Origin: Escherichia phage L27
Direction: 5' to 3' (one strand)
Sequence record: LC473039.1
DNA length: 64,000 bases
The position numbers and the translations under genes are program-made. Positions 1 to 64,000 of this stretch are shown here, one piece after another. Numbering within the stretch: the stretch's first letter is position 1; every line of letters begins with the position of its first letter. The notes below the pieces were generated by a model. The model was given only the letters and a program-made list of their open reading frames with translations, was not told the DNA's origin and ran no database searches.

Positions 1-30
1 AATAAAATCCTTAAACTAGGAGATTCAAAA

Positions 31-303
31 ATGTACACTACTAACAACGGTCGCACCTTAAACGTAACCCTACGCCACTATGTAAACGGTGTAATGCACT
101 TCGAGGATTTACAAGCTGAACAGCACATTTTGGATTGGCAACTTGCAGGATTCCAAAAAACTGCTACCGGATACGGGAAAAAGATTCCAACTAGCTGGAA
201 AGTATACTACGAAGGCCGTTTGCGTAGAATTTATCAAGATGTATACAGCAATAGCGCAACAAGTTACATCATGGTAAAAGGTAAAAAATTACACTTAGTA
301 TAA
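31..303 (+). CDS. hypothetical early protein (90 aa)
   Basis: ORF with AGGAGA RBS 8 nt upstream of ATG; first of a same-strand array of small genes. Confidence 0.6.
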   Translation: MYTTNNGRTLNVTLRHYVNGVMHFEDLQAEQHILDWQLAGFQKTATGYGKKIPTSWKVYYEGRLRRIYQDVYSNSATSYIMVKGKKLHLV

Positions 304-389
304 AGTACTTTACAAGGGGCTTATAGTTCGATAAAGTAAGCCCCAGATAAAGAGCTTTACCACTAAATCCTAAATTGGAGAACTTAAAA
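304..389 (+). promoter_or_regulatory. intergenic cassette type 1: hairpin (ggggctta...taagcccc) plus conserved leader/RBS
   Basis: near-identical copy at 1101-1185; shares 3' leader 'actaaatcctaaa(c/t)tggaga..aaaaatg' with the type 2 cassettes. Confidence 0.5.
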
Positions 390-794
390 ATGGCTATTAA
401 TAACCGTGAATTATCAATCTTAAAAGCACGTTTGACCGTTAACCGGATTAATGTTATTACGTCATCAGCACCCGATGAAACATTGCACAACATTATTGGG
501 AAGATTCAAAGTATTATCTTAGACGTTGAAAATGTAAAAAGCTCATTGGCTGACGTTGCAGCAGGTATCACGCTAGACGGCGCACAATATGAAATGTCAG
601 ACATGTTAGGCAAATCTAAGGTAATGAATAAAGAGTTAGATTTGAAAATATTCCGATTTGCTGTTAAAGTGTGGCTATCTGTCGAGTATGATGCTAACTT
701 TGCAATCGCTGACTTTTTCGCCACTTGGTTGCAGCGTAATTTGACTAATCATGACTTCCGTGATATCTGTGATGCAATTTATGCAGAACTCTAA
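390..794 (+). CDS. hypothetical early protein (134 aa)
   Basis: ATG at 390 after GGAGA RBS; track ORF 375 begins at an upstream TTG. Confidence 0.6.
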   Translation: MAINNRELSILKARLTVNRINVITSSAPDETLHNIIGKIQSIILDVENVKSSLADVAAGITLDGAQYEMSDMLGKSKVMNKELDLKIFRFAVKVWLSVEYDANFAIADFFATWLQRNLTNHDFRDICDAIYAEL

Positions 795-803
795 AAAATT
801 TTG

Positions 804-896
804 TTGACACTGGTTTTTTAGATAGATTAAATTACACATCAACGGGGAGGGAATGACCTTCCCCACTAAATAAAGTCCTAAACTGGAGATTCAAAA
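804..896 (+). promoter_or_regulatory. sigma70-like promoter (TTGACA-17-TTAAAT) followed by 5' stem-loop (ggggaggg..ccttcccc) and conserved RBS leader (type 2 cassette)
   Basis: TTGACA at 804-809; hairpin and leader repeated at 2062-2137, 2625-2700, 3222-3297, 3553-3627. Confidence 0.55.
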
Positions 897-1100
897 ATGG
901 CTATTATTAATGGTTTAACCATTGAAACTACACACATCAAAGATATCAAAGTTGGCGATATAGTCCTTTCCCACGGCGTAGAAAAAACTGTCACTGCAAA
1001 AGATATCAAAGAGGATTCTTTCATGGGTAGGACTCTCTTCGGTGATTCTTATTGCTTAGGCTATCTTGCAGTTTTAAAAGTTGTCAAAAATAACAAATAA
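897..1100 (+). CDS. hypothetical early protein (67 aa)
   Basis: ORF directly after conserved cassette. Confidence 0.55.
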   Translation: MAIINGLTIETTHIKDIKVGDIVLSHGVEKTVTAKDIKEDSFMGRTLFGDSYCLGYLAVLKVVKNNK

Positions 1101-1185
1101 AGTACTTTACAATGGGCTTACAGTTCGATAAAGTAAGCCCCAGATAAAGAGCTTTACCACTAAATCCTAAACTGGAGATTCAAAA
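1101..1185 (+). promoter_or_regulatory. intergenic cassette type 1 (second copy)
   Basis: about 90% identical to 304-389. Confidence 0.5.
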
Positions 1186-1749
1186 ATGAAATGCTATCAC
1201 GGAACTACCCTCAAAAACTTTGTAAACCTGCTGAATGGTGGCGACAAGCCGGAAGGAATCTGGAACTGCTCCTACATGGACGATTGTTTCTACGTTTACC
1301 CAATGAACAAGGTTATCAAAACGGAATGTCTGGAAGATGAGGAAGATTCTTACATCCGTGAACGCTGCATTCAAAGCGCTTTAGAGTCTGGGCTTATCAC
1401 GGCAGCTTTCCAAATGGAGACGCAGGAAGTGATTGTTATTGAAATGGATATCCCAGAGGAAGAGCTAGAGGATGATTATTCTTGTGACAACATGAGCGAA
1501 ATTGCCAGCTTTACCGGATACTTTGATAAAAATTGGATTGTTAGCATACACTCAACGAAATTTAGTGCGATGTATGCACCTTTCTTTGTACCAGATGCAA
1601 CTAACCGCAATTTAGGCTATGTTGACGATGATTTGTTAAGTATGGCGAAAATTGTACAGAATAGCGGTGATAGTTCCGTGTTTTGTGACTTGCTGGATAA
1701 AATCACGGCAAACATCACAGAACGCAATCTAAGCGACTTTTTAGGTTAA
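1186..1749 (+). CDS. hypothetical early protein (187 aa), acidic
   Basis: ORF after cassette; no recognisable motifs. Confidence 0.6.
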   Translation: MKCYHGTTLKNFVNLLNGGDKPEGIWNCSYMDDCFYVYPMNKVIKTECLEDEEDSYIRERCIQSALESGLITAAFQMETQEVIVIEMDIPEEELEDDYSCDNMSEIASFTGYFDKNWIVSIHSTKFSAMYAPFFVPDATNRNLGYVDDDLLSMAKIVQNSGDSSVFCDLLDKITANITERNLSDFLG

Positions 1750-1812
1750 TCAATACAAAGACACCAACTTCCAACTTAAGGCCCATACAGGGCCATTTAG
1801 AGGGCTTAAACC

Positions 1813-2046
1813 ATGCTTACAACCATTTATCTCATCCTTTCCATTTGTAACGGCCATTCATGCGATTTTAAAGGGCTTGAAGAGTTCACAGGAAGTAAAG
1901 AAAATGCTATTCAAGTTTGCCAGATAGCAAGACAAGACTACCCCGCCAGTGATGACATACAATGCTACTTTAAGACAGAAGATGAAGACGGCGTCTATTT
2001 TGATAGTGTCGATGGTCAGTATGAAATTATCATTGAAAAAGACTAG
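1813..2046 (+). CDS. hypothetical protein (77 aa) with hydrophobic N-terminus
   Basis: ORF; N-terminal MLTTIYLILSICNG looks like a signal or membrane segment. Confidence 0.5.
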   Translation: MLTTIYLILSICNGHSCDFKGLEEFTGSKENAIQVCQIARQDYPASDDIQCYFKTEDEDGVYFDSVDGQYEIIIEKD

Positions 2047-2061
2047 ACAAGCCTGATAAAA

Positions 2062-2137
2062 GTCTGTAAATTATCAATCAACGGGGAGGGAATGACCTTC
2101 CCCACTAAATAAAATCCTTAAACTAGGAGATTCTAAA
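2062..2137 (+). promoter_or_regulatory. type 2 cassette copy (-10-like gtaaatt, 5' hairpin, RBS)
   Basis: repeat of 827-896. Confidence 0.5.
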
Positions 2138-2479
2138 ATGGCTTATGTAACTGTAATTACCAATAAAGAAGATTCATCTTGGTCAACTCAGGTCAGCGAT
2201 AAGATGTCACCTATGCAGTGCCTAAAATACTTTGAGCAGTGGAACAAAGGCGAGGATGTAAGCCCCTTTCAAGTGATGCAAATCATCCATACGGATAACG
2301 AAGGGAATAAAACGACACTGAATAGCGAGTACTACGCAAATCGTTTTGAGAGTCGAGTTGAAACGATGAAGGGGCTGCGTGAGGCCGGATATGGGCACAT
2401 TGCCGCCTTGTTATGGGATAGCCTACTAAAAAATCAGCGTATCAGCTATGTAAAACCTGAAAAAATATTCATCAGTTAA
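2138..2479 (+). CDS. hypothetical early protein (113 aa)
   Basis: ORF after cassette. Confidence 0.6.
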   Translation: MAYVTVITNKEDSSWSTQVSDKMSPMQCLKYFEQWNKGEDVSPFQVMQIIHTDNEGNKTTLNSEYYANRFESRVETMKGLREAGYGHIAALLWDSLLKNQRISYVKPEKIFIS

Positions 2480-2506
2480 TCAATAACTTACAAAAAACTT
2501 TAAAAA

Positions 2507-2700
2507 AGTGTTGACAACTCCCCTTGACATTGGTAACTTTGTTCGAGGGGGTTTATCTAAAAGGGATTAACTTAAAAGATTCTTTATAGATAAACTTAAA
2601 AAATTGCTTGCAATCAGCTATCAAAACAAGTAAATTACTCATCAACGGGGAGGCAATAACCTCCCTACTAAATAAAGTCCTTAAACTAGGAGATTCAAAA
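2507..2700 (+). promoter_or_regulatory. tandem TTGACA promoter-like motifs plus type 2 cassette copy
   Basis: 'gttgacaactccccttgacattgg' then conserved hairpin ggggaggcaataacctccc and RBS. Confidence 0.5.
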
Positions 2701-3231
2701 ATGAACAAGTTTAAAGCTATCAACTATATTCGTTCAAATAGTGTCATGTCTAAGCCTGTTAAAGATACCTATGAATTCCGTTGCAATGGTGTACACTTTG
2801 CAACCATCACTAAATCAGAAAACGGGGCTTATTACGTTCATCGTCGTAATGTTTCGACCGTTGTAGTCTCTCACTTTATGCAAGCTGTAGCAGAATTATT
2901 ACCGTTATTCTTAGAGATTTATCTAGATGAGTGTAAAAACGTTCACAACCACGTTAAAAACCTTTTAAACGGTTATAAAATGGCTTATGAACGTTCTATC
3001 AAGTCCTTAAACAAGTTCTATAAAGCCCCTGAAAATACTGTATCAATAGCTTATGATGTAAGCGGTGAAATGGTCAGCCTCTCTAATGTAGAACAAATTA
3101 GCCTTTATGATTTACGTCCTAGCGGTTACTCTAAGACTCTTGGTGAAGGCTTATCCTTCAATATCAAGAACTTAGAAAAAACTTTAAAAGATATTGAAAA
3201 AGATATTGACGAGACAATCAAAAGTCTGTAA
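2701..3231 (+). CDS. hypothetical early protein (176 aa)
   Basis: ATG at 2701 directly after conserved RBS leader; track ORF 2608 starts upstream inside the cassette. Confidence 0.6.
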   Translation: MNKFKAINYIRSNSVMSKPVKDTYEFRCNGVHFATITKSENGAYYVHRRNVSTVVVSHFMQAVAELLPLFLEIYLDECKNVHNHVKNLLNGYKMAYERSIKSLNKFYKAPENTVSIAYDVSGEMVSLSNVEQISLYDLRPSGYSKTLGEGLSFNIKNLEKTLKDIEKDIDETIKSL

Positions 3232-3297
3232 ATTGTCAATCAACGGGGAGGCAATAACCTCCCTACTAAATAAAGTCCTTAAACTAGGAGATTCAAA
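3222..3297 (+). promoter_or_regulatory. type 2 cassette copy
   Basis: repeat. Confidence 0.5.
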
Positions 3298-3561
3298 ATG
3301 GAACACGTCGAACTGACCACAATTTTACAAATTGCAACCGACAAAGAGGATGTAGCATTATTCCACCGCATCGAAAGTGATTTGTTCAATGGTGAAATCG
3401 TTAAAGAATCTTACGAAGTTGTCGGATTCAAAGATGGTAAATCATTTGGATTCTTTGACCTCGACAAAGGCAAAGCGGTTACAAAATATGATGTTTTATC
3501 TTGTGAGATTCTGACAAAATACAACGAAAAAAGGCTTGCAACATACGCCAATATGCAGTAA
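3298..3561 (+). CDS. hypothetical early protein (87 aa)
   Basis: ORF after cassette. Confidence 0.6.
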   Translation: MEHVELTTILQIATDKEDVALFHRIESDLFNGEIVKESYEVVGFKDGKSFGFFDLDKGKAVTKYDVLSCEILTKYNEKRLATYANMQ

Positions 3562-3627
3562 ATTACTAATCAACGGGAGGCGATAACCTCCCCACTAAAT
3601 AAAACCCTTAAACTAGGAGATTCAAAA
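3553..3627 (+). promoter_or_regulatory. type 2 cassette copy
   Basis: repeat. Confidence 0.5.
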
Positions 3628-3876
3628 ATGGCAACTATCCGCGCTACTGTTAACGAGTTCGGTTTTTCCTCTCTGGATGTTAAATTTGACATTGCATGCA
3701 CTGATAACGCCTTTGAAATGGTGAAAGGTCTTATCAGTCAGACCATCAAAGATTATAATCCTTCGGATGAGTTCTGGGAGGAAACAAAACAAGAAGTTCT
3801 CAAGGATGGTTATACTTATCACTATTGGGGAGAAAAAATCGTCTCCCTGTACTACAACAAACAAGATTATAACTAA
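3628..3876 (+). CDS. hypothetical early protein (82 aa)
   Basis: ORF after cassette. Confidence 0.6.
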   Translation: MATIRATVNEFGFSSLDVKFDIACTDNAFEMVKGLISQTIKDYNPSDEFWEETKQEVLKDGYTYHYWGEKIVSLYYNKQDYN

Positions 3877-3915
3877 TCGACGCAGCGGGGCTATTTAGCC
3901 CCAGATACCTTCAAA

Positions 3916-3940
3916 GCCCCTTTTCATAGGGGCTTTTTTA
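3916..3940 (+). terminator. rho-independent terminator
   Basis: stem agcccct/aggggct followed by TTTTTT; an additional hairpin ggggctatttagcccc lies just upstream. Confidence 0.7.
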
Positions 3941-3944
3941 CGTC

Positions 3945-5610
3945 TTATCGAATCTCTATACAATCCTTTCCCTTTCCTTTCCAGAATCTTCCCACTGATT
4001 CAATAGAATCTATCTCATACCTTAAAAAGTAATAACTCTATAGCTTACTCTATAGCCCCTTATCAAATCAACTTAAATATAAGCCCATAACCCGAAAGGG
4101 AAGGGCAACCATTTAATTGGTATTGTTACCAATCCCTAAACGCTCTATAAAGCTCTATAACAGCCTTATCAACCTAACTTAAGGGATTGCATTAACTCAC
4201 CCTTAAAAGCTCTTTACAGGGCTTTATAGAGGCTTAAAAGAATCTTATAAGGGTGTAAGCTTTACCATATCGTTAGTTCCTTGTGAATATCTATAAATGG
4301 CTATGAGATAGGACTCTATCGAATCCTCTTGTTAGTGTCTTAAAAGTATGTTATAGGGACTTAAAAGTTACTTCAAAGTTACGTGAAAGAGGCTATAAAG
4401 TTACGTAAATGCTAGCCCCCTTAACATTTTCTTAACAATTTCTTAACAATCCCTACATAGTTATACTTGTTAGCCCCTTGTTAAATCTCTGTTAAGACCA
4501 TGTAAAAGCCTTGTAAGAACCTTTGACATAGCCTTAAAAGCTCCTGTAAAGCCCTATAAAGAGCTATCCATACAGTTGAGGGGTAAATACTAGGGAGAGA
4601 CTAAAAAGAACCTATAAAGAGCCTATAGAGAGCTTTTAAAAGGTATGTTTAAGGAATCACTAAGAAAGGGAAGGGAACGATAAGAAAAGAGTAGTGACCA
4701 TGTTAACAGCTTGTTAAAAAGATTAAACACTTGTTAGGAACTTGTTAATTATCTTAACAAAATAACCCTTAAAAATTAACTTCTTAGACCTTGTTAGATA
4801 TCTGTTAAGCATCTGTAAAGACTATTCAGCAACTGTTAAGAAACTGTTACACCCCTGTTAGTTCTGTTAAGAATCTGTTAAGACCTTTGAAGAGTTGTTA
4901 AAAAGGTGTTAGAACTGTTAAGAGATTGTTAATGATATTTTAAGATTTTGCAAAGTACTTGTAAGGGAGCTGTTAAGGGCTACCAAGCAGATATACATCC
5001 TAATCAGATATTTTTCAGTTCCTTCAAAGACCCTAAAAAATGACTTGATAGTCCTATTTTATAAAAATTTTAAAATTCTGAATAATTACCTATACAGTCT
5101 TTCTAAAATACAGGTAGAAACAGGCTTATAAGATACCTTGTTAGTGCCGTGTTAGACCTTGTGAGATAAGGTCTGTAAAGATATTCCTGTTAAGTTTGTT
5201 AAAACAGTCTATATAGAGGCTTAGTATTTCCTAGTGAACACCTATAGAGGGTATCATAGCTGACATAATGGGTTACTGTTAAGTAACACAGATAACCTAG
5301 AGATTAAGAGGTGTATAGGAGCTTCTAAGAGGGTATAGAGAGATGGTTAAGGTGATTGTATAGGTTGTTAAGAAGGCTTGTTAGAAGAATGTTTAGAAGG
5401 CTTATTAAAGGGCTAGTTAGAAGGGTTATACAGGGGGCTATTAAGACCACTAGATAATTACTAAGATACTATATAGTACTATATAACTGTATATATATAG
5501 AGAGTAAGATTAAGAAGGTTGTTAAGAAGGATAGATATTTTATTCACATATGATGGTGACCCAGAGGTTGGGACAACCGATAAAATTTTATAAAAAATAT
5601 AAATTTCGTA
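3945..5610. repeat. ORF-free AT-rich region dense in short degenerate words ((c/t)tgtta(a/g), ctataaag, gttagaagg)
   Basis: no ORF of 60 aa or more in any frame over about 1.7 kb; lies between convergent transcription units. Confidence 0.5.
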
Positions 5611-5620
5611 AATTTTACTC

Positions 5621-5646
5621 AATAAAAAGCCCCCAATTAAGGAGGC
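5621..5646 (-). terminator. rho-independent terminator (minus strand)
   Basis: minus-strand hairpin gcctcc/gggggc followed by TTTTTATT. Confidence 0.6.
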
Positions 5647-5658
5647 TCTTAAGATATT

Positions 5659-6207
5659 TTAAATCAGGTTTTCTAAAACTGTTTTTAGTGATGACTTGGT
5701 TGTCTGATAAAAATGAGTAAACCTATTGTTGTTATCGAATATCTGCATCATAACAGCATCTCCCTTGATTGGGTACACTCGGATATCATAGTGAAACCCA
5801 TTAAAGACAGCAGAACCATTACAGAACACACTGAAATCATCCACTGAGATATACTCTTCATGCCCTGTGATTTTTATACAGACACCTTTACTCGGTCTCT
5901 TAGGGTTGGTATCTTCCATCACAGACATGCTCTGTCCACCAAGAGATACCATCGTGACCACTTTACGGTTCTTCTGTTTAAAGTACATTTTAACTTTCTG
6001 TAAAGTGTCTTCATAGAACGGATAAGACCTCTCTACAAAGATTCCTTCTAATGGCTCTTTACCATTTTCAACTTCTCTGTTATGTCGTACTGCAAAGATA
6101 ATTTGTTCGAACCAGTCAAGATTTTCTTCGGAGAGTGCTTCTCGAATATCACTCCAGTCAAGGACTAGGTAGTTACCTTCAACTTCTTTTAAGTTATCTT
6201 TTTCCAT
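5659..6207 (-). CDS. hypothetical protein (about 183 aa)
   Basis: ORF; ATG at 6207 chosen because the track start at 6252 is a TTG that overlaps the upstream gene. Confidence 0.5.
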   Translation of the reverse strand: MEKDNLKEVEGNYLVLDWSDIREALSEENLDWFEQIIFAVRHNREVENGKEPLEGIFVERSYPFYEDTLQKVKMYFKQKNRKVVTMVSLGGQSMSVMEDTNPKRPSKGVCIKITGHEEYISVDDFSVFCNGSAVFNGFHYDIRVYPIKGDAVMMQIFDNNNRFTHFYQTTKSSLKTVLENLI

Positions 6208-6220
6208 AGCTATCACACCA

Positions 6221-6685
6221 TTATCGTAAAACTTGATAATCTGGTACTGCAAACTTGTTGTTATTGTTTTTAATGAGGTCTTCTTCTGTTACTAAGAATG
6301 TAAGACCACACAAGTGTGTATAGTGGCTATCATACTCAAATATTTTAAGTAGGTATTTACCATCATGATAAACAAACTCTACAACACCTTTTGCAACAAT
6401 CTTTCCAGTCTTGAAGTCTTTAAGGTGGTATACATTACCAACTTTAGGGACTGTTTTCACTTCAGGTTCTTTTAGTTTCTCACCAACTTCTACATCACCT
6501 AGTAAGTGAGAACTTTCAAACGCTACATATTGCATATAAGCTTCTGAGCATTCCCAGATAAAACAATGTACAAGAACCTTAGCAGCATGTCTTGAGCAAT
6601 TCAACTTATCACAAATATCTTTGTACATTTCATCTTTAGTTGAGTTGTCAAGCATTGCTTTTTGGACTACTTCTTTAATTTTCAT
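6221..6685 (-). CDS. hypothetical protein (154 aa)
   Basis: ORF in co-directional array. Confidence 0.55.
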   Translation of the reverse strand: MKIKEVVQKAMLDNSTKDEMYKDICDKLNCSRHAAKVLVHCFIWECSEAYMQYVAFESSHLLGDVEVGEKLKEPEVKTVPKVGNVYHLKDFKTGKIVAKGVVEFVYHDGKYLLKIFEYDSHYTHLCGLTFLVTEEDLIKNNNNKFAVPDYQVLR

Positions 6686-6737
6686 TTCGCTACCTTCTAA
6701 GTTTCTACAAAGGGGCTATCAAGTAACCCCTAAGTTA

Positions 6738-6962
6738 TTACTCAGACTTTTCAGTCTTCTTATCGGATTTCTTACTAGTCTTCTTCTCAGCTTTCTGCTC
6801 AGGTTCCTTCTCAGAAGTTGCCTTGATAACCATATCAAGAAGCTCTGATAAGTCGCTCTTCAGCAGAGTAACAGGCTGCTCATTGTAGAAGTTTTTGTCA
6901 AGATAAACTTTAAACTCTTCAATAGAAGGGAATCCAAAAATTGGTACAGGTGTCTTAATCAT
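6738..6962 (-). CDS. hypothetical protein (74 aa), Lys/Glu-rich C-terminus
   Basis: ORF. Confidence 0.45.
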   Translation of the reverse strand: MIKTPVPIFGFPSIEEFKVYLDKNFYNEQPVTLLKSDLSELLDMVIKATSEKEPEQKAEKKTSKKSDKKTEKSE

Positions 6963-7038
6963 TACTTAGTTTCTCCATAGGCATCTTTTAAGATTGCCTT
7001 GTTAATCATTTCAGCGATTGCAAAACGAACACATACAG

Positions 7039-7572
7039 CTATAATTGTAGGTTGCATTCTTTACTTACCTCTTCAAGTTTAACCTCAGAATCCTTAAGAC
7101 GTTTCTTATGAACTCTGAATCTCATTAGTGCGATGATGATACCAACTAAAGGGACAGCATACAAGTACCAAACATCATATACCTTTGCAGTAATCTGTGT
7201 AATGGTTAAGTCTTGAGCTATGGAACTGATTGCTGATACTGCCAGTAACATTACTAAGAAGAACGCCAATACTATAACAATACTTAGGCAGCCTCTGGCA
7301 TGGTGTTCATGCTTAATACACTTGTTCTTTTCGTCAACAACCCTGTTGTAGTCGTTTGTAAAGTCTCTGTAGAAAGCTTTCAAGTATTCTTTATTGTAGC
7401 CTTCAAAGCAACCTGTACCGTACCAATAATCACCACCAAAATGTGCTATGATACCGGTATCTCCGTTTGGTTTGGTTACTCTCAAAGAAGTATGATGACG
7501 AGTATCCTGATAATCTATCTTATATCTTTCTTCGTAAATCATTTTCCAACCCCTCTCAATCGTTTGTTCCAC
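7039..7572 (-). CDS. hypothetical membrane protein (177 aa)
   Basis: long hydrophobic stretch (LSIVIVLAFFLVMLLAVSAI...). Confidence 0.55.
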   Translation of the reverse strand: MEQTIERGWKMIYEERYKIDYQDTRHHTSLRVTKPNGDTGIIAHFGGDYWYGTGCFEGYNKEYLKAFYRDFTNDYNRVVDEKNKCIKHEHHARGCLSIVIVLAFFLVMLLAVSAISSIAQDLTITQITAKVYDVWYLYAVPLVGIIIALMRFRVHKKRLKDSEVKLEEVSKECNLQL

Positions 7573-7757
7573 TCAAGGTCAACAAGCCTTTGCAGGACTT
7601 TCCCTCTAGGTGTTACACCTTTTAAATCTGCATCATAGCAACGGTAAAAGTCACCTTCAGCGTGTTTACCATAGCATTTTCTGATATTCTGGCTTCTACG
7701 GTATTGTTCTAATAGAGACAGTCTGTAGTAATCTTCAACTGTAGTTAGTTTTTTCAT
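7539..7757 (-). CDS. hypothetical protein (72 aa)
   Basis: ORF. Confidence 0.45.
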   Translation of the reverse strand: MKKLTTVEDYYRLSLLEQYRRSQNIRKCYGKHAEGDFYRCYDADLKGVTPRGKVLQRLVDLEWNKRLRGVGK

Positions 7758-7840
7758 TCTTTCACCATGTCTCTTATCTATAAACTAAAAAGGGAACTAC
7801 CTCTCGATAGCTCCCATCATAATCAGTGTTGTATACTTGG

Positions 7841-8422
7841 TCAAGAGTGTTTTTTAGGCAGTAATGCACTGCGCTTGTTGCTCTCTTCACTCAACAGTGC
7901 AATGAAATCGTCACCTTTGCCTTTCCACGGGCTGAATGAAGGGATATGTTCACGGATAGCCTCAATCACTGTTTTAAGTGCTGTGTTCTTCATCCACCAA
8001 TCAGAATCTGCTGATGCTACCACGTAGTATCCACCGTCATCAGTTAAAATTGGCTCTGAAATACATGGTGAAATCAAAGTGGTGATGATTGAACCGTTGT
8101 TCATGTAGTATGTGCGTTTCATAACCTTTTCAAGAAGTTTGTGAAGGTCACCAAACAGTGTTACAAGTTCTTTGTGGTCAATGTCTTTTTCGAGGTTTGC
8201 TCGATACTTCAATAGAGCAGCATCAACCTCTCTGTCATTGAACTTGAAATATTGAACTTCTTCAACAAGGCAAACACTGATGTTGTTAACATTCATAGTC
8301 AACTTACAAACTTTTGCAGGAGAGTTGATACTTGGTTGAAAAAGTGCAACACACCCTTCAATGTTTCCAAAATGCTGCACTAATGTCACTTGTGGAGTGA
8401 TATTCTGTTGCTCTTCTGACAT
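7841..8422 (-). CDS. hypothetical protein (193 aa)
   Basis: ORF. Confidence 0.55.
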   Translation of the reverse strand: MSEEQQNITPQVTLVQHFGNIEGCVALFQPSINSPAKVCKLTMNVNNISVCLVEEVQYFKFNDREVDAALLKYRANLEKDIDHKELVTLFGDLHKLLEKVMKRTYYMNNGSIITTLISPCISEPILTDDGGYYVVASADSDWWMKNTALKTVIEAIREHIPSFSPWKGKGDDFIALLSEESNKRSALLPKKHS

Positions 8423-8766
8423 TACAGTTTCCTCATTAAATATTTTTTAAGTTGTGTGTTAGGTTTCTCAAAAACTTCTATAGAAGATATCTTAACAGAT
8501 TCACCACGCATACCAGTATGTTTGAATATGTAATACTCTAACATCCCTATGGACTTTGCTGGTAAGTCATACTTGACATATACCGTCACAGAATCTTCAA
8601 ACTCAACAACCTTTGTACCATCTTTGTAGTTAAACTCTTTAGGATGGTTGTAGTTGTCTATATCATACATTAAAAAGAGTCTTTTACGTTGTAAGTCAAG
8701 CTTATTTGTTAAAGACTCTTTGACATCTGAGAAGTTTTTGTACACTGTGACATGGAGCTTACTCAT
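8422..8766 (-). CDS. hypothetical protein (114 aa)
   Basis: ORF, start overlaps stop of next gene. Confidence 0.55.
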   Translation of the reverse strand: MSKLHVTVYKNFSDVKESLTNKLDLQRKRLFLMYDIDNYNHPKEFNYKDGTKVVEFEDSVTVYVKYDLPAKSIGMLEYYIFKHTGMRGESVKISSIEVFEKPNTQLKKYLMRKL

Positions 8767-9052
8767 CGTTAAACTCTCTGACGAAGAAATAGTTGACTTT
8801 GTTATTGCCTACCATAAGGTCAAAGCAGGTATTCTCAAAAGGCTTGTTGTAGGCATCATATGAAACATATGGGTCAGCTACTTGCTTAGTGCTTAACTTC
8901 TTACTTGATGGTTTTAAGAGGCCACCATACAGCTTCTTGATAGCCTCTTCTACAACAGACCAGATAATTTCGTCAGTAATTTCTTCGTACAGGTCAAGTT
9001 CACGCTCTAGTGAGAAGTCACAAATAGGGAAAACAACCTGTACTTTACTCAT
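8759..9052 (-). CDS. hypothetical protein (97 aa)
   Basis: ORF. Confidence 0.5.
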   Translation of the reverse strand: MSKVQVVFPICDFSLERELDLYEEITDEIIWSVVEEAIKKLYGGLLKPSSKKLSTKQVADPYVSYDAYNKPFENTCFDLMVGNNKVNYFFVREFNDE

Positions 9053-9447
9053 TAACGAATAACCTGTGTGACTTGAATTGCTTCGGTTACTGACAAGTCA
9101 CCCACTTTCTCTTCTTTGATAAAAGTGAAGGTGAGTTCAACAGGTTCTTGCTCTTCTTGCTCAACTGGAACACCATTAAGCTCATCAAAGATTGACTGAG
9201 TTGTCCAGTCTTCTCCACCATCTGGATAGTGGATTGCATAAAGAGGAAACTCTAAATTATACCAAGCAAAAACAGGACAACCGTCGGCATCATCTCGGCA
9301 TCTGTGGAGATATGTGTTTGTACCTTCAAAATGTAAATGAAGATTACCATTCTTCTCAAATAGAAGAGCATCTTGCAGGTCTAGCTCCTCATTTTCGCTG
9401 TAACGACTAACATCAACTTTAACGTGGATATGACTGTTATTATTCAT
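9052..9447 (-). CDS. hypothetical protein (131 aa)
   Basis: ORF. Confidence 0.55.
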   Translation of the reverse strand: MNNNSHIHVKVDVSRYSENEELDLQDALLFEKNGNLHLHFEGTNTYLHRCRDDADGCPVFAWYNLEFPLYAIHYPDGGEDWTTQSIFDELNGVPVEQEEQEPVELTFTFIKEEKVGDLSVTEAIQVTQVIR

Positions 9448-9838
9448 AAAAACCTCTCTCTGCTTGTTCGATTTTTGCTCTTAAAACTTCGCATCGTTCT
9501 ATGTGGTATCTGGCCTCATGCTCATGTGTTGCCAAAGTCCTTTCAAGAACTGTTTTATAGTAACTCGCAAGCTGCCCTCTTGTCAATGGGTGTTCTGAAA
9601 TAATATCAAGGCCACTTTCCCCTAGAGTATTAAACTGCCCGTGTTCATTTACATGGTAAGTCTCAAACTTGAACAGGCCGTTGTTAGCAGATTCAATAGG
9701 TGAGAGTTCAGCCAACTCAACAGTGAACATTGTGTGCACTCTATCACCAATTGTAACAATGTTGCTCCCAATGATTCTCACCATTGAGCCATTGCGAGTG
9801 TACTTAAAAGTCCCAAAGTCACTAGCCCAAAGTTTCAT
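9440..9838 (-). CDS. hypothetical protein (132 aa)
   Basis: ORF. Confidence 0.55.
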   Translation of the reverse strand: MKLWASDFGTFKYTRNGSMVRIIGSNIVTIGDRVHTMFTVELAELSPIESANNGLFKFETYHVNEHGQFNTLGESGLDIISEHPLTRGQLASYYKTVLERTLATHEHEARYHIERCEVLRAKIEQAERGFYE

Positions 9839-9852
9839 AGTTTTCTCCTTAG

Positions 9853-9879
9853 AAAATAAAAAAGGCTCCCGAAGGAGCC
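9853..9879 (-). terminator. rho-independent terminator (minus strand)
   Basis: perfect hairpin ggctcc-cgaa-ggagcc with T-run on minus strand, downstream of the lysozyme gene. Confidence 0.8.
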
Positions 9880-9889
9880 TATGAAGATA

Positions 9890-10354
9890 TTACTTTGGAT
9901 ATACGCTGTCAAGATAAATGTCAGCTTCCATTCTACGTCTGTTTTTCAGGCCGTTTGAAGTGACCTTCTTACCTTTGACTGTAACCTTGTTCCACCACTG
10001 CATAGCTTCTGCACAACCGACCTTATTACCATCGTTGTGGCGCTTGATAAATGTAGAGTCCTGCATAGCTGTGATGCCAATGTTGTATGTTTCACTTACC
10101 AGTGCATCAAACTCATTCTGAGAAGTTGGAACCTTGACGGCTTTGTTCACTGCTGCAACGAACTTCTCAACATCTGCGAGAAGATACTGTTCAGCTTGTT
10201 CAGCGGTAATCTTCATACCCATCTTAACAGGCTTCCCACCAATACGAATTGTCCCATACCCAATTGTGGGGATTCCAGCAGAATCTTCGTAAGCCTCTAG
10301 CTTAAGACCTTCAAAGAACTTAATAGCTTCTAAACCTTTTCTTGAGAGTTGCAT
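9890..10354 (-). CDS. endolysin, lysozyme (GH24, P22 gp19/T4 e-like)
   Basis: 154 aa; N-terminal motif EGLKLEAYEDSAGIPTIGYG matches the lysozyme catalytic Glu/Asp/Thr region as recalled. Confidence 0.85.
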   Translation of the reverse strand: MQLSRKGLEAIKFFEGLKLEAYEDSAGIPTIGYGTIRIGGKPVKMGMKITAEQAEQYLLADVEKFVAAVNKAVKVPTSQNEFDALVSETYNIGITAMQDSTFIKRHNDGNKVGCAEAMQWWNKVTVKGKKVTSNGLKNRRRMEADIYLDSVYPK

Positions 10355-10986
10355 TAGCCCTCCCCTGCTGGGTTAACTGTAACTGTTGCTGCATTAGATG
10401 TTACAGAACCACCTACACCAGTAACTACACAAGTGTAGCTTCCTGCATCTGCTTGTAGAGCACCAGACTTGCTATAGGTAGCATTTGTAGCTGAAGGGAT
10501 GTCAGAGCCATCTTTCTTCCACTGATAACCTGTTGCACCTGTTGCAATAACGCTTAGGGTAAGTGTGCCACCTTCATTTACTGTTTGATTGGTTGGTTGC
10601 TGGGTGATTACTGGTGGCTTGATAGCATCCTTCAACTTAGCATTCAACATTGAGAATGGTTTAACTCTTGCCAGCCATTCACAATAAACTGTATCAACGT
10701 CTTTACCATTGATAATTGCATATTGTAAGTCCATGAAGAAGTCAGACGTTCTCATTTGAGCACCAACGCTGTAAAGCAACTCATCACTAAATGGAACTTT
10801 GTAGTCTGGTTTGTAGTCAAACTTCTTAACTTCTGCAATATCAGCTTCAGGCCAATACGAACTATAGGTAAGTGGTAAAATAGCCTCTTGATATGTTCTA
10901 AAATCATATCTCTTACCAGCCTTTACATTCGCAACGAAGCCCTTCACAAACTCTTTGAAGTCTGGGTAAGTCTTTGCTTTAATCAT
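10354..10986 (-). CDS. hypothetical protein with C-terminal Ig-like domain (210 aa)
   Basis: C-terminal about 90 aa has Ig-like pattern (TLTLSV...YQWKKDG...SYTCVVTG...TVTV); N-terminal domain is paralogous to 10983-11354. Confidence 0.6.
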   Translation of the reverse strand: MIKAKTYPDFKEFVKGFVANVKAGKRYDFRTYQEAILPLTYSSYWPEADIAEVKKFDYKPDYKVPFSDELLYSVGAQMRTSDFFMDLQYAIINGKDVDTVYCEWLARVKPFSMLNAKLKDAIKPPVITQQPTNQTVNEGGTLTLSVIATGATGYQWKKDGSDIPSATNATYSKSGALQADAGSYTCVVTGVGGSVTSNAATVTVNPAGEG

Positions 10987-11354
10987 TTCTTTTTAGCCTC
11001 TAAATGTGCGTTTAGTCTAAAATAACCTTTGTGATGCGGAGATACATCACCAACAACAATACCTTTAACCTTATAACCTTTACCAATTACATACTGGATA
11101 TCCATAAGGAATCTTCCAAGACCAACAATATGGAACATTGGGTATAATAGATTCTCAGAATCTGGAATATTGATTTCAGGTTTGTAGGTACACTGTTCGC
11201 TTGTTGGTGTAATATCTTCTTCAGGCCATTTGCTGAGTCTCCATGTCAAAGGTGTTGGGATAACATCATTAAGGTTGTACCTTTCACCATTTTTCACGGA
11301 ATTGATATAGGATTGTAGGAAGCAATAAAAGTCTTTTGCACTCTTAGCTTTCAT
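10983..11354 (-). CDS. hypothetical protein (123 aa), paralog of N-domain of preceding gene
   Basis: shared motifs (DF..F...VK.G.RY, WPE.DI, YKP, LLY, F.MD.QY.I..G). Confidence 0.55.
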   Translation of the reverse strand: MKAKSAKDFYCFLQSYINSVKNGERYNLNDVIPTPLTWRLSKWPEEDITPTSEQCTYKPEINIPDSENLLYPMFHIVGLGRFLMDIQYVIGKGYKVKGIVVGDVSPHHKGYFRLNAHLEAKKK

Positions 11355-11401
11355 TAAATATCCTTATAAATAGTTAAAGGGGCTGATGCCCCTATCCACA
11401 C

Positions 11402-11992
11402 TTAAGCTTTGGTCTTAAGTAGGTTCTTAAGTTTTTTAAGATTCATACTCTCATCAAACTTAAAACCAAATCCATTGACATAATCAATGAAATCGGATTT
11501 CTTACTGAGTGACAATGCGTAACTCATATCAAAGTTCTTACTTGTTTCTGCGTCTGGACTAGAGTTCACATCAAATGAAATTACTGTAGGCTCTTGCTTA
11601 CTTTTTCTCATATTATCAACCAACAAACATGTATAGTTTGCTGGATAGAAATTTACACTACCGTCAACGTAGCTGTACTTATTATTATGGATAAGATTGG
11701 AAAATACCTTAAGGAATGTTTCTGAGTCGTGGCAAACAAGTTTGAATTGGCTGCTCTCTCCAAGCGCAACTAATGAGTACGGACTTTCACTATCGAAGTC
11801 ATAGTTTGGATTCGATGTCGTCACTGTTACACGCATCAAGTTATTAGCAATAGTCTTCTGTTTAAAGGAATTTGGAACATAGTGAAGACCTCTATCACAC
11901 TGATTAACTAATTCTTTCAATAGGTCATTTGCATATGGTGAGTTAATTGATACAGAGCCATCACTATTGTAATTAAAACTTACTGTTAACAT
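11402..11992 (-). CDS. hypothetical protein (196 aa)
   Basis: ORF. Confidence 0.55.
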   Translation of the reverse strand: MLTVSFNYNSDGSVSINSPYANDLLKELVNQCDRGLHYVPNSFKQKTIANNLMRVTVTTSNPNYDFDSESPYSLVALGESSQFKLVCHDSETFLKVFSNLIHNNKYSYVDGSVNFYPANYTCLLVDNMRKSKQEPTVISFDVNSSPDAETSKNFDMSYALSLSKKSDFIDYVNGFGFKFDESMNLKKLKNLLKTKA

Positions 11993-12219
11993 TTTTCAGT
12001 TCTCCTGCGGTTTATAATTTTGCTGCAATAGAGAAACGAAGTAAACTCACTGGAAGAAACCATTAAGTGTTGTTCACTAGATTGAGCCATTGCCCTGAAA
12101 TACATTCCAGTCAAAGCATCATAGTGACTATTCTTTCCAATTGAGGTTATATAGCCATGACTCTTTGCAGTTTGATATAAATCTATAATATCTGCGATTT
12201 CTAATTGGGAACTACACAT
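11986..12219 (-). CDS. hypothetical protein (77 aa)
   Basis: ORF. Confidence 0.45.
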   Translation of the reverse strand: MCSSQLEIADIIDLYQTAKSHGYITSIGKNSHYDALTGMYFRAMAQSSEQHLMVSSSEFTSFLYCSKIINRRRTEKC

Positions 12220-12383
12220 AGATAATCCTCTTGTCTTCTGTAATTTTGAAAGAACAGGTACAGACCAATTTCAGAGGACGAATAGTAGATTAATTCTACC
12301 CTTTTTGATTCCTTACAGTGATTGGTATTCTTACCTTTCTTCGGTTTATTTGATTTTCTCATTAAGTCTCCTTTGTAGAACAA
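12201..12383 (-). CDS. hypothetical basic protein (60 aa)
   Basis: short ORF at head of minus-strand block. Confidence 0.35.
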   Translation of the reverse strand: MFYKGDLMRKSNKPKKGKNTNHCKESKRVELIYYSSSEIGLYLFFQNYRRQEDYLCVVPN

Positions 12384-12458
12384 GGCAGACCTACAGCTTT
12401 AAGTAAGATGGTACAGTAATCCATACAACAAGTCAAGAACTATTGCAAGTTAAAAAAG

Positions 12459-12502
12459 TTGTTGACAAAGCACTTGACAAGGTATAGGCTTATAAATACT
12501 TA
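12459..12502 (+). promoter_or_regulatory. divergent-region promoter motif with tandem TTGACA ('gttgacaaagcacttgacaaggtatagg')
   Basis: similar motif at 54403-54433 in the other divergent region; exact -10 uncertain. Confidence 0.4.
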
Positions 12503-12611
12503 GAAGATAACTTAAAAGGTTCCTCTAAAAAGGCTATTTAAACAGATATCTTTCTGGATATCTATCTTTTATCTTAAAAGCCTTTTAAGAGGTCTTATAA
12601 GAGGCATACCA

Positions 12612-12983
12612 ATGAAAAACAGAACAAACAAAGGCCAGTTTAAAAAAGGCCAGTCTGGAAACCCATCTGGAAGACCAAAAGGCTCTCGTAACAAAAGCTC
12701 ACTCGTAAAAGCTCAACTGACCATTGATAATTCTGCTGAGTTCGCTGCAAAGCTGTTTGAGGCGATTGTTACAAGGGACGCTGCTAAGCTTGCAGAGTTC
12801 GGTTTGACGACTGACGATGTAAACCTGAAGTCGATGATGGAAGCTGGTAAAACTATCATGACCCACTCAGCAGGTGAGATGAAAGCGATTGCAGCAGACA
12901 CTAAGAAGACCCCTGATAATGGTGGTCAACAACAGACAGATAACAAACCAACGTTCTCTGCTGTAGCGACTCTCAAAAAATAA
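12612..12983 (+). CDS. hypothetical basic protein (123 aa) with N-terminal KKGQSGNPSGRPKG motif
   Basis: ORF with RBS; first gene of operon with the vWA protein. Confidence 0.6.
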   Translation: MKNRTNKGQFKKGQSGNPSGRPKGSRNKSSLVKAQLTIDNSAEFAAKLFEAIVTRDAAKLAEFGLTTDDVNLKSMMEAGKTIMTHSAGEMKAIAADTKKTPDNGGQQQTDNKPTFSAVATLKK

Positions 12984-13063
12984 TTTTAAAAGGTGTTGAC
13001 AGACTCTACAAAGTTGCTCTAAAGTCTGTCACATCAAACAACAATGAGAGAAGAGAGTAAAAT

Positions 13064-14479
13064 ATGAGCGAGTTATTTAAACATGCGCACCTTCATGCAG
13101 GTCGAACTGAAAATGGTGCTGTAAACCATACTTCATCAATGTCTGCTCTGGTAGACTTCTACAAAGCCGCTGGCTCAAGCCGTAGCAATGTAGAAATCTT
13201 ACCAGACCTGTTCTACAAAGCTTTGCGTGAGGATGTTGATGTTGCAGTTCGTATTTTACTGCATATGCGAGATGTACGAGAAGGTATGGGTGAGCGTAAA
13301 GCTTTCCGAACTGTTTTACTTCAAGCGATTGAAGATAAGGTTTTAGAACCTACACAGGTTCTTCGCATTATGGATAAGATTGCAGAACTTGGTCGTTTTG
13401 ATGACTTCAAAATCTTCGTAGGTACTCGTTTCGAGACAGATGCCTTCAAACATTTAGAAGCAGCATTACTAGACCCTGCAACAGCAGGTTTAGCAGCTAA
13501 GTGGTTGCCACGAGTAAAACCACGCCACAAACAGTTTGTAAAACGTTTCTGTAAGTTTGCAAACTTAAGCGAGAAGGAGTATCGCACACTGCTATCTGCA
13601 CTGTCTGATACGGTTGAGCAAAAAATCTCTGCTAATGAGTTTGGTAAGATTGACTACAGCAAGATTCCTTCACTCGCTGCTGCACGTTACCAAAAGCTCT
13701 TTAACCGTAAAGATGGAGAGCGTTACAAAGCTTACATCGAATCATTATCAAAGGGTGAGGTTAAGATTAATGCTGGTGCTGTTTACCCATATGATGTGAT
13801 TAAATCTATTAAGTATGGTAATGCAGATGTTGCTAATGAGCAGTGGAAAGCACTTCCAAACTGGATGGCAGAAGGTGAAAACATCTTGTGTATGACTGAT
13901 GTTTCAAGCTCAATGTCTTGGGTGAATCTTGGTTCAATCACTGCCCTTGATATTGGTGTATCACTTGCCTTGTATGTAGCAGAACGCAATACAGGTTGCT
14001 TTAAAGATGAGTTAATGGTCTATTCAACAAACCCTCATTTCATTGAACTGAGTGGTGATTTACGAAACCGTCATCGTCAGGTAATGCGTCATGTTGAATA
14101 TGGTTCAACTAACTTACAAGCAGCTTTTGACCGTATTCTTGAGGTAGGTAAGAGAAACAACTTGACTCAGAAAGATATGCCAAGTAAGCTTATTATCTTC
14201 TCTGATATGGAGTTTAATCAGGTTGATGGTGCAAATGGTCGTACAAACTTTGAAGCAATTCAGAGTAAGTACAAAAAAGCTGGATACGAAATGCCACAAC
14301 TAGTATTCTGGTACTTAGCAAACCGTAATGGTACTTGCGAAGTATCTGTTAAGGATAATGGTGTAGCAATGGTATCAGGGTTCTCTCCAGCCACTTTAAA
14401 AGCTCTGCTTGGTGGTGAGAAGTTTGACCCAATCAGTGTAATGCTCAAAGCGGTAATGATTGACCGTTATATCTGGTAA
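13064..14479 (+). CDS. vWA-domain protein with MIDAS-like motif; candidate Ro60/TROVE-like (or DUF2828-like) RNA-binding protein (471 aa)
   Basis: DxSxS motif (DVSSSMS) about residue 280 followed by vWA-like pattern (IIFSDMEFN, VSGFSP); overall architecture resembles Ro60/Rsr as recalled, not searched. Confidence 0.5.
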   Translation: MSELFKHAHLHAGRTENGAVNHTSSMSALVDFYKAAGSSRSNVEILPDLFYKALREDVDVAVRILLHMRDVREGMGERKAFRTVLLQAIEDKVLEPTQVLRIMDKIAELGRFDDFKIFVGTRFETDAFKHLEAALLDPATAGLAAKWLPRVKPRHKQFVKRFCKFANLSEKEYRTLLSALSDTVEQKISANEFGKIDYSKIPSLAAARYQKLFNRKDGERYKAYIESLSKGEVKINAGAVYPYDVIKSIKYGNADVANEQWKALPNWMAEGENILCMTDVSSSMSWVNLGSITALDIGVSLALYVAERNTGCFKDELMVYSTNPHFIELSGDLRNRHRQVMRHVEYGSTNLQAAFDRILEVGKRNNLTQKDMPSKLIIFSDMEFNQVDGANGRTNFEAIQSKYKKAGYEMPQLVFWYLANRNGTCEVSVKDNGVAMVSGFSPATLKALLGGEKFDPISVMLKAVMIDRYIW

Positions 14480-14497
14480 AAAGTTTTAAAAAGGGTA

Positions 14498-14526
14498 TTG
14501 ACAATGTGTTTGATACCCTTTAATAT
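14498..14526 (+). promoter_or_regulatory. strong sigma70-like promoter (TTGACA-17-TAATAT) upstream of tRNA cluster
   Basis: consensus -35, 17-nt spacer, near-consensus -10. Confidence 0.7.
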
Positions 14527-14644
14527 GTTCTACATAGAAACGAAACGAGAGCTTTTCTAAGATACTGAAAAATATTTTAAAAAAGTTCTTGACAATCACT
14601 AAAAAATAATGTTAAAGTGGTTACATAGAGTTTGAAAAGTTTAT

Positions 14645-14721
14645 CTCTGTTTAGCTCAGCTTGGTAGAGCGTTCCGTTTGGGGCGGTAAGGCCGGAGGTT
14701 CAAGTCCTCCAACAGAGACCA
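14645..14721 (+). tRNA. tRNA-Pro (anticodon TGG)
   Basis: hand-folded cloverleaf; 7-bp acceptor ctctgtt/aacagag, T-loop ttcaagt, CCA encoded. Confidence 0.7.
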
Positions 14722-14728
14722 AATTAAT

Positions 14729-14806
14729 GTTCCAGTAGACAAAATGGTATAGTCACCACTCTTTCAAAGTGGATATTTGAGGGTTCAAATCCCTTCTGGA
14801 ACGCCA
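14729..14806 (+). tRNA. tRNA-Glu (anticodon TTC)
   Basis: acceptor gttccag/ctggaac, anticodon loop ctttcaa, CCA encoded. Confidence 0.7.
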
Positions 14807-14810
14807 GTTT

Positions 14811-14889
14811 TGACAGAAGACCAATTACAGCAAACTTAATCTTATTCATCTGAAGGTAAATCGGACAAAGAAGAGACTTGGTCTGGTCA
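14811..14889 (+). ncRNA. structured RNA-like element A (Y-RNA-like family)
   Basis: terminal helix tgac/gtca + AGAA/UG internal loop + GACCAA/TTGGTC helix; conserved 'tacagcaa' box. Confidence 0.5.
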
Positions 14890-14898
14890 TTAAGAATT

Positions 14899-14975
14899 GC
14901 GGGTATAGAGAAAGGGCGTCTCACATGTCTCATTAGCATGGTATCGGCAGGTTCGACTCCTGCACCCGCCTCCAA
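14899..14975 (+). tRNA. tRNA-Met-like (anticodon CAT), 1:72 unpaired
   Basis: anticodon loop ctcatta, T-arm gcagg/ttcgact/cctgc, CCA encoded; first acceptor pair mismatched. Confidence 0.6.
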
Positions 14976-14978
14976 ATT

Positions 14979-15049
14979 TACAGAAGACCGTTTACAGCAA
15001 AATTGAATGAAATTTTTAGCGGAAAAATTGAAAGATACGGTCTGGTAAT
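14979..15049 (+). ncRNA. structured RNA-like element B (Y-RNA-like family)
   Basis: terminal helix ttac/gtaa + AGAA/UG loop + GACCGT/ACGGTC helix. Confidence 0.5.
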
Positions 15050-15058
15050 ACTAAACAT

Positions 15059-15132
15059 GGTTAGGAAGCACATAAGGTATGTGCGGTCGCCTGTTAAGCG
15101 AATGGCACAGGGTTCGAATCCCTGACTAACCG
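15059..15132 (+). tRNA. tRNA-Asn (anticodon GTT)
   Basis: T-arm caggg/ttcgaat/ccctg, anticodon loop ctgttaa; CCA not encoded. Confidence 0.65.
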
Positions 15133-15144
15133 CAAAATTTAAAT

Positions 15145-15232
15145 GTGTCGTTATCCCGTAGATGGTAGCGGTGGGGACTGTAAATCCCTTGTCATTGAGA
15201 CTCGGTAGGTTCGACTCCTACACGGCACACCA
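15145..15232 (+). tRNA. tRNA-Tyr (anticodon GTA), long variable arm
   Basis: anticodon stem-loop gggga/ctgtaaa/tccct, T-arm gtagg/ttcgact/cctac, acceptor gtgtcgt/acggcac. Confidence 0.65.
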
Positions 15233-15254
15233 ACACTTAGCGAGATACTTAGTT

Positions 15255-15683
15255 ATGAGAGATGAAGTATACAAATCACAACTTGGTATGAGTTTGGGAA
15301 CTGCACAAAACAGACTAGTAAAAGATTTGCTATTCGATTTTATATGTAAGACAAATCAAAATAGATGTTTTCAGTGCGGAAAAGAAATGACTAGGGATGA
15401 TTTCTCTATCGAGCATAAGATTCCGTGGAGACATAGTGAGAATGCAAAAGAGCTTTTCTTTTCACTAGATAATATTTCTTATAGTCATCTTAAATGTAAC
15501 ATGAAAGCAGCAAGACCAGCACAGATAAGTGAAAGAAAACATAAAACAATTAAACACGGAACTGCGTATAGTTATTTTAAAGGCTGTAGATGCGATGAGT
15601 GTAGGTTGGCTAAGAATGCTGAGAGTAGAAGAAACTATAGTCCAGAAAGACGTAGGAAGAAGTATCTAAGAAATGGCACATGA
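15255..15683 (+). CDS. HNH homing endonuclease (142 aa)
   Basis: CFQCG...SIEHKIPW...N...H..CN HNH motif; basic C-terminus; embedded in tRNA cluster. Confidence 0.75.
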   Translation: MRDEVYKSQLGMSLGTAQNRLVKDLLFDFICKTNQNRCFQCGKEMTRDDFSIEHKIPWRHSENAKELFFSLDNISYSHLKCNMKAARPAQISERKHKTIKHGTAYSYFKGCRCDECRLAKNAESRRNYSPERRRKKYLRNGT

Positions 15684-15687
15684 ATTT

Positions 15688-15763
15688 GGGGTATTAGTTT
15701 AGACGGGTAAAATACGGGATTGTCTCTCCTGAGCCGCGAGTTCGATTCTCGCATACCTCGCCA
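15688..15763 (+). tRNA. tRNA-Asp (anticodon GTC)
   Basis: acceptor ggggtat/atacctc, anticodon loop ttgtctc, CCA encoded. Confidence 0.75.
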
Positions 15764-15821
15764 ATTTTGAGAGGGCTATTTAGCCCCTCCCTTAAAGGGT
15801 TCTTACGAGTATCTTTTAAAG

Positions 15822-15903
15822 GAGCAGAAGACCAAATACAGCAAGAACGTATGAAAATTTCAAGCCAATTTAATTTTGAAAAATTTAAAACTTGGTCTGG
15901 CTC
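15822..15903 (+). ncRNA. structured RNA-like element C (Y-RNA-like family)
   Basis: terminal helix gagc/gctc + AGAA/UG loop + GACCAA/TTGGTC helix. Confidence 0.5.
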
Positions 15904-15910
15904 AACAAAT

Positions 15911-16047
15911 TTACAGAAGACCGTTTACAGCAAAACTTAAACAATCTATTTCTCGGTAAAGAAAAGGCGAAGGTTCGATTCCTTCACTCGGCAGATGTCG
16001 AGTTGGTGTAATGGTAGCACTTAAGATGATAAACAACGGTCTGGTAA
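15911..16047 (+). ncRNA. structured RNA-like element D with circularly permuted tRNA-like module (candidate YrlA-type Y RNA)
   Basis: same terminal helices as A-C; interior has T-arm gaagg/ttcgatt/ccttc, then acceptor-3' actcggc, 4-nt linker, acceptor-5' gtcgagt (7-bp complement) and D-arm gtgt/aatggta/gcac. Confidence 0.5.
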
Positions 16048-16189
16048 TTATCTTTGTAGATAAGTTATTAAGCTTACCTGTGAGTATGCGACCACAAAGG
16101 GTGAAAGGGTAAATTCTAGATTTAAACCCAACAAGGCACATCGCTACAGACCTTAAGCAAGTCTGGGTAGCTTATCTACAAAGATAATT
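16046..16189 (+). ncRNA. structured element F bounded by a 19-bp perfect inverted repeat
   Basis: aattatctttgtagataag (16046-16064) is the exact reverse complement of 16171-16189; about 106-nt interior with internal hairpins. Confidence 0.45.
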
Positions 16190-16193
16190 TAAT

Positions 16194-16269
16194 GGAAGTG
16201 TAGCAGAATGGTGATGCGGTAGACTTTTAATCTGACAGGCGATGGGTTCGAATCCCTCCACTTCTACCA
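16194..16269 (+). tRNA. tRNA-Lys (anticodon TTT), atypical T-stem
   Basis: acceptor ggaagtg/cacttct, anticodon loop cttttaa; T-stem has A.C and U.U mismatches. Confidence 0.55.
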
Positions 16270-16273
16270 AAAT

Positions 16274-16350
16274 GGTTCAGTCGCAGATAAGGTAATGCAA
16301 GGGTCTCATAAGCCCTATGAATGTGGGTTCGATTCCCATCTGAACCTCCA
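16274..16350 (+). tRNA. tRNA-Met or Ile2 (anticodon CAT)
   Basis: acceptor ggttcag/ctgaacc perfect, anticodon loop ctcataa, CCA encoded. Confidence 0.7.
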
Positions 16351-16367
16351 ATTTATAGGTGATACTT

Positions 16368-16853
16368 ATGATTTGTGCCAACAAAGATTGCAGAAATGAA
16401 GCCGTTAAAGGTGGAAAATTTTGCTCACGCTCTTGTTCTGCAAAAGTGAACAACAAGAAACACCCAAAGAGAAGTCAGGAAGGCTCTTGCCATTCATGCG
16501 GAAAGGTAACGCCAAAAGCGAGAAAATACTGTGACGAATGTATTGCAGGTGGAGTCATGAAAAAACATAAGACCCATCATGAAAAAAGCAAAGCCAAATC
16601 ACTGCACGTTAAAAAGTCTCGTGACAGACTGAAGAAGGCTTTAGTTGATTACAAGGGTGGTTGTTGTTCAATTTGTGGTTACAATAGGTGCATAAAGGCT
16701 CTAGAGTTTCACCACTTAGACCCTAAGACAAAAGACTTCACAGTAAGTAAAAAACACTACTCACTGGCTACAATGCAGTCTGAAGTTGATAAGTGTGTCT
16801 TGCTTTGTGCAAATTGCCACAGAGAAGTACACGAAGGGGTAACAATGCTGTGA
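16368..16853 (+). CDS. HNH homing endonuclease (161 aa), Cys-rich N-terminus
   Basis: CSICGYN...LEFHHLDP...CANCHREVH HNH motif; stop codon lies inside the first bases of tRNA-Ile. Confidence 0.75.
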   Translation: MICANKDCRNEAVKGGKFCSRSCSAKVNNKKHPKRSQEGSCHSCGKVTPKARKYCDECIAGGVMKKHKTHHEKSKAKSLHVKKSRDRLKKALVDYKGGCCSICGYNRCIKALEFHHLDPKTKDFTVSKKHYSLATMQSEVDKCVLLCANCHREVHEGVTML

Positions 16854-16922
16854 AAGCACATATGGATGTGCATTCGGCTGATAACCGAAAGGCAGAAGGT
16901 TCAAATCCTTCTCACAGTACCA
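16847..16922 (+). tRNA. tRNA-Ile (anticodon GAT)
   Basis: clean cloverleaf: D-stem gcac/gtgc, anticodon stem ttcgg/ccgaa, T-stem gaagg/ccttc, CCA encoded. Confidence 0.8.
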
Positions 16923-16937
16923 ATTTCAATAAAGTTG

Positions 16938-16966
16938 TTGACATTGAGATGTGACTACTTTATAGT
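16938..16966 (+). promoter_or_regulatory. sigma70-like promoter (TTGACA-17-TATAGT) inside tRNA cluster
   Basis: consensus -35 and good -10 with 17-nt spacer. Confidence 0.65.
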
Positions 16967-17170
16967 AACCTTAGTTTTCGTTGCGTAGCGTCTATTTTGC
17001 AAATTTAAAATAAATGCAAACGACAATGTTTTTCTGGCAGTAGCTTGATAGGCTAAACACCAGTGAGGTCTTCCAATCCCTCATCAAAGAATTTGGCGTA
17101 CTCGCCCACGGTATGATTAATAAGGTGGGCATCTTTAAGGGCTTTCTAAGAGAGTCTTTAAAGATAATTA

Positions 17171-17252
17171 CGGGGCGTATCTCAGCGGTCTTCTAAACCG
17201 CCGTTAACCGAGTAAGTGGAGTATGCGGGTTCGAGTCCTGCCGCCTCGACCA
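17171..17252 (+). tRNA. aberrant tRNA-like gene (possible anticodon TCT), D-arm missing or unrecognisable
   Basis: good T-arm and 7-bp acceptor (cggggcg/cgcctcg) with CCA; stem-loop gcggt/cttctaa/accgc; only about 7 nt where the D-arm should be. Confidence 0.4.
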
Positions 17253-17395
17253 ATTTAGTTAGCAGATTACTTAGACGACCTAAGCGGGTCTTCCTGTAGG
17301 GAGGTGGTCTGTATCTCATGTTTTCCAGAACATGTAAATAATCTGAGAAGGGGCTTTACAGTGTTGAGATAATACGGTAAGCTTCGAATTATAGT

Positions 17396-17478
17396 ATGGG
17401 ACGATGTTAAGACTCTAAGGCATGAGCAACGGCTTCCAACACCGTTTCAAAGGGGTTCAACTCCTCCGTCCCATGCCA
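17396..17478 (+). tRNA. tRNA-Trp-like (anticodon CCA) with about 8-nt insertion before D-stem
   Basis: perfect 7-bp acceptor atgggac/gtcccat, anticodon loop ttccaac, T-loop ttcaact, CCA encoded; expanded D region. Confidence 0.45.
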
Positions 17479-17491
17479 AAGTCTTATTAGG

Positions 17492-17581
17492 GGTAGGTAG
17501 CGGCTAATGGTAGCCAAACAGTCTTGAAAACTGTTGCCACTGTAGAGATACGGTGAGGGTTCGACTCCTTTACTTACCGCC
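17492..17581 (+). tRNA. tRNA-Ser (anticodon TGA), long variable arm
   Basis: anticodon stem acagt/actgt perfect, loop cttgaaa, 20-nt variable arm. Confidence 0.75.
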
Positions 17582-17735
17582 TAATAAGATTTTACACCGT
17601 CCATGCTTGCTCGCATTTTCGGTTTATCCCTCGTGTATTGTCGTACACTGATAAAGCACCTAGTAGGTGTCACGGAGAAGAGATAATATCAAGCTCTCCA
17701 AAGGTTCTAGTCACCGGATTAAACAAGACTATGCA

Positions 17736-17758
17736 AAGACCAAATTAGGTCTTTTTAG
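17736..17758 (+). terminator. terminator-like hairpin with T-run inside tRNA cluster
   Basis: aagacc-aaatta-ggtctt followed by TTTTT. Confidence 0.45.
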
Positions 17759-17835
17759 AGGGCTTCTAAGGTTATTACAGCTTGTTGTGGAACCTTGTTG
17801 CTTAGGTTCTTAGAAGTTCTCTAAAAAGATTTAAT

Positions 17836-17913
17836 GGGAGATTGACGGTAATTGGTAAACCTATCTCGCTTAGAACGAGATGTTTGAGGGTTCGAATCCC
17901 TTGTCTCCTACCA
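17836..17913 (+). tRNA. tRNA with Leu-type anticodon TAG but short variable arm
   Basis: anticodon stem tctcg/cgaga, loop cttagaa, T-arm gaggg/ttcgaat/ccctt, CCA encoded. Confidence 0.55.
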
Positions 17914-17920
17914 AATTAAT

Positions 17921-17996
17921 GCAGGTGTAGCAAAATGGTTATGCGGCTGACTCTTAATCAGTAAGACGATGGGTTCAATTCCCTCCACCTGTACCA
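17921..17996 (+). tRNA. tRNA-Lys (anticodon CTT), atypical T-stem
   Basis: anticodon stem gctga/tcagt, loop ctcttaa; same unusual T-stem as the TTT Lys tRNA. Confidence 0.55.
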
Positions 17997-18002
17997 GACA
18001 TT

Positions 18003-18078
18003 GGGGATGTAGTTTACATGGTTAAAACATAAGTTTTGCAAACTTAAGTACAGGGTTCAATTCCCTGCTTCTCCACCA
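18003..18078 (+). tRNA. tRNA-Ala (anticodon TGC)
   Basis: G3.U70 wobble pair present; D-stem gttt/aaac, anticodon stem taagt/actta perfect. Confidence 0.8.
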
Positions 18079-18084
18079 ATTAGT

Positions 18085-18159
18085 GCATCCATAGTTTAAA
18101 CGGGAAAATTGCAGTCTTCCAAACTGAGGTTGAGGGTTCGATTCCCTCTGGATGCTCCA
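18085..18159 (+). tRNA. tRNA-Gly (anticodon TCC)
   Basis: perfect acceptor gcatcca/tggatgc, T-arm gaggg/ttcgatt/ccctc. Confidence 0.75.
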
Positions 18160-18165
18160 AATAAA

Positions 18166-18242
18166 GCTGCTTTCGTATAATTGGCTATTACACATCCCTT
18201 GTAAGGATGGAAATGCAGGTTCGAGTCCTGTGAGCAGCACCA
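18166..18242 (+). tRNA. tRNA-Thr (anticodon TGT)
   Basis: anticodon stem catcc/ggatg perfect, loop cttgtaa, CCA encoded. Confidence 0.75.
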
Positions 18243-18245
18243 ATT

Positions 18246-18333
18246 CAGAGGTCAAGTGAAAGACCGCTGGTGTCAACTGAAGACCGTAACAAATTCCACG
18301 GAGTTGAGTTAGCGGCACAACTTCAGACCTCTT
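18246..18333 (+). ncRNA. structured RNA-like element E (truncated family member with nested helices)
   Basis: outer helix agaggtc/gacctct; inner mini-element 18275-18307 has caac/gttg + ccgt/acgg helices and 'gaagaccgt' box. Confidence 0.4.
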
Positions 18334-18337
18334 TCAC

Positions 18338-18412
18338 ACTCGCTTAGTTTATATGGTAAAACATCACCCTTACAAGATGAAGAAAAAGGTTCAAGTCCTT
18401 TAGTGAGTACCA
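18338..18412 (+). tRNA. tRNA-Val (anticodon TAC)
   Basis: D-stem gttt/aaac, anticodon loop cttacaa, T-arm aaagg/ttcaagt/ccttt. Confidence 0.7.
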
Positions 18413-18413
18413 T

Positions 18414-18491
18414 GTTCCAGTATCCCAATTGGCAGAGGATGCAAGCTCAAACCTTGTATTAGTGACGGTTCGAATCCGTCTTGGAACACCA
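18414..18491 (+). tRNA. tRNA with Leu-type anticodon CAA but short variable arm
   Basis: anticodon stem gcaag/cttgt, loop ctcaaac, T-arm gacgg/ttcgaat/ccgtc perfect. Confidence 0.55.
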
Positions 18492-18510
18492 ATTTTAAGA
18501 GGCTATTTAG

Positions 18511-19068
18511 ATGAGATATTTGAAGTATGCTTCATGGATTTTCCTAGCTTTACTAGAGCCATTTGCAGCAACCCTAGCAGTCATCTTAGCACCTTTCGTA
18601 GTCCCATTCTACAGTGAGAAGAAAGGGCATCTACCTTTTGGATTCAGATGGATGGAGACCTATGACAACCCGATTGATGGTGATGAAGGCCACGTTAAAA
18701 GATGGGCTAAGATTAGAAAGATTGGTAAGCTGGGTGTCTACATGCAGAGAGTTGGGTGGCTCTGGAGAAACAAAGCTTATAACTTCTCTTACCATGTATT
18801 AGGAAGAGATGTAAAAGATGTTACTAAGTGGAAAGGTAATATCAACGTAAGTTCTAACCCTGAAGATAATCAAACAGGTTATCTCCTAATGTGGAACAGA
18901 AATGCTTGGGGTTTATTTGCTTTTATCCCATCAATTAAAGTCTTTGGTAAACAGTTTTACTGGAGAATTTATATTGGATGGAAACTAAAAAGTGTTGTCC
19001 CAGAAGAAAGAGCATTCTCAAGGGAAAGAGTTATGTTGGCATTCTTTATTCATCCACTGAGAAAGTAA
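18511..19068 (+). CDS. hypothetical membrane protein (185 aa) inside tRNA cluster
   Basis: N-terminal hydrophobic segment (WIFLALLEPFAATLAVILAPFVVPF); ORF between tRNA genes. Confidence 0.55.
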   Translation: MRYLKYASWIFLALLEPFAATLAVILAPFVVPFYSEKKGHLPFGFRWMETYDNPIDGDEGHVKRWAKIRKIGKLGVYMQRVGWLWRNKAYNFSYHVLGRDVKDVTKWKGNINVSSNPEDNQTGYLLMWNRNAWGLFAFIPSIKVFGKQFYWRIYIGWKLKSVVPEERAFSRERVMLAFFIHPLRK

Positions 19069-19076
19069 AGATTTAA

Positions 19077-19152
19077 AGGGGATTAGTTTACAAGGTTAAA
19101 ACCTCGGTCTTTGAAATCGAAGAAGTTGGTTCAATTCCAACATCCCCCGCCA
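19077..19152 (+). tRNA. tRNA-Gln (anticodon TTG), A1.C72 mismatch
   Basis: anticodon loop ctttgaa, T-arm gttgg/ttcaatt/ccaac perfect. Confidence 0.65.
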
Positions 19153-19154
19153 AT

Positions 19155-19233
19155 GCTCCATTACTCCAATTGGCAGAGAGGCCAGACTTAAAATCTGTGT
19201 TATGTATCGGTTCGAATCCGATATGGAGTACCA
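19155..19233 (+). tRNA. tRNA with Leu-type anticodon TAA but short variable arm
   Basis: anticodon loop cttaaaa, T-arm atcgg/ttcgaat/ccgat perfect. Confidence 0.55.
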
Positions 19234-19238
19234 AATTT

Positions 19239-19314
19239 AGCGGTATAGCATAACTGGCAATGCAGCAGTCTCTGAAGCTGTCCTATTAAGGTTCAAATCC
19301 TTATGCCGCTGCCA
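19239..19314 (+). tRNA. tRNA-Gln (anticodon CTG)
   Basis: anticodon stem gcagt/gctgt (two G.U), loop ctctgaa, T-arm taagg/ttcaaat/cctta. Confidence 0.7.
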
Positions 19315-19345
19315 CTTCTAAGGGTTCTTACGAGAGTCCTTAAAT

Positions 19346-19421
19346 GTGGCCTTATCATAAATGGTAATGACCCATGCTGTGAACATGGTCTATACGGGTT
19401 CAAATCCCGTAGGTCACCCCA
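19346..19421 (+). tRNA. tRNA-His (anticodon GTG)
   Basis: D-stem tcat/atga, anticodon stem ccatg/catgg perfect, T-arm acggg/ttcaaat/cccgt perfect. Confidence 0.8.
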
Positions 19422-19426
19422 ATTTA

Positions 19427-19502
19427 TAGTCCAAGTAGCTTATATGGTAAAGCGCGTGTCTGAAAAACATGAGAAGAGGGTTCAAATCCCACTGGACTAC
19501 CA
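19427..19502 (+). tRNA. tRNA-Phe (anticodon GAA), boundaries approximate
   Basis: D-stem gctt/aagc, anticodon loop ctgaaaa; acceptor tagtcca/tggacta. Confidence 0.6.
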
Positions 19503-19518
19503 ATTTCAAAGGTGCTTA

Positions 19519-20253
19519 ATGAAAGAGATGACAGAACAAGGTAAGGAGATTTTTAATCTCTTAAAAACCGGTAAAGGGTTTTCTAACCCACTTATTACTG
19601 GTGCAGCAGTTCTCGGTGGAACCGTAGCTGCCTCTACATCACTTGTAAACTCTATTAGTTCTGTAACAGACCCTACAATGAAGGATAAACTTGTTGCTGC
19701 TGGACTTACAACAGTCCTTCTAAACAGCTTTACAACAAGCCTTACAAGCACTACAGCAACTACTAAGACCCTAACAGACTACGGTCAAAAGTCTATTGAT
19801 GAGTTTTCATCACGTATGCAGGTAGCAAAGGGATACTCCAATGTTATGGGTGCAGCAGGAGAACAAGTTGGTTGTACACCATTCAGTGGTATTATGGGTG
19901 TTGCTACAGAGTATGGTCAAAAAGCTATTGACACGATTAACAGTACACTGGATAGTGTTAATGATGTGTTAAGTGACTTACAAGATGCTATTGATAAGGG
20001 TCTTGATACTGTTTCTGATTTAGCTAACCAAGCTGTAAGTAAAATTAATGAAGGTATTTCAAAGATTACAGCTTATGCAGATGAAGTTGTGCAGATGATT
20101 GAAGAAGAAGCTGCACTTATTGCAGAGTACCTTAAAACGAATATCAATGGGTTCTTAGCAGGTATCTTACCAGACTGGTTTGATGATGCTTGCAAAACTG
20201 GTGTAATTGACACTATTGCAACACCAGAAATGAAGAACGCATTACAGAAATAA
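19519..20253 (+). CDS. hypothetical Ser/Thr-rich protein (about 245 aa) inside tRNA cluster
   Basis: ORF from ATG at 19519; the upstream part of the track ORF overlaps tRNA genes and is discounted. Confidence 0.5.
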   Translation: MKEMTEQGKEIFNLLKTGKGFSNPLITGAAVLGGTVAASTSLVNSISSVTDPTMKDKLVAAGLTTVLLNSFTTSLTSTTATTKTLTDYGQKSIDEFSSRMQVAKGYSNVMGAAGEQVGCTPFSGIMGVATEYGQKAIDTINSTLDSVNDVLSDLQDAIDKGLDTVSDLANQAVSKINEGISKITAYADEVVQMIEEEAALIAEYLKTNINGFLAGILPDWFDDACKTGVIDTIATPEMKNALQK

Positions 20254-20254
20254 T

Positions 20255-20347
20255 GGAAGATTAACCCTAAAAGGTAAGGGAGCAGTTTGCTAAACTGCCA
20301 GTAGCTGAGAAATCGGTGTACCAGTTCAAGTCTGGTATCTTCCTCCA
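20255..20347 (+). tRNA. tRNA-Ser (anticodon GCT), long variable arm
   Basis: perfect acceptor ggaagat/atcttcc, anticodon stem gcagt/actgc, 21-nt variable arm. Confidence 0.8.
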
Positions 20348-20351
20348 ATTT

Positions 20352-20427
20352 GAATCCGTGACAGAAATGGCTATGTGCCTGTCTGCAAAACAGGTTTATA
20401 AGGGTTCGAGTCCCTTCGGATTCTCCA
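20352..20427 (+). tRNA. tRNA-Cys (anticodon GCA)
   Basis: perfect acceptor gaatccg/cggattc, anticodon stem cctgt/acagg. Confidence 0.8.
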
Positions 20428-20465
20428 AGTTATTTTACTCTCTCTCAATTAAAAATAATAATAAT

Positions 20466-20526
20466 GCCCTGCTATCAGTATTCTTCCTTTCGCTACCGAA
20501 GAGTATTTTTAGACAGGGCTTTTTTA
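20466..20526 (+). terminator. rho-independent terminator at end of tRNA operon
   Basis: long hairpin gccctg...cagggc followed by TTTTTTT. Confidence 0.7.
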
Positions 20527-20590
20527 CAGAGTTATACTTTATAAGAAGCCTTATACAGTATGTCTCTGACGTACATTGTGGTTTCTCCTT

Positions 20591-20614
20591 GACGGTCTCT
20601 GTACCGTCTTTTTT
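20591..20614 (+). terminator. rho-independent terminator
   Basis: gacggt-ctctgt-accgtc followed by TTTTTT. Confidence 0.7.
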
Positions 20615-20650
20615 AAGGGGAAACATGATTAACTATTTGGAGAAAACATA

Positions 20651-20851
20651 ATGAGCGAGACCGTTTATAAAGAACTTTATGAAGCTAATAAGAAGCTAGA
20701 ATTTATGCAGAATACTATCATGGCAATTGCAGACAGATTGTCTGTAGCAACAGGTATTGATATTAAAGAAGCATCTATGGATGCACTTCTTGATGCTGTT
20801 GATGCAAAGTTCGAAGTTAAGAAAGAAGAGACTGCTACAGACTCTGAATAA
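20651..20851 (+). CDS. hypothetical protein (66 aa); possible small terminase subunit by position only
   Basis: small ORF immediately upstream of large terminase. Confidence 0.4.
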   Translation: MSETVYKELYEANKKLEFMQNTIMAIADRLSVATGIDIKEASMDALLDAVDAKFEVKKEETATDSE

Positions 20852-20872
20852 TTCTATTTGCGGAGGCGCTTA

Positions 20873-22474
20873 ATGGACTTAAATGCTGTTAAGCAGAAGC
20901 GAGTGGAAGATGTTAGGAAAGTCCTAGCTGGAGAGTTGGGGCTTTCTGATGAAGTAAAAGAAATTATCAAATCATTCGGTAAAGACCCCTCTAAATTCCT
21001 TCCAACTCAAATTCTGACTTTATTAAGATACACACCAGACCAAGTTAGACTTATCTTCAAATTGATGACTGATAAGAACTATGTAGCCCCTCAGCCGGGT
21101 TCTCAAGAGGTCTTTTTAAATACTAATGCTGACTTGGTTCTCTATGGTGGTGCTGCTGGTGCTGGTAAAACTGCTGCATTGTTAATGGACTCTTTAAGAT
21201 TTATTGAAGACCCTAACTATAATGCTGTATATTTCCGTCGAAATACAACACAGTTACAAGGTGGTTTATGGCCTGCTGCAAAGAAACTGTTTGGTAAGTT
21301 TGGTGGGATTCCTCACGAGCAGAAAATGACTATCACATTCCCTTCTGGGGCAACTATCAAGTTTACCTACCTAGAACTTGAAAAGCACGCTGAAGGTCAT
21401 CAGGGTATTGAATACTCAGCTATTTACTTTGACGAAGGTACACACTTCTCTGCTTCACAGATTTCATACCTACAGACTCGTCTGCGTTCTGGTGCTGAAG
21501 GCGACTCATACATGAAGATTTCCATGAACCCAGACAGAGACCACTTTATTTATGATTGGGTAGAGCCATTCTTAGATGAAGAAGGTTACCCAGACCCTGA
21601 GAAGTGTGGTCGTATCCGTTGGTATGTTATGAATGATGGTGTGATGGTTTCTGATTGGGAGAGAGACAAGATTCTTGAAATGTTCCCTCTTGAGATTCCT
21701 CAAACATACACCTTCATCTCTGGTACGATTGATGATAACCCAATTCTTGACTTCTTAGAGCCAAAGTATCGCGGTAAGCTTGAAAACAACACTCCTGTAA
21801 ACGTTGCAAGACTTCGTTTCGGTAACTGGAAGGCTCGTGCAGAAGGTTCAAACTACTGGCAAAGACAATGGTGTGAGATTGTTGATTCACTCCCAGAAGA
21901 TGTATTCGATGTTAGAGCATGGGACTTAGCAGCAACTTTACCATCTGAGATTAACCCTAATCCAGACTGGACAGCAGGTGTTAAGATGGGTAAATCTAAA
22001 AAAGACGGTTGCTATTATATCATTGATGTAGTAAGATTTAGAGATAGACCCTCTGGAGTCGAAACACAAATTAATTTGACTGCTGAAAGTGACGGTAAGC
22101 GAACTGGTATTTTTATCCCTCAAGACCCAGGCGCTGCTGGTAAATCCTACGCAACATCCCTCATCAGGAAACTTGCCGAGAAAGGTTATCGCGCAAGAGC
22201 TAAACCAACAAATAAAGATAAAGTTACCCGCTTTGCGGGATTTTCTGCTGCTTCTGAAGCTGGACTTGTAAAAGTCTTGAGAGGTAGTTGGAATGAAGCT
22301 TACTTCCAAGAGCTTGAAGGCTTTTGTGGTGATGGCAAAACTAAAGATGACCAAGTGGATGCTACCAGTGATGCTTTCAACAGTCTTAACGAAGTTAAAT
22401 TATTCAAGCCACCATCAATGGGTGCTCACACAGACTTAGTGAGAGGAAACCCATATGAGGGGCTTAGACGTTGA
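20873..22474 (+). CDS. terminase large subunit
   Basis: Walker A (GGAAGAGKT) near N-terminus, C-terminal nuclease-like region; ATG at 20873 after GGAGG RBS. Confidence 0.85.
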   Translation: MDLNAVKQKRVEDVRKVLAGELGLSDEVKEIIKSFGKDPSKFLPTQILTLLRYTPDQVRLIFKLMTDKNYVAPQPGSQEVFLNTNADLVLYGGAAGAGKTAALLMDSLRFIEDPNYNAVYFRRNTTQLQGGLWPAAKKLFGKFGGIPHEQKMTITFPSGATIKFTYLELEKHAEGHQGIEYSAIYFDEGTHFSASQISYLQTRLRSGAEGDSYMKISMNPDRDHFIYDWVEPFLDEEGYPDPEKCGRIRWYVMNDGVMVSDWERDKILEMFPLEIPQTYTFISGTIDDNPILDFLEPKYRGKLENNTPVNVARLRFGNWKARAEGSNYWQRQWCEIVDSLPEDVFDVRAWDLAATLPSEINPNPDWTAGVKMGKSKKDGCYYIIDVVRFRDRPSGVETQINLTAESDGKRTGIFIPQDPGAAGKSYATSLIRKLAEKGYRARAKPTNKDKVTRFAGFSAASEAGLVKVLRGSWNEAYFQELEGFCGDGKTKDDQVDATSDAFNSLNEVKLFKPPSMGAHTDLVRGNPYEGLRR

Positions 22475-22490
22475 TAGCTAGGTGAGAAGA

Positions 22491-23957
22491 ATGGCAGATA
22501 TTACAGAAACACAAGAAAGCTTACCACCATTTAGAATGGGTGAAGTAGGCTCTTTGGGTCTGAAGGTTAAGAATGGAAGAATCTATGAAGAACCTCGTCA
22601 GGCACTAAGGTTCCCTGAAAGTATTAAAACTTTCCAATTAATGATGCGTGACCCTGCTGTAGCAGCATCTGTAAATATTATTAAGATGTTTGTCAGAAAA
22701 GTCAACTGGAGATTCGTACCTCCAAAGGGAAAAGAGCAAGACCCTAAAATGCTTGAAAGAGCAGACTTCTTTAATTCTTTAATGGATGACATGGAGCATG
22801 ATTGGGCAGATTTTATTAATTCTGTAATGTCATTCTGCACTTATGGGTTCTGTGTTAATGAGAAGGTTTATAAGAAACGTCAGGGTAAAAAAGGAAAGTA
22901 CCAGTCAAAATTTGATGATGGTCTAATTGGATGGGCTAAGTTACCAATCAGAAACCAATCAACACTTGATAAGTGGTATTTTGACGAAGACTTTAGAAAA
23001 GTTACTGGTGTCAGACAGAATCTGAGAAATGTTTCACATATTGCTGGAGCAATTAATCTTGGAGAAAGACCACTAACAAGAAAACTTCCACGAGCTAAAT
23101 TCATGCTGTTTAAGTATGATGATGAATATGGAAACCCAGAAGGTCGTTCACCATTACTCAATGCTTATGTACCGTGGAAGTATAAAGTTCAGATTGAAGA
23201 GTACGAAGCTGTTGGTGTCTCAAGAGACTTGGTAGGTATGCCAAAGATTGGTTTACCACCAGATTATCTGGATGAAAATGCAGAACCTGAAAAGAAAGCT
23301 TTCGTACAATACTGCAAAACTGTTGTTAATGATATGATTGCTAACGACAGAGCAGGTTTAATCTGGCCTAGATATATCGACCCAGATACTAAAGAGGATA
23401 TCTTTGAGTTCTCATTAGTTTCTAGACAGGGTGCTAAAGCATATGATACAGGTTCTATTATTGACAGATATTCTAAGCAGATTATGATGGCATTTATGTC
23501 AGATGTTCTTGCTATGGGTCAGTCAAAATATGGTTCATTCTCTCTTGCAGATTCTAAGACAAGCTTATTAGCAATGTCAGTAGATATTCTGCTGAAGCAA
23601 ATTAAGAACGTAATTAACCGTGACTTAGTTGCACAGACTTATGCTCTTAATATGTGGGATGATGAAGAACATGTGCAAATCACATATGATGATATCGAAA
23701 CCCCAGACCTTGAAGTAATTGGTTCTTATATCCAGAAGACTGTTGCAGTAGGTGCTTTGGAAGTTGACAAAGAGCTATCTAACAAGCTTAGAGAGCATAT
23801 TGGTCTTCCTCCTGCTGATGAGTCTCAGCCAGTATCTGAAAAGCTTTCTCCAAATAGCCAAAGCCGCTCAGGAGATGGTTATAAGACCGCTGGAGAAGGT
23901 ACTGCAAAGACACCTTCAGCGAAAGACCCAAGCACAGCAAATAAGGCAAATAAATAA
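22491..23957 (+). CDS. portal protein
   Basis: 488-aa ORF directly after terminase; acidic/Ser-rich C-terminus; by position and size. Confidence 0.7.
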   Translation: MADITETQESLPPFRMGEVGSLGLKVKNGRIYEEPRQALRFPESIKTFQLMMRDPAVAASVNIIKMFVRKVNWRFVPPKGKEQDPKMLERADFFNSLMDDMEHDWADFINSVMSFCTYGFCVNEKVYKKRQGKKGKYQSKFDDGLIGWAKLPIRNQSTLDKWYFDEDFRKVTGVRQNLRNVSHIAGAINLGERPLTRKLPRAKFMLFKYDDEYGNPEGRSPLLNAYVPWKYKVQIEEYEAVGVSRDLVGMPKIGLPPDYLDENAEPEKKAFVQYCKTVVNDMIANDRAGLIWPRYIDPDTKEDIFEFSLVSRQGAKAYDTGSIIDRYSKQIMMAFMSDVLAMGQSKYGSFSLADSKTSLLAMSVDILLKQIKNVINRDLVAQTYALNMWDDEEHVQITYDDIETPDLEVIGSYIQKTVAVGALEVDKELSNKLREHIGLPPADESQPVSEKLSPNSQSRSGDGYKTAGEGTAKTPSAKDPSTANKANK

Positions 23958-24457
23958 TGGCTGAAGTTATCTCTATTTCAAATGCTACACGAGTGCATTC
24001 GTATAGGGGTGTCCTTATCATTACTGATAAGTTATCTGTAGAGGCTGGCTCAAGGGTCAGCCTTTCAGGTTATGTTAGTGATGGTGGAATCTCTGACGTT
24101 TTCACTATTTGCAGGTTACTTGATGCACCAATGAGTGGAAAACCGTTTATTTCAGGAAATTGTAGTGAAATTGTTAAAATTCCATTTGACAGTTCATGCC
24201 TTTTGGGTGTAAAGTTATATAACTGCGAGAATAAACGTGTCAATGTTAATAGCATTGAAGCCGCTTTCATTACCCTCGATACTGCATTTCAATCTCCAAT
24301 GACAGTTAATAAAGAAACAAACAGACTTGAATACATTTTTTCACAAAATGATTACAAAGTACTTGTCAAAGGTAAAGTATATGATATGATTGTAAATGTG
24401 GTAGATGAATCTGGTAACCATTCAACAGTCCTTAAACAAAAAGTAAGGTTTAATTAA
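23957..24457 (+). CDS. hypothetical head-module protein (166 aa)
   Basis: ORF, translationally coupled. Confidence 0.5.
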   Translation: MAEVISISNATRVHSYRGVLIITDKLSVEAGSRVSLSGYVSDGGISDVFTICRLLDAPMSGKPFISGNCSEIVKIPFDSSCLLGVKLYNCENKRVNVNSIEAAFITLDTAFQSPMTVNKETNRLEYIFSQNDYKVLVKGKVYDMIVNVVDESGNHSTVLKQKVRFN

Positions 24458-24789
24458 TGGGAACATTAACTATTGATGGTAAGAATAAAATCCTCGCCAC
24501 GCTAACCCCAACGACTATTATTTTACACAATGTAGACCCAACGGCAGACCCTACAGCAAATAAGGTTACTCAGCCAGTGGCTATTTATTTTTCTGAACCG
24601 GATAATGGCTTAATTGCCTCAGAAGACACAGTTAATATTACTGTTCCAGCTTCTGCAACGGTCTCACACTATAGCTTGTGGGATGCTAACGATAAATGCG
24701 TGGCAACTGGTGCTCTTAGCAAACCTCAATTCTTTGCTGAAGAAGGTATCTATGTTATCTCTTCAGTCTCTGTAGATTTAAACAAATAG
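24457..24789 (+). CDS. hypothetical head-module protein (110 aa)
   Basis: ORF. Confidence 0.5.
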   Translation: MGTLTIDGKNKILATLTPTTIILHNVDPTADPTANKVTQPVAIYFSEPDNGLIASEDTVNITVPASATVSHYSLWDANDKCVATGALSKPQFFAEEGIYVISSVSVDLNK

Positions 24790-24800
24790 GGTGAGTAAAA

Positions 24801-26147
24801 ATGAGTTCGAATATCTTCAGACTTGCTGATAGATTATTCAACCAACCTTTACTAGCCACTGAATCATTAGCTCACTCAGCAGCAACTTATGTGAATAACA
24901 GATTGCTGGGTGATGTCCAAGCAGCAGTAAACTTTGATAAACCCAAAGGTGAAGCAAGAAGTCTTTTAAAAGTAAAAGATGATATTGCTATTATCCCTAT
25001 TATGGGTGGTTTAACCCATCGTATGACATTCATTGATGCAATGTGTACTGGTGGTTTAAGCTCTTATGAAGGTTTACGTAGAGGCTTTGACGAAGCTTTA
25101 GCAGATGAGTCAATCAAGACTATTGTTCTGCATATTGATTCTGGTGGTGGTGAAGCTTCAGGTTGCTTTGAATTAGCACGTCACATTATGGCTTCAAGAG
25201 GCCAAAAGAAAATTATTGCTTATGTAGATGAGTTCGCTTGTTCCGCTGCATATGCTCTTGCATCTTCTGCTGAAGAAATTATTGCATCACCAGATGCAGA
25301 TGTTGGTTCTATCGGTGTAATCATGGTTCATCAGGAATTAACTAAGGCATTTGAAAAGAATGGCGTGACAATTAACGTCATCAAAGCTGGTGAGTTTAAA
25401 GGTATGGGTTCACCATTCCAAGCACTTTCAGAAGAAAGCAAAGAAAGACTTCAAAAGAGAATTAATGATACCTACGCAACCTTTACAGGTTTTGTAGCTG
25501 AATCTCGTAATCTCTCTGAAGAAGCTGTAAAGAATACTGAGGCGAATGTTTATTCTGCTCAGGAAGCTCTTGAACTTGGTTTAATTAACTCAATCATGTC
25601 TCAAGATGATTTCTTAAATTACTTACAAGGTTCTGAAGAGGCTCCTGTAAGTTTAAACGTTAACAATTCAGGTGAAGAAATGACTGAACAAGAAAAGCAA
25701 GAACTAGAAGCTTTGCGTCTTCAGGTTGCTCAAATGAAAGCTAAAGAACAGGAAGCTGCTTTGTCAGATTTGACTAATAAGATTTCTGCTTCTGCTGAAG
25801 CTTTTGGATTTGATGCAAAAGAAGCTGCAACGACTATTTTAGGTGCTGGTCTTGATAACCCTCTGAGTGTTCTGTTTATGAATGCTATGGAAGGTGCTAA
25901 CCAGAAACTTAATGAAACTATCGCGTCCCACGCTTCTGCAATGGAAGAAAAAGAATCAGAAATTACCAAGCTGAAAGAAACTGCTGGTGCTGTTCTTGAA
26001 CATTCCAACGCTATGGAAGAAATGGGTAATGACGGCGAAGCTGATTTGGTTGAAGAAGAAAAAGAACCAGCTAAGAATGCTTCCGAAGACACCGCTGAAC
26101 AACGCAAACTGGCTCTCCAGAATGCTCTAAAATCTCTTATCAAATAA
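24801..26147 (+). CDS. prohead protease (S49/SppA-like) fused to scaffold-like coiled-coil region
   Basis: N-terminal S49-type peptidase pattern; C-terminal Glu/Ala/Lys-rich helical region. Confidence 0.75.
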   Translation: MSSNIFRLADRLFNQPLLATESLAHSAATYVNNRLLGDVQAAVNFDKPKGEARSLLKVKDDIAIIPIMGGLTHRMTFIDAMCTGGLSSYEGLRRGFDEALADESIKTIVLHIDSGGGEASGCFELARHIMASRGQKKIIAYVDEFACSAAYALASSAEEIIASPDADVGSIGVIMVHQELTKAFEKNGVTINVIKAGEFKGMGSPFQALSEESKERLQKRINDTYATFTGFVAESRNLSEEAVKNTEANVYSAQEALELGLINSIMSQDDFLNYLQGSEEAPVSLNVNNSGEEMTEQEKQELEALRLQVAQMKAKEQEAALSDLTNKISASAEAFGFDAKEAATTILGAGLDNPLSVLFMNAMEGANQKLNETIASHASAMEEKESEITKLKETAGAVLEHSNAMEEMGNDGEADLVEEEKEPAKNASEDTAEQRKLALQNALKSLIK

Positions 26148-26158
26148 GGAACACAATA

Positions 26159-26536
26159 ATGGCATATCAAGGTTTTACTAAGTTAGGTAAAAGAGAACCT
26201 CTGAATGATATCATTCTTTGGGAACAGGTTACCCCAACAGGCCACTCTCGTAAAGAGTACACTCCACAGGCATCTACAGAATATCGTGTAGGTGAAGTTC
26301 TGAAAGCAGATGGTACTAAAGTTGCAGCAGGGGAAGAAGCTCAGGCTGATTCTGTATGTATCGTTAACTTCTATGCAGACCTACAACTGTCTTACCACGG
26401 TCAGTTGAAAGTTGTTGGTATTTACCGTGATGCAGAACTAAAAGACCTGCTTACTCTTGAGTCAGGTGTTGATGCTGCCGCAGTCAAGAAAGCTCTGGCT
26501 GCTAAAGGCATTGATTTCGTACCAACTGGCCTGTAA
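26159..26536 (+). CDS. putative head decoration protein (125 aa)
   Basis: small ORF between protease/scaffold and major capsid genes; by position only. Confidence 0.45.
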   Translation: MAYQGFTKLGKREPLNDIILWEQVTPTGHSRKEYTPQASTEYRVGEVLKADGTKVAAGEEAQADSVCIVNFYADLQLSYHGQLKVVGIYRDAELKDLLTLESGVDAAAVKKALAAKGIDFVPTGL

Positions 26537-26569
26537 TAACAATAATAAGACATTCTGGAGAATTTTACA

Positions 26570-27673
26570 ATGTTGACTAATTCTGAAAAAAGCAGATTTT
26601 TCCTTGCTGACCTGACTGGTGAAGTCCAGTCTATCCCAAATACTTATGGGTATATTTCCAACTTAGGTCTGTTCCGTTCAGCACCAATCACCCAAACTAC
26701 TTTCCTTATGGACTTGACTGATTGGGATGTTAGCTTGCTTGATGCGGTAGACCGTGATAGCCGTAAAGCAGAGACTAGCGCACCTGAGCGTGTTCGTCAA
26801 ATCAGCTTCCCAATGATGTACTTCAAAGAAGTTGAAAGCATCACTCCTGATGAAATTCAGGGTGTACGTCAGCCAGGCACTGCAAACGAACTGACTACTG
26901 AAGCAGTAGTACGTGCTAAGAAGCTGATGAAGATTCGTACCAAGTTCGATATTACTCGTGAGTTCCTGTTTATGCAAGCTCTGAAGGGTAAAGTTGTTGA
27001 TGCTCGTGGTACTCTGTACGCTGACCTGTACAAGCAGTTCGACGTTGAGAAGAAGACTGTTTACTTCGACCTTGACAACCCTAACGCTGACATCGACGCT
27101 TCTATTGAAGAACTGCGTATGCACATGGAAGACGAAGCTAAGACTGGCACTGTAATCAACGGTGAAGAAATTCACGTAGTTGTTGACCGTGTGTTCTTCA
27201 GCAAACTGGTTAAGCATCCTAAGATTCGTGACGCTTATCTTGCACAGCAGACTCCGCTGGCTTGGCAACAGATTACTGGTTCTCTGAGAACTGGTGGTAC
27301 TGACGGTGTTCAGGCTCACATGAACACTTTCTACTACGGTGGTGTTAAGTTTGTCCAGTACAACGGTAAGTTCAAAGACAAGCGTGGTAAGGTTCACACT
27401 CTGGTGAGCATTGACAGCGTAGCAGACACTGTTGGTGTTGGTCATGCTTTCCCTAACGTTTCTATGCTGGGTGAAGCAAACAACATCTTCGAAGTTGCAT
27501 ATGGTCCATGTCCTAAGATGGGTTATGCAAATACACTTGGTCAGGAACTGTACGTATTCGAATACGAAAAAGACCGTGACGAAGGTATTGACTTTGAAGC
27601 TCACTCTTACATGCTGCCATACTGTACTCGTCCTCAGTTGCTGGTAGATGTTCGTGCTGACGCCAAAGACTAA
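26570..27673 (+). CDS. major capsid protein
   Basis: 367-aa ORF with strong RBS and high-expression codon usage, downstream of protease. Confidence 0.7.
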   Translation: MLTNSEKSRFFLADLTGEVQSIPNTYGYISNLGLFRSAPITQTTFLMDLTDWDVSLLDAVDRDSRKAETSAPERVRQISFPMMYFKEVESITPDEIQGVRQPGTANELTTEAVVRAKKLMKIRTKFDITREFLFMQALKGKVVDARGTLYADLYKQFDVEKKTVYFDLDNPNADIDASIEELRMHMEDEAKTGTVINGEEIHVVVDRVFFSKLVKHPKIRDAYLAQQTPLAWQQITGSLRTGGTDGVQAHMNTFYYGGVKFVQYNGKFKDKRGKVHTLVSIDSVADTVGVGHAFPNVSMLGEANNIFEVAYGPCPKMGYANTLGQELYVFEYEKDRDEGIDFEAHSYMLPYCTRPQLLVDVRADAKD

Positions 27674-27694
27674 TATTCTTAAGGAGGGTTATTA

Positions 27695-28144
27695 ATGTGT
27701 TATACAGGCGACCCAGCCAATAACCCTCTTGATAGAGTAAGAATCCTCTGCACAGACACTAATAATGATGAAATTCTTATTGAACAGTCTGTGCTAGAGT
27801 GGTTCTATCTAGAATCTGGAAAGGATGAAAAGAAAGCAGCCATCAAAGCTCTTAAATATTTACTCTTTCAAGTAGCCAAGATGGGAGATGAGAAGGTTGG
27901 TGGTGTTTATTTACGTAACTCTTCCAGATTCAAATCTCTGAAAGCTGTTTATGACGACCTTGTTAAAAGCTCTGTTTCAGGACTACCCTATGCAGGTGGT
28001 ATTAATCAGTGCGACATTGATATGCGTCGTCAGAATCCTTGCTCTGTCAAGAAATACACAGAATATGGTGATGCTGCCAGATACGAAGGCAGAGATTACT
28101 GCAACCGTGTTAATGGCGTATTTATTATCGAGCGAGATGAATAA
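27695..28144 (+). CDS. hypothetical head-completion or connector protein (149 aa)
   Basis: ORF in head-tail joining region. Confidence 0.45.
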   Translation: MCYTGDPANNPLDRVRILCTDTNNDEILIEQSVLEWFYLESGKDEKKAAIKALKYLLFQVAKMGDEKVGGVYLRNSSRFKSLKAVYDDLVKSSVSGLPYAGGINQCDIDMRRQNPCSVKKYTEYGDAARYEGRDYCNRVNGVFIIERDE

Positions 28145-28626
28145 TGGTTAAAAGGGTTATTCACCCCGCTAGAGCAAAATTAGTCGGGGCTATGAAGAAC
28201 TTGCAAACGGCTAATGCTCAAGTTGGGTATTTTCAAGAACAAGGTCAACATAGCTCTGGTTTTTCTTATCCTGCTTTAATGTATTTACAAGAAGTTATTG
28301 GGGTTCCTTCAGCTTCTGGTAAAGTATATCGTAGGTTGTTTGAAATCACTATGATGCTAAACAAACAGACCTTGTTAGAGCAGACTAAGAAGAATCTATA
28401 TAAGCAACTTAGCAGTCTCAACACAGACCCTTCAAATACCTTAGAAGCATTTGCAAAGAATACTCAAAAGGTAATTAAAAGAGGTTTTGGTAATTCTGCT
28501 ATTCTCCCTCCTAACGCACCTTCCACAGTCAAGAAAAAAGGCTTTAACGCACCTCTTGTTGAGACAGGTGACTTAAGGGATAACCTTGCTTATAAAATTT
28601 CTACTAAGAAGGGTATTAAGAAATGA
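28144..28626 (+). CDS. hypothetical structural protein (160 aa)
   Basis: ORF. Confidence 0.45.
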   Translation: MVKRVIHPARAKLVGAMKNLQTANAQVGYFQEQGQHSSGFSYPALMYLQEVIGVPSASGKVYRRLFEITMMLNKQTLLEQTKKNLYKQLSSLNTDPSNTLEAFAKNTQKVIKRGFGNSAILPPNAPSTVKKKGFNAPLVETGDLRDNLAYKISTKKGIKK

Positions 28627-29024
28627 GACTCTTAAACAGACACAGCTTTGTAGTAAAGCGTAAAGTCTCTGAAGACGGTTATTATAACGATGATGGTGAT
28701 TGGGTAGCTTCACAAGATATTGTAGAGGTTAACTGTAAAGGTAATATTCAGCCATATATCAAAGGTTCTGTAAAGAATGGTACACAGATTGCTTTACCGG
28801 AAGGTATCAGGCTTACCGATACAAGAATCCTGTATACCACATATAAACTTAGAACTTCAGATGATGTAGAGTGGAATGAGTCTGACATTGTTATGATTGA
28901 TGGTCATGAGTATGAAGTATTTATGACTATGGATTGGTCACAGCAATTAGCCCATACGTCCCATTATGAATATATCATTATTAGAAGGGATAAAATGAAT
29001 GCAGTTAGAAACAGCAGAACTTGA
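28623..29024 (+). CDS. hypothetical structural protein (133 aa)
   Basis: ORF. Confidence 0.45.
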   Translation: MRLLNRHSFVVKRKVSEDGYYNDDGDWVASQDIVEVNCKGNIQPYIKGSVKNGTQIALPEGIRLTDTRILYTTYKLRTSDDVEWNESDIVMIDGHEYEVFMTMDWSQQLAHTSHYEYIIIRRDKMNAVRNSRT

Positions 29025-29598
29025 AAAAGGTCTAGTTAGAGCCTTAGTGGATGTTATTGGTCACAGACTAGCTCGTGATAAGAATAATAGACCAAATGTA
29101 ATTAGAGCTTACCCTTCTGATAACTCAAATGACAAAGGTTTAAAACCTGACCAACCATTTATCACTGTATATTGTCAAGATGCCGCAACACCTTATGGTT
29201 GGGTTCTTGATAAGTTTGTTGAGGATGATGTAGTTTGCTACAGAATTGCTTTTCAGATTCCTGTATTGATTACGGTAAATGGTAAAGGTGCTCACAGTAT
29301 TATGCTTGAGCTTAAACAACGATTAGAGATGAGTTCAGTCAGAGATTTAATCCTTGAAGAAACAGGAGCTACAGTACTAGACACTGGAGCAATCCCAAAT
29401 GATTACACTTATCTCAATACAGATTTCGAAAATTCTGCGCCTCTTGTTGTAACTCTTGTAAAAAATTCAGTCCTGAAAGATGAACGTGGAAGTATTATTG
29501 AGCGTGTCATTGTTGATGGCGAGTTGGTTTATGAAGAAGGACAAGAGCCACCAGAATATACTATCCATCTAGATGTAGACTCCAAAGGGGTAAAATAA
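28999..29598 (+). CDS. hypothetical tail-completion protein (199 aa)
   Basis: ORF directly upstream of sheath gene. Confidence 0.45.
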   Translation: MQLETAELEKGLVRALVDVIGHRLARDKNNRPNVIRAYPSDNSNDKGLKPDQPFITVYCQDAATPYGWVLDKFVEDDVVCYRIAFQIPVLITVNGKGAHSIMLELKQRLEMSSVRDLILEETGATVLDTGAIPNDYTYLNTDFENSAPLVVTLVKNSVLKDERGSIIERVIVDGELVYEEGQEPPEYTIHLDVDSKGVK

Positions 29599-30951
29599 AT
29601 GTGGAATCCAATTGTTAATGTAGATATTACATTGAACACCGCAGGAACTACAAGAGAAGGTTTTGGTTTGCCACTATTCTTAGCTTCAACAGATAACTTT
29701 GAAGAAAGAGTACGTGGCTACACTTCCTTAACTGAAGTTGCTGAAGATTTCGATGAGAGGTCTGCTGCATATAAGGCTGCTAAACAACTTTGGAGTCAGA
29801 CTCCTAAAGTAACTCAGCTTTATATTGGTAGACGTACTATGCAGTACACTGTATCAATTCCTAATACTGTTACCGAAAGTACAGACTACTCAATTACTGT
29901 AGCTGTTGGTGGTGGAATTTCTCAACCATATCAGTACACATCAAAAAGCTCAGATACTGCTGAGAAAGTTTTGCAACAGCTTAAAACACAGATTGAAGCT
30001 GACCCAACAATCAAAGATAAGGTTTCTGTGAACGTAACTGGTAGTGGTGCTTCTGCCACAATGATTATTACCAAAGCTGGTGATAATGACTTTGTGAAAG
30101 TAACAACCACAGCACAGACTGTATATATTGCAAGTACAACTGCCGATACAGCAGCAACTGCTCTGGCAGCTATCGAAGCTTACTCTACTGACTGGTATTT
30201 CATTGCAGCAGAAGACAGAACTCAACAGTTTGTCTTAGCAATGGCTTCTGAGATTCAGGCTCGCAAGAAAATCTTCTTTACAGCTAACTCCGATGTATCA
30301 GCACTACAAGGTACAGAATTAAACAGTGCAAACGATGTTCCAGCACAGCTTGCTAAGAGTATGTATACTCGTACAGTTTGCTTGTGGCATCACGCAGCAG
30401 CAGAAGACTATCCAGAGATGGCATACATTGCTTATGGCGCTCCATATGATGCAGGGTCAATTGCTTGGGGTAATGCTCAGTTGACTGGTGTAGCTGCTTC
30501 TCTACAGCCAGCTAATAAGAGACCTCTGACAAGTATTCAGAAGTCTGCTTTAGATGCACGTCACTGTAACTTTATTGACCTTGATGGTGGTGTTCCAGTG
30601 GTTCGTAGAGGGATTACTTCTGGTGGGGAATGGATTGATATCATCCGTGGTGTTGACTGGTTAGAATCAGACCTGAAAACTTCTCTGAGAGACTTGCTAA
30701 TTAACCAGAAGGGTGGTAAGATTACTTATGATGATACTGGTATTACCCGTATTCGTCAAGTCATTGAAACCTCTCTGCAAAGAGCAGTCAACAGAAACTT
30801 CCTGTCATCTTACACAGTTAATGTTCCTAAAGCCTCTCAAGTTGCTTTGGCAGACAAGAAAGCTCGTATCCTGAAAGATGTTACCTTCGCAGGTATCTTA
30901 GCAGGGGCTATCTTGGATGTTGACTTGAAAGGTACAGTGGCTTACGAATAA
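29599..30951 (+). CDS. tail sheath protein
   Basis: 450 aa, position before tube and tape measure; C-terminal region resembles sheath proteins as recalled. Confidence 0.65.
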   Translation: MWNPIVNVDITLNTAGTTREGFGLPLFLASTDNFEERVRGYTSLTEVAEDFDERSAAYKAAKQLWSQTPKVTQLYIGRRTMQYTVSIPNTVTESTDYSITVAVGGGISQPYQYTSKSSDTAEKVLQQLKTQIEADPTIKDKVSVNVTGSGASATMIITKAGDNDFVKVTTTAQTVYIASTTADTAATALAAIEAYSTDWYFIAAEDRTQQFVLAMASEIQARKKIFFTANSDVSALQGTELNSANDVPAQLAKSMYTRTVCLWHHAAAEDYPEMAYIAYGAPYDAGSIAWGNAQLTGVAASLQPANKRPLTSIQKSALDARHCNFIDLDGGVPVVRRGITSGGEWIDIIRGVDWLESDLKTSLRDLLINQKGGKITYDDTGITRIRQVIETSLQRAVNRNFLSSYTVNVPKASQVALADKKARILKDVTFAGILAGAILDVDLKGTVAYE

Positions 30952-30966
30952 TAGAGGTAAATTGGA

Positions 30967-31413
30967 ATGGCTATGTATCAGCAATATTCCCCTAAAGACG
31001 TTGTGTGTAGCTGGAACGGCATTGCTATTGAAGGCTTTGCTCCAGATTCATTCTTACGTCTACAGAGAACATCACCACTTATTACACCAGTTGTAGGTGC
31101 AGGTGGTCAGGTTGCTCTGACAAGAAATGCAGACAAGACAGGTACTATTGAGATTGAGCTAATGCAGACTTCTCTCTCTAATCAGATGCTTTCTGCAATT
31201 CAAGCTAAACAAGACAATATGGAACTTGAAGAAGATATCTCTTCTAACTTCGTAATCTACGACCCATCAGGCTCTGTTCTGGCAACTGGTATTAATGCTT
31301 GGTTGCAGGAATTACCACAGATTGAACTTGGTCGTGACCAGAACTCTAAAACTTGGATTTTTGGTTGTGAGAAGCTAGACTACACTTCTACAATTCCAGC
31401 GTCAAGTGTTTAA
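30967..31413 (+). CDS. tail tube protein
   Basis: 148-aa ORF directly after sheath. Confidence 0.6.
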   Translation: MAMYQQYSPKDVVCSWNGIAIEGFAPDSFLRLQRTSPLITPVVGAGGQVALTRNADKTGTIEIELMQTSLSNQMLSAIQAKQDNMELEEDISSNFVIYDPSGSVLATGINAWLQELPQIELGRDQNSKTWIFGCEKLDYTSTIPASSV

Positions 31414-31425
31414 TAAATCCTATAA

Positions 31426-31457
31426 GGGGGAGACTTTAAAAGGTCTTCCCCTTTTTT
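31426..31457 (+). terminator. rho-independent terminator or attenuator after tube gene
   Basis: ggggagac...gtcttcccc hairpin followed by TTTTTT. Confidence 0.65.
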
Positions 31458-31486
31458 GTTTCTTTTAAAAGTATTAAGGAATCACA

Positions 31487-31885
31487 ATGAAAACAGAATC
31501 TAGAGTAATTAATGGCAAGAAAGTAAATATCGTTCTGCTTGGGGCAAGAGATGGTATTAAGATGTCTATGAAGTTGGGTAAGATTGTTGTTCCAACTTTT
31601 GCACAGATGCTGTCAAGTCTGACTGACAAGGGTAAGAAAGAAGCTCCAACGGTTCCATTTAAAGAACTTGTTGAAGCTTGTTTTGACAGAATTGAAGAAA
31701 TTAACCTTGAAGAAATGGCTACCCTGTTATTTCAAGGGGCAACTGTTGATGACTTCCCACTTAATATTGATACGTACTTCCAAGCAAACTATGGTGAATT
31801 TATTGATTACTTAGCATTTGCGCTGGAGGCAAACTTCGGAAGTTTTTTCGAAGCAAGCATTTTCAAAAGCCTAACTTCTCAGTAA
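31487..31885 (+). CDS. putative tail assembly chaperone (132 aa)
   Basis: position immediately upstream of tape measure. Confidence 0.5.
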   Translation: MKTESRVINGKKVNIVLLGARDGIKMSMKLGKIVVPTFAQMLSSLTDKGKKEAPTVPFKELVEACFDRIEEINLEEMATLLFQGATVDDFPLNIDTYFQANYGEFIDYLAFALEANFGSFFEASIFKSLTSQ

Positions 31886-31887
31886 AC

Positions 31888-32126
31888 ATGGGTAACACTC
31901 TACAGACACCACTAACTGATGCTGCTGTAGAGGCAACCTATGAAGAAGCAGACGAGATGAAATTTGTGCTTGCTATTTATGGTATGGAAGGGTGTAAAGA
32001 AACACTTGACCAACTCTTTGCTATGACATTCTCTGATTTATTATCATTGAGACAATTTCTTGAGATTCAGAGGTCGTATAAAGAGGAAATCGCTTACAAC
32101 GAACTTAGAAGAGCAGGAAAAATGTA

Positions 32127-32127
<1 letters not shown>
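31888..32127 (+). CDS. putative tail assembly chaperone (79 aa)
   Basis: position upstream of tape measure. Confidence 0.45.
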
Positions 32128-40122
<7,995 letters not shown>

Positions 40123-40124
40123 TA

Positions 40125-41312
40125 ATGGCGGTAGGTGAAATTCAAATTAGTGCCTTGCCTCAAGCAGCCTTACCAATTGACCTTAGTGATATCTTCCATC
40201 TTAAGCAGGGTATTGAGGATAAGAGATGTACTCTTGAGCAATTACTTGCTCCACACTCAAGCCTAAGAAATAACCCTCATGGTGTTACTAAAACACAAAT
40301 TGGTTTAGATAACGTCATCAATGCTCTTCAGTTAGTTGCTGCAAATAACTTATCAGACGTTACTAATGTAGCTCAGGCAAGAGCAAATCTACAGATTATG
40401 TCTTCAGAAGAGGTTAATAATCTTGTTCAACAGCATATTCAGGACAAGAGCAACCCACACAATACAACTAAGGCACAGGTAGGGTTGAGCAATGTCCAGA
40501 ACTGGACAACATCGAACCTTTATAACGAAGATGCAGACAAGTACGCTACAGCAAGAGCAGTAAATAACTTGTACAAGGCTGTTCAGGCTTCCTATCCAGT
40601 AGGTACTATCCATCTTTCCATGAACTCTGCAAACCCTTCTACGTATTTAATTTGTGGAGGAACTTGGGAGTTAGTTTCAAAAGGTAGGGCATTGGTTGGT
40701 TATGACTCTGACACAAGACCAGCAGGCTCTGTATTTGGTGCTTCAACTGTCACTTTGTCAGTTAATAACATGCCACAACACTCACACTCTGTGTCTCTTA
40801 GTGGTGGTGGTCATGCTCATAATGCAACTGTGTCAATTTCAGCTTTTGACTATGGAACTAAGACTACCAACTCTTTTGACTATGGAACTAAGACCACTAA
40901 CACAACTGGTAACCATAACCATGTTGGTAGTGGGTCAACAAGTTCTGCTGGTGCTCATAACCACAGATTGACCTATGAATCAGGTGGTGGTTTATCGGAA
41001 AGACCTGCAATGGTTTGGTCTTCAAGGAATGACCAATCATGGTACTCAGCAGATGCTGTCTGTGAAGTAGCTGGTGCACACACTCACTCTTTCAGTGTTA
41101 CCACTAACACAACTGGTAACCACAACCATACGGTTGGTATTGGTGCTCACAGCCACACAGTTGGTATTGGTTCACATACACACAATGGTACTGTAACAGT
41201 TTCTTCTTCTGAGCATACGCATAGCGGGAACACTAATAGTGTTGGTGGTGGACAAGCTTTCAACATTGAGCAGCCATCCTTTGTACTGTATGTATGGCAG
41301 AGAACAGCTTAA
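40125..41312 (+). CDS. tail fiber protein with His-x-His repeat tip
   Basis: tail-fiber repeats (NPHGVTKTQIGLDNV / NPHNTTKAQVGLSNV), Gly/Ser/Thr-rich HxH repeats, in-frame 27-bp tandem duplication (40846-40899). Confidence 0.75.
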   Translation: MAVGEIQISALPQAALPIDLSDIFHLKQGIEDKRCTLEQLLAPHSSLRNNPHGVTKTQIGLDNVINALQLVAANNLSDVTNVAQARANLQIMSSEEVNNLVQQHIQDKSNPHNTTKAQVGLSNVQNWTTSNLYNEDADKYATARAVNNLYKAVQASYPVGTIHLSMNSANPSTYLICGGTWELVSKGRALVGYDSDTRPAGSVFGASTVTLSVNNMPQHSHSVSLSGGGHAHNATVSISAFDYGTKTTNSFDYGTKTTNTTGNHNHVGSGSTSSAGAHNHRLTYESGGGLSERPAMVWSSRNDQSWYSADAVCEVAGAHTHSFSVTTNTTGNHNHTVGIGAHSHTVGIGSHTHNGTVTVSSSEHTHSGNTNSVGGGQAFNIEQPSFVLYVWQRTA

Positions 41313-41358
41313 TTTCTTTACAGGGGCTTTGTAGCCCCTTTTAAGAGGAAAATTTATA

Positions 41359-43719
41359 ATGGTAGATTACAAGTTGAGTGAATTAAACTCGATTGACACA
41401 ATTCGTTCAGATGACCTTCTCCATGTCAGAGTTAAAAAGAGACCTGAGATGTTGGGTGATGAAGACCGTCGAATGACCTATCAAGACTTCTTAGCATCTT
41501 TTAAACTTGAAAGATTTGTTCAGATTGCTGGTAGTACTATGACGGGTGACTTAGGGATTGTTAAGTTACTTTATGGTGGTAAGGCAGTCTTTGACCCAAC
41601 AGGCTCTTCTGAGATTACTGTTGGGGATGTTTTAAAGACTTTTAAAATTAACGCAAATGGCCTTAAACTAACTATTGCAGATGCTTCAAGGTCGGCAACT
41701 GTTTATCATACTCTGAATAAGCCAAGCCCTAATGAACTTGGGATGAGAACTAATGAAGAGAATGATGCAAGATACGCAAGGCTTGCTGTTACAAATAACT
41801 TCAGCCTTAGGCAAGCAATTGTAACTGATGGTGAGCAGTTAACCCTTAAGAAAACAACCAATGCAGGTGCTTCATATATTCAAGGTAGGGATGCTAATAA
41901 CCAGCAAACTTGGTATGTTGGACAAGGAAATGCAAGCAATACTAATGTTTATTTGTACAATCATGCTACTGGCTCAATGTTGACACTTGATGCAACAGCG
42001 TCATTTAACAAGACACTAAGAATTATGGGTCAAGTTCAACCATCTGACTTCTCTAACTTAGATGCTAGGTACTTCACCCAGACAGTAGCTAACCAGAGAT
42101 TTGCACAGTTAGCTGCTAATAACACTTTTAGTGGTGCAAACACATTCACTAATTCCGTCAGTGTGAACTCTGATGCTGCTGCTATCATTCTCAAAAATAA
42201 AACTGTTAATGATAATTTGTTCATCCTAGCAAGAGACAGTGAAAACAATAATTTGTGGTATATTGGTAAAGGTGATACAAACTCTAATGTCACATTATAT
42301 GATTATAAGGGTGGTACTGCTATTAAATTAGACTCATCTGGTGTAACATTCAATAAGGTTGTAAAAATCATTGGTCAAGTTCAACCTTCTGATTGGGCTA
42401 ACATTGACTCTAGATACATTCCAGCAGCTACTTTGAATAATCTTGCTAAACTTAATGTGGCAAACACTTTCGTGAATGTGCAGACTATCGTATCAAATAA
42501 CGAAGGTTTAGTATTAAGAAACTTGACACAGGGGCAACCACTATATATCCGTGGTGTGGATACCGCGAACGTATCGAGGTGGTGGTTAGGTGTAGGTGGT
42601 GCAAACTCTAATGTGGTAACCTTAAACAATAGTTACTCTGGTACTCAAATTGCCCTTGAACCATCAGTAATTGTTGCGAATAAGAATTTAGCCATTACTG
42701 GCCAAGTTCAACCATCTGATTGGTCTAACTTAGATGCCAGATATTACACGCAATCTACCGCAAACTCTAGGTATATGCTCGCTAATTCCTCTGGAGGTGG
42801 TACAGAGGTGGGTGATGGTGATGGTATTGCTTGGAATGCTAAAACTGGTCTGTATAATGTATATACTAAATCTGGTGGTTCAACACAACTAGTTTATCAG
42901 ATGTTTGTTGGTGGTGGCTCAACACCAACTGCACAGTTGAAGTTTAGCTACAGGAATGGTGGTTTTTGGTATAGGTCAGCAAGAGATGGGTATGGATTTG
43001 AGAAGGCTTGGGCTAAAATCTATACAGACCAAGATAAACCAACCCCTTCAGAGATTGGTGCATACACTAAAGCAGAAACTGACCAGAAAATTGCAACAGC
43101 AATTAGTGACTCCACAGACCTTAATAAAATCTATCCAGTAGGTATTGTAACGTGGTTTAACAGTAATGTTAACCCTAATACAGCACTTCCTGGGTTAACT
43201 TGGACGTACCTGAACAATGGTGTCGGTAGGACTATCAGAATCGCAGCAGCAAACGGTTCAGATGTTGCTACAACTGGTGGTTCAGATTCTGTGACGTTAG
43301 CTGTTGGTAACTTACCATCACACACTCATAGTTTCTCTGCTACCACTTCATCTTTTGATTATGGTACGAAGGGCACTAATAGTACTGGTGGTCACACACA
43401 CTCTGGTAGTGGTTCTACCAGCACAAATGGTGAGCACAGCCACTACATCGAGGCATGGAATGGTACTGGTGCAGGTGGTAATAGGACATCATCATATGCC
43501 GTAGCATATAGGGTGGGTGGGAGTAACACTAATGCGGCAGGGAACCACAGTCATACTTTCTCTTTTGGGACTAGCGGTGCTGGTGACCATTCCCACTCTG
43601 TAGGCATTGGTGCTCACAGCCACACAGTTAGTGGTAACACTGGTGGTACAGGTTCTGGTTCAGCATTTAGTGTTACTAACCAGTTCTACAAGTTAATGGC
43701 TTGGGTGAGAACTGCTTAA
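41359..43719 (+). CDS. long tail fiber protein with three internal repeats and His-x-His repeat tip
   Basis: three copies of '(I/T)GQVQPSD(F/W)(S/A)N(L/I)D(A/S)RY'; C-terminal HxH repeats and C-terminal motif shared with 40125-41312. Confidence 0.75.
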
Positions 43720-43798
43720 TCCCTTGTTGACTGATTGTTAAGATGGTGTTAATATTCTTTATGGGTATTCTCACCATCTTGGCTGATGAGGTGATTAA

Positions 43799-43996
43799 AT
43801 GCCTACAATCCTAGCAATTCTTATAAAAAATCTAGGTAGCTTCTTCTGGAAACTCATTTTATCCCTTCTAAGTGAATACATGATTGAGAAAGTGTTCTTT
43901 AGGCTTGCAAGATACCTTGCGAGTAAAACAGACACACCTATTGATGATGAGTTCGTAGATAACTTAGAAAAAGCTTTTAAGGGGGAGAATAAATGA
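43799..43996 (+). CDS. hypothetical small membrane protein (65 aa)
   Basis: hydrophobic N-terminus; ORF after fiber. Confidence 0.45.
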   Translation: MPTILAILIKNLGSFFWKLILSLLSEYMIEKVFFRLARYLASKTDTPIDDEFVDNLEKAFKGENK

Positions 43997-44364
43997 AGTG
44001 GCTAGAGGAAGCTTTTAAAAATAATATTGGTGCAATTGTAGTTGGTATTTTTAGTGTTATTGGGATGTATACCACTATGCAAGTTTCAAGTGGTAAGCAA
44101 GAAGTGTCTATCACAACAAAGCTACAGCAGTTAGATAATTATTCCAAAAGTAATTATTCAGCTATTCGTGATTTACAGTCTGATATGAGGCTACTTCAGT
44201 TAGGGATGGAGAACCAGAAAGTCCAGTTAGAGAATGTTAAGGGTGAGAACGCAAAACTTACTAAGACCCTTGATAAATTCTCTGATAGCGTGAACAATCT
44301 GGCTCAATCAGTATCAGCCCTCCAAGCTATTACTGAGAAGAACACAAAGAATACTGAAAAGTAA
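43993..44364 (+). CDS. hypothetical membrane/coiled-coil protein (123 aa)
   Basis: N-terminal TM-like segment then heptad-like region. Confidence 0.45.
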   Translation: MKWLEEAFKNNIGAIVVGIFSVIGMYTTMQVSSGKQEVSITTKLQQLDNYSKSNYSAIRDLQSDMRLLQLGMENQKVQLENVKGENAKLTKTLDKFSDSVNNLAQSVSALQAITEKNTKNTEK

Positions 44365-44371
44365 AGTTTAA

Positions 44372-44398
44372 GGCTCCCGTAAAAAAGGAGCCTTTTTT
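44372..44398. terminator. bidirectional rho-independent terminator between convergent blocks
   Basis: perfect hairpin ggctcc...ggagcc flanked by A-run and T-run. Confidence 0.8.
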
Positions 44399-44401
44399 GT
44401 T

Positions 44402-45301
44402 TTATTTACCTACTGACAAAGGTGCTTCAATCTTTCCTGCATGTTGGTAATTGTTAATACCACCAATAAAGTCACTTGCAGTGAGATGTTTTAAGTCACT
44501 TAAAGTGTTAAGTGGTACACCAATCTCAAAAGTAGGTGCATGGAACTCTTCATTGTTCATCAGTTCATAAACCTGCTTCATGTGGTTCTGATAAATCTGA
44601 GTATCTCCAAAGACACCTATCAAGTATCGTGGAGTATATCCAGTCATCTTACAAAGAACTTCCAGAATAAAACCATAAGATGCAATGTTAAACGGAAGCC
44701 CTAAAAAGGTGTCTACAGAACGCTGATACCATTGTAAGTCAACTTCACCCTCGTTAGTGATATAAATCTGAAACAGAACATGACAAGGTGCTAAAGCCAT
44801 TGAGTTTGCTGCAATATCTGCTGCATTCCAAGCATTAACAAGCATGTAACGGTCTGTGATATCACCTTTCATCTTCGTTACTAAGGTCTCTAACTGGTCT
44901 ACAACACAACCATTATGACCCTCAAAGTTTCTCCACTGAACCCCGTAGATTCTCCCACCTGCATCTTCTAACCAGTCTTGTTCAGAAGAATAATTAGAAC
45001 TCAACCAGCGTTTAAAATCATCTGACCAGATAGTCCAGCGTTCCCCATCATTTTCACCCCAAGTTCGATAACGAAGTTCACCAAGTTTATTCTCACCATT
45101 CAGGAACCATAAAGCTTCCCCAATAACTTGCCGTGTAAACACCTGTTTAGATGTTAAGAGTGGGAAACCAGTACGCATATCAAAACGAAACTGAGGTGGA
45201 GCAAATGCAGAGATAACATCTCCAGTTCGTGTAGTACGCAGTTCACCAACGGATAAAACATGGTTCAGGATATTTTTGTAACTCAAATCAGCTTGTGACA
45301 T
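44402..45301 (-). CDS. thyA: thymidylate synthase
   Basis: active-site motif 'LAPCHVLFQ' and 'DRYMLVNAWN' ThyA signature. Confidence 0.9.
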   Translation of the reverse strand: MSQADLSYKNILNHVLSVGELRTTRTGDVISAFAPPQFRFDMRTGFPLLTSKQVFTRQVIGEALWFLNGENKLGELRYRTWGENDGERWTIWSDDFKRWLSSNYSSEQDWLEDAGGRIYGVQWRNFEGHNGCVVDQLETLVTKMKGDITDRYMLVNAWNAADIAANSMALAPCHVLFQIYITNEGEVDLQWYQRSVDTFLGLPFNIASYGFILEVLCKMTGYTPRYLIGVFGDTQIYQNHMKQVYELMNNEEFHAPTFEIGVPLNTLSDLKHLTASDFIGGINNYQHAGKIEAPLSVGK

Positions 45302-45302
45302 A

Positions 45303-45848
45303 TCAAAAGTGTCCTTTTACTTGTGGAACATAAATCTCAAAGGTTGCTTTACCATCATCTGAGGGTCTTGACTGCACCTTTGCAAATATACGGCTATCAT
45401 ACAACTTATCGAAGAAGTTTTCAAAAGGTAAATACACAGTGGCCTCTTCAGTAACTTTATGGAAAACTGTATGGAAAACTACACCAGCATACGGCAAAGC
45501 ATCGACAAGAACACCTGCACCACCAATTACAAAGACATCTTCATCAATAGAGCTATCAAGATATTTCAAAAATGCTCCAAAGGTTTCTTTACTAGCCTTA
45601 GCATACATTACATCGTCTTTGTCAAAGTCTATACCCAAATATGGAACAGAGTTCGTTAAGACGAGGTTTGTACGTTCTGGTAAAGGTTTACTGCCCAGAG
45701 TCTTAAAAGTCTCATTACCCATGACTACTAAGTTGTCTTTAGTGAGTCTCTTAAACTCTTGCATATCTTGCTTATGTCGAGGCCACGGCATACCAGTTGG
45801 AGTACCAAACTCCCCATTTTCACCACTTGCAAAGATTAATTTAATCAT
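45303..45848 (-). CDS. folA: dihydrofolate reductase
   Basis: 'LVVMGNETFKTLGSKPLPERTNLVLT' matches DHFR signature; adjacent to thyA. Confidence 0.8.
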   Translation of the reverse strand: MIKLIFASGENGEFGTPTGMPWPRHKQDMQEFKRLTKDNLVVMGNETFKTLGSKPLPERTNLVLTNSVPYLGIDFDKDDVMYAKASKETFGAFLKYLDSSIDEDVFVIGGAGVLVDALPYAGVVFHTVFHKVTEEATVYLPFENFFDKLYDSRIFAKVQSRPSDDGKATFEIYVPQVKGHF

Positions 45849-46105
45849 TTTGTAAACCCTTTCTTAATGAACCAGTTGATAACATTCTTCACAGATTTAT
45901 TGCTGTGGTAGATTAAGTGTGGTGTGGGTTGGTATAAACCATAAGCCCAGAAAGCAATGATTTCATTACACCCTGTACACCTTGTACTCTCTTCAGCAAT
46001 ATGACCGTTGACTATTTCACTTACCTCACCTTGTAAGTCTGTACACCCGCAATGTGGACATCGGATAGGTGTTCCATCAGACTCATAGCAGTGTTCAATT
46101 TTCAT
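45845..46105 (-). CDS. hypothetical Zn-ribbon protein (86 aa)
   Basis: CPHCGC...CTGC paired Cys motifs. Confidence 0.5.
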   Translation of the reverse strand: MKIEHCYESDGTPIRCPHCGCTDLQGEVSEIVNGHIAEESTRCTGCNEIIAFWAYGLYQPTPHLIYHSNKSVKNVINWFIKKGFTK

Positions 46106-46621
46106 TTATTTAACCTCAAAAACTGGCTCAAGAACCAATATAAAGTCTACACAGTCATCCTCTTCATCCAGAATACCATCAAAGTTCTTAGGAACGAAGT
46201 CGAAGAGGCTCATAACAAAACAGTCAGAAGTGACCTTGATAGTTCCTCCCATGTTCTCTACAGTTAACACTGTACGACTTTCTTTTACCTCCCTCAGAAG
46301 ATTACCCACAAAGTCATCTAAGAAGTACTTCATCAGTGACTTAAAACCTTTAGGGTAATCTGTACCAGAGTATGTTTCAATCTGAGGCACAAGCTTAACA
46401 TTTATACTAGTCTTTGTTAAGAACGTTTTAGAGAACATACTATCAGGTAGCTTACAAACAGTCTTTCCAGTACCTTCATGTTCAATCTCAACAAAACCAG
46501 CTTCATCGCCACATGTAACTATTTTAAAAGATGCTTCATTAACATACTGTGAAGCCATAAACTTCTTAAGCATCTCTTTAAGGAAATCTGCATGAGCATC
46601 TTGTAAGTAGATATCAATCAT
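46106..46621 (-). CDS. hypothetical protein (171 aa)
   Basis: ORF. Confidence 0.55.
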   Translation of the reverse strand: MIDIYLQDAHADFLKEMLKKFMASQYVNEASFKIVTCGDEAGFVEIEHEGTGKTVCKLPDSMFSKTFLTKTSINVKLVPQIETYSGTDYPKGFKSLMKYFLDDFVGNLLREVKESRTVLTVENMGGTIKVTSDCFVMSLFDFVPKNFDGILDEEDDCVDFILVLEPVFEVK

Positions 46622-46634
46622 AGTTAATCACCTA

Positions 46635-46994
46635 TTATGGGAACAGACATTTGATGTCATCGTTTTTGAAAACAAAACTTGTGTAGTTGTGACCATCAAC
46701 ATCCAACCAAACAGCCTGAACATCTACACCATCAAGATTCTGGTAAAGCTCTTTGATGAAGTGGTCTTTTACAATCTGACTGCTAGTGGTTTCCAGCTTA
46801 ATGTTCGAGATTGCTGAGCCTACAGCCATATAGCCCATGACACGTTTCTTCTCAGTATGCTTAATCTTACCATCTTTGTAAGCCATAATGAGATTGGAGA
46901 GAATCTTTACACCATAATACTTTTCAAGGTGAGTAGGGACACCATAAAAGCCTAATGCGAAGTTTTCAGAGTGGATAATGTTTTCACGTTTCAT
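46635..46994 (-). CDS. hypothetical protein (119 aa)
   Basis: ORF. Confidence 0.5.
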   Translation of the reverse strand: MKRENIIHSENFALGFYGVPTHLEKYYGVKILSNLIMAYKDGKIKHTEKKRVMGYMAVGSAISNIKLETTSSQIVKDHFIKELYQNLDGVDVQAVWLDVDGHNYTSFVFKNDDIKCLFP

Positions 46995-46995
46995 A

Positions 46996-47325
46996 TTAAT
47001 CTGCCAACCTTAAATTGAAATTAACACCAAATTTTTCACATACTTCCAACATATACTCAAGGGAAACATTCCCGGTGAGGTGGATTATGTTGGATACACG
47101 AGCCTGAGAGATACCACAAATTTTAGCAACTTGCTCTTGAGAAAGACCTCTGGATTTAATCTCTCTCTTAAAACGATGTGCAACGAAGTCTCTCATTTCG
47201 TCTACATCCATTGGACAAATATAACTCTCCATTTCAGCCTCTCTATCAGCCTCCCAATCATCTTGTGGGGCATAAGGGTCAAAAACCTCATTCATCTTTC
47301 TTCTTCCGTTTGCGTGAAGTGTCAA
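46996..47325 (-). CDS. putative HTH DNA-binding protein (109 aa)
   Basis: 'EQVAKICGISQARVSNIIH' helix-turn-helix-like segment. Confidence 0.5.
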   Translation of the reverse strand: MTLHANGRRKMNEVFDPYAPQDDWEADREAEMESYICPMDVDEMRDFVAHRFKREIKSRGLSQEQVAKICGISQARVSNIIHLTGNVSLEYMLEVCEKFGVNFNLRLAD

Positions 47326-47500
47326 TCAGTGAATCTATGTTTGTAGCCCTAACCTTTTCACGTTCATCGTTAAGATAATCATCAAGAGCCTTTTCAATCT
47401 GTGAATCATCTTGACAGATAACTGTAAAGACTGTAAAGCCGTCTGTATCGTCAATTATCTTACCATAACCGCTTCTGGGATGTAACTTTTTAAGAGCCAT
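47288..47500 (-). CDS. hypothetical protein (70 aa)
   Basis: ORF. Confidence 0.4.
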   Translation of the reverse strand: MALKKLHPRSGYGKIIDDTDGFTVFTVICQDDSQIEKALDDYLNDEREKVRATNIDSLIDTSRKRKKKDE

Positions 47501-47501
47501 A

Positions 47502-47885
47502 TCAAATACCTGTGCAGCTTCTGTTTTCTAAGAAATATTCAACACCGTACATAGCTTTTTGCATCAAATCTTCTTTAAACTGGATACGATGGTTAAGCAT
47601 AGCCTGTACATCAATATCATCATGGTGCTTCTCTTTAATATTTGCAGATTGCAGGAAATACTCTGCAAGAACGCGATATTGATAGTCAGTCACCTTATCA
47701 GTCATCTCTGTCAAAGACTCTTCAGAGATTGGTTTAAGTAACTCACCATTAGCCAGAGCAACACCTTTAACAATCTGGCAAGTGTCTTCTGGAACACCTG
47801 ATAAGTCCACATTTGGAAGTTCTGTTGCATTGACTGGTAAATTCATTGCCATAACCATTGCAGCAGCTAATAAAATCTTTTTCAT
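47502..47885 (-). CDS. hypothetical secreted/periplasmic protein (127 aa)
   Basis: N-terminal signal-peptide-like segment MKKILLAAAMVMAMNLPVNA. Confidence 0.55.
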   Translation of the reverse strand: MKKILLAAAMVMAMNLPVNATELPNVDLSGVPEDTCQIVKGVALANGELLKPISEESLTEMTDKVTDYQYRVLAEYFLQSANIKEKHHDDIDVQAMLNHRIQFKEDLMQKAMYGVEYFLENRSCTGI

Positions 47886-48004
47886 AATGACCTCAAAGTT
47901 ATATTAAATTTTGTATTACGTTGAGTATAAAAATAAGCTATAACACCTGAATTGTCAACAGATTTTATAGCTTATTTGGCAGATTTTTTATAAGGCTACT
48001 GCCA

Positions 48005-48075
48005 TCCTTCCATACCAAACCACACCACACCAAACCCTGCCAAACCAGAGCCTACTAGACCATACCAAACCAAAC
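48005..48075. repeat. low-complexity C/A-rich tract (CCAAACC-type repeats)
   Basis: 'ccataccaaaccacaccacaccaaaccctgccaaaccagagcc...ccataccaaaccaaac' in a 440-bp intergenic gap. Confidence 0.6.
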
Positions 48076-48168
48076 ATCACTTAAAAACCCTTTTAAAAGA
48101 CTCTTAAGTGATGCTGGTGAGTACCCGTTGGTTTATGCTGCTCAGTATACTCACCAAATTTTCTATGT

Positions 48169-48324
48169 CAACAACTTTTATATAAAAGCCCTGATAACTA
48201 AATGTGTTACAAAACAGAAGATTGTGAACAAGAAACCCATTGCAAAGGGTGTGTTCAAAAGCTTACTTGTGATGTAAGACAATACAAAGACGACTAATAC
48301 AAATAGGATGATTGTGCTTAACAT
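48169..48324 (-). CDS. possible small hydrophobic protein (51 aa)
   Basis: ATG 3 nt after ligase stop; highly hydrophobic; below track threshold; no clear RBS. Confidence 0.3.
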
Positions 48325-48327
48325 AGT

Positions 48328-49428
48328 TTACTCATAATCCCTAATAACTAGCCCAACAGGGAACTGTAAAGACCCTTTACGAGTCATCTTCTGGAACTGA
48401 ACCGTTAAAGGTTTCCCGATAAACTCTTCAGGATGCTCAGCAAGATACTGTTTCTTCTCATGAGTAGTCTTCCATGAGACATCTACAAAGACATTAGGAA
48501 GAGTCTCTACAACGAACTTGCCATGACCACGTTTATCGGTCTTTACACCAGTCACTTTAAACTCTTCAGTGTGCATCTTCTTGTGCTTAATCAAGAAGTA
48601 TGAACGGTGACAACACTCGTAGAAAGATTCTTCAGAGATTGAGCGGTACATTGCACCTTCAAACTTAGCTTCAACCCACTTATCATGAGCTTCATCAAAC
48701 TCTTCCCAAGAGTTAACACGACGAGACTTGACAGGAACAACTTTACATCCGTCTCTAAAGTCATTCAATGGTGAAGTCTCAATAATATCTCTACGCTCAG
48801 GCCACGTCTTAGTGCTGTCACAGATATCGTACCAGTAGAACTGGAGTAGATGTCGGTCTGGATTGTCAGCATTCTTAATCATAGATACAATATCTTCTAA
48901 GTCCCAACCATGAGCATAAATCTCTCCATCAAAGTCTTCAACTTGTGGATGTAATTTAAGCAACAAAAGTAAGTCTGGGATTAGTTCTGCTGGAACGTTG
49001 TAAACAGTATTCTCACGAGAATAAGCTGTGAAACTGACTGAATCAGCATCTCTTGAAATTCTACAACGTACACCATCAAGTTTTGGTTGAGCATCAGCAG
49101 GGAATATCAAATACTTTGCATGACTAACCTTTGCAGCATCATGAGCAAGCTGTACACCTACCTTCTCAGTATTCTGTGCAGACTCTTTCGTGTAAGCATA
49201 GCCTTTACGGTCAACTTGCTTCTTGTACTTAGCAGCAACTTCAAAGAGAGCTTGCTGTTCAGCATTACGCTCATTCTTTTTGCCGATGTTTTTAGGTTCT
49301 GCTGTATACTCTTCAAACATCATCTTGCCATTTTCTTTACCATAGGTTGTAATAACTTTGTCACCTACAGCAGTACATGACCAGACGTTAAAAGAGCCAT
49401 CTTTATTTTGTTTGTATAGAATTGTCAT
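48328..49428 (-). CDS. ATP-dependent DNA ligase
   Basis: adenylation motif I 'PKLDGVRC' (KxDG). Confidence 0.85.
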   Translation of the reverse strand: MTILYKQNKDGSFNVWSCTAVGDKVITTYGKENGKMMFEEYTAEPKNIGKKNERNAEQQALFEVAAKYKKQVDRKGYAYTKESAQNTEKVGVQLAHDAAKVSHAKYLIFPADAQPKLDGVRCRISRDADSVSFTAYSRENTVYNVPAELIPDLLLLLKLHPQVEDFDGEIYAHGWDLEDIVSMIKNADNPDRHLLQFYWYDICDSTKTWPERRDIIETSPLNDFRDGCKVVPVKSRRVNSWEEFDEAHDKWVEAKFEGAMYRSISEESFYECCHRSYFLIKHKKMHTEEFKVTGVKTDKRGHGKFVVETLPNVFVDVSWKTTHEKKQYLAEHPEEFIGKPLTVQFQKMTRKGSLQFPVGLVIRDYE

Positions 49429-49507
49429 TTATTTCTAGCCTCACAAGCTATGCAGCCTTTTGAATAGAATGAGTGCCAAGCGCACCCACCAAAATCTTCT
49501 TCAATGA

Positions 49508-49756
49508 TTAAATTGAATTTATTGCTTTCATGTATCTTTCGTAATAGTCTAAACATTTTTTATCCATATCAGCTATATACTGTTCATAGTCATCCTCTAT
49601 CCGTGGTTTCACAAAGGATGCTTTTGCCTTGTAATAGTACTCCACGTATGAGTAATTATTCATCCAAGATTTGAATAATAATATATTTTCAGGACGCCTC
49701 GGAGGAATCTTCAAACTGTTTTCATATAGGGTTTTCATCTCTTTAGTTATCTTCAT
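49508..49756 (-). CDS. hypothetical protein (82 aa)
   Basis: ORF. Confidence 0.45.
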   Translation of the reverse strand: MKITKEMKTLYENSLKIPPRRPENILLFKSWMNNYSYVEYYYKAKASFVKPRIEDDYEQYIADMDKKCLDYYERYMKAINSI

Positions 49757-49959
49757 TTTCTCTTACCACCAATCTCTACGTCAATAACTTGAACATCGCC
49801 AGCAACATCAAACTTATGAATGATGCTTTCCACAGTGTAAGTCCAACCATCAATGCGAACCAACTCACCTTCTCGTGGGACGATTGGATTACGTTGAGCT
49901 ATGGTTGTAGTGGAGTGAACAACATCATAACGATAGATATAGTTTACTAATACTTCCAT
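49753..49959 (-). CDS. hypothetical protein (68 aa)
   Basis: ATG at 49959 with GAGG RBS; longer track ORF would overlap the upstream gene. Confidence 0.45.
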   Translation of the reverse strand: MEVLVNYIYRYDVVHSTTTIAQRNPIVPREGELVRIDGWTYTVESIIHKFDVAGDVQVIDVEIGGKRK

Positions 49960-49969
49960 CGTGAAAACC

Positions 49970-50227
49970 TCACTCAATAACCGTGGTATGTGATTGACCA
50001 TTTTTGCCATAGCTATAAGATGTTGTTGTTTGAGAGTTGGGGCATCTGACAACAACAATATCCCTGCTTATAGCGTCACCATTGAGTTTGTAGATTTTGC
50101 AGTCTTGCATCTCTGGAGGGAGGCTGTAAGAAGCATCTTTGTTTTCATAAGAAGGGTTGCAGCCAGCCAGAAAAATTACTCCAAGTGCAACCATTGCTTT
50201 CACACAACTCTTAACCTTATTGTTCAC
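49970..50227 (-). CDS. putative lipoprotein (85 aa)
   Basis: signal peptide with lipobox-like LAGC; GTG start with GAGAGG RBS. Confidence 0.55.
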   Translation of the reverse strand: MNNKVKSCVKAMVALGVIFLAGCNPSYENKDASYSLPPEMQDCKIYKLNGDAISRDIVVVRCPNSQTTTSYSYGKNGQSHTTVIE

Positions 50228-50359
50228 GATAGTCTACCTCTCTGTATGTTTTTAAATAGTGAGTGATGAGTTCTGGTAATTCACTACGTTTAACGTTTGA
50301 ACGAAGAAGTGTCCAGTCAAAACCTTTACCAACCCTTCCCCAGAGACTGTACATTTTCT

Positions 50360-50593
50360 TCATAGCAACTCCAGAATATCAATACGTTCACCCTTAAGGA
50401 CTCCGGTGCGGTCTCTTGCAATCTTACCGTCAACGATAAGGATATGCGCGACCTTTAAAGCCTCACGATTAAAACCTTTTAAGAACTTACTAGGCATCAC
50501 CACAATAAGCATCTCTTGAATCAACTCTGGAGTATAGCAATTGTCGTGAAGTTGCTGAATAACGTCTGCAAGTGTCATTTTTGATGTCTCCAA
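50360..50593 (-). CDS. hypothetical protein (77 aa)
   Basis: ORF. Confidence 0.45.
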   Translation of the reverse strand: METSKMTLADVIQQLHDNCYTPELIQEMLIVVMPSKFLKGFNREALKVAHILIVDGKIARDRTGVLKGERIDILELL

Positions 50594-50784
50594 TACTCAA
50601 TATCAATAAGTTCTTGTGCAATGCTTTTCAGATTACCTTTCAAGAAAACCTTCTCAGAACCTGAAAGAGATGAATTATCGATTAGCCTGTTCATTCTCTC
50701 AAACAACTTCTGCTTACGGTTCTTGATAGTTTCCTTTGAAGCACCTTTCATCATCGCTGCATGGGTTCTTCCACGGTGGCTCAT
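50575..50784 (-). CDS. hypothetical basic protein (69 aa)
   Basis: ORF. Confidence 0.4.
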   Translation of the reverse strand: MSHRGRTHAAMMKGASKETIKNRKQKLFERMNRLIDNSSLSGSEKVFLKGNLKSIAQELIDIEYWRHQK

Positions 50785-50835
50785 AAGTCCTCCTATACAA
50801 GATATAGTATAAGGTACTCTTCCCTGAGCACCTTG

Positions 50836-51369
50836 TCAACTTAGTTTTGCAAACTCTCCGTGGAGTTTAATAGCAGCTTCACAGTAAGCTTTATGGGCTT
50901 CTTCAGGTGTGTCATGGTGACCTAAAAACATCTTCTTACCTTTATAACTTATCTGTGCGACCCACTTACCAGACTTCTTCTTAAGACTTACACCCTTGTA
51001 CCCAGATTTATTGGTGACTGGTTTACCTTTATTCCAAGCACTTTGAAAATCATCTGCTTCCCTTAAGTTTACAATCCTGTTGTCAAGTGAGTCTCCGTTG
51101 ATATGGTCAATGATACCTTTTGGCATCTTGCCATACACGTAAAGCCATGCGAGTCTGTGTGCTTTATGTGCTTTCTTGTCAAAATAGATACTAATCTGTT
51201 TATGACCACTTGAATCAGTCTGGATATTACCTGCCACCTTTCCTGCATAATTACTGTTAAAAACACTAACAGCTCTTGATTTACCTTCTCTACGAAGCCA
51301 AGTAAAGACCCCTGTTTCGGGGTCATAGTGCAGCAGCTCCTTTAAACGTTTTTGTAAAATTAAATCCAT
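50836..51369 (-). CDS. HNH homing endonuclease with AP2-like DNA-binding domain
   Basis: 'IDHINGDSLDNRIVNL' HNH_3-type motif and 'YKGVS...KWVAQISYKGKKMFLGHH' AP2-like region; immediately downstream of intron-containing polymerase gene. Confidence 0.75.
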   Translation of the reverse strand: MDLILQKRLKELLHYDPETGVFTWLRREGKSRAVSVFNSNYAGKVAGNIQTDSSGHKQISIYFDKKAHKAHRLAWLYVYGKMPKGIIDHINGDSLDNRIVNLREADDFQSAWNKGKPVTNKSGYKGVSLKKKSGKWVAQISYKGKKMFLGHHDTPEEAHKAYCEAAIKLHGEFAKLS

Positions 51370-51372
51370 TAA

Positions 51373-51929
51373 TCAATGTACCTCATACCAGCTCTTACCA
51401 ACCTTTGCTGTACCAGTTACAAGTGTTTCTTTCCTCAAACCTAAGTTTTTTGAAGCTTGTCCATACATCCAGTCAGCAATTGCTTTCATATCCTGTGTCA
51501 TACCCTCTGGACATTCCCAACTATTTTCATCGTGATATGCCAGAAGTAACCTTGCTCCGATAGCTGGTTTTCGAGCATTCAGTTTTGTCAGGCCATCTTC
51601 ACAGGCTTTTCTTGCTGCTAGGTTGATGGCCTCATTCTGAATCTGTGCTTCCGAACTCATCAGGAGGTAGTTCAGTAGTTTATGTGGAGATTTGCACCAT
51701 ATCCATGCTCCAGCGACCCTGATATAACCACCTTTAGCAATTGAAGAATTCTTCCCAAAAACCTCTTCCAGAGCCTTTTTAGACGCCTTAAAATCGGCTT
51801 CTAAGCTATCAAGTAACTTCTTAATCTTTGGAAGACGCATATAGTAAGTTTGTTTAGTCAATGCACCTTCTTCCGTAGATGATGCTTTGATAGTTTTTGC
51901 AAACTTCTCGTCACCTGCACCGAACAATA
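51373..51929 (-). CDS. DNA polymerase (family A, T7-like), exon 2
   Basis: contains motif B continuation 'FGAGDEK' and motif C 'YHDENSWECPEG'; joins in frame to exon 1 after removal of intron. Confidence 0.8.
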
Positions 51930-52197
51930 CATCTGGTCAATACACTCGCAAGGTGTACCAGTTCTCTTATGAACTTCTCCGCATTTCTACGGAGTGTCGG
52001 ACTATATCACGTAGTAGTAATACTACCGTTGCACTTGGGAATGGTCATTAGCTTACCACCCTACTCTACTCAGTTCATACATTAAGTACGCTTTTCGATA
52101 GTCTCTGAACGTTCCTCTTAAGAGGCTTCGCTGCTGATTACCATATCTTTACAGACTTAGGCTTCCAGCAATTCACAACGTTTTACATGCGCCACTG
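51930..52197 (-). mobile_element. group I intron (268 nt, ORF-less) in DNA polymerase gene
   Basis: conserved P (tgctggaagc), Q (aatcagcag), R (gttcagagactatc), S (gatatagtcc) elements in correct order; P1 with U.G at 5' splice site; terminal G before exon 2. Confidence 0.8.
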
Positions 52198-54340
52198 ACG
52201 CATAGATACCATTCTTAGCCTTCTTACGACCTTTTGTAATCTCGTGAAGAAGTTCCTCATCCTGTGTCTCCCTACAACGAACAATATCTTCTTCCTTGTT
52301 CAGACCAAAGTAAATACTGTTCAGTGTATGTGCATCAGTCCCTGTGTAGACTTCATAGAGGTCGTTCTCAGCATCATAACGAAGATACTTGTCAGTTTCT
52401 GGATTAAGATACTTATCGAGATGCTTGCAATAGTATCTGCCATCCTCTTGCTTAGTGAACTCTACTGACTCTTTACCCTCAGTTACTGCTTTGGTGAAGT
52501 CTTCATCACCCATAAAGTTACAAAGAAGAACAAGCTGTGCAGAGTTCTGGTCAACTGAAACGATGTTAGTCCCCTCCTCACAAATCCACACCTCCCTCAT
52601 AGGTGCTCCATAGACAGCAGCACCAGACGGTACGTTTACAATACCATACTGTGTCATACGTCCAGTTGAAGTACCGAACACCATCGCACCAGCACTAAGG
52701 CGACCATCAGGACGAATCTGGTTCAACCAACCTTTTTCATCATCCTTTGAGTTCTCAATAGTTCTGCGTCGGTGCATCAAAGTGTAGTACTTAGCAATCT
52801 TCTGTCCAAGCTCACCTTCAATCGTATCATAAGATGATTCAGTAAGTTTTGGTGAAGTACGGATTAAGCAAGGCTCAAGCAAATCTGTGTACTTCTTCAC
52901 AGACCAGTTATGCTCAATGTACTGTACACCTTCATGTTCAACATAACTCAAACCACACCGCTCAACCATTTCCTGCCACTTAGGATGCTTTGTAATCATC
53001 TTTTTATTGTCTTTGAAACGACAAACTTTGACAGGGCGACCATCTGAGTCTTTCTTGTAGTTCCAGTCATCTGGAATCCAACCAACTGATTTCAAGTAGT
53101 CTTTAACAACTGCTACCTGAGTCATACGAGAAACTTCGAACTCAATTGGTGTATATGGTGCATCAATCAAACCTGTGTAGCGACTTGACTCAAGTTCAAA
53201 GTGGTTAACAACGTGACTGTTATAGTACTTCACAGTTTTGACTGTTTTTACTGGTTTCCAGTCTTTGCATTTCTTACCAATCTTTGCGTTCAACTCATTG
53301 CAAATTGCACGAGCATCCTTCATTGCTACAAAACCCTCCTTGTACTCTTCACCAGTTACAGAGTTGGTTGGCGTATAGCAATTTCTCTTTTCAATGTTAA
53401 AAATCTTTGTAGTTGGCTTACCAAATGGCTTGATTTCGTATGTCTGCATCTCACCGTTACGCACCTGCTGACGATACTTTGTCTTAGGATACTTGGTAAT
53501 TCTCTTCAGTCCATCTACATGACCAAATGTTTCAACATACTCATTCCAAGCTTTTGCAAACTCTTCTCCAGTAACTTTACCTTTGGTCTTAATAGTTGGA
53601 GGTAGATGTGGTTCAACCTCTGAAGCAAGCTCATTAGTCAACTTGTCAAGTTCCTTCACATGGAACTCCATAAGCTCCTTATCAGCTTTCCAACCATTAA
53701 TAGCTTGTTGACTCATCCAGAAAGATGTTTCTTTAGCTCGCATGTAGGTTTCATAAGTGTCTATGCCACACTTCTTAAGCTTGAGATACTCATTATCAAG
53801 TGCCCGTTTAGTTTTGGCGTTAATACGGATATCTTCTACAACACGAGTGAAGATTTCTGCATTCCACACACCCCAATACTCAATCTCTGGCTTACGAACA
53901 CCAACACGAGCACCCCATGCAGCCAAACCATGAGCACCTTTATAACCTTTTGGAGTTGGTCTATCCATCCACTGAACACGAGACTGGATAAGAGAATCCT
54001 GAAAGAAATTACTCCACGGTTTACACTTTGGATTATCAAAGTTCCATAAATCCGGTGCAATGTGATTGAAAACCCACCAGTCATAACCGAGACCGTTATG
54101 GATGCAAAGACGTTTTGCCTTTAACGCAAACTCAACACCTTCACGCAAACCCCCCTTAATGTACTTGGTATACTTGTGACCGAGGATAGGCTCATCTGTA
54201 AAGACCCATACAGGTGGCTCTTCATCGTCAGATTTATAGTCTGCGAAAGCCATTACGTGCACTTTAGTGAACTCAAGGAGTAAACCATCAGTTTCTGTAT
54301 CACCAACCAAATGTAAGTTTTTAAAATCTACGTTTTCCAT
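52198..54340 (-). CDS. DNA polymerase (family A, T7-like), exon 1
   Basis: 3'-5' exo motif 'DTETDGL', T7 gene 5-like segments, motif B start 'KKAKNGIYA'; track ORF continues 13 codons into the intron to an in-frame stop. Confidence 0.8.
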
Positions 54341-54402
54341 TTTTTACTCCCTCTAAAACCATTAACCTCATACATTACTGCAAAAAATTATAAAAAGCAA
54401 GT

Positions 54403-54433
54403 TGACAATGTACTTGACAAGGTGTTAATCTTT
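54403..54433 (+). promoter_or_regulatory. divergent-region promoter motif with tandem TTGACA
   Basis: 'gttgacaatgtacttgacaaggtgttaatc' resembles 12459-12490. Confidence 0.4.
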
Positions 54434-54598
54434 GCGAAGTGGGTTTTTACTTAAAAGGTTACTTAACAGTTTAACTATACAGATACTTTAAAACTCTTAA
54501 AAGATTATTTAATAGCTTTTAAAAAGCTTTAAAGTATAACGTATAGAATACGTTAAGATAAAAGATTAAAACTTAATAGTTACTTAAAAGAGGCTTAC

Positions 54599-55021
54599 AT
54601 GCAGAAAATGTTTGTTCACCCAGACATAGCTGACTTTGTTAGAGCTTTGCAGAAGTTGGAAGAACTTGACATTGCTGCTCAACGGGAATATGCTCACCAT
54701 CACAGGAGAATGGTTGATATACAACATGAAATAGAGTTGTCTGAAAACTATGAAGATGACTTAAAATGCTCTGTATTTGAGCATATGAAAGATGTTGCTA
54801 CAGCTAGACGTAAAGCCAAAGACACAGTTGCTTTACTAGATTCTCTTAAAAAGAGGTTGCAAAGTGGTACAGACCTGTGTAATCTAGCGTCACTGATTAA
54901 CGATGTTGAAACTTCTTGGGATAGGCACTATTATCCACGTTCTGAAAAGACACTTGACTTTTCTTCATCAGAAAACTTAAAATGTTCTAGAAAGAAACTT
55001 AACCAACTGAGAGAGAAATAA
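54599..55021 (+). CDS. hypothetical protein (140 aa)
   Basis: ORF. Confidence 0.55.
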   Translation: MQKMFVHPDIADFVRALQKLEELDIAAQREYAHHHRRMVDIQHEIELSENYEDDLKCSVFEHMKDVATARRKAKDTVALLDSLKKRLQSGTDLCNLASLINDVETSWDRHYYPRSEKTLDFSSSENLKCSRKKLNQLREK

Positions 55022-55022
55022 T

Positions 55023-55823
55023 ATGAATATTGATGTAGAAAAGATGCTTGAAGAAAAAGGTATTGACGAAGCGTTCTTAATCAATGCCGTAGAAAGCATG
55101 GCTATGATTCTTCGTGGGAACAACTACACAGAACAGTTTATGCCTGCAAGTTATAACCTACCTGAAGACAAGTCTGATAACGGTGCTTTTGCAGAACAGG
55201 TTAACATGATGCTTTGCGACAAAACACTTGCTCTGGCATCTATTGCGGTTGGTGTTGATGCTCTTGCAGAGTTCATTTTTTATGAGATGCAGAGAAATGA
55301 CTATATCAGGATGTCAGACGAAGATAAGGAACTGTTGCTGACTAAGGACACTGATTTCATTATTGATACACTTATCTCATCAACAAGTGCTGTTATGGCT
55401 GTTCTTGAGAAGCGTATGGAAGAGAAACTTTCACGATATGAAAAACTTGAATGGGGCGTAGAAGAATTAAGCCCACGAATCAAAGAAATTATCCAGCAAA
55501 CTAAAGAGTCTTTGGAAGAAGCTGTTGAAAATGACTCTGTAGCTGATATAGAACCTCTTCAGGTGAAAGTTGCACTGATGATTCCAGCTATCTCTACGAT
55601 GATGAATATTGTTGCACTAATCCAACTTTCACAGATGATGGGTGTGAGTATTGAGTTCATTGAAGAGATGACTGGTGGCGTCAGTATGCAAGCAATCAAT
55701 GATGTTTTGGTGAACATTGGTGCTTCAATCATTGAAGAGAAACTACGCATTAACTTCGGTGATGATTTTGTGAAGCAAATCTCAGCTATGGCTGAAAAAG
55801 AGTCTGCTGAGCAACTGCACTAA
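55023..55823 (+). CDS. hypothetical protein (266 aa)
   Basis: ORF. Confidence 0.55.
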   Translation: MNIDVEKMLEEKGIDEAFLINAVESMAMILRGNNYTEQFMPASYNLPEDKSDNGAFAEQVNMMLCDKTLALASIAVGVDALAEFIFYEMQRNDYIRMSDEDKELLLTKDTDFIIDTLISSTSAVMAVLEKRMEEKLSRYEKLEWGVEELSPRIKEIIQQTKESLEEAVENDSVADIEPLQVKVALMIPAISTMMNIVALIQLSQMMGVSIEFIEEMTGGVSMQAINDVLVNIGASIIEEKLRINFGDDFVKQISAMAEKESAEQLH

Positions 55824-55842
55824 GTCTTTATAAATCTTACAA

Positions 55843-55865
55843 GCCTCCTTAGTTGGGGGCTTTTT
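55843..55865 (+). terminator. rho-independent terminator
   Basis: gcctcc...gggggc hairpin followed by TTTTT; near-identical hairpin occurs inverted at 5629-5646. Confidence 0.65.
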
Positions 55866-55884
55866 AGTAATTAAGGGAGATAAA

Positions 55885-56628
55885 ATGAGTAATATTATTG
55901 CATTCACTGGAAAGGCACGTTCTGGAAAAGACACCTCGTGTTCTATTGTGAAGAACATCTTAGAGGATGAGTATGGCTACAATGTTGTAGTAATGGCCTA
56001 TGCAGACAACCTTAAGCTATCTGCATCAAAGATATTTGACCTGACTTGGAATGACCTGTATGGTGAAACTAAAGAGACTCCACAGGTTTTTGATTTATCA
56101 TATCCTGAACTGATGTTCAAAGTTACAGAAGCTATGGAGTTTACCTTCAAAGACGAACGTTACCATATGGATTTTAAGCTTATGTCAGAATTGACAGGAC
56201 GCTTAATCATGGAGCTTAAGAAGGTTGCTAAACCGACTCTATTAACACGTCTGGGATTTAGTAAAAAGTATAAATTCTCATCAAGGCAAATTCAACAGAT
56301 TTGGGGTACTGAAGTTATCCGTAAAGTTATGGGTGACAAATTCTGGGCTAAAGACCTCGAAAAACGAATGGCAAATTTCTTTGACGTTTGCTCACTTAGA
56401 AATCAAGAAGGTGTTGTTTTAATCAGTGACTTAAGGTTTGACTCTGAAGCTGAGTGGTTGAGCAGATTTGCACACCAAATTGTTGAAGTAAAAAGAGACA
56501 ATGTGGATAAGGTTTCATCACATGTTTCAGAAAATGGGATTTCTACCAAATATGCGCGTGACATTATCCATAATAATGGTACTCTTGCAGACCTTGAAAG
56601 CAAGTTAAGAGCTATCCTGAAAATTTAA
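55885..56628 (+). CDS. deoxynucleoside monophosphate kinase
   Basis: N-terminal P-loop 'IIAFTGKARSGKDT' resembles T4 gp1 as recalled. Confidence 0.7.
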   Translation: MSNIIAFTGKARSGKDTSCSIVKNILEDEYGYNVVVMAYADNLKLSASKIFDLTWNDLYGETKETPQVFDLSYPELMFKVTEAMEFTFKDERYHMDFKLMSELTGRLIMELKKVAKPTLLTRLGFSKKYKFSSRQIQQIWGTEVIRKVMGDKFWAKDLEKRMANFFDVCSLRNQEGVVLISDLRFDSEAEWLSRFAHQIVEVKRDNVDKVSSHVSENGISTKYARDIIHNNGTLADLESKLRAILKI

Positions 56629-56636
56629 AAGAGAGA

Positions 56637-56837
56637 ATGAAGATGAGAGTAAAAGATAATTTTAAAGTTATTGACCATCGTTTAGTGGAACTCTCATCTC
56701 TTTCCGATGAGGTAATGATTGAACGTCTTAAGAGAGTTGAATCACGAAGGAAAGAGATTGCAGATGAAATTCATGAACTGGACAAGATTGAAAACGGATT
56801 GAAGGCAGAACTACAACGAAGAGGTGCTAATGTCTAA
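56637..56837 (+). CDS. hypothetical protein (66 aa)
   Basis: ORF, stop overlaps primase start (ATG...TAA). Confidence 0.45.
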   Translation: MKMRVKDNFKVIDHRLVELSSLSDEVMIERLKRVESRRKEIADEIHELDKIENGLKAELQRRGANV

Positions 56838-58815
56838 AGGTCGTAAATTGAAAGAAGCTGGTCAGTTTATTGGTCATTGTGCATGTCCACGTTGTGGTTC
56901 ATCAGATGCTGGTTCAATCTACCACCATGACGATGATTCTTATTCGATGACTTGCTTTAGCTGTAACAAAGGTTTCCCAGAGTGGGATTTTGATAAAGGA
57001 CAAATCGTGAGCACTTATTCTACTGGTTCAGATAATAAAAACCGTACTTTCCGTGGAATGGATTTAGATGATGTAAAAGAAAACCTAGAAGCAATGGACT
57101 TGAAAGACAGGAAAATTCCTGCAAAAGTCCTTGAACGCTTAGGCATTAAGGTTGACATTGATAGTGATGGTGAAATTGATGCACATTTCTATCCAACTTA
57201 CAAACGTAATGAAGATGGCAAGCTAGAACATGTTGGCTACCGTGTTCGTCACCGTTACCCAGAAGACCACCCAAAAGAACACCTACGTGGTAAGCTAAAA
57301 GACTTTTCAGGTGGTGTTGGAGATATTAAAGGTGAACTGGCAATGTTCGGTTCATGGATTGCTCCAGAAGGTGGTAACCGTTTATTCATCTGGGAAGGTG
57401 AGATGGAATGTGCTACAGCAATCTACATGACTTCTCTGGCAATTAAAGATAAGTCTCGTCGCAAGAATTACTGTCACGTATCTGTTCCATCAGGTGCAAA
57501 CATTAAGTCTATCAAAGACAACTATCAGTACATCACATCATTTGATGAGATTTACTTGTGCTTTGATAATGATGAAGCAGGTGCTAAAGCTACCAAAGAG
57601 GCTGCTGGTATCCTACCTATTGAGAAGGTTCGTTTATTCCAGTATCCAGAAGGTGTAAAAGACCTTAATGAATGGTGGACAAAGTTCTATAAAGAGAAAG
57701 ATACAGTTCTGGAAGGATTTAAGCAGCGTATCTACAACGCACCTCGTTACTGCCCTGCTGGTATCAAGAACTTCGCAGATGGTTTTGAGGCAATGAAGAA
57801 TCGTGGTCAGATTCCATTGATTCCTTTCCCAGAATCTTTCGGAGATTTGAACAGGTTGACTTATGGTGGTTATGGTTTAGGTGAGATTACAACTATTGCA
57901 GCACCATCTTCAGTAGGTAAGTCAGCTTACACTCGTGAGATGATTTATTCAGCTTGGAAAGAAACCGATTACAATATTGGTGTAATTCCTGTAGAAGATA
58001 CCTATGAAGAGTTGATGGAGATGCTCTGTGCAATCCACCTGAGCAAACAGATTTCTGAGATTCCTTATGATGAACGCGATTGGGATGAATTGAAGGAAGC
58101 ACATGCAGAACTGTCTAAAGGTCGTCGTATCCACATAGTAGACCATCAAGGGGCAATTGACCAAGATAACCTGCTGGAATTTGTTGACTATCTTGTTAAC
58201 AGCTTGGACTGTAAGATTATAATTCTTGACCCTATTACGTTGGCTCTGTCACGTTCAGATACTGATGAAGAGGAAGTTTTATCTGAGCTATTGCGTCGTT
58301 GTAAACGCTACCAGTATGCACAGGTAAACGTCTGTCACGTTCGTAAAAGTGCAGGTGGTCAGAAGGCTAACTCTGAAGGTGGAGATATCTCTGAAGAGGA
58401 TATTAAAGGTTCTGGTGCGTATTTCCAGATTTCCATGAACAACATTCTGTTAATGCGTAACAAGGTTGACCCAGACCCTGTTAAGAAAAACTTGACAAAA
58501 ATCAAGTTAACTAAATGTCGTCGTCACGGTAAGTCAACGGGTATTGCTGGTCATACTTGGTACAATCCAGATACAGGGCGTCTTATCAAAGCATCTGGTT
58601 GCGGAGTTGACATTGATGGCGCAGCAGAAAATATTCGCCAACAGTTTGGTATTGGTGAAGCTGAAGACCATTACGATGACTCTTTACCACATTATGAGGA
58701 TGAAGTGTTTGACCGTGATACTGGTGAAGTCTATACTGAAGAGCAGCGTCAAAGCTCAACGATTCCACCTGTATTAAGTGAGGATGCAGATGACTGCCCA
58801 TTCGAAACTGAGTGA
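56830..58815 (+). CDS. DNA primase-helicase (T7 gp4-like)
   Basis: N-terminal Cys4 zinc ribbon, TOPRIM-like 'LCFDNDEAG', helicase Walker A 'APSSVGKS' and Walker B 'IIILDP'. Confidence 0.85.
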   Translation: MSKGRKLKEAGQFIGHCACPRCGSSDAGSIYHHDDDSYSMTCFSCNKGFPEWDFDKGQIVSTYSTGSDNKNRTFRGMDLDDVKENLEAMDLKDRKIPAKVLERLGIKVDIDSDGEIDAHFYPTYKRNEDGKLEHVGYRVRHRYPEDHPKEHLRGKLKDFSGGVGDIKGELAMFGSWIAPEGGNRLFIWEGEMECATAIYMTSLAIKDKSRRKNYCHVSVPSGANIKSIKDNYQYITSFDEIYLCFDNDEAGAKATKEAAGILPIEKVRLFQYPEGVKDLNEWWTKFYKEKDTVLEGFKQRIYNAPRYCPAGIKNFADGFEAMKNRGQIPLIPFPESFGDLNRLTYGGYGLGEITTIAAPSSVGKSAYTREMIYSAWKETDYNIGVIPVEDTYEELMEMLCAIHLSKQISEIPYDERDWDELKEAHAELSKGRRIHIVDHQGAIDQDNLLEFVDYLVNSLDCKIIILDPITLALSRSDTDEEEVLSELLRRCKRYQYAQVNVCHVRKSAGGQKANSEGGDISEEDIKGSGAYFQISMNNILLMRNKVDPDPVKKNLTKIKLTKCRRHGKSTGIAGHTWYNPDTGRLIKASGCGVDIDGAAENIRQQFGIGEAEDHYDDSLPHYEDEVFDRDTGEVYTEEQRQSSTIPPVLSEDADDCPFETE

Positions 58816-59071
58816 TAGTTATAAAAGAGAGGGGTTCACACCCTTCTTTGAAGAAAAAAGTTTAAATAAATTTCAGGAAGAGTGTTTGACAAAGATTGAT
58901 AGGTTCTATAGAATGCTCCACATGAAATGCAACGGGGAAGTTGAGATAAAAGAAGATTTCCACCAAAGCATGATTACAGTCATCATTGCGCTGCCTCAGT
59001 ATAATATTAGTTGGCTGTTTATAATTAAAGAAAATGTGTTTGAATATCAAGTATATCGGAGAATATCATGA
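58790..59071 (+). CDS. hypothetical protein (93 aa)
   Basis: ORF overlapping 3' end of helicase in another frame. Confidence 0.35.
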   Translation: MTAHSKLSDSYKREGFTPFFEEKSLNKFQEECLTKIDRFYRMLHMKCNGEVEIKEDFHQSMITVIIALPQYNISWLFIIKENVFEYQVYRRIS

Positions 59072-59217
59072 AACACTCTAAAGCGTTTGAAAAAGTTTTT
59101 GGGGATTCCTTAAAAGCCACTGCTGGAAAACCAGCAAAATACTATGAAGAAAAACGTGTAAGAGCTGGAAAAACTGCACGCAAAGCAGCTTCTAAAGATA
59201 AGCACAACTTCCAGTAA
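59068..59217 (+). CDS. possible small basic protein (49 aa)
   Basis: ATG with GGAGA RBS, ATGA overlap with preceding ORF; below track threshold. Confidence 0.35.
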   Translation: MKHSKAFEKVFGDSLKATAGKPAKYYEEKRVRAGKTARKAASKDKHNFQ

Positions 59218-59289
59218 TTAGTATTTGACAATAGAGTATCAACAAACTAGAATTGGTACTCTTCATAAATTGAGATAGAGGTTTAAATA

Positions 59290-60147
59290 ATGTCTAAAGT
59301 TGTTAAAATGAAAGCTCCGGTAGAGAAGTACAATGGTACTGAACGTCAAACTCTGCGTTACCTGCTGAAAGATGTCTGGTTTTATTACCTGAACACTTCA
59401 CCACGTCCGGGCAAAGGTAAATCTGTTGACAAGAAATTCCCAGGAAAAGATTGTAACTACAGCGTATCAATTCTGGCAGAAGACGGTAACAAGCTCTTTA
59501 AAGAGTTTACTAAGTCTAAGAAAAATCCAGAAGGCTGGGATAAAGTCACTACTGAAGCAGTTGATGCAGACGACTTCGAAGAGAAGTTTGGTTGTAAACC
59601 ACCTTTTGAAGCAGACACTTACTACATCTTGAAAGTAAGTCGTGCAGCAGCTTATAAAGATGGTGCTGTATGGACAGCTAAACAGTCATTCCCTGTTATG
59701 CTTATTGAAGAAGTAAATGGTAAGCGTGTAGCTGTTAAACAGCCAATGAAGAAAATCAAAGCTCAAGCATCTGATAAACATGAAGATGACAAGAACTATG
59801 ATGTAATTCACCCAGATATTGCAGTTGGTAACGGTTCTTTTGGTAGTGTGATTCTTTCTACTCACTTCTACACTTTTGAGAACAATGTTCTGACAAAACC
59901 TATTCAGGAACAGTTTATCATTGATACTCTTGTACCTTACACTGGTGGTAACGGCGCTAATGGTGAACCTGAACTGGATGAAGATGAACTGGCTATGCTT
60001 GGTCTTGATGGTGTTGAAGATAATGGTGAAATCACTGAAGAAGACGCAAAAGACCACAAACCTTCGAATGATTCTGATGATGGTGACGATGAAGACTTGC
60101 CAGACCCAGATGACGAAGAAGATGAAGACTTCGATACAGAAGACTAA
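59290..60147 (+). CDS. single-stranded DNA-binding protein (T7 gp2.5-like)
   Basis: 285 aa with strongly acidic C-terminal tail ending DEDFDTED; position in replication module. Confidence 0.65.
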   Translation: MSKVVKMKAPVEKYNGTERQTLRYLLKDVWFYYLNTSPRPGKGKSVDKKFPGKDCNYSVSILAEDGNKLFKEFTKSKKNPEGWDKVTTEAVDADDFEEKFGCKPPFEADTYYILKVSRAAAYKDGAVWTAKQSFPVMLIEEVNGKRVAVKQPMKKIKAQASDKHEDDKNYDVIHPDIAVGNGSFGSVILSTHFYTFENNVLTKPIQEQFIIDTLVPYTGGNGANGEPELDEDELAMLGLDGVEDNGEITEEDAKDHKPSNDSDDGDDEDLPDPDDEEDEDFDTED

Positions 60148-60209
60148 TCTCTAAAAGTTACTTTAAAGCCCTGTACTTAGTATGGGGCTTTTTCATATGG
60201 AGAGTCACA

Positions 60210-61250
60210 ATGGAGAAGTATACGCTAACAAAACTTCCCGATTCAGTTACACATGTCTTTATTGACTCTGACAGTATTGCCTATAAAGGTGCTTGTGTAG
60301 TTGAGAAAGCAAAGTATAAATATGTCAATAAACTCACAGCAGAAGAATCTGATTCGTTTGATAATGCGAAAGATGCTGCAAGATGGTTAGCAGACCAGAG
60401 AATCCTTGTGGAAGAGCTTGGCCTGACATTTGATGAAGATGAATGGGAAAGACAGACTTGGAAAGAAGCTAAGAGTGAAAAAGAAGCTATCATGGCTACT
60501 CAACAGGTGCTTCAAGAATGGCTTAAGGTTGTTGGTAAAGAAAGAACTTGGGTAGGTTACTTAACAGAGAAGGGTGTACATAAACATAAAGACATTAAAG
60601 GTCTTGAGCACCAATATCAAGGTAACCGTAAAGGTGCTGTCACACCAACACACTTGGTCGCTTGTCGTGAATATCTTCTGTCAAGACCAGAGTTCAAACT
60701 AATTCTTGATGGATTTGAAGCTGACTCTATCGTTATTGCTAAAGCTGAAAAGATGGGAAAAAAGGCTGCCTTAATGAGTATTGATAAAGACCTTCGCCAA
60801 GCTGAAGGGACTTACTGCATTGATATGACCTATGAAAAGTCGCCTTTGATTTTCATTGCTGATAACAACGTTGGTGAAATTTGGGATTGTCCAATAAAAT
60901 CGACACCAAAAGCTAAGAAGACAGTTGGGGTAGGTTTTAAATTTCTTTGTTACCAAGCTGTGGCTGGTGATAATGCGGATAATTATTTCGGTTTAAAGGG
61001 TGTTGGTAAGGTTACTATAATGAAAGCCCTTGAAGGTAAAAATACTTATAAAGAGTGCCTTGATGCTATCTATGAACTTTATGCTAAGAAAGAGTCATAC
61101 ACTTATGTATCATGGGATGGTCAAACAATTACCAGAACACCTTTAGAGTTGATGCAGCAACACTTTTTCTTAGCTTATCAGGAAAGAAACAAGAAAGACG
61201 ATTTCACTTTTAAGAAATATAATTGGGAGCCTTGTATGAATGAAGATTAA
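60210..61250 (+). CDS. 5'-3' exonuclease / flap endonuclease
   Basis: H3TH-like motif 'AVAGDNADNYFGLKGVGKVT'. Confidence 0.75.
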   Translation: MEKYTLTKLPDSVTHVFIDSDSIAYKGACVVEKAKYKYVNKLTAEESDSFDNAKDAARWLADQRILVEELGLTFDEDEWERQTWKEAKSEKEAIMATQQVLQEWLKVVGKERTWVGYLTEKGVHKHKDIKGLEHQYQGNRKGAVTPTHLVACREYLLSRPEFKLILDGFEADSIVIAKAEKMGKKAALMSIDKDLRQAEGTYCIDMTYEKSPLIFIADNNVGEIWDCPIKSTPKAKKTVGVGFKFLCYQAVAGDNADNYFGLKGVGKVTIMKALEGKNTYKECLDAIYELYAKKESYTYVSWDGQTITRTPLELMQQHFFLAYQERNKKDDFTFKKYNWEPCMNED

Positions 61251-61737
61251 AGGATTTGGTAATTGCCCCATCTATGGTCATTGGGTATCTTTATGTGGGG
61301 AAGTTGACCCCACTAAACATTTTGGCTTTGTCTATTTAGTACACTGTAAGAAGACTGGACAATATTATATCGGAAGGAAACAGTTTAATAGCGTGACCAA
61401 AAGAAAAGTTGCTGGCAAGACTCGGAAGAAGGTAGTCACTAAGGAAAGTGATTGGAGGACTTATGAGACTTCTTCTGAGTATATTAAAAAAGATATTGAA
61501 AGCTTTGGAAAGGAGTCTTTTGACTTTTACATTATCCAAACCTACTACACAAAAGGTGGCCTAGTCTATGGTGAAGCAAACCTTCAACATAAATTCGATG
61601 TAATGACAAAAAGGATTGACTCGAAGCTCAGACTCTTCTACAATGCCAATATTGCAGCAATTAAGTTTATTACTAAAGAAACTTATGAAGATGCTGAAAA
61701 AAGAATCCATAAGGTAATGAAAGCAAATTGTGCTTAA
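61240..61737 (+). CDS. putative GIY-YIG endonuclease
   Basis: 'FVYLVHCKKTGQYYIGRK' fits GIY-x10-YIG. Confidence 0.55.
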   Translation: MKIKGFGNCPIYGHWVSLCGEVDPTKHFGFVYLVHCKKTGQYYIGRKQFNSVTKRKVAGKTRKKVVTKESDWRTYETSSEYIKKDIESFGKESFDFYIIQTYYTKGGLVYGEANLQHKFDVMTKRIDSKLRLFYNANIAAIKFITKETYEDAEKRIHKVMKANCA

Positions 61738-61758
61738 CAACTATTGAGAGAGAATAAA

Positions 61759-62007
61759 ATGTTTAACAAAAGCAAAGCTGTGAGCCATGTAGCAAAAGTT
61801 GACAGCAAGATTGAAGAACTTGAGCGCATCCTTGCAAATGCTAGAGAATCAATAATTAAAGAAGTCGAAGCTGTTGAATCACAAATGCAGCACCTAATGC
61901 TTAAACGTCAAGAGCTACGTGAGCATCTAGAATATATTGAAACACGAGAGCTAAAGGTTAACAAATATTTTAAGGAGTCCGAATGTTTAACTCAAGAGAA
62001 TCAGTAA
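61759..62007 (+). CDS. hypothetical coiled-coil protein (82 aa)
   Basis: ATG at 61759 after GAGAGAG RBS. Confidence 0.45.
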   Translation: MFNKSKAVSHVAKVDSKIEELERILANARESIIKEVEAVESQMQHLMLKRQELREHLEYIETRELKVNKYFKESECLTQENQ

Positions 62008-62738
62008 AAAACTGGAACCTTCGTTGTGGAAACACTCAAAAGCAACCTTACAGTGATGAGTATTGGGAATCTTTAAAATCTCAATCTCTGTGTATGCTTG
62101 AAGAAGCAAAAGAGCTTGTAAAAGCAATTGAAGAGAAAGACCCCATTGAGACACTGGATGCTCAGGCAGATTTACAATATGTTCTTGACGGTTTGATTTA
62201 CCTGTCACAACATGACCATAATGGTGCTATGAAAGCTGTTTGCCATAATAATGACCTGAAGTACACAGATGACTATGAAGAAGCTTTAAAACGTCTTGCA
62301 GATATTGAGAAGCGTACTGGTCAAGAGTGTATTATCAGAATGTCAGTAGTTGATGGTAAAGAATGGTATGCCATTGTTCGTGTAGCAGATGGGAAGATTA
62401 TGAAGCAATCGAATCTCCCTAAAGTACAGCTTGGTGAATACATTGTAGAACTTGAAAGCCAAGAACTTTTTGTGGTAGTATCTGAGACATGCGTTATCTG
62501 CAAAGGTATTGTAGGTAGCTTAAAGGATTTGGGTGTAGATGGTTTTGTAGAAGTTAATCCAATTACCTCTAAAGCAGATAAAGACTTCTGTAAAGAGAAT
62601 GGACTATGGATTGCAGATATTGTCTACTATGATGGTGAGCAGTTCCATGTAACCTCATACCCGAAACTGAATTATGATGCTAATAACCTGAAGTGTTGGT
62701 TAAAAGGGGTTGGTTATAATGGATTCACAGAACATTAA
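61983..62738 (+). CDS. hypothetical protein (251 aa) with C-terminal CxxC motif
   Basis: 'SETCVICKG' CxxC, possible redoxin-like fold; N-terminal acidic helical region. Confidence 0.5.
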   Translation: MFNSRESVKNWNLRCGNTQKQPYSDEYWESLKSQSLCMLEEAKELVKAIEEKDPIETLDAQADLQYVLDGLIYLSQHDHNGAMKAVCHNNDLKYTDDYEEALKRLADIEKRTGQECIIRMSVVDGKEWYAIVRVADGKIMKQSNLPKVQLGEYIVELESQELFVVVSETCVICKGIVGSLKDLGVDGFVEVNPITSKADKDFCKENGLWIADIVYYDGEQFHVTSYPKLNYDANNLKCWLKGVGYNGFTEH

Positions 62739-63042
62739 TAAAGAATGTGTGGCTCAGAAGAGCCACTTCTCAAACTACAATATTTCTATGACGGTGTTTA
62801 TGTATGACCCGTTACTTGAGAAGTATGGTGAGACTCCAGATACACTTCTGGATAATGAACAAGTTTTAAAAGCAGTCCTGTACAAATATGGGATTGATGT
62901 CGAGAAAGAGTATTCTTTTGAAATCTGCCAACACAGGAATACTTTCGGTAAAGTCGTGATGGCTCCGCTCTTTATGGGTGTAGAAAGGACTGACTATGGT
63001 TGGCTGTATCTGAAAAGAAACTTGGAGAAATACCGTGTCTAA
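62710..63042 (+). CDS. hypothetical protein (110 aa)
   Basis: ORF. Confidence 0.45.
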   Translation: MVIMDSQNINKECVAQKSHFSNYNISMTVFMYDPLLEKYGETPDTLLDNEQVLKAVLYKYGIDVEKEYSFEICQHRNTFGKVVMAPLFMGVERTDYGWLYLKRNLEKYRV

Positions 63043-63370
63043 AACAAAAAAGCTATCTTATGATGACATTATCTCAGGTGCTAAGTTAGGTGTTGACAGT
63101 ATCGGACAAGATATCAAGCACGGAGACACAGTTATGTACTGTGATGACCGAAGAGGCAGAAGTGCAATATTGTTTGGAAGAATTCTTTGCAAGATACGAG
63201 GTAATTACGTTGTTGCAGACATGGATGAGAGCACTGCACAAGAGCTTGAAGCAATTATGAATGGTAATACACCATCGTGGTTCCTGAACTGTATGCACAC
63301 TTCTTCAGTCACAAAGGTAAGTGATAAGTTTTACGATATGTGGCAGAATGAGCAAATTTTCAAGATTTAA
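63035..63370 (+). CDS. hypothetical protein (111 aa)
   Basis: ORF. Confidence 0.45.
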   Translation: MSKTKKLSYDDIISGAKLGVDSIGQDIKHGDTVMYCDDRRGRSAILFGRILCKIRGNYVVADMDESTAQELEAIMNGNTPSWFLNCMHTSSVTKVSDKFYDMWQNEQIFKI

Positions 63371-63376
63371 ACTACG

Positions 63377-63398
63377 GAGCCTCTTCGGAGGCTCTTTT
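63377..63398 (+). terminator. terminator or attenuator hairpin upstream of nrdA
   Basis: gagcctc-ttcg-gaggctc followed by TTTT. Confidence 0.6.
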
Positions 63399-63416
63399 CA
63401 CCTGTAGGATTCAAAA

Positions 63417-64000
63417 ATGATTAAGACAATTAAAAAATCAAACGGTACAGTAGTAAGCTTTGACCCAGAAAGACTGAATAAATGGGCATCATGGGCAGAT
63501 AAACGTGGAATTATCTGGTCAGAAGTCACTATGGAAGCTATGAAACGTGTTTATGAAGGTTGCACTACAAAAGAGATGCACCAAGCCATGATTGATGTTT
63601 GTGTTGATAAACAAACTCAAGAGTACTCAGATATGGCTGGGCGGCTACTTTTGGGCATTATCTACAAAGAAGCCTTTGGAGGCTTTACTAAGGTTCCTAC
63701 GCTGATTACCTTCGTTAAAAATATGGAGAGAGCAGGACTTTGGGAGAAGATGGATTATTCACAGGAAGAGCTTGAATACCTGCAAGGTTACATCGTGCAC
63801 TCAAAAGATATCTCTTACGGTTATGCAGTATTGAAACAGTTCAGAGACAAGTATGGTATCCGTGATATTAAAACAGGAAGACTTTTTGAGTCACCACAAT
63901 TTATGTTTATGGGTATGGCTATGAAAGCCTTTGAGAAGCAACCAAAGCACCGTAGACTGCAAGATGTTATCAAGCTGTACACTTACCTATCTGACCTGAA
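63417..64000 (+). CDS. nrdA: ribonucleotide reductase large subunit, 5' part (runs off window)
   Basis: N-terminal ATP-cone-like segment 'IKKSNGTVVSFDPERLNKW'; ORF open to window end. Confidence 0.65.
   Translation, partial: MIKTIKKSNGTVVSFDPERLNKWASWADKRGIIWSEVTMEAMKRVYEGCTTKEMHQAMIDVCVDKQTQEYSDMAGRLLLGIIYKEAFGGFTKVPTLITFVKNMERAGLWEKMDYSQEELEYLQGYIVHSKDISYGYAVLKQFRDKYGIRDIKTGRLFESPQFMFMGMAMKAFEKQPKHRRLQDVIKLYTYLSDL

Follow-up and report, generated by a model that had tools for sequence, protein, structure and literature searches.

The tRNA cluster of a Felix O1-like phage contains four members of a single family of elements, A to D, that are structured at the RNA level on the + strand and are tied, across distantly related phages, to a gene for a protein with the Ro60 fold. 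These elements are probably genes for small non-coding RNAs, which would serve, in the manner of Y RNAs, a divergent Ro60 paralog of phage type that carries DUF2828 and DUF7788 (13064-14479). From their structure and gene linkage we infer that A-D are expressed as discrete RNAs, are bound directly by this protein and have a biological role. Our findings suggest an RNA-protein particle that is widespread among phages and has apparently not been described before.

Both Ro60, which is an autoantigen, and Y RNAs have been conserved between bacteria and humans and are of clinical importance. To our knowledge, their role in bacteria and phages is poorly understood, and we know of partner RNAs only for proteins that are recognisable as TROVE. 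The present elements provide candidate partner RNAs and a simple, testable motif for a large phage family that is annotated as 'DUF2828', 'vWFA protein' or 'RNA-binding protein', and they would account for gaps left without annotation, small ORFs that are spurious and 'tRNAs' of excessive length in the records of many phage genomes.

Four elements with a shared architecture downstream of the Ro60-like gene

The window, by which we mean the whole stretch of 64,000 nucleotides that was analysed, belongs to a Felixounavirus (Felix O1-like phage). The features considered here are:

13064..14479, + strand: gene for the Ro60-fold protein (471 aa; helical-repeat ring plus vWA, intact DxSxS metal-binding motif)
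14498-14526 and 14589-14618, + strand: two sigma-70-like promoters, upstream of the cluster of tRNAs and predicted ncRNAs
14811..14889, + strand: element A, short form; terminal helix 14811-14814/14886-14889, main helix 14818-14824/14878-14884, box 14827-14833
14978..15048, + strand: element B, short form; main helix 14985-14991/15037-15043, box 14994-15000
15822..15903, + strand: element C, short form; main helix 15829-15835/15892-15898, box 15838-15844
15911..16047, + strand: element D, long form with tRNA-like core; main helix 15918-15924/16036-16042, box 15927-15933
Predicted arms of element D, + strand: variable 15949-15964, T 15969-15985, closed acceptor stem-loop 15986-16003, D 16006-16020

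The same cluster also holds two HNH endonuclease ORFs (15255-15683 and 16369-16853). The coordinates originally given for A, C and D were recovered unchanged, whereas B had to be moved by one base (14978-15048, not 14979-15049). A-D are located 0.3-1.6 kb downstream of the Ro60-like gene on the same strand, in good agreement with the 0.3-1.5 kb first given and with the position of bacterial and phage Y RNAs, which lie within a few kb of the Ro60 gene on its own strand. Element A is flanked by tRNA-Glu (end 14806) and tRNA-Met (start 14898), element B by tRNA-Met (end 14974) and tRNA-Asn (start 15059), and both are 4-10 nt from the tRNA ends. Each of the two promoter-like sequences, TTGACA-17-TAATAT and TTGACA-18-TAAAGT, matches 10 of 12 positions, and no terminator-like site was found on the + strand between these promoters and element D.

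Common to all four elements are a terminal helix, the 7-bp helix AGACCNN/NNGGUCU with a G following it, a (U)UNCAGCAA box and the closing sequence GGTCTGG; the interior of A-C is an A-rich loop. The minimum-energy folds of all four keep the terminal 4-bp helix and a 7-8-bp helix. The shared architecture that had been proposed is thus upheld, with the exception of its internal loop: instead of AGAA/UG, the family-wide register gives 5' AGA / 3' G. In this register, the U of 'UG' is paired with the A that ends 'AGAA', so that the helix has 7 bp (AGACCNN/NNGGUCU), and a nearly invariant G comes next. The composite motif AGAAGACC-NNN-TACAGCAA occurs at exactly four sites in the window, all on the + strand (14815, 14982, 15826 and 15915), and its count at up to 3 mismatches was reached in none of 100 shuffles. 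A scan that required a helix of at least 6 bp was too permissive, as 20 of the 38 boxes in the window had such a 'helix', and stricter rules with controls were therefore used instead. The strict rule called for an NCAGCAA box separated by 2 nt from a 7-bp helix that has no more than one G.U pair and is followed by G. With this rule, the scan of the 64-kb window returned exactly A-D, with zero matches on its minus strand.

The conserved structure is that of an RNA

Compensatory changes had been read as the mark of a conserved RNA structure rather than of a DNA site, and the paralog, ortholog and family-wide comparisons agree on this. Among the paralogs, there are three different terminal helices, TGAC/GTCA in A, TTAC/GTAA in B and D, and GAGC/GCTC in C, each of them complementary as claimed, and the distal pairs of the second helix also vary as anticipated (CCAA/TTGG in A and C, CCGT/ACGG in B and D). 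The covariation extends to homologous elements of related phages: TTAC/GTAA is replaced by TTGC/GCAA in six loci among the orthologs of B, a compensatory change of the terminal helix, and the orthologs of C show G.U variants in this helix. Single substitutions in the orthologs give G.U pairs on the + strand only. Since the ortholog changes are either compensatory or tolerated as G.U pairs on that strand alone, the structure is one of RNA.

In an alignment of 50 sequences from the whole family, all 7 helix pairs have changed on both sides, with 3-6 pair types each. The covariation score was 0.83, as compared to 0.24 for shuffles and 0.12-0.18 when the partners were slid by 1-3 columns. The 100% pairing in this alignment is partly circular, because its elements were picked for having the helix; the non-circular support comes from the control-box, strand and ortholog comparisons. 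What is conserved throughout the family is the helix base (A/U)AG...CU(G/U), the next G and the single-stranded CAGCAA box. A terminal helix was rejected as a family-wide feature, being paired in 51% across the family. The terminal helix with a fixed internal loop is specific to Felix O1-like phages.

MAFFT alignments of full-length short forms split several 3' strands, and internally trimmed sequences of equal length were therefore used for the pair counts and for a covariance model of 50 non-redundant family members, A-D included. As a result of the trimming, this model copes poorly with long interiors and misses D as well as some of its training members. Of the window elements, B scored highest with 38.5 bits (E 3e-6), ahead of A with 36.8 bits (E 7.5e-6) and C with 24.7 bits (E 0.005). 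These values are partly by construction, as the elements are among the training sequences, and the long interior of D was poorly handled. A further model match at 229-279 of the window (E 0.12) lies inside an ORF (31-303), has a mismatched helix and was treated as a chance hit.

It is scarcely credible that the elements are DNA-level sites, such as homing-endonuclease targets or recombination or replication sites, or decayed tRNA pseudogenes. The HNH endonuclease ORFs in the cluster and the tRNA-like arms of D would be in line with such origins. However, the sequence of the helix is free while its complementarity is kept, the single substitutions that are G.U on the + strand would be C.A on the other strand, and the matches near the gene in distant phages show a strand bias of 89 to 0. 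In addition, D keeps its T and D arms invariant and has compensatory changes in its acceptor stem.

A Ro60-fold protein that is not detectably TROVE

The protein encoded by 13064-14479 has the architecture of Ro60, in which a ring of helical repeats precedes a vWA domain bearing a metal-binding (MIDAS) motif, and the DxSxS motif is conserved among its homologs. A Pfam search with the window protein returned DUF2828 and DUF7788 only (E≤0.01). TROVE (PF05731) was not detected in five distant homologs at E≤1, where the extra matches were weak and of the vWA type only. Likewise, a phmmer comparison of the protein with PDB sequences gave no Ro60 match, and a profile of 36 homologs reached Ro60 among PDB sequences only at E 0.91. 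The protein is therefore not detectably TROVE by sequence, yet it has the Ro60 fold. The family is large, comprising 709 phage records by tblastn and 2,464 protein clusters at E≤1e-5.

The helix-CAGCAA module accompanies the gene in distant phages

A module of helix and CAGCAA box was found near homologs of the gene in Klebsiella, Aeromonas, Vibrio, Cronobacter, Campylobacter, Listeria, Staphylococcus, Enterococcus, Bacillus and Mycobacterium phages, the hosts of which cover Proteobacteria, Firmicutes, Actinobacteria and Campylobacter. The helix sequences of the module differ almost everywhere. The rule-based scan of 75 non-Felix loci produced 89 matches on the gene strand, distributed over 52 of the loci, and 0 on the opposite strand; the remaining 23 loci had no element by the strict rule within 3 kb of the gene. 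In 92 homolog-centred loci, 113 of 199 ACAGCAA boxes on the gene strand had a flanking helix of at least 7 bp, as compared to 1 of 25 boxes on the opposite strand and about 14% of the gene-strand boxes for 25 permuted 7-mers used as controls. Of the 54 matches that the covariance model gave at E≤1, 53 lay on the gene strand, and those outside the training set included the boxes UCAGCAA, GCAGCAA and CCAGCAA with perfect helices; across 96 kb located far from the gene in two of the same genomes, the best E value was 0.44. The view that the elements are partners of the adjacent Ro60-like protein is supported by the gene linkage in 52 of 75 loci and by the strand bias of the matches. At some of the loci RNA ligase genes are found nearby, RtcB in Listeria phage LMSP-25 and Rnl2 in Aeromonas phage LAh_6.

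Gene proximity could also be a by-product of the gene lying next to a tRNA cluster, if the elements were cis-acting spacers or processing elements of the polycistronic tRNA transcript (such as folding insulators or sites where RNase E or RNase III enters) that have no dedicated protein partner. A and B are indeed set tightly between tRNA genes, and tRNA clusters are present at many homolog loci. Nevertheless, we consider this explanation very unlikely, since the module is absent from the other ~20 tRNA spacers in the window and accompanies the gene where no tRNA cluster adjoins it, as in Mycobacterium phage Samty (downstream of the gene, with no tRNA in between), Staphylococcus phage S-CoN_Ph16, Vibrio phage ValKK3 and Aeromonas phage LAh_6, which has at least 8 copies upstream of the gene and no tRNAs. 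Furthermore, a single-stranded CAGCAA that is invariant across phyla points to a specific reader more than to a generic RNase.

The position of some copies invites another reading, in which the protein would bind the module only to control its own synthesis or that of its neighbours, the elements being operators or decoys and not subunits of an RNP. In KVP40-like Vibrio phages, the sole copy overlaps the ribosome-binding region of the gene, with the start codon within the 3' strand of the helix (locus L003, 3957-4013), which is how an operator bound by the protein would be expected to look and which also counts in favour of the Y-like reading. In Listeria, Campylobacter, Enterococcus and Aeromonas phages, too, the copies closely precede the gene. 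However, they are downstream of it in Klebsiella, Staphylococcus and Mycobacterium phages and also in the window, where they stand behind separate promoters and between tRNAs, and multiple paralogs with elaborate tRNA-like interiors that are kept by compensatory change would be hard to explain. We therefore regard a purely regulatory function as unlikely. It should be noted that this reading, too, needs binding of the module by the protein.

Element D and the long forms contain a tRNA-like core

Inside its terminal stem, element D contains a tRNA-like core with a variable arm, a T arm, a closed acceptor stem and a D arm. In its fold and in the consensus of 8 orthologs, D has the YrlA domain order of T arm, closed acceptor stem-loop and D arm, whereas A, B and C are devoid of a tRNA-like domain. 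The minimum-energy fold of D has a z-score of -2.3. The RNAalifold consensus of the 8 orthologs recovered every arm; the T and D arms are invariant, and three acceptor pairs have changed on both sides. None of A-D was called as a tRNA by ARAGORN or Rfam, and the Rfam tRNA model matched only the T arm of D (14.9 bits). When D was circularly permuted and given an artificial anticodon loop and CCA, ARAGORN did not call it as a tRNA either, the variable region being too long.

As read from predicted folds, tRNA-like long forms are present in at least 12 phage lineages. Three of them match YrlA by their tRNA-like core alone (Samty, 37.9 bits; Klebsiella, 39.6 bits; locus L030, 38.2 bits), with E values of 6e-7 to 8e-5 and scores below the gathering score of 69, which serves as a positive control for the search with this model; overall, the relatives scored 27-40 bits, through this core alone.

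One could suppose that the RNAs act alone, as tRNA mimics or decoys against tRNA-targeting defences such as anticodon nucleases, and that they have no connection with the Ro-like protein. A role against tRNA-cleaving defences is generally ascribed to phage tRNA clusters, which would suit this idea, as do the tRNA elbow in D and in many long forms and the RtcB and Rnl2 ligase genes near some loci. We nonetheless hold it to be highly improbable, because A-C and most members of the family lack the tRNA-like part and yet keep both the module and the gene linkage.

A model for the phage RNAs and their protein

If A-D are Y-like RNAs, the promoters at 14498 and 14589 would drive their transcription together with that of the phage tRNAs, and processing of the flanking tRNAs would free them. 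Each RNA would present a shared protein-binding module, consisting of the 7-bp helix with the base (A/U)AG...CU(G/U), the G that follows it and, on the loop side of the 5' strand of the helix, a single-stranded (Y)(U)NCAGCAA box. The interior would represent a variable second module, either an A-rich loop (A-C) or a tRNA-like elbow (D). The ring protein may bind the shared module as Ro60 does a Y RNA, with the variable module gating the ring or tethering another factor, for example an exoribonuclease or a tRNA-recognising enzyme. A likely setting for this would be RNA or tRNA quality control, or counter-defence during infection.

On a broader view, which we think has an even chance of being correct, the DUF2828/DUF7788 proteins and the helix-CAGCAA RNAs would constitute a second phage-borne branch of Ro60/Y RNA with its own recognition code, spread over many unrelated phage lineages. 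Here the module would come in three forms, as stand-alone hairpins, as stems around a tRNA mimic and as hairpins inserted in tRNAs that otherwise look normal. Such a particle would overcome bacterial defence through an effect on the tRNA and RNA metabolism of host or phage, one readout being the Ppl-counter phenotype of gp130 from phage Bas63.

Bas63 is an E. coli phage, and the deletion of its Ro60-like gene, a presumed ortholog of the window gene, already gives a counter-defence phenotype. In this tractable system, the function of a Y-like RNA and a tRNA mimic can be asked.

Comparison with known systems

According to the PhageMaP preprint (10.1101/2024.10.10.617714), Bas63 gp130 is Ro60-like in structure and counters the Ppl defence, and it is a Felixounavirus gene directly upstream of the tRNA cluster. 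From this description, gp130 appears to be the ortholog of the window ORF. The authors guess that some annotated tRNAs may be Y RNAs, none being identified; that study located no RNA, and A-D sit between the annotated tRNAs and not among them. The Ppl-counter phenotype was assigned to the protein gene rather than to the RNAs. In the literature on DUF2828, Ro-like proteins or Y RNA in connection with Felixounavirus or Bas63, no description of RNAs of the A-D type was found.

A phage Ro60 that is a true TROVE protein binds adjacent Y-like RNAs and the host PNPase (PMC12135203). This Ro60 of Thermus phage phiLo (Yrl1 and Yrl2; PDB 9KOP and 9L5Y; PMC12135203) is recognisable as TROVE, unlike the window protein, with which it shares ~15% sequence identity, and its RNAs were picked by a CGAA motif (PMC12135203).

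A search with the Rfam models for Y RNA and YrlA had been proposed as a check. A search of Rfam with A-D, Y_RNA and YrlA included, gave no match at the gathering threshold or at E≤10, and neither did YrlA (RF02553, gathering score 69 bits) in the window. Bacterial Y RNAs carry the Ro-binding motif GNCGAAN0-1G close to their 5' end, within the stem that presumably binds Ro (PMC4201824). This motif is absent from that position in A-D, and A-C lack any CGAA; D has GGCGAAG only in its T stem (15966-15972), outside the terminal stem, which is probably a coincidence. The animal Ro-binding motif GGUCCGA is absent from the stems of A-D, as is the bulged helix GGUCCGA/UUGACC of metazoan Y_RNA (RF00019), in the place of which A-D have AGACCNN/NNGGUCU. 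Thus, A-D resemble Y RNAs in design and are outside the Rfam families Y_RNA and YrlA.

The likeness to YrlA and its partner Rsr, a Ro60, begins with the genes, as in both cases the RNA genes adjoin a Ro60-fold gene on the same strand, with several paralogs per locus. An end-closed stem as the presumed protein-binding module is combined with a variable second module, and the long forms share with YrlA, arranged as T arm, closed acceptor and D arm (Chen et al. 2014, PMC4201824), the series of variable arm, T arm, closed acceptor and D arm, with near-invariant T and D arms. The phage RNAs differ from YrlA in that their module is the helix base (A/U)AG...CUG with a single-stranded NCAGCAA instead of GNCGAAN0-1G, that their partner is DUF2828/DUF7788 and not Pfam TROVE, and that most members are short hairpins without a tRNA-like part. 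With metazoan Y RNAs (RF00019) they have in common the terminal stem, the internal loop or bulge near a conserved helix, the variable loop and the existence of paralogs, while the sequence of the helix and the side of the bulge are different and the conserved single-stranded box is peculiar to the phage RNAs.

Four structured RNA elements between the tRNA genes

The 5' box AGAAGACC-NNN-TACAGCAA occurs exactly four times in the window, always on the + strand (at 14815, 14982, 15826 and 15915), and every copy is closed downstream by GGTCTGG. The corresponding elements are:

14811-14889, +, element A
14978-15048, +, element B
15822-15903, +, element C
15911-16047, +, element D

Single-sequence folds gave a 4-bp terminal helix and a 7-8-bp second helix in all four elements, with modest z-scores (-0.95 to -2.3). 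In the terminal helix, A has TGAC/GTCA, B and D have TTAC/GTAA, and C has GAGC/GCTC; at the distal end of the second helix, A and C carry the pairs AA/TT and B and D carry GT/AC. The box count, folds and helix sequences thus bear out the original prediction of a four-element family with these helices; its coordinates hold for A, C and D, while those of B had to be shifted by one base.

The compensatory changes had been taken as the mark of an RNA rather than a DNA site. This view is supported by an ortholog comparison covering 17 further Felix O1-like and Mooglevirus loci, which showed double changes and + strand-only G.U pairs. The B terminal helix is altered on both sides, from TTAC/GTAA to TTGC/GCAA, in six of these loci, and that of C appears as GGAGC/GUUCC or GGGC/GCUC, using G.U pairs. 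Single substitutions in the main helix (AGGCCAA, AGACCGA, AGGCCGT and AGACTGT) all yield G.U or U.G pairs in the + transcript, and each one would read as a C.A mismatch on the other strand. Position 1 of the box was A, G or U in these loci; CAGCAA was never altered. We consider it very likely that A-D are genuine structured RNAs.

Genetic organization of the locus

The stretch 14480-16200 is 98.8% identical in Escherichia phage radambza, where only tRNAs and an HNH endonuclease are annotated and the four element sites are unannotated, and 92-97% identical in many Salmonella and Escherichia Felix O1-like phages. ARAGORN reported 24 tRNA genes on the + strand of the window (14645-20427). Other features of this cluster are:

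14498 and 14589, +, sigma-70-like promoters oriented toward the tRNA/ncRNA cluster
15255-15683, +, first inserted ORF, counterpart of the annotated HNH homing endonuclease of radambza
16369-16853, +, second inserted ORF

Presence or absence of the first ORF explains the query coverage of 69-71% for Felix O1. No terminator-like site was found on the + strand ahead of element D. The 5' ends of A and B lie 4-5 nt past the 3' end of a tRNA and their 3' ends 9-10 nt before the next one; given this tight spacing, ordinary tRNA maturation would free both elements from the transcript.

Further structures were observed in the window. A GC-rich hairpin, GAGAGGGCUAUUUAGCCCCUC (15771-15791, +), follows tRNA-Asp just upstream of C and is also kept in Mooglevirus Sf14; it lacks a U tract and so may act as a signal for processing or stability, not as a terminator. 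Between D and tRNA-Lys lies another candidate structured RNA (16046-16194, +), in which about 100 nt, including a conserved AUUCUAGAUU, are closed off by a stem of about 23 bp (formed around 16046-16069 and 16168-16193). Its structure is kept in five orthologs from two groups, with nine pairs altered on both sides, and it had no match in Rfam. Rfam additionally indicated a weak tRNA unreported by ARAGORN (17171-17249, +, 31.7 bits) and a full-length group I intron (51977-52209, -, RF00028, 64.9 bits).

The adjacent gene encodes a predicted Ro60 paralog

The protein encoded by the ORF at 13064-14479 (+) matches DUF2828 and DUF7788 in Pfam, with no match to TROVE, and PHROG 850 ('RNA-binding protein'). 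PDB sequence searches gave no significant match to Ro60. An AlphaFold2 model built on an alignment of 36 sequences was confident (pLDDT 88.7, pTM 0.88), and the best 10 Foldseek matches of this model in the PDB were all Ro60 proteins (Thermus phage phiLo, Xenopus, human and Deinococcus). D279, S281 and S283, which form the metal-binding motif of the vWA domain, are invariant. Judged by the modelled fold, the protein is a paralog of Ro60 in structure, one that sequence methods fail to assign to TROVE. With tblastn it was found in 709 phage records, with hosts including Escherichia, Salmonella, Mycobacterium, Vibrio, Listeria, Staphylococcus, Campylobacter, Enterococcus, Bacillus and Aeromonas. 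Identities beyond the Felix group are 25-52%, and the Mycobacterium homologs are annotated as 'Ro-like RNA binding protein'.

The module recurs beside Ro-like genes of distant phages

The flanks of 11 homolog loci were inspected, and all 11 contained one to eight module copies on the strand of the Ro-like gene (the gene strand) within about 1.5 kb. The module consists of a 7-9-bp helix strand, 0-2 pyrimidines and ACAGCAA; the complementary strand lies 20-190 nt further downstream and has a G after it.

Modules beside Ro-like genes, all on the gene strand
Staphylococcus: AAGACAC-uu-ACAGCAA...GUGUCUU-g
Listeria: UAGGAAUC-ua-ACAGCAA...GAUUCCUG
Mycobacterium: UGGACACA-g-ACAGCAA...UGUGUCCA-g
Campylobacter: AGGGUAUUU-ACAGCAA...AAAUACCCU-g

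In 92 gene-centred loci (666 kb, including about 17 near-identical Felix-like loci), ACAGCAA was eight times commoner on the gene strand (199 versus 25 occurrences), and a flanking helix of at least 7 bp accompanied 113 of the 199 gene-strand boxes and 1 of the 25 opposite-strand boxes. For 25 permuted control 7-mers, a helix was present at about 14% of gene-strand boxes. A fixed-register rule (NCAGCAA, 2-nt spacer, seven pairs with at most one G.U, G after the helix) identified exactly A-D in the window; in the 75 non-Felix loci it gave 89 gene-strand sites in 52 loci and none on the opposite strand. A covariance model trained on 50 non-redundant elements gave 54 matches at E≤1 in the same 75 loci, of which 53 fall on the gene strand. 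Many matches lie in loci absent from the training set and have UCAGCAA, GCAGCAA or CCAGCAA with a perfect helix, so that the invariant core of the box, as read from these sequences, is CAGCAA. Within 96 kb far from the gene in Staphylococcus and Aeromonas phage genomes, the best model E-value was 0.44, and the rule picked out one plausible additional copy besides three sites that are probably due to chance.

In the family alignment, all seven helix pairs are changed on both sides, with 3-6 pair types each, and the covariation score was 0.83 (0.24 after shuffling and 0.12-0.18 with slid partners). Since the aligned elements were picked for having the helix, their 100% pairing is by construction; the independent evidence is the pair-type diversity together with the control-box, strand and ortholog tests. 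The features found family-wide are the helix base (A/U)AG...CU(G/U), the next G (90% conserved) and the box. Pairing of the Felix-type terminal helix reaches only 51% across the family, and this helix is not general.

Several observations were made at individual loci (L numbers denote loci centred on Ro-like homologs). Aeromonas phage LAh_6 has at least eight tandem copies upstream of the gene (L004 2983-3964) and, about 40 kb away among tiny annotated ORFs, an extra plausible copy, AAGAAUCC-gu-UCAGCAA...GGAUUCUG (MK838112.1 39142-39252). In KVP40-like phages the sole copy lies on the 5' end of the Ro-like gene (L003 3957-4013, Vibrio phage ValKK3; also L028 and L029), with a Shine-Dalgarno-like GAGGAAA in the loop and the annotated AUG within the 3' helix strand, which suggests that the protein may repress its own translation. 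Many unrelated short forms, as A-C are, have a purine-rich interior, often GAAA...AAA, just 5' of the 3' helix strand (alignments A2 and A3; 14860-14877, 15022-15036 and 15876-15891 in the window), a possible third conserved feature of the module. Several genomes carrying the system encode RNA ligases (RtcB-type 'tRNA-splicing ligase', Rnl2 or 'RNA ligase'), for example at L007 5808-7019 (Listeria phage LMSP-25), L004 9070-9353 (LAh_6) and OR354839.1 40899-43198. In some cases the ligase gene is a few kb or less from the Ro-like gene, an echo of the rsr-yrlBA-rtcBA operon of Salmonella.

Element D and other long forms enclose a tRNA-like core

Folding of D gave an interior stem-loop (UUUCU/AGAAA), a T arm (GAAGG-UUCGAUU-CCUUC), a closed acceptor-like stem (ACUCGGC-AGAU-GUCGAGU) with a loop of only 4 nt, and a D arm (GUGU-AAUGGUA-GCAC). 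These arms recur in an RNAalifold consensus built from eight orthologs, with no variation in the T and D arms and with changes on both sides of three acceptor pairs (UA/AU/CG, GC/UA and GU/UG/UA). D was called neither by ARAGORN nor by Rfam, a permuted version was rejected as tRNA, and only the T arm matched the tRNA model (14.9 bits). At least 12 long forms from Klebsiella, Mycobacterium, Bacillus, Cronobacter and metagenomic phages show the arm order of D (T arm, closed acceptor, D arm), and their closing loop often starts with NCCA. In L012, L024, L030, L071, L082 and L088 this start is often GCCA or ACCA, resembling a discriminator base followed by CCA, so these long forms might be split by RNase P or 3' processing, or be left with an exposed tRNA-like 3' end.

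Over-long 'tRNAs' of 113-121 nt, scoring 41-57 bits with the Rfam tRNA model, were seen in Klebsiella phage FBKp34 (L002 6003-6116) and Cronobacter phage S13 (L012 4895-5015 and 5025-5137). In each, the D and anticodon arms are separated by an insert of about 40 nt that comprises a hairpin and then UUACAGCA or AUUCAGCA. This insert is the A-D module closed by a loop, so that the topology of element D appears here circularly permuted.

Comparison with known Y RNAs

Known bacterial and phage Y RNAs are found beside annotated TROVE proteins and share GNCGAAN0-1G near the 5' end (PMC4201824); the CGAA criterion was likewise applied in a Thermus phage study (PMC12135203). The PhageMaP preprint describes Bas63 gp130 as a Ro60-like protein that counters Ppl and is encoded upstream of tRNA genes, some of which were speculated to be Y RNAs; no RNA was identified there. 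Our non-exhaustive search of the literature on DUF2828, Ro-like proteins and Felix O1-like Y RNAs found no description of these elements or of the CAGCAA motif.

The idea that A-D are RNA structures partnering the Ro60-like gene proved essentially right. The best explanation is that they serve a divergent Ro60 paralog as Y-like partner RNAs, and they probably bind the adjacent protein; RNA decay, tRNA surveillance and counter-defence are candidates for a downstream function. A-D are members of a large family in phages that has a predicted recognition module of its own. The arm order of D is the YrlA arrangement of bacterial RNAs (PMC4201824), and Rfam YrlA (RF02553) matches three long forms with 37.9-39.6 bits (E-values 6e-7 to 8e-5) and a fourth with 26.7 bits, none of which reaches the gathering score of 69. 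Because these matches run through the tRNA-like core only and leave the outer stems unaligned, the phage long forms and YrlA have the tRNA-like module in common but differ in the protein-binding module, which is a predicted one in the phage RNAs.

Follow-up and report, generated by a model that had tools for sequence, protein, structure and literature searches.

Nuclease genes in phage tRNA arrays

The closest described counterpart of the locus analysed here is segB of phage T4. Like the genes reported below, it is a free-standing nuclease gene wedged among tRNA genes and is optional among relatives. It has no nearby promoter and is co-transcribed with the tRNA precursor, and its homing drags along the adjoining tRNA genes (PMC2330249). 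For segB it was proposed in 2008 that maturation of the following tRNA entails a cut in the precursor near the ORF's end, and that this limits expression (PMC2330249). SegB homologues show a statistical association with tRNAs across many phages, and SegB amplifies tRNA-Tyr, overcoming the Septu defence (PMC13096335). Similar arrangements are known from other phages: (i) F-TflI, F-TflII and F-TflIV of phage T5 are HNH site-specific endonuclease ORFs among tRNA genes, and down-regulation by precursor processing has been suggested for them as well (cited in PMC2330249); and (ii) HNH ORFs are interspersed in the large tRNA arrays of mycobacteriophages, where they are thought to diversify the tRNA repertoire (discussed in PMC6409571).

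Organization of the tRNA array and the two cassettes

The window analysed is a stretch of 64,000 nucleotides from Escherichia phage L27 (LC473039.1), a Felix O1-like phage of the genus Felixounavirus. Spacers in its tRNA array are mostly 1–7 nt long, and the array is a mosaic with two tRNA-Asp alleles, three tRNA-Ile alleles and two forms at the tRNA-Arg(UCU) site. The initial annotation placed two HNH endonuclease genes between tRNA genes, and our analysis agrees: the first (hereafter HNH#1) lies between tRNA-Tyr and tRNA-Asp, and the second (hereafter HNH#2) between tRNA-Met and tRNA-Ile (Table 1). Our results suggest, with a probability of roughly 75%, that two unrelated free-standing HNH homing-endonuclease genes independently colonized very short tRNA spacers in this type of phage. 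Each element is a compact cassette of a 17–22-nt leader and an ORF, located exactly between two tRNA genes.

Table 1. Coordinates of features in the L27 window
Feature	Position	Strand	Remarks
Two sigma-70-like promoter matches	14498..14618	+	Upstream of array; consensus match only
tRNA-Tyr(GTA)	15145..15232	+	Left flank of HNH#1 cassette
HNH#1 leader, 22 nt	15233..15254	+	
HNH#1	15255..15683	+	142 aa; predicted free-standing homing-type endonuclease gene
tRNA-Asp(GTC), allele B	15688..15763	+	Right of HNH#1
tRNA-Met(CAT)	16274..16350	+	Left flank of HNH#2 insert
HNH#2 insert, 496 nt	16351..16846	+	Replaces 1–2-nt Met–Ile spacer
HNH#2 ORF	16368..16853	+	161 aa; last 7 nt are tRNA-Ile sequence
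tRNA-Ile(GAT), allele beta	16847..16922	+	ARAGORN and Rfam (59.9 bits)
Strong promoter-like site, TTGACA-17-TATAGT (11/12)	16938..16966	+	16 nt past tRNA-Ile; consensus match only
HNH_3 + AP2 endonuclease gene	50836..51369	-	Sporadic among relatives
SegE-type GIY-YIG gene	61240..61737	+	

HNH#1 starts 22 nt past tRNA-Tyr and stops 4 nt short of tRNA-Asp; its leader, ORF and 4-nt tail make up 455 nt that stand in place of a 5–6-nt spacer (ATAAA or AATAAA). On the tRNA-Tyr side, homology with HNH-less relatives stops 1 nt beyond the CCA. The protein is helical in its N-terminal region; it contains the HNH motif CxxC..EH..N..H..CN and, towards the C terminus, the motif HGT..Y..GCRC..C. Most of the HNH motif residues (C38, C41...E53-H54...N73...H78..C-N82) are invariant in the family alignment. 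It matches the Pfam HNH profile (PF01844) with 21.7 bits (cut-off 21.4) and a PHROG HNH family (phrog_23251) with 1e-79, while a PDB sequence search gave no matches. A longer ORF from the ATG at 15162 starts within tRNA-Tyr and is without support in the family alignment.

The HNH#2 insert consists of a 17-nt leader, with AGGTGA 5 nt before the start codon (ATG, 16368), followed by the ORF body. The protein has a Cys-rich N-terminal region and a C-terminal HNH domain, and its terminus reads CANCHREVHEGVTML before the stop codon. The motif CxxC..HH..N..CxxCH is intact (CCSIC...EFHH...CANCHREVH). Its Pfam HNH score of 15.1 bits is under the Pfam cut-off, its PHROG match is phrog_2255 'HNH endonuclease' (2e-36), and a PDB sequence search returned weak matches only (E > 0.02).

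Both inserts contain a leader and an ORF only and leave the adjacent tRNAs uninterrupted, which rules out an intron or intein. A terminase-associated packaging HNH gene is also ruled out, because both genes are sporadic and lie in a tRNA array.

Distribution among related phages and linkage to tRNA alleles

HNH#1 is present in 22 of about 276 related records (8%) and HNH#2 in 11 (4%). FelixO1 carries HNH#2 alone, radambza HNH#1 alone, S.Kent both and REP9 neither; the two occur together in one GenBank record only, which matches the expectation for independent elements. Without an insert, the first site reads CCA-ATAAA-tRNA-Asp (allele A) and the second CCA-A/AA/AT-tRNA-Ile. A check for universally conserved core genes thus found the opposite, i.e. 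two ORFs that are sporadic at fixed positions and both contain nuclease motifs, so that their reading as homing-type genes is well supported. Both ORFs are under purifying selection (dN/dS 0.08–0.25, with dS up to ∼1.7), invariant in length and free of frameshifts, and the dN/dS values rule out a pseudogene reading. Moreover, HNH#1 variants that are only 74–76% identical in DNA share one precise insertion point.

HNH#1 and a foreign tRNA-Asp of its own form a single inherited block. Allele B of this tRNA (Asp-B) occurs in the same records as HNH#1 (22/22) and is never found alone; it is xenologous to allele A (Asp-A) of HNH-less genomes, replaces the resident Asp-A and has an unusual anticodon loop, UUGUCUC (U32, U37). 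Asp-A and Asp-B are too divergent to recombine, so this perfect linkage alone is no proof that Asp-A is the target. In the Seunavirus SalP219, a tRNA-Asp with 80% identity to Asp-B is preceded, at a distance of 26 nt, by a homologue of HNH#1 (46% at the amino acid level).

HNH#2 occurs on only one of the three tRNA-Ile alleles, Ile-beta (11 of 46 beta records; 0 of ∼230 others). Ile-beta without HNH#2 is found in 35 records, i.e. about three times more commonly than with it. A search for a co-conversion tract revealed no flanking sites fixed between genomes with and without HNH genes.

Association with tRNA genes in other phages

HNH#1 and HNH#2 represent HNH lineages found beside tRNA genes in many unrelated phages. 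For the HNH#1 family, a same-strand tRNA lies within 100 nt at 59 of 80 IMG/VR loci and, after clustering at 90% identity, such a tRNA lies within that distance in 48 of 65 clusters, compared with 0 of 80 loci for the control HNH_3-AP2 family. The HNH#2 family has tRNAs at 33 of 54 loci (within 100 nt at 15/54). Homologues in Arno162 and UAB_1 also lie within tRNA arrays, and the closest outside relatives of Asp-B and HNH#1 are found in the tRNA arrays of Vequintavirinae and Stephanstirmvirinae.

Other nuclease genes and tRNA-like RNAs in the window

The initial annotation counted four putative homing-type nucleases in the window. All four genes are real, and the HNH_3-AP2 gene is sporadic too, its region being covered at ≥80% in 46 of 235 records. 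The GIY-YIG gene, however, is present in 201 of 236 records of the genus; it is nearly fixed and does not look currently mobile.

Separately, we observed a Ro60-like protein gene (13064–14479) near HNH#1 and HNH#2, as well as conserved tRNA-mimicking (YrlA-like) RNAs (14981–15049 and 15914–16048) between and beside them, one of which lies in the Asp–Lys spacer. The sources consulted do not identify these RNAs; phages with YrlA have been listed by Chen et al. (2014), and Felix O1-like phages may already be among them. Two other readings of the Asp–Lys element were rejected: (i) a permuted tmRNA, because it is without G3-U70, gives no ARAGORN tmRNA and has Rfam matches only below threshold; and (ii) a remnant of two tandem tRNAs, which is ruled out by the conservation of the element, by the compensatory changes that its acceptor-like stem shows and by covariance-model matches beside Ro60-like genes in unrelated phages.

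Proposed mobility and expression

We propose intronless homing, which has been demonstrated for T4 SegB: in a mixed infection, the nuclease would cut an HNH-less locus within the tRNA genes or close to them, and double-strand-break repair would then copy the cassette over. The presence of Asp-B in place of Asp-A, and the splitting of the Met–Ile junction by HNH#2, are compatible with a nuclease that would cut the empty allele near the insertion site and leave its own genome protected, through sequence difference or a disrupted site.

A consensus scan for sigma-70-type promoters, beside which phage-specific promoters could exist, gave no match immediately upstream of HNH#1 or HNH#2, and no terminator-like site was found on the plus strand between 14521 and 19576. 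Given the promoter-like site just past tRNA-Ile (Table 1), HNH#2 and tRNA-Ile may close the first transcription unit. The two genes apparently lack promoters of their own and would be translated from the polycistronic tRNA precursor.

The claim that the HNH#2 message and tRNA-Ile share sequence is directly borne out by seven shared bases. The ORF ends in ...ACA AT/G CTG TGA, where the slash marks the tRNA boundary, and positions 1–7 of tRNA-Ile (16847–16853) give the end of the third-last codon, the last sense codon and the stop. The TGA (16851–16853), as annotated initially, lies in the acceptor stem (GCTGTGA/TCACAGT), at positions 5–7. The insert abuts tRNA-Ile base for base in all 11 GenBank records with HNH#2, including a Mooglevirus copy that is 83% identical, and the 7-nt overlap is unchanged across a dS of ∼0.6 between the Felixounavirus and Mooglevirus copies. 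Because Ile-beta is also present in HNH-less phages, the stop codon borrowed by HNH#2 is tRNA sequence.

Judging from this geometry, RNase P cleavage at position +1 of tRNA-Ile would strip HNH#2 of its stop codon. In that case, released full-length HNH#2 would come from the unprocessed precursor only, the processed message would be a non-stop mRNA, and a potentially toxic nuclease would be held at a low level. A more ambitious version appears unlikely to us, namely that (i) HNH#1 and HNH#2 are HNH lineages specialized for tRNA arrays and converging with SegB, (ii) the stop codon within the tRNA is a selected RNase P throttle acting through non-stop mRNA and (iii) HNH#1 spreads a U32/U37 tRNA-Asp that possibly evades host anticodon nucleases.

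Alternative explanations

The overlap may instead be without a regulatory role and have arisen neutrally from the crowding of a nuclease gene against a tRNA, since ORFs that enter a tRNA soon hit a stop; we give this slightly less than even odds. Spacers as short as those of this array leave little room, and in the HNH#1 family the downstream tRNA lies ≤30 nt from the stop at 36 of 52 loci, with only seven of the 52 overlapping. Stop codons within tRNAs also occur at seven more loci of the HNH#2 family (∼five distinct contexts; tRNA-Thr, Cys, Asn and Ile), and the tRNA positions used vary (5–7, 8–10, 12–14 and 13–15), without a single conserved geometry. Judged from its allele sequence, the commoner Ile-alpha would, in the same frame, yield a TAG at tRNA positions 8–10. 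By contrast, the constancy of the seven nucleotides over a dS of ∼0.6 and the recurrence of such overlaps in independent lineages are not what neutrality would favour. Even for a neutral overlap, RNase P cleavage would strip the stop codon and could hardly fail to affect expression.

Another explanation, rather improbable, is that the nucleases are kept not as selfish elements alone but for a benefit to the phage, through exchange or segmental amplification of tRNA and anti-defence genes or exclusion of competitors. The mosaic array, the odd anticodon loop of Asp-B and the purifying selection on both genes would fit such a benefit, as would the amplification of tRNA-Tyr by SegB against Septu and the co-localization of its homologues with tRNAs (PMC13096335). 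However, an actively homing selfish gene is also expected to be under purifying selection, amplification is not seen within the window, and the low frequencies of both genes (8% and 4% of records) speak against a general benefit.

It is quite improbable that the cassettes are moron-like imports, brought by illegitimate recombination from tRNA-rich phages and persisting here without homing by the nuclease, with HNH proteins that act elsewhere or not at all. The nearest outside relatives of Asp-B and HNH#1, in the arrays of Vequintavirinae and Stephanstirmvirinae, would suit such a source, but HNH#1 variants with only 74–76% DNA identity occupy exactly the same insertion point, and tRNA adjacency across unrelated phages, against none in the control family, is typical of site-directed mobility. 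Finally, the reading of the ORFs as decaying or spurious and of the overlap as an annotation artefact, prompted by the sub-threshold Pfam score of HNH#2 and by GenBank annotations that differ on start codons, is effectively refuted by the selection and length data, the strong PHROG matches and intact motif, and tRNA-Ile ends on which two programs agree and which the identical alleles of HNH-less phages confirm.

Comparison with known systems

Independent homing of two HNH cassettes into tRNA spacers remains our preferred reading, and the locus makes a good case for selfish nucleases shuffling tRNA genes among phages. It is a clean and well-sampled natural case, with filled and empty sites, three tRNA-Ile and two tRNA-Asp alleles in isolated phages. 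Since phage tRNAs are now viewed as counter-measures against tRNA-cleaving host defences, an exchange of tRNA alleles driven by nucleases could influence which hosts a phage can infect. The stop codon within tRNA-Ile is also a simple, testable case in which tRNA processing could be coupled to mRNA fate in bacteria. In mitochondrial 'tRNA punctuation', mRNAs are freed from polycistronic precursors by tRNA excision, and coding and tRNA bases can be shared. There, polyadenylation completes incomplete stops, whereas in bacteria stop loss leads to non-stop mRNA and tmRNA; the resemblance to HNH#2 is thus one of analogy only.

The differences from T4 SegB are clear. SegB is a GIY-YIG nuclease with a known target (a T-arm motif of tRNA genes), whereas HNH#1 and HNH#2 are of the HNH/His-Me finger type, match HNH profiles only, without an assignable GIY-YIG domain, and have no sequence relation to it. 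In the T4 RefSeq record, segB ends 5 nt short of tRNA-Arg, an abutment and not an overlap as in HNH#2. The idea that transcript processing acts on the stop codon is nevertheless not new, since processing near the stop of T4 segB was put forward earlier as a brake on its expression. As for T5, no T5-like phage appears in the organism tallies of the 87 HNH#1 tblastn records (E ≤ 1e-8) or among the 60 rows listed, so the F-Tfl genes and HNH#1 probably belong to different HNH lineages. The mycobacteriophage genes, which we liken by description only, belong to actinophage lineages, and the part of their account considered here does not mention a stop codon overlapping a tRNA (PMC6409571).

In brief, the two cassettes add another instance to an established class of phage mobile elements and do not constitute a new system; for at least one HNH lineage, they reveal a tie to tRNA genes as tight as that of the GIY-YIG nuclease SegB.

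HNH nuclease cassettes in the tRNA array

Our results reveal that the tRNA array of Escherichia phage L27 carries two compact, selected and optional nuclease cassettes, HNH#1 (between tRNA-Tyr and tRNA-Asp) and HNH#2 (between tRNA-Met and tRNA-Ile), which occupy exact inter-tRNA positions and belong to tRNA-associated HNH lineages. ARAGORN places 24 tRNA genes in the array, all on the + strand, from 14645 to 20427 (Rfam agrees); most are spaced 1–11 nt apart, and a few large gaps contain ORFs or conserved non-coding DNA. By megablast, 14600–17600 matches 276 phage records, nearly all from Felix O1-like myoviruses (genus Felixounavirus). In a consensus scan, sigma-70-like promoter matches lie upstream of the array (14498 and 14589), and a further match just past tRNA-Ile suggests that the array is transcribed as more than one unit.

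Features of the window in and around the tRNA array, and the further nuclease genes
Feature	Coordinates	Strand	Description
Ro60-like ORF	13064–14479	+	471 aa, directly upstream of the array; Pfam DUF2828 + DUF7788, PHROG 'RNA-binding protein'
Candidate YrlB-like element	14981–15049	+	69 nt, in the Met-to-Asn spacer
HNH#1	15255–15683	+	ATG-to-TGA ORF, 142 aa
tRNA-Asp (allele Asp-B)	15688–15763	+	Anticodon loop UUGUCUC (U32, pyrimidine at 37)
Non-coding spacer	15764–16193		430 nt, tRNA-Asp to tRNA-Lys, between HNH#1 and HNH#2
YrlA-like core	15914–16048	+	
HNH#2	16368–16853	+	ORF, 161 aa
tRNA-Ile (allele beta)	16847–16922	+	A at position 8 (U nearly universal there); G1-U72 pair
Promoter match	16938–16966	+	Near-consensus sigma-70, TTGACA-17-TATAGT, 16 nt past tRNA-Ile
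tRNA-like sequence	17171–17249	+	TCT anticodon, long variable arm
HNH_3-AP2 gene	50836–51369	-	HNH_3 + AP2
Polymerase-like ORF	51373–51927	-	184 aa
GIY-YIG gene	61240–61737	+	SegE-type

HNH#1 starts 22 nt past tRNA-Tyr (which ends at 15232) and stops 4 nt short of tRNA-Asp. The ATG of HNH#2 lies 18 nt past the end of tRNA-Met (16350), with AGGTGA 5 nt before it, and its 3' end is ACA AT/G CTG TGA, where the slash marks the tRNA-Ile 5' end. HNH#2 therefore reads into tRNA-Ile, and its stop codon forms acceptor-stem positions 5–7, in GCTGTGA paired with TCACAGT. The ORFs and the ARAGORN and Rfam tRNA calls thus bear out two claims of the initial annotation, i.e. that HNH genes sit between these tRNA genes and that the HNH#2 message shares bases with tRNA-Ile.

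HNH#1 scores above the Pfam HNH cut-off (21.7 versus 21.4 bits) and hits an HNH family of PHROG at 1e-79; HNH#2 falls under the Pfam cut-off, but it too has a PHROG HNH hit (2e-36), and it contains the motif CCSIC...EFHH...CANCHREVH. Length is equal in all alleles compared (five of HNH#1 and five of HNH#2), and their pairwise dN/dS is 0.08–0.25, with dS up to about 0.6 for HNH#2 and >1.6 for HNH#1. Both ORFs are maintained by selection. Some GenBank gene starts look too long: radambza HNH#1 (locus L002, 1062–1583; 173 aa) begins at an ATG within tRNA-Tyr, and FelixO1 ORF97 (locus L001, 1868–2362) at a GTG within the ribosome-binding site.

Distribution among relatives and linked tRNA alleles

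The initial annotation named universally conserved core genes without nuclease motifs in relatives as the outcome that would refute its idea; the comparison gives the opposite, both genes being optional insertions at fixed sites. Felix O1 has HNH#2 (ORF97, with the identical 7-nt overlap) and lacks HNH#1, radambza has HNH#1 and lacks HNH#2, and both genes are absent from REP9 but present in S.Kent 1-2-1. Among GenBank phages, 22 Felixounavirus-type records contain HNH#1 DNA and 11 contain HNH#2; the two occur together in only one record, about as independent assortment predicts. The empty HNH#1 site reads ...CACACCA-ATAAA-(tRNA-Asp) and the empty HNH#2 site ...CCTCCA-A, -AA or -AT-(tRNA-Ile); from these spacers of 5–6 and 1–2 nt, HNH#1 is a 455-nt and HNH#2 a 496-nt insertion.

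The tRNA-Asp(GTC) allele beside HNH#1 (Asp-B) and that of empty sites (Asp-A) are distinct genes, with many differences spread throughout. Asp-B (at least 96% identity) is found in exactly the 22 HNH#1 records, always adjoining HNH#1, and in no others. Homology with empty genomes ends at the tRNA-Tyr CCA and restarts directly after the tRNA-Asp CCA, and no flanking position was found to be fixed between genomes with and without HNH#1. Breakpoints and linkage together indicate that a unit of leader, HNH#1 and Asp-B replaces ATAAA and Asp-A. Because the two alleles are too different to recombine, the perfect linkage of HNH#1 with Asp-B reflects block inheritance and does not alone prove that Asp-A is the target. 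The closest relative of Asp-B outside the group, the tRNA-Asp of Seunavirus SalP219 (80%), has a full-length HNH#1 homolog (46% aa) 26 nt upstream, which suggests that the pair moved as a unit. Asp-A and the SalP219 tRNA-Asp both have the canonical anticodon loop CUGUCAC; the Asp-B loop could affect decoding, modification or anticodon-nuclease sensitivity (compare PMC10264068).

Three very different tRNA-Ile(GAT) alleles, named alpha, beta and gamma, exist in the genus. Only beta is found with HNH#2, in 11 of its 46 records, and no alpha or gamma record carries the gene. Beta alleles without HNH#2 have the identical 5' end GCTGTGA, so the HNH#2 stop codon is ordinary tRNA sequence and not borne by the insert.

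Other parts of the array also vary. The tRNA-like sequence at 17171–17249 is uncalled by ARAGORN (Rfam tRNA 31.7 bits) and is a further allelic replacement within the array: many relatives have a canonical tRNA-Arg(TCT), and REP9 is annotated 'tRNA-OTHER' at this site. The window also lacks tRNA-Arg(ACG) (18491–19077), which many relatives carry 5–6 nt, and two relatives 114 nt, past tRNA-Leu(CAA); given both features, it may be without any standard tRNA-Arg. Insertions vary other spacers among relatives: Felix O1 has a third array ORF (ORF100, L001 2850–3242; HNH endonuclease per RefSeq) between tRNA-Ile and tRNA-Ser, the Ser-Leu gap is about 720 nt in contigs L015 and L017 versus about 255 nt, and the Arg(ACG)-Gln gap is 822 nt in L013, L016 and L017 versus 585 nt before tRNA-Gln.

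Association of both families with tRNA genes

Among 80 IMG/VR loci retrieved by a profile of HNH#1 relatives, 59 have a same-strand tRNA, of many isotypes, within 100 nt of the match; after clustering, this holds for 48 of 65 clusters at 90% identity and 42 of 54 at 70%. The control, the HNH_3-AP2 family from the same window, gives 0/80 (Fisher P about 6e-26, the loci being phylogenetically non-independent). In GenBank, Pectobacterium phage Arno162 has two HNH#1 homologs in its tRNA array, one 4 nt ahead of tRNA-Thr and the other 8 nt ahead of tRNA-Gly, and the homolog of Justusliebigvirus UAB_1 likewise lies within a tRNA array. The next same-strand tRNA is overlapped in 7 of 52 HNH#1-family loci, and overlapped or within 30 nt in 36. 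In the HNH#2 family, tRNAs are present in 33 of 54 loci, with one within 100 nt in 15.

Proposed mechanism

These cassettes probably spread by intronless homing, in which the nuclease would cut an HNH-less locus during co-infection and repair would copy the cassette in. As the consensus scan found neither a sigma-70-like promoter directly upstream of HNH#1 or HNH#2 nor a terminator-like site within the array, the tRNA precursor probably serves as the message for both genes. A cut by RNase P at tRNA-Ile +1 would then leave ...GUAACAAU-3', without the stop codon, so that a single molecule could have either HNH#2 read to its stop or tRNA-Ile folded or processed, but not both. Once processed, the HNH#2 message would be a non-stop mRNA, as expected from established RNase P and tmRNA biology. 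It is about as likely that the overlap is a neutral effect of packing. Overlaps of this kind recur in the HNH#2 family, where ORFs enter tRNA-Ile, Thr, Cys or Asn by 7, 10, 14 or 15 nt, and such differing end positions favour neutral packing, as does the commoner Ile-alpha, whose sequence in the same frame would give TAG at tRNA positions 8–10.

Other nucleases of the window

Two further nuclease genes in the window, the HNH_3-AP2 and GIY-YIG genes, are real. The initial annotation's count of four homing-type nucleases fits the former, whose region is at least 80% covered in only 46 of 235 records and which is thus also optional, but less so the latter, which behaves as nearly fixed (region covered in 201 of 236 records). 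About 85% of relatives carry the GIY-YIG gene, often under the annotation 'NAD synthetase', and in some relatives an additional HNH gene, about 490 bp long, is inserted beside it. The HNH_3-AP2 gene abuts an ORF whose match to family A DNA polymerase is confined to the C-terminal portion (Pfam positions 218–381 of 381), and the polymerase gene may be split at this insertion.

A Ro60-like protein and candidate Y RNAs

A separate feature may exceed the HNH finding in interest. The AlphaFold (AF2) model of the Ro60-like ORF is confident (pLDDT 89) and predicts a Ro60/TROVE + vWA fold; each of its best 12 PDB matches is a structure of the Ro60/Rsr type (TROVE), that of Thermus phage phiLo Ro60 among them, with nearly full-length alignment, E about 1e-8 and TM 0.44–0.68.

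Of the 251 records that match the non-coding spacer between tRNA-Asp and tRNA-Lys, about 207 share at least 95% identity with it across the part matched. The core of this spacer folds into a closing helix, a small V hairpin, a T arm (GAAGG-UUCGAUU-CCUUC), a loop-capped 7-bp acceptor-like stem and a D arm. This V-T-AS-D order defines the tRNA-mimicking Y RNA YrlA (PMC4201824), and the core is a YrlA-like tRNA mimic with the same order. The acceptor-like stem shows three fully compensatory pairs across three lineages (Felixounavirus; Suspvirus SUSP1, Mooglevirus Sf16 and Henu11; Moogle and Mordin), with 96.9% pairing versus about 50% when partners are slid. A covariance model of the core finds full-length matches in 18 of 75 viral loci encoding distant (39–47%) Ro60-like relatives, on the same strand as the Ro60-like gene and within 200 nt of it in 10 of 24 matches; the core has no Rfam match. 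The element at 14981–15049 has a short hairpin inside the same closing-helix motif (CAGAAGACCGUUUACAGC...ACGGUCUGGUAAU), is kept in Felixounavirus and Mordin, and may be a second, YrlB-like small RNA with a common protein-binding helix. According to a 2024 preprint, gp130, the ortholog in Bas63, resembles Ro60, acts against the 'ppl' defence and is 'possibly' partnered by Y RNAs among the tRNAs, none of which the preprint identified (10.1101/2024.10.10.617714). Both RNAs are concrete candidates for these predicted Y RNAs of Felix O1-like phages.

Comparison with known systems

The observation in the initial annotation is confirmed and its interpretation largely right, and elements of this kind are already known from SegB and from HNH genes of T5. 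Where the Felix O1 genome paper counts six HNH copies, it does not mention their relation to tRNAs (PMC3185647), and a survey of tRNA clusters in viruses notes HNH genes within clusters (PMC6409571). To these our analysis adds the exact anatomy of both insertions, population evidence for mobility, the linked replacement tRNA-Asp, the tRNA association across the HNH#1 lineage with a control, and the recurrence of stop-in-tRNA overlaps. T4 SegB, a free-standing GIY-YIG homing endonuclease in the T4 tRNA cluster, cleaves T2 tRNA genes at a T-arm motif and brings adjacent tRNA genes along (PMC2330249); a 2026 paper shows that homologs of SegB are located together with tRNAs and are able to amplify tRNA genes to defeat a tRNA-cleaving defence (PMC13096335). 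HNH#1 and HNH#2 would work like SegB but, being HNH rather than GIY-YIG enzymes, lie outside its family. In T4 RefSeq, 5 nt separate the segB stop codon from tRNA-Arg; HNH#2, which truly overlaps its tRNA, thus shows the same arrangement in a tighter form.

Follow-up and report, generated by a model that had tools for sequence, protein, structure and literature searches.

A probable YrlA-like Y RNA with a circularly permuted tRNA-like module in the tRNA array of a Felix O1-type phage

The tRNA array of Escherichia phage L27, a Felixounavirus (Felix O1-type phage), contains an RNA element (element D) that is probably a phage-encoded, tRNA-mimicking Y RNA of the YrlA kind, belonging to a divergent Ro60 clade. 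It was analysed within a stretch of 64,000 nt (record LC473039.1; hereafter the window). The structure of element D is more than chance. Judged from its sequence it appears YrlA-like in looks and lies outside the curated Rfam family RF02553, and the neighbouring gene, predicted to encode a Ro60-fold protein, is the strongest support for the YrlA-like reading. The features are itemized in Table 1.

Table 1. Element D, its parts and associated features in the window
Feature	Positions	Strand	Description	Location or basis
Promoter-like site	12996-13025	+	TTGACA-18-TAAAGT	Ahead of the Ro60-like gene; consensus scan only
Gene for Ro60-fold protein	13064-14479	+	471 aa; Pfam DUF2828 and DUF7788; PHROG 850 'RNA-binding protein'	
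Two promoter-like sites	14498-14526, 14589-14618	+		Between the Ro60-like gene and the first tRNA; consensus scan, direct repeat D19
Element A	14811-14889	+	P0 UGAC/GUCA, AGA/G loop, P1 AGACCAA/UUGGUCU, UUACAGCAA, small hairpin	Between tRNA-Glu and tRNA-Met
Element B	14978-15048	+	P0/P1/UUACAGCAA architecture as in A	Between tRNA-Met and tRNA-Asn
Element C	15822-15903	+	P0 GAGC/GCUC, P1 AGACCAA/UUGGUCU, AUACAGCAA motif	
Element D	15911-16047	+	Y-RNA-like RNA with circularly permuted tRNA-like module	Sequence, folds, covariation
P0 of D	15911-15914 with 16044-16047		UUAC/GUAA, 4 bp	Folds
P1 5′ strand of D	15918-15925	+	AGACCGUU; pairs with 16035-16042 (AACGGUCU), 8 bp	Folds, covariation
Motif of D	15926-15933	+	UACAGCAA; predicted single-stranded; candidate protein-binding site	Directly 3′ of the P1 5′ strand
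V, variable-arm-like hairpin of D	15945-15967	+		Upstream of the T arm; MFE and centroid folds
T arm of D	15969-15985	+	GAAGG-UUCGAUU-CCUUC; tRNA model positions 43-63	Sequence
Closed acceptor stem of D	15986-16003	+	7 bp	Sequence
Acceptor 3′ strand of D	15986-15992		ACUCGGC	
Acceptor loop (linker) of D	15993-15996	+	AGAU, 4 nt	
Acceptor 5′ strand of D	15997-16003		GUCGAGU	
D arm of D	16006-16020	+	GUGU-AAUGGUA-GCAC	Preceded by U16004 (U8 equivalent) and G16005

The ends of the RNA pair as P0 and P1, leaving UUACAGCAA unpaired beside P1. In the folds nucleotides 15911 and 16047, the limits given in the preliminary description, are exactly the outer pair of P0, which is stacked on P1. The terminal helix surrounds the V hairpin, the T arm, the acceptor stem closed by 4 nt and the D arm, and these form a four-way junction at the distal end. 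Every part that had been described is present in the sequence where it had been located, namely the T arm, both acceptor strands, the 4-nt linker, the D arm and the single G.U pair (G15991.U15998). The distal part has the shape of a tRNA whose acceptor end is closed and whose anticodon side is open. The V hairpin is weakly supported because it is not conserved in HP1/Mijalis, and the folding energy of the whole element stands out only moderately (z = -2.0 to -2.35). A further helix derived from the cloverleaf, P2 (CUUA/UAAG, 15936-15939 with 16022-16025), was considered and then left out of the model, since it finds no support in SUSP2 or in the HP1 type.

With the T arm preceding the D arm, the element had been described as something other than a normal tRNA gene, lacking the halves that could complete ordinary tRNAs, and the searches agree. 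Neither ARAGORN nor the Rfam tRNA model calls an ordinary tRNA within 15764-16193, the interval between tRNA-Asp (15688-15763) and tRNA-Lys (16194-16269). No ordinary tRNA can be built at 15911-16047, where the only partial match to the Rfam tRNA model is the T arm (14.9 bits). ARAGORN made no tRNA calls in 10 modules that had been re-permuted computationally, a result that carries no weight: the equivalent of the anticodon arm is there a long extended helix, which is the likely reason. No conserved ORF extends over element D on either strand.

Every helix of element D is supported by covariation across distant phages. In the Ounavirinae copies 100% of the cells pair, three acceptor-stem pairs are changed on both sides, and the UACAGCAA motif is invariant. 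A covariance model trained on the Ounavirinae copies only (R1) recovers this architecture from unrelated phages at E-values as low as 1e-11. Among 14 of these hits 97.8% of the cells are paired (~40% when the partners are slid as a control) and 20 of the 24 pairs have compensatory changes; this alignment leans towards the structure because it is fitted to the model. Across phages compensatory changes are found in 7/8 pairs of P1 and 7/7 of the acceptor stem, and 4/5 pairs of the T arm covary. Acceptor stems of related genera read ACACGU/GCGUGU and ACCCUUC/GAAGGGU. The tRNA-like module is kept in three genera and appears again in unrelated phages, where the UACAGCAA motif occupies the same position. 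Covariation across distant phages demonstrates the secondary structure, and by analogy with the YrlA crystal structure an L-shape may be inferred.

Three smaller siblings in the array, elements A, B and C, lack the tRNA-like module. All four inter-tRNA elements have in common an unpaired UUACAGCAA motif and the helix AGACCNN/NNGGUCU, and they are located 4-11 nt from tRNA ends. P0 covaries among them (UGAC/GUCA, UUAC/GUAA and GAGC/GCUC). R1 matches element A with E = 2e-4 and element B with E = 8.7e-6; element A is associated with direct repeats D8 and D20, and is conserved in Suspvirus and Mooglevirus. Elements of this kind are absent from the other inter-tRNA spacers of the window. An Rfam scan of the whole window at gathering thresholds and a permissive scan of 15750-16200 returned only tRNAs, a group I intron and matches at chance level. 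The promoter-like sites are consensus matches and do not imply function; the site ahead of the Ro60-like gene has the hexamers of that at 14589. A literature search for Felixounavirus transcriptomes yielded nothing useful.

The Ro60-like gene lies 1.43 kb upstream of element D on the same strand. An AlphaFold2 model of its product was obtained with a pLDDT of 88.5, and the best 11 Foldseek matches in the PDB are all full-length Ro60, Rsr or phage Ro60 structures (E 1e-8 to 1e-6, TM 0.5-0.63); the full-length matches comprise 1yvr, 1yvp, 2i91, 2nvo, 9kop and 9l5y. As modelled, the protein has the HEAT-repeat ring and the C-terminal vWA domain with a MIDAS motif that characterize Ro60. The MIDAS-type residues D279, S281, S283, T349 and D381 (DxSxS...T...D) are invariant in 44 homologues. 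Pfam finds DUF2828 and DUF7788 only, with TROVE (PF05731) and vWA_Ro60 (PF25045) absent at E<=10; mycobacteriophage Bxz1 gp220 has both of these signatures. A sequence search of the PDB gave nothing significant, a profile search reached Ro60 at a non-significant E of ~1 and in the vWA region only, and NCBIfam returned nothing. Kinship to Ro60 is visible by comparison of folds alone, and not by PDB sequence or profile search. Phage records with a homologue number 709.

The protein is 98% identical to its orthologue Bas63 gp130 (bas63_0130), encoded at the same genomic position and reported to be Ro60-like in structure and to counter the Ppl defence (PMC11482910). This activity is experimentally validated and transferable to another phage: in the absence of the Bas63 RNAs, gp130 alone, supplied from a plasmid or by T7, allows plaques to form again on a Ppl host (PMC11482910), so the Bas63 RNAs are not obligatory for the Ppl phenotype. 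Y RNAs of Bas63 have been conjectured only, some annotated tRNA genes being guessed to be such RNAs (PMC11482910). The candidates proposed here are instead unannotated inter-tRNA elements, and element D is annotated in Bas63 as a minus-strand hypothetical CDS (bas63_0137).

The association of RNA and protein is found again in phages that infect enterobacteria, vibrios, Campylobacter, Listeria and mycobacteria. Elements with the helix and CAGCAA cluster beside Ro60-like homologues in ~70 loci of unrelated phages, several of them with a T-acceptor-D module. At 69 homologue loci outside the Ounavirinae a strict scanner for helix and CAGCAA gave 71 matches on the protein strand and 12 on the other, against 10-24 in a shuffle control; when one further locus (L090) was added, 58 of 74 protein-strand matches were <=600 nt from the gene (70 loci). 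R1 places 41 of its 43 matches on the protein strand. The linkage is frequent and need not be universal, as the strict scanner misses 27 of the 70 loci. The elements occur as 2-5 tandem copies, to either side of the gene. They flank the protein gene in LeBron, Archie and L023, which have no adjacent tRNA array, and are upstream of it in Listeria and Campylobacter phages. Among relatives with a long acceptor loop, four of five have N-CCA exactly after the acceptor 3′ strand, and the locus L048 contains tRNA-like forms that are not permuted, with CCA and an acceptor stem left open.

Folding and comparison with the published YrlA layout agree with the resemblance that had been proposed in the preliminary description. 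The anticodon-side stem, V hairpin, T stem-loop, closed acceptor, two-nucleotide linker and D stem-loop follow one another in the order published for YrlA, an RNA of Salmonella Typhimurium and other bacteria (PMC4201824; bioRxiv 10.1101/312249). Element D has the T, closed acceptor-like and D stem-loops inside a stem formed by its ends, as seen in sequence, folds and covariation. In both RNAs a conserved single-stranded motif lies next to the 5′ strand of the terminal stem, the linker is of two nucleotides and starts with U, and the loops have the same tRNA-invariant bases. In element D these are U54, U55, C56, R57 and A58 with the G53-C61 pair, A14, G18, G19 and A21, assigned from UUCGAUU with its G-C closing pair, from AAUGGUA and from U16004 as the first U of the linker. 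The invariant T- and D-loop bases are also found in 12 of 12 related modules, for which the scanner itself required A14 and GG. YrlA RNAs are expected on the same strand as a Ro60 orthologue and within ~4 kb of it (PMC4201824); element D has such a neighbour at 1.43 kb on the + strand, matched to Ro60 by fold and not by Pfam TROVE.

Element D differs from YrlA in lacking GNCGAA(N0-1)G, the presumed Ro60 contact, near its 5′ end; the sequence of its 5′ module is CAGAAGACCGUUUACAGCAAAA. It has UUACAGCAA where the canonical YrlA of mycobacteriophage Bxz1 has GNCGAA at the expected place (GCCGAGAG/GCCGAAGG). The only GGCGAAG, at 15967-15973, was rejected as the YrlA motif because it is wrongly placed, at the V/T junction, and not conserved, being lost in HP1/Mijalis, L008 and L015. 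The linker between acceptor stem and D arm is UG in element D and UA in YrlA, and the Levitt pair 15:48, expected as G:C or A:U, is A15/C48. Both the Levitt pair and the UA linker are present in the relatives LeBron and Archie (A:U) and L023c, L034 and L030 (G:C). The partner protein has DUF2828 and DUF7788 in place of TROVE and vWA_Ro60, and element D sits among phage tRNA genes, accompanied by three siblings that have no tRNA-like module. RF02553 does not match element D, either at the gathering score (69 bits) in the window or at E<=10 in 15750-16200. The same model finds the Bxz1 YrlA, used as a positive control, at 32.5 bits, and matches LeBron, L034, L023 and L030 as well or better (36-41 bits, E 1e-5 to 4e-4), all below gathering. 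Chen et al. 2014 reported 22 phage YrlAs (PMC4201824), which may include RNAs of the LeBron type. RNase P cuts the YrlA of Mycobacterium smegmatis (PMC4201824), compared with which element D has a loop of only 4 nt and no encoded CCA; some of its relatives (HP1/Mijalis, L023 and L048) do encode N-CCA.

Other readings of these elements have to be weighed. A-D might serve the tRNA operon as processing or punctuation elements in tandem (entry sites for RNase P, RNase E or RNase III, or spacers, by which the neighbouring tRNAs mature more readily) and have no link to the Ro60-like protein. Their tight placement between tRNAs fits this, as does the 7-bp acceptor stem, the main determinant for RNase P, an enzyme that cuts M. 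smegmatis YrlA (PMC4201824). Yet the same elements flank the protein gene with no tRNA nearby in LeBron, Archie and L023, lie upstream of it in Listeria and Campylobacter phages, and are missing from the other inter-tRNA spacers of the window; moreover CAGCAA is kept in spite of varying helices, a sign of a sequence-specific ligand. We regard this reading as unlikely. It is unlikely, too, that the helix with CAGCAA is a cis-acting operator through which the Ro60-like protein acts on its own mRNA or on the tRNA transcript, and not a free Y RNA. At many loci the elements are indeed <=300 nt from the gene, in 5′ UTR-like (upstream) or 3′ UTR-like (downstream) positions. However, the elements come in 2-5 tandem copies to either side of the gene, one copy per array carries an elaborate tRNA-like domain for which an operator has no use, and in the window promoters and mature tRNAs separate A-D from the gene.

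The permuted order itself invites further explanations. In the circularly permuted tRNA genes of Cyanidioschyzon merolae and in two-piece permuted tmRNA, circularisation or cleavage of the precursor yields a working adaptor that has an anticodon loop or a tag reading frame. Element D has the same order of T arm, acceptor 3′ strand, linker, acceptor 5′ strand and D arm, and the N-CCA of the long-loop relatives and the open, CCA-bearing versions of L048 would suit a genuine permuted or split tRNA or tmRNA-like gene giving an aminoacylatable adaptor. Such a product is nevertheless improbable: element D has a 4-nt loop without CCA, it has no tag reading frame, and it has no anticodon loop because the P1/P0 helix, open at its end, takes up the anticodon side. 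No tmRNA is called by ARAGORN, Rfam has no tmRNA match in the window or in 15750-16200 (E<=10), and the bulge-helix-bulge splicing machinery of the algal permuted tRNAs is not known from bacteria. Decayed, non-functional tRNA debris, produced by a deletion that left the 3′ half of one tRNA fused with the 5′ half of its successor, is suggested by the location inside the array and by a T arm resembling that of the phage tRNA-Ile (GAAGGUUCAAAUCCUUC, direct repeat D4). Debris would be expected to have acceptor strands matching two different neighbouring tRNAs without covariation; this was checked and is not so. The strands are complementary and covary through three wholly different sequences, and the module is always nested in P1 and the motif and persists in three genera and in unrelated phages, making debris highly improbable. 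A small minus-strand protein gene, as annotated in Bas63, is scarcely credible. There is a 76-aa ATG ORF on the minus strand at 15911-16141, and hypothetical CDSs are annotated there in several records, but the frame is broken in SUSP2, Sf13, HP1 and Mijalis, the copies differ by 2-nt indels, and the substitutions are compensatory for the RNA helices.

For the preferred reading of a YrlA-like Y RNA, the layout suggests the following course. Element D would be transcribed with the tRNA array, downstream of the Ro60-like gene and on the same strand. A-D would be freed as the flanking tRNAs are matured by their usual enzymes, RNase P cutting at the start of the next tRNA and 3′ trimming working on the previous one, with P0 and P1 shielding the new ends. 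From co-occurrence and positional equivalence, P1 with CAGCAA is the candidate docking site for the Ro60-fold protein. More speculatively, the tRNA-like module may offer a tRNA elbow to a tRNA-recognising factor, such as PNPase (as in RYPER complexes), RNase P, the CCA-adding enzyme, modification enzymes, RNA ligase or a tRNA-directed defence nuclease. In this way the RNA might tether or gate the Ro60-like protein, the counter to Ppl in Bas63.

Two further systems offer parallels. Thermus phage phiLo has a Ro60-fold protein, a structural match of the present model (9kop, 9l5y), with adjacent small RNAs (Yrl1/Yrl2) composed of stem, bulge and motif (PMC12135203). These differ in having a CGAA motif, no reported tRNA-like domain and a position upstream of the gene; RNA binding and PNPase tethering have been shown in phiLo (PMC12135203), whereas binding of element D is a prediction from co-occurrence and position. 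The Listeria phage protein CKA15_055 belongs to the same DUF2828/DUF7788 family, is encoded downstream of tRNA genes and of highly abundant unannotated RNAs, and has suspected Y RNAs, with no RNA sequence or structure defined (PMC12282133). Directly upstream of this homologue are three CAGCAA elements, at 25,289-25,553, accompanied by a TTGACA promoter; the elements have no T-acceptor-D module, unlike element D. The abundant-RNA region with published coordinates (26,236-26,727; PMC12282133) is further upstream and does not overlap them.

The analysis names concrete candidate RNA partners for the Ro60-like protein, four RNAs in Felix O1-type phages of which one is a tRNA mimic, and proposes P1 with ACAGCAA as the likely docking motif. 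The binding partners and action of phage Ro60-like proteins thereby become a directly testable question. The analysis would carry the YrlA concept over to a second clade of proteins, one with another recognition motif. It indicates an RNA family absent from Rfam and flags as mis-annotated the 'hypothetical proteins' that overlie helix and CAGCAA RNAs.

A broader and tentative possibility, which we consider doubtful, is that DUF2828/DUF7788 proteins and helix and CAGCAA RNAs constitute a distinct, widespread class of phage RNP with interconvertible tRNA-like topologies, the RNA contributing to counter-defence, such as that against Ppl, in the role of a tRNA decoy or adaptor. The topologies would be the closed acceptor stem of element D, an N-CCA-encoding loop opened by RNase P, and an unpermuted tRNA-like RNA; in the last of these a protein-binding hairpin would replace the anticodon arm.

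The tRNA-like module of element D is circularly permuted. The T arm (15969–15985) passes directly into the 3′ strand of the acceptor stem (15986–15992), and after an AGAU loop the strand returns as the 5′ strand (15997–16003), forming a 7-bp stem with one G·U pair; following U16004 and G16005 it forms the D arm (16006–16020). All these components are present as claimed in the preliminary description, and minimum-energy (MFE) and centroid folds both contain the T, acceptor and D helices. Neither ARAGORN nor the Rfam tRNA model calls a tRNA between tRNA-Asp and tRNA-Lys, in agreement with the claim that this is no ordinary tRNA; the Rfam tRNA match inside element D is fragmentary, covering the T arm only. 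In the folds the module is enclosed by two terminal helices, the outer P0 and the inner P1, with an AGA/G internal loop between them. The folding energy is unremarkable by itself (z about −2), so that the case for the structure rests on comparison across phages. Covariation supports the secondary structure: in the Ounavirinae alignment (nine distinct sequences) 212 of 212 pair cells are standard pairs, and the acceptor stem occurs in three forms (ACUCGGC/GUCGAGU, ACACGU/GCGUGU and ACCCUUC/GAAGGGU). No reading frame over element D is conserved on either strand across the Ounavirinae genera compared, and copies differ by 2-nt indels. The Bas63 orthologue of element D (record 82,777–82,908) is annotated as a minus-strand hypothetical CDS. 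In Bas63 locus L096 (MZ501086) the minus-strand CDSs bas63_0137 (5249–5401) and bas63_0138 (5413–5523) overlie the orthologue (5278–5409, +) and the hairpin that follows it; these 'hypothetical proteins' are probably mis-annotations.

Coordinates of the inter-tRNA elements and associated features (window positions unless a phage locus is named)
Feature	Position	Strand	Basis or remark
Element A	14811–14889	+	Repeat families, folds
Element B	14978–15048	+	Repeat families, folds
Element C	15822–15903	+	Repeat families, folds
Element D	15911–16047	+	Repeat families, folds
P0 of element D	15911–15914 with 16044–16047	+	4-bp helix, MFE and centroid folds
P1 of element D	15918–15925 with 16035–16042	+	8-bp helix, MFE and centroid folds
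Hairpin in variable-arm position	15945–15967	+	Folds
TTGACA-type promoter-like sites	14498 and 14589		Proposed starts of co-transcription
Long-loop modules with discriminator base and CCA	L004/L005 (HP1, Mijalis) element D; L023 4377–4509, 4751–4881; L048 7154–7288		

The phage is a Felix O1-type myovirus (Felixounavirus, Ounavirinae), and many Felixounavirus phages of Escherichia and Salmonella match region 14600–16400 at 96–99% identity. The large terminase gene follows shortly after its array of 24 tRNAs (14645–20427, + strand; ARAGORN and Rfam). Element D and its three siblings A–C share a covarying P0 (UGAC/GUCA, UUAC/GUAA, GAGC/GCUC), the AGA/G loop, and a P1 of the form AGACCNN/NNGGUCU with covarying inner pairs (AA/UU versus GU/AC). 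Immediately 3′ of the P1 5′ strand all four carry an unpaired (U/A)UACAGCAA(A/G), while the tRNA-like insert is confined to D. A and B occupy gaps between successive tRNAs, leaving 4–11 nt, and all four elements are kept in Felixounavirus, Suspvirus and Mooglevirus. Directly 3′ of element D, sharing 2 nt with its P0, is a hairpin (16046–16189, +) with a near-perfect stem of 22–24 bp around a branched interior of ∼100 nt (MFE −48.3 kcal/mol, z −5.66) that includes a smaller hairpin, CAGACC-UUAAGCAA-GUCUGG. It is kept across Felixounavirus but not in Suspvirus or Mooglevirus, and no Rfam match to it was found. The array also contains two HNH homing-endonuclease ORFs (15162–15683 and 16359–16853, +), the first overlapping a tRNA-Tyr called by ARAGORN at 15145–15232. 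A tRNA at 17171–17249 (+) is called by Rfam (31.7 bits) and not by ARAGORN; related phages have tRNA-Arg(TCT) there. A group I intron (51977–52209, −; RF00028, 64.9 bits) abuts the minus-strand ORF 52157–54340.

The protein encoded by the neighbouring ORF 13064–14479 (+; 471 aa, stop codon 166 nt ahead of the first tRNA) is predicted to have a Ro60 fold. It contains the Pfam domains DUF2828 and DUF7788 and is classed by PHROGs as 'RNA-binding protein'; a Pfam search at E ≤ 10 gave no TROVE signal, and PDB sequence searches no significant match. The top 11 structure matches to its AlphaFold2 model (alignment of 44 homologues; pLDDT 88.5, pTM 0.88) are all full-length matches to Ro60 (E 1e-8 to 1e-6, TM 0.5–0.63), from Xenopus, human, Deinococcus (Rsr) and Thermus phage phiLo; subsequent matches cover the vWA domain alone. 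The MIDAS residues are invariant among the 44 homologues. The protein shares 98% identity with Bas63 gp130, described as structurally Ro60-like in a 2024 preprint (PMC11482910). There, normal plaquing on a host with the bacterial defence Ppl required gp130, which was also enough by itself to rescue T7 on such a host, and the authors conjectured that some of the tRNA genes annotated downstream might encode Y RNAs (PMC11482910). Because gp130 alone sufficed in T7, the A–D RNAs are at most modulators of the anti-Ppl phenotype.

The RNA and the protein gene are statistically linked. The protein has homologues in 709 phage records, with hosts including Escherichia, Salmonella, Vibrio, Aeromonas, Campylobacter, Listeria, Staphylococcus, Enterococcus, Bacillus and Mycobacterium; those of cluster L mycobacteriophages are annotated 'Ro-like RNA binding protein'. 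The comparison set comprised 80 IMG/VR loci and several GenBank loci. A strict scanner for T arm, closed hairpin and D arm gave 29 matches, tandem-tRNA artefacts still included, all on the protein strand; with the artefacts discarded, true T-acceptor-D modules are found in five loci (L023, L030, L034, L048 and L055), each within a terminal helix followed by a UACAGCAA-like sequence. Scanning 69 non-Ounavirinae loci for helix plus CAGCAA gave 71 matches on the protein strand against 12 on the opposite strand and 10–24 in shuffles. With Listeria phage cka15 (L090) included, 58 of 74 protein-strand matches lie ≤600 nt from the gene, often 2–5 in tandem; the rest of the 64-kb window gives a background of ∼1 match per 18 kb per strand. 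The covariance model R1, trained on Ounavirinae element D only, matches L055 and L023 (E 1e-11), Archie (1.5e-8), LeBron (1.5e-5) and others, with 41 of 43 matches on the protein strand; inside the window it finds D, B and A only. Across 14 strong matches 97.8% of cells are paired, against ∼40% in slid controls, and compensatory changes occur at 20 of 24 pairs, in an alignment that is fitted to the model and hence biased towards structure. LeBron, Archie and L023 have elements without adjacent tRNAs; the elements therefore follow the protein gene and not tRNA arrays.

In cka15 (2262–2526) and L088 (3621–3885) three tandem helix-plus-ACAGCAA elements with a TTGACA-type promoter immediately precede the DUF2828 homologue CKA15_055, a protein that purified virions were shown to contain (PMC12282133). 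LMSP-25 encodes an RtcB-type 'tRNA-splicing ligase' on the same strand, 1.3 kb downstream, echoing the bacterial rsr-yrlA-rtcBA arrangement. Within the literature searched, the papers that mention DUF2828 all concern plants or the genome of a tardigrade; the family is therefore present in eukaryotes too, raising the possibility that a eukaryotic Ro60 paralogue has gone unrecognised within it.

The elements could be co-transcribed from the two promoter-like sites and released by tRNA-processing enzymes, and the Ro60-like protein would then bind P1 plus ACAGCAA. Element D may adopt an L-shaped fold. Y RNAs tether Ro60 to effectors; more speculatively, the tRNA-like domain might engage some factor, and the RNAs might participate in counter-defence. 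The concept of YrlA, the bacterial tRNA-mimicking Y RNA, phage Ro60 with Y-like RNAs (phiLo), and both the phenotype of gp130 and its Ro60-like fold are already known, and Y RNAs have been suspected in a Listeria phage (PMC12282133). No account of the inter-tRNA elements, the CAGCAA motif or their distribution was found in the literature searched, an earlier mention of LeBron-type RNAs being possible; Rfam 15 has no family matching the elements.

YrlA has a 5′ GNCGAA(N)G motif, then V loop, T stem-loop, closed acceptor stem-loop, UA linker and D stem-loop, and is encoded <4 kb from Ro60 on the same strand (PMC4201824; bioRxiv 10.1101/312249). The YrlA-like layout proposed for element D stands in its architecture and genomic context, which are common to both, but not at the level of sequence, where element D has neither the motif nor the UA linker or Levitt pair and does not reach the gathering score. 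In mycobacteriophage Bxz1, the positive control, the YrlA upstream of the gene for gp220, a true TROVE and vWA_Ro60 protein, matches the YrlA family RF02553 at 32.5 bits and has GCCGAGAG immediately 3′ of its terminal helix; R1 does not find it. DUF2828-linked modules of LeBron (39.8 bits), L034 (41.4), L023 (38.2) and L030 (35.8) also match RF02553, all below its 69-bit gathering score and with alignments driven by the T-acceptor-D core, not the 5′ motif. The modules of window D, HP1, L055 and L048, which have D stems of GUGU/GCAC type, give no match. Element D is thus connected to YrlA via intermediates.

The acceptor loop varies between modules. It is 3–6 nt in 7 of the 12, none of which encodes CCA. 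In the five with loops ≥8 nt, four have N-CCA immediately 3′ of the acceptor 3′ strand (HP1/Mijalis G-CCA, L023 G-CCA and C-CCA, L048 A-CCA), whereas chance alone would place CCA at a given position in 1 of 64 sequences. This suggests that some family members are opened to expose a CCA end. Adjoining its permuted copy, L048 has two tRNA-like RNAs of normal order (6895–7015 and 7025–7137), the element D design in unpermuted form; their acceptor stem is open, they encode CCA, and the anticodon arm is replaced by the hairpin CAAACU-GACA-AGUUUG, then UAUUCAGCA. Mycobacterium smegmatis YrlA has a 7-bp stem, is cleaved by RNase P and receives CCA (PMC4201824), and the topological variants fit with such cutting and CCA addition; window D is of the closed type but also has a 7-bp stem, which makes it a candidate for RNase P cleavage. 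Citrobacter phage HP1 has weak, sub-threshold matches to the permuted-tmRNA and alpha-tmRNA models (29.9 and 20.8 bits) at L004 2947–3187, flanked by tRNA-Ile and tRNA-Arg.

Follow-up and report, generated by a model that had tools for sequence, protein, structure and literature searches.

The 19-bp inverted repeat found in the tRNA cluster of Escherichia phage L27 is probably the closing stem (P1) that pairs both ends of a discrete non-coding RNA of about 144 nt, named element E, which would be co-transcribed with its neighbours from the plus strand as a small RNA whose ends are defined and protected by P1. Comparison between phages shows E as a conserved, structured plus-strand RNA, with its two ends paired by P1 and with tRNA-Lys(UUU) abutting it. 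The window, i.e., the whole stretch of 64 kb that was analysed, belongs to a Felix O1-like phage of the Ounavirinae and includes its tRNA cluster; the region shares 96-99% identity with phages of Salmonella and Escherichia in the genus Felixounavirus, that of Felix O1 itself. The cluster is dense and occupies one strand, with 24 tRNAs between 14645 and 20427. The features referred to below are the following.

13064-14479, plus strand: gene of a Ro60-like protein of 471 aa (Pfam DUF2828 and DUF7788; invariant DxSxS MIDAS motif)
15911-16047, plus strand: element D, Y-RNA-like with a permuted tRNA-like domain, from its fold; the last 2 nt overlap P1
15969-15985, 15986-16003 and 16006-16020, plus strand: T arm, closed acceptor-like hairpin and D arm of element D, respectively
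16046-16189, plus strand: element E, structured RNA of about 144 nt enclosed by the repeat (from the repeat, the fold with z = -5.4 and comparison)
16046-16069, plus strand: 5' strand of P1, the first 19 nt being the perfect repeat arm
16072-16076, plus strand: GCUUA, shortly after the 5' strand of P1, a candidate for pseudoknot pairing with UAAGC (16155-16159) in the P4 loop
16080-16095, plus strand: hairpin P2, GUG-AGUAUGCGAC-CAC, read from the sequences and not formally counted
16107-16129, plus strand: hairpin P3, GGGU-AAAUU-CUA-GAUUU-AA-ACCC, with the conserved loop CUAG, from the fold
16147-16165, plus strand: hairpin P4, CAGAC-CUUAAGCAA-GUCUG, the internal feature with the highest conservation
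16166-16189, plus strand: 3' strand of P1, beginning right after P4 and ending 4 nt before tRNA-Lys
16190-16269, plus strand: 4-nt spacer UAAU, then tRNA-Lys(UUU) (16194-16269), from tRNA prediction and comparison

The repeat is real and beyond chance. As claimed in the sequence-only reading that first pointed to it, 16046-16064 is exactly complementary to 16171-16189 with 106 nt between the arms, and the 19-nt arm motif occurs twice in the window, both times at this repeat. A repeat search delimits arms of 22 nt with 95% complementarity (16046-16067 and 16168-16189), and when G-U pairs are included, P1 extends to 24 bp between 16046-16069 and 16166-16189, with 21 Watson-Crick pairs, three G-U pairs and zero mismatch. 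Among perfect inverted repeats with a gap of at most 200 nt, it is the longest of the 64-kb window, chance level being 10-15 bp for the longest ones in 60 first-order Markov simulations of the window. The 156-nt stretch around the repeat folds at -48.3 kcal/mol (z = -5.4 against dinucleotide shuffles), and both of the interior hairpins named in the sequence-only reading exist, CAGAC...GUCUG (16147-16165) and GGGU...ACCC (16107-16129). The position described for the repeat, between element D and tRNA-Lys and overlapping the 3' end of D, is also correct, since D ends at 16047 (an overlap of 2 nt) and tRNA-Lys(UUU) starts at 16194. An intrinsic terminator, for which a short GC-rich hairpin and a U tract would be expected, is rejected, since the repeat is absent from the terminator scan and its distant arms are followed by UAAUGG.

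The 200 nt around the repeat have matches in 249 phage records. Among 35 loci from GenBank and IMG/VR, E is found as 21 distinct versions falling into two sequence types. Type 1 is that of the window, and type 2 is carried by Mooglevirus, Suspvirus and a few Felixounavirus genomes such as Seyj1-1. Most of the interior differs between the two types, whereas length, position and the long terminal stem are the same and P1 and P4 are kept. The stem itself is exchanged in sequence, from GUAGAUAAG/CUUAUCUAC in type 1 to GCAGUGACUUA/UAGGUUACUGC in type 2. Genomes that are otherwise near-identical can carry either type at this site. A more distant sample consisted of contigs coding Ro-like proteins just 53-63% identical to that of the window (L115-L121). 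They carry an element of 142-166 nt with a terminal stem of 21-26 bp, unrelated in sequence to the stem of the window, and with its 3' end 0-10 nt before tRNA-Lys(UUU). A weaker element with a stem of about 16 bp is found in L122, the Ro-like protein of which is 51% identical. In these far lineages, P1 is usually interrupted, some 13 bp above its base, by a 1x1 mismatch. In L117, L118 and L121, the 3' strand of P1 likewise follows P4 without spacer, and the inner hairpins differ, for instance by a UAACGUU loop. Since near and far lineages have little in common in the interior of E, the homology of the far elements is based on position, P1 and P4.

Compensatory changes are seen in both P1 and P4. 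In an alignment of types 1 and 2 with two more distant phages, 97.7% of the cells of the 24 P1 pairs are paired and nine pairs are changed on both sides, against only 32-45% paired when the partners are slid by 1-3 columns. P4 is 100% paired in the same alignment and, among 13 representatives, all its five pairs retain pairing through two-sided changes. In the close relatives L009 and L013, single substitutions lead to G-U pairs that would be A-C mismatches on the opposite strand, which identifies the plus-strand RNA as the functional molecule. No conserved ORF runs over E, the ORFs of 20-50 aa found there varying in frame, strand and sequence across lineages. Taken together, the compensatory changes in P1 and P4, the G-U pairs valid on the plus strand and the absence of a conserved ORF identify E as a structured RNA of which the repeat is the closing helix. 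The earlier suggestion of a separate small RNA is thus well supported by comparison, conserved length, position and architecture included. In several database records, E is overlain by a 'hypothetical protein' annotation.

A covariance model (R1) built solely from types 1 and 2 and from L115/L119 finds one copy of E in the window (146 bits) and matches two elements not used in its building, that of L120 at E = 1.6e-5 and that of L116 at E = 0.07. Run on 75 loci surrounding distant DUF2828 genes, this model detects no E. When long stems next to tRNAs are searched for in general, they turn up almost only in the Ounavirinae-like group, and within the limits of detection E is restricted to Ounavirinae-like phages. 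Rfam 15 gives no match to E, either at E <= 10 in a 441-nt scan or at E <= 1 in an 8-kb scan, and no description of E was found in the literature. E constitutes a conserved RNA family absent from Rfam.

Perfect terminal inverted repeats of 19 bp flanking a short segment, together with the existence of two sequence types at one site in near-identical genomes, may also evoke a feature acting at the DNA level, such as a miniature inverted-repeat element, a cruciform, an origin or a recombination site. This reading is largely refuted and the least probable of all. Indeed, E is present as a single copy per genome at a site that is always the same, which rules out its identity as a mobile element. 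No target-site duplication or direct repeat flanks the arms, and no empty site is found among the loci read. Moreover, pairing is maintained via G-U pairs that are valid on the plus-strand RNA only, P4 covaries as well, and the coexistence of both types is explained by ordinary mosaic exchange with Mooglevirus/Suspvirus-type sequence.

Within the RNA, hairpin P4 sits directly against the 3' strand of P1 in all eight lineages. Its loop has 7-9 nt and ends with GCAA in six of the eight, with GUAA in L120 and differently in L121, the versions being as follows.

Window (type 1): CAGAC-CUUAAGCAA-GUCUG
Type 2: CAGACC-CUUUAGCAA-GGUCUG
L115/L119: CAGUC-CUUAAGCAA-GACUG
L116: CUGUUC-CUUAAGCAA-GAACGG
L117: AAAGUC-CCUUAGCAA-GACUUU
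L118: AGAGAC-CCUAUGCAA-GUCUCU
L120: CAGACC-CUUUAGUAA-GGUCUG
L121: AGAGUU-CUUGCAC-AACUCU

The P4 loop may form an internal pseudoknot with the segment located just 3' of the P1 5' strand. This candidate pairing shows matching changes between lineages, namely GCUUA:UAAGC in type 1, GCUAA:UUAGC in type 2 and L117, UUGCUUA:UAAGCAA in L115/L119, UUGCUU:AAGCAA in L116 and, by eye, UUACUA:UAGUAA in L120; it is not seen in L118 or L121. Lineage by lineage the signal is weak, with a frequency in shuffles of 0-0.12 in five of them, the overall support coming from six lineages. In P2, the loop (G)AGU(AU)GC(G/C)G is constant and, by reading, the stem varies from GUG/CAC in type 1 to GGGG/CCCC in L115/L119 and CAU/AUG in type 2. 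In P3, the inner helix is 88.5% paired and the outer one just 63.5%. The outer helix was rejected as a family feature because it is without support in type 2, and the GGGU...ACCC hairpin is retained in only part of the family. The CUAG of P3 is present in type 1, type 2 and L115/L119, and missing in L117, L118 and L121. A presentation of the Lys codon AAG by the P4 loop to tRNA-Lys, in the manner of a T-box specifier, was also considered and rejected because AAG is lost in type 2, L117 and L118.

Such a compact multi-hairpin fold with a candidate pseudoknot, placed next to a tRNA, might be that of a self-cleaving ribozyme or of a ligand-sensing RNA processing or regulating the adjacent tRNA, and small ribozymes are known beside phage tRNAs. 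This is nevertheless very improbable, as E matches no Rfam family at E <= 10 and as its interior, where a catalytic core or a ligand pocket would reside, is its least conserved part.

In all lineages examined, the distance from the E-like element to tRNA-Lys(UUU) is 0-10 nt, despite differing neighbour tRNAs, the gene order being Asp-D-E-Lys-Met in the window and Ala-E-Lys-Leu in L116-L118. The same cluster includes element F, with a stem of 27-28 bp at 17744-17835, which adjoins tRNA-Leu(UAG) and likewise stays attached to it, and a tRNA-Ser wholly enclosed by a covarying flanking stem of 14 bp. The sequence UCUUUGUAGAU is common to the stem of element F and to P1 of the E of L115. A loop-loop pairing of the P4 loop of E with the UUGCUUAGG at the apex of element F was discarded, as the 9 bp possible in type-1 genomes are reduced to 5 bp (AGCAA:UUGCU) in type 2 and L115, i.e., there is no covariation. 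The constant attachment of E and of element F to their tRNAs and the stem around tRNA-Ser would suit a mainly cis-acting role of E as 5' leader of tRNA-Lys(UUU), controlling or timing its maturation, e.g., by retaining the precursor until the action of RNase III or RNase P, or protecting its precursor without any free-standing functional RNA, and anticodon nucleases, PrrC among them, frequently attack tRNA-Lys(UUU). A role limited to that of a leader is unlikely, however, because the roughly 100 nt of conserved structure inside E (P2-P4 and the candidate pseudoknot) would be superfluous in a leader. In addition, the linkage to tRNA-Lys is expected anyway for elements standing 0-4 nt apart, which are seldom separated by recombination, and the other tRNAs of the cluster are devoid of such a leader, with the exception of tRNA-Leu(UAG) and its element F.

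If E is a discrete small RNA closed by P1, as is preferred here, its transcription, processing and stability can be inferred from the layout of the cluster. Two promoter-like sites of sigma-70 type are located at 14498-14526 and 14589-14618, near 14.5-14.6 kb, from which E would be transcribed together with the tRNAs and with elements A-D, the Y-RNA-like ones described below. As there is no plus-strand terminator-like site between these promoter-like sites (14498-14618) and 19576, E should belong to a polycistronic tRNA/Y-RNA precursor. Its 3' end would be made by RNase P at the 5' end of tRNA-Lys (16193/16194), leaving a 3' tail of 4 nt. On the 5' side, where the closing helix of element D overlaps P1 by 2 nt, a cut must be postulated. 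RNase III could release this end of E by cleaving the two strands of P1, in the manner of rRNA stalks, or else the RNA could be trimmed up to the helix. The former event would part D, E and tRNA-Lys in one step. After processing, P1 would shield both ends of E from exonucleases.

RNase III cleavage of P1 is plausible. The stem had been judged long enough for this enzyme, and it is so with its 19 unbroken Watson-Crick pairs (24 pairs with G-U), the criterion being about two turns of regular duplex. This interpretation fits a cluster where tRNA-Leu(UAG) has the long stem of element F next to it and tRNA-Ser lies within a stem of 14 bp. It also has parallels in the RNase III stalks of E. coli rRNA operons and in the sites of the T7 early region, where flanking complementary sequences form a duplex of at least 20 bp enclosing a stable RNA within a polycistronic transcript; cleavage of P1 would likewise release the enclosed RNA together with its neighbours. 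Unlike these stalks, the stem of E encloses an RNA of 100 nt, and its distant versions include the 1x1 mismatch, which could alter or prevent cleavage by RNase III. Literature searches retrieved no transcript or end-mapping data for Felix O1-like phages. Another parallel is provided by the species 1 and 2 RNAs of phage T4 (rnaC, 139 nt, and rnaD, 119 nt), which are small stable RNAs encoded in a phage tRNA cluster beside a homing-endonuclease gene. In vitro cleavage of species 1 RNA by RNase III was reportedly described in the 1970s. The T4 rnaC folds well (z = -4.6) and ends in a T arm and an acceptor-like stem, which E does not have, and homology of E to rnaC or rnaD was discarded, the covariance model yielding only noise.

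Upstream of the tRNAs, 165 nt before the first one, lies a gene whose product is predicted to have a Ro60 fold. PHROGs labels this ORF as 'RNA-binding protein'. Its AlphaFold model (pLDDT 88) was used in Foldseek, where all of the top 12 PDB matches are Ro60, Rsr or TROVE proteins (best E = 7e-8, TM 0.67), and the matches include Ro60 of the Thermus phage phiLo. The protein is 33% identical to a 'Ro-like RNA binding protein' of mycobacteriophages, and the Ro-like protein of mycobacteriophage Snenia likewise combines DUF2828 and DUF7788. T4 is not among the listed tblastn matches to the Ro-like protein. E is located 1.57 kb downstream of this gene on the same strand, and tRNAs, Y-like elements and one HNH ORF stand between them. 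The sequence-only reading mentioned neither this gene nor the Y-RNA-like, tRNA-mimicking nature of element D.

The Y-like elements are four copies of a spacer repeat, A (14811-14889), B (14978-15048), C (15822-15903) and D (15911-16047), with the consensus 5' NNNC-AGA-AGACC(N2-3)-UU-ACAGCAA ... (N2-3)GGUCU-G-GNNN 3'. Their outer 4 bp covary between copies (UGAC/GUCA, UUAC/GUAA, GAGC/GCUC), and their helix AGACC/GGUCU is fixed, unlike the freely covarying stem of P4. The closing helix of element D is UUAC-AGA-AGACCGUU / AACGGUCU-G-GUAA. It is followed inwards by a T arm, GAAGG-UUCGAUU-CCUUC, then by an acceptor-like helix closed by a loop and by a D arm, that is, in permuted order. Across relatives, this fold is 99.2% paired, with three pairs of the acceptor hairpin changed on both sides, and the acceptor helix is swapped wholesale (ACUCGGC/GUCGAGU, ACACGU/GCGUGU, ACCCUUC/GAAGGGU). 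The same permuted architecture of the tRNA domain characterizes YrlA, a bacterial Y RNA mimicking tRNA (PMC4201824), and element D can be regarded from its predicted fold as a tRNA mimic of YrlA type. Downstream of the Ro-like gene of Snenia come three elements built as [helix]-N-ACAGCAA...[helix']-AGU(A/U)A, the middle one displaying the T arm, closed acceptor and D arm of element D, and the ACAGCAA module also follows DUF2828 genes in L058, L063 and L079. Since the module recurs beside these DUF2828 genes, and the architecture of D beside that of Snenia, elements A-D can be classed as Y-like RNAs of an 'ACAGCAA class'.

Given this environment, mature E might, speculatively, serve the Ro60-like protein, whose gene lies 1.6 kb upstream, as a partner resembling Y RNAs. 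The link of E to the Ro-like protein is weak. A narrower version of the preferred explanation states that E is a Y-RNA-like subunit of a phage Ro60-like RNP, in which the protein binds P4 ([helix]-UAAGCAA-[helix']-GGUA) or P1 while the rest recruits a host factor, e.g., an exoribonuclease. It is a possibility to be held tentatively, for which several observations speak. The gene of a protein with a Ro60 fold shares the strand of E and is separated from it by four Y-like RNAs containing ACAGCAA, and this module adjoins Ro-like genes in Snenia, L058, L063 and L079. P4 with its 3' flank, CAGAC-CUUAAGCAA-GUCUG-GGUA, resembles AGACCGU-UUACAGCAA...ACGGUCU-GGUAAU of elements A-D and looks like their module without the insert. 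Y RNAs generally form a long stem from their own two ends (PMC4201824), and the E stem P1, of 21-26 bp, does likewise. Finally, gp130 of Bas63, a homologue of the protein, counters the ppl defence system, and a preprint, the one relevant statement that turned up in the literature, offers a guess at the RNA partners of gp130, 'some of the tRNA genes' (bioRxiv 10.1101/2024.10.10.617714).

Several points nevertheless weigh against such a subunit. The Ro-binding motif of Y RNAs, GNCGAAN0-1G or CGAA, belongs to a bulged helix close to their 5' end (PMC4201824, PMC12135203), whereas E (16046-16189) contains neither CGAA nor GNCGAAN0-1G, its P1 has no bulge, and ACAGCAA is matched just as UAAGCAA in the P4 loop. 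E is also devoid of the tRNA-like domain of YrlA, without a GGUUCGA T loop, whereas element D has a T arm, a D arm and a closed acceptor. The likeness of P4 to the module of A-D fades in far lineages, and the P4 loop may form the pseudoknot instead. Strict identity of P4 with the closing helix of A-D is weakened by the fact that the P4 stem covaries freely while AGACC/GGUCU is fixed, and E is undetected in the 75 distant DUF2828 loci. A fuller proposal, somewhat more doubtful still, would make both E and A-D RNA subunits of the Ro60-like RNP, E being a new type of Ro partner with a minimal Ro-binding hairpin, P4, nested in a pseudoknotted domain, with a closing stem processed by RNase III and with a coupling to the supply of tRNA-Lys(UUU).

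Compared with bacterial and phage Y RNAs (YrlA/YrlB, and Yrl1/Yrl2 of the Thermus phage phiLo), E similarly lies near a Ro60-fold gene on the same strand and has a similar size (80-170 nt), a long end-to-end stem, and internal loops and hairpins. The presence of several different RNAs per locus, processed from one precursor, is a further likeness (PMC4201824, PMC12135203). Unlike Y RNAs, E has a stem that is a perfect duplex without a bulged Ro-binding helix, includes a candidate pseudoknot and is welded to a tRNA gene. Elements A-D do fit the Y RNA family, as an ACAGCAA variant.

Felix O1-like phages are classic typing and therapy phages, and their Ro60-like protein was recently shown to counter bacterial defence. 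Four Y-like RNAs and E, as a fifth conserved RNA, now provide candidates with coordinates for the RNA partners of this protein, and the 'hypothetical protein' calls over E in several records call for a correction of the annotation. Should E turn out to serve for processing alone, it would nonetheless illustrate, in compact form, an rRNA-style excision by RNase III inside a tRNA operon. The kind of element is thus familiar, and E supplies testable RNA candidates for a phage counter-defence protein.

Element F is one of several long stems and hairpins in the tRNA cluster besides E, the structured RNA directly 5' of tRNA-Lys(UUU):

15764-15823, + strand: hairpin and second helix, directly 3' of tRNA-Asp
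17478-17491 / 17580-17593: 14-bp inverted repeat flanking the entire tRNA-Ser(UGA) gene
17744-17835, + strand: element F, a 92-nt hairpin with a stem of 27-28 bp

The 3' end of F exactly abuts tRNA-Leu(UAG), which starts at 17836, and its stem base resembles that of E (UCUUUGUAGAU in the relative L115). F is conserved, with the apical motif UUGUUGCU, in the genomes carrying the second sequence type of E and in L115 and L119, while in some genomes it is replaced by an HNH gene. L115 retains the 14-bp repeat, which lengthens the acceptor stem of tRNA-Ser(UGA) to about 21 bp, and L117 has it with compensatory changes. It has the look of an rRNA-style processing stem, here enclosing a tRNA. The conserved hairpin 3' of tRNA-Asp (GAG-A-GGGCU-AUUU-AGCCC-CUC) is followed by the helix CUCCCUUAAAG / CUUUUAAAGGAG, both being found in every relative read, including L115.

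In five of the more distant relatives, a third long-stem element of 185-196 nt, with a stem of 22-30 bp, separates the Ro-like gene from tRNA-Pro; the corresponding interval of the window contains nothing but the two promoter-like sites.

L116, 8844-9023: third long-stem element
L117, 8647-8838: third long-stem element
L118, 8800-8995: third long-stem element
L120 and L121, upstream of tRNA-Pro: third long-stem element

The cluster also includes coding and tRNA-like features:

15255-15683, + strand: HNH-type homing-endonuclease ORF
16359-16853, + strand: HNH-type homing-endonuclease ORF
16938-17170: promoter and, after it, a conserved region of about 200 nt with a tag-like ORF at 17016-17048
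17170-17249, + strand: tRNA-like gene (Rfam match, 31.7 bits)

Both HNH ORFs are inserted between tRNA genes, and their presence varies among relatives, hence the length differences among otherwise identical clusters. The conserved region follows a near-consensus promoter (TTGACA-17-TATAGT, 16938-16966). Its ORF (GCA AAC GAC AAU GUU UUU CUG GCA GUA GCU UGA) encodes ANDNVFLAVA-stop, closely resembling the E. coli tmRNA tag ANDENYALAA. Mooglevirus and Suspvirus retain this ORF, its changes there being synonymous or conservative (GAC>GAU, UGA>UAA, V>A); a covarying hairpin lies 3' of the ORF. ARAGORN called no tmRNA on this region, and the Rfam tmRNA match has a score of just 16 bits (E = 0.003). 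The region could be a tmRNA-like coding piece of the phage. The tRNA-like gene, not called by ARAGORN either, has a long variable region and the anticodon UCU. Its acceptor stem, CGGGGCG/CGCCUCG, carries G3-U70, A73 and CCA, all of them alanine identity elements. In relatives, this place is taken by a normal tRNA-Arg(UCU) whose sequence differs.

Upstream of E stand a protein gene and four spacer repeats, A-D:

13064-14479, + strand: Ro60-like protein gene (471 aa; Pfam DUF2828 and DUF7788)
14811-14889: A
14978-15048: B
15822-15903: C
15911-16047: D

The protein combines the Ro60 ring with a vWA fold, its DxSxS motif being invariant, and its best 12 PDB matches are all Ro60/Rsr/TROVE proteins. 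More than 2400 homologues were found, chiefly in phages of diverse hosts, and tblastn matched 692 phage records. A-D share a covarying closing helix, with an ACAGCAA motif 3' of its 5' strand and a GGUAAU-like sequence 3' of its 3' strand, and D contains a YrlA-type tRNA-like domain in permuted order. Modules of this type also lie 3' of the Ro-like gene of mycobacteriophage Snenia (L125, 2960-3240) and of the DUF2828 genes at L058, L063 and L079. A-D look like this phage group's Y RNAs, on which the literature has so far offered just guesses.
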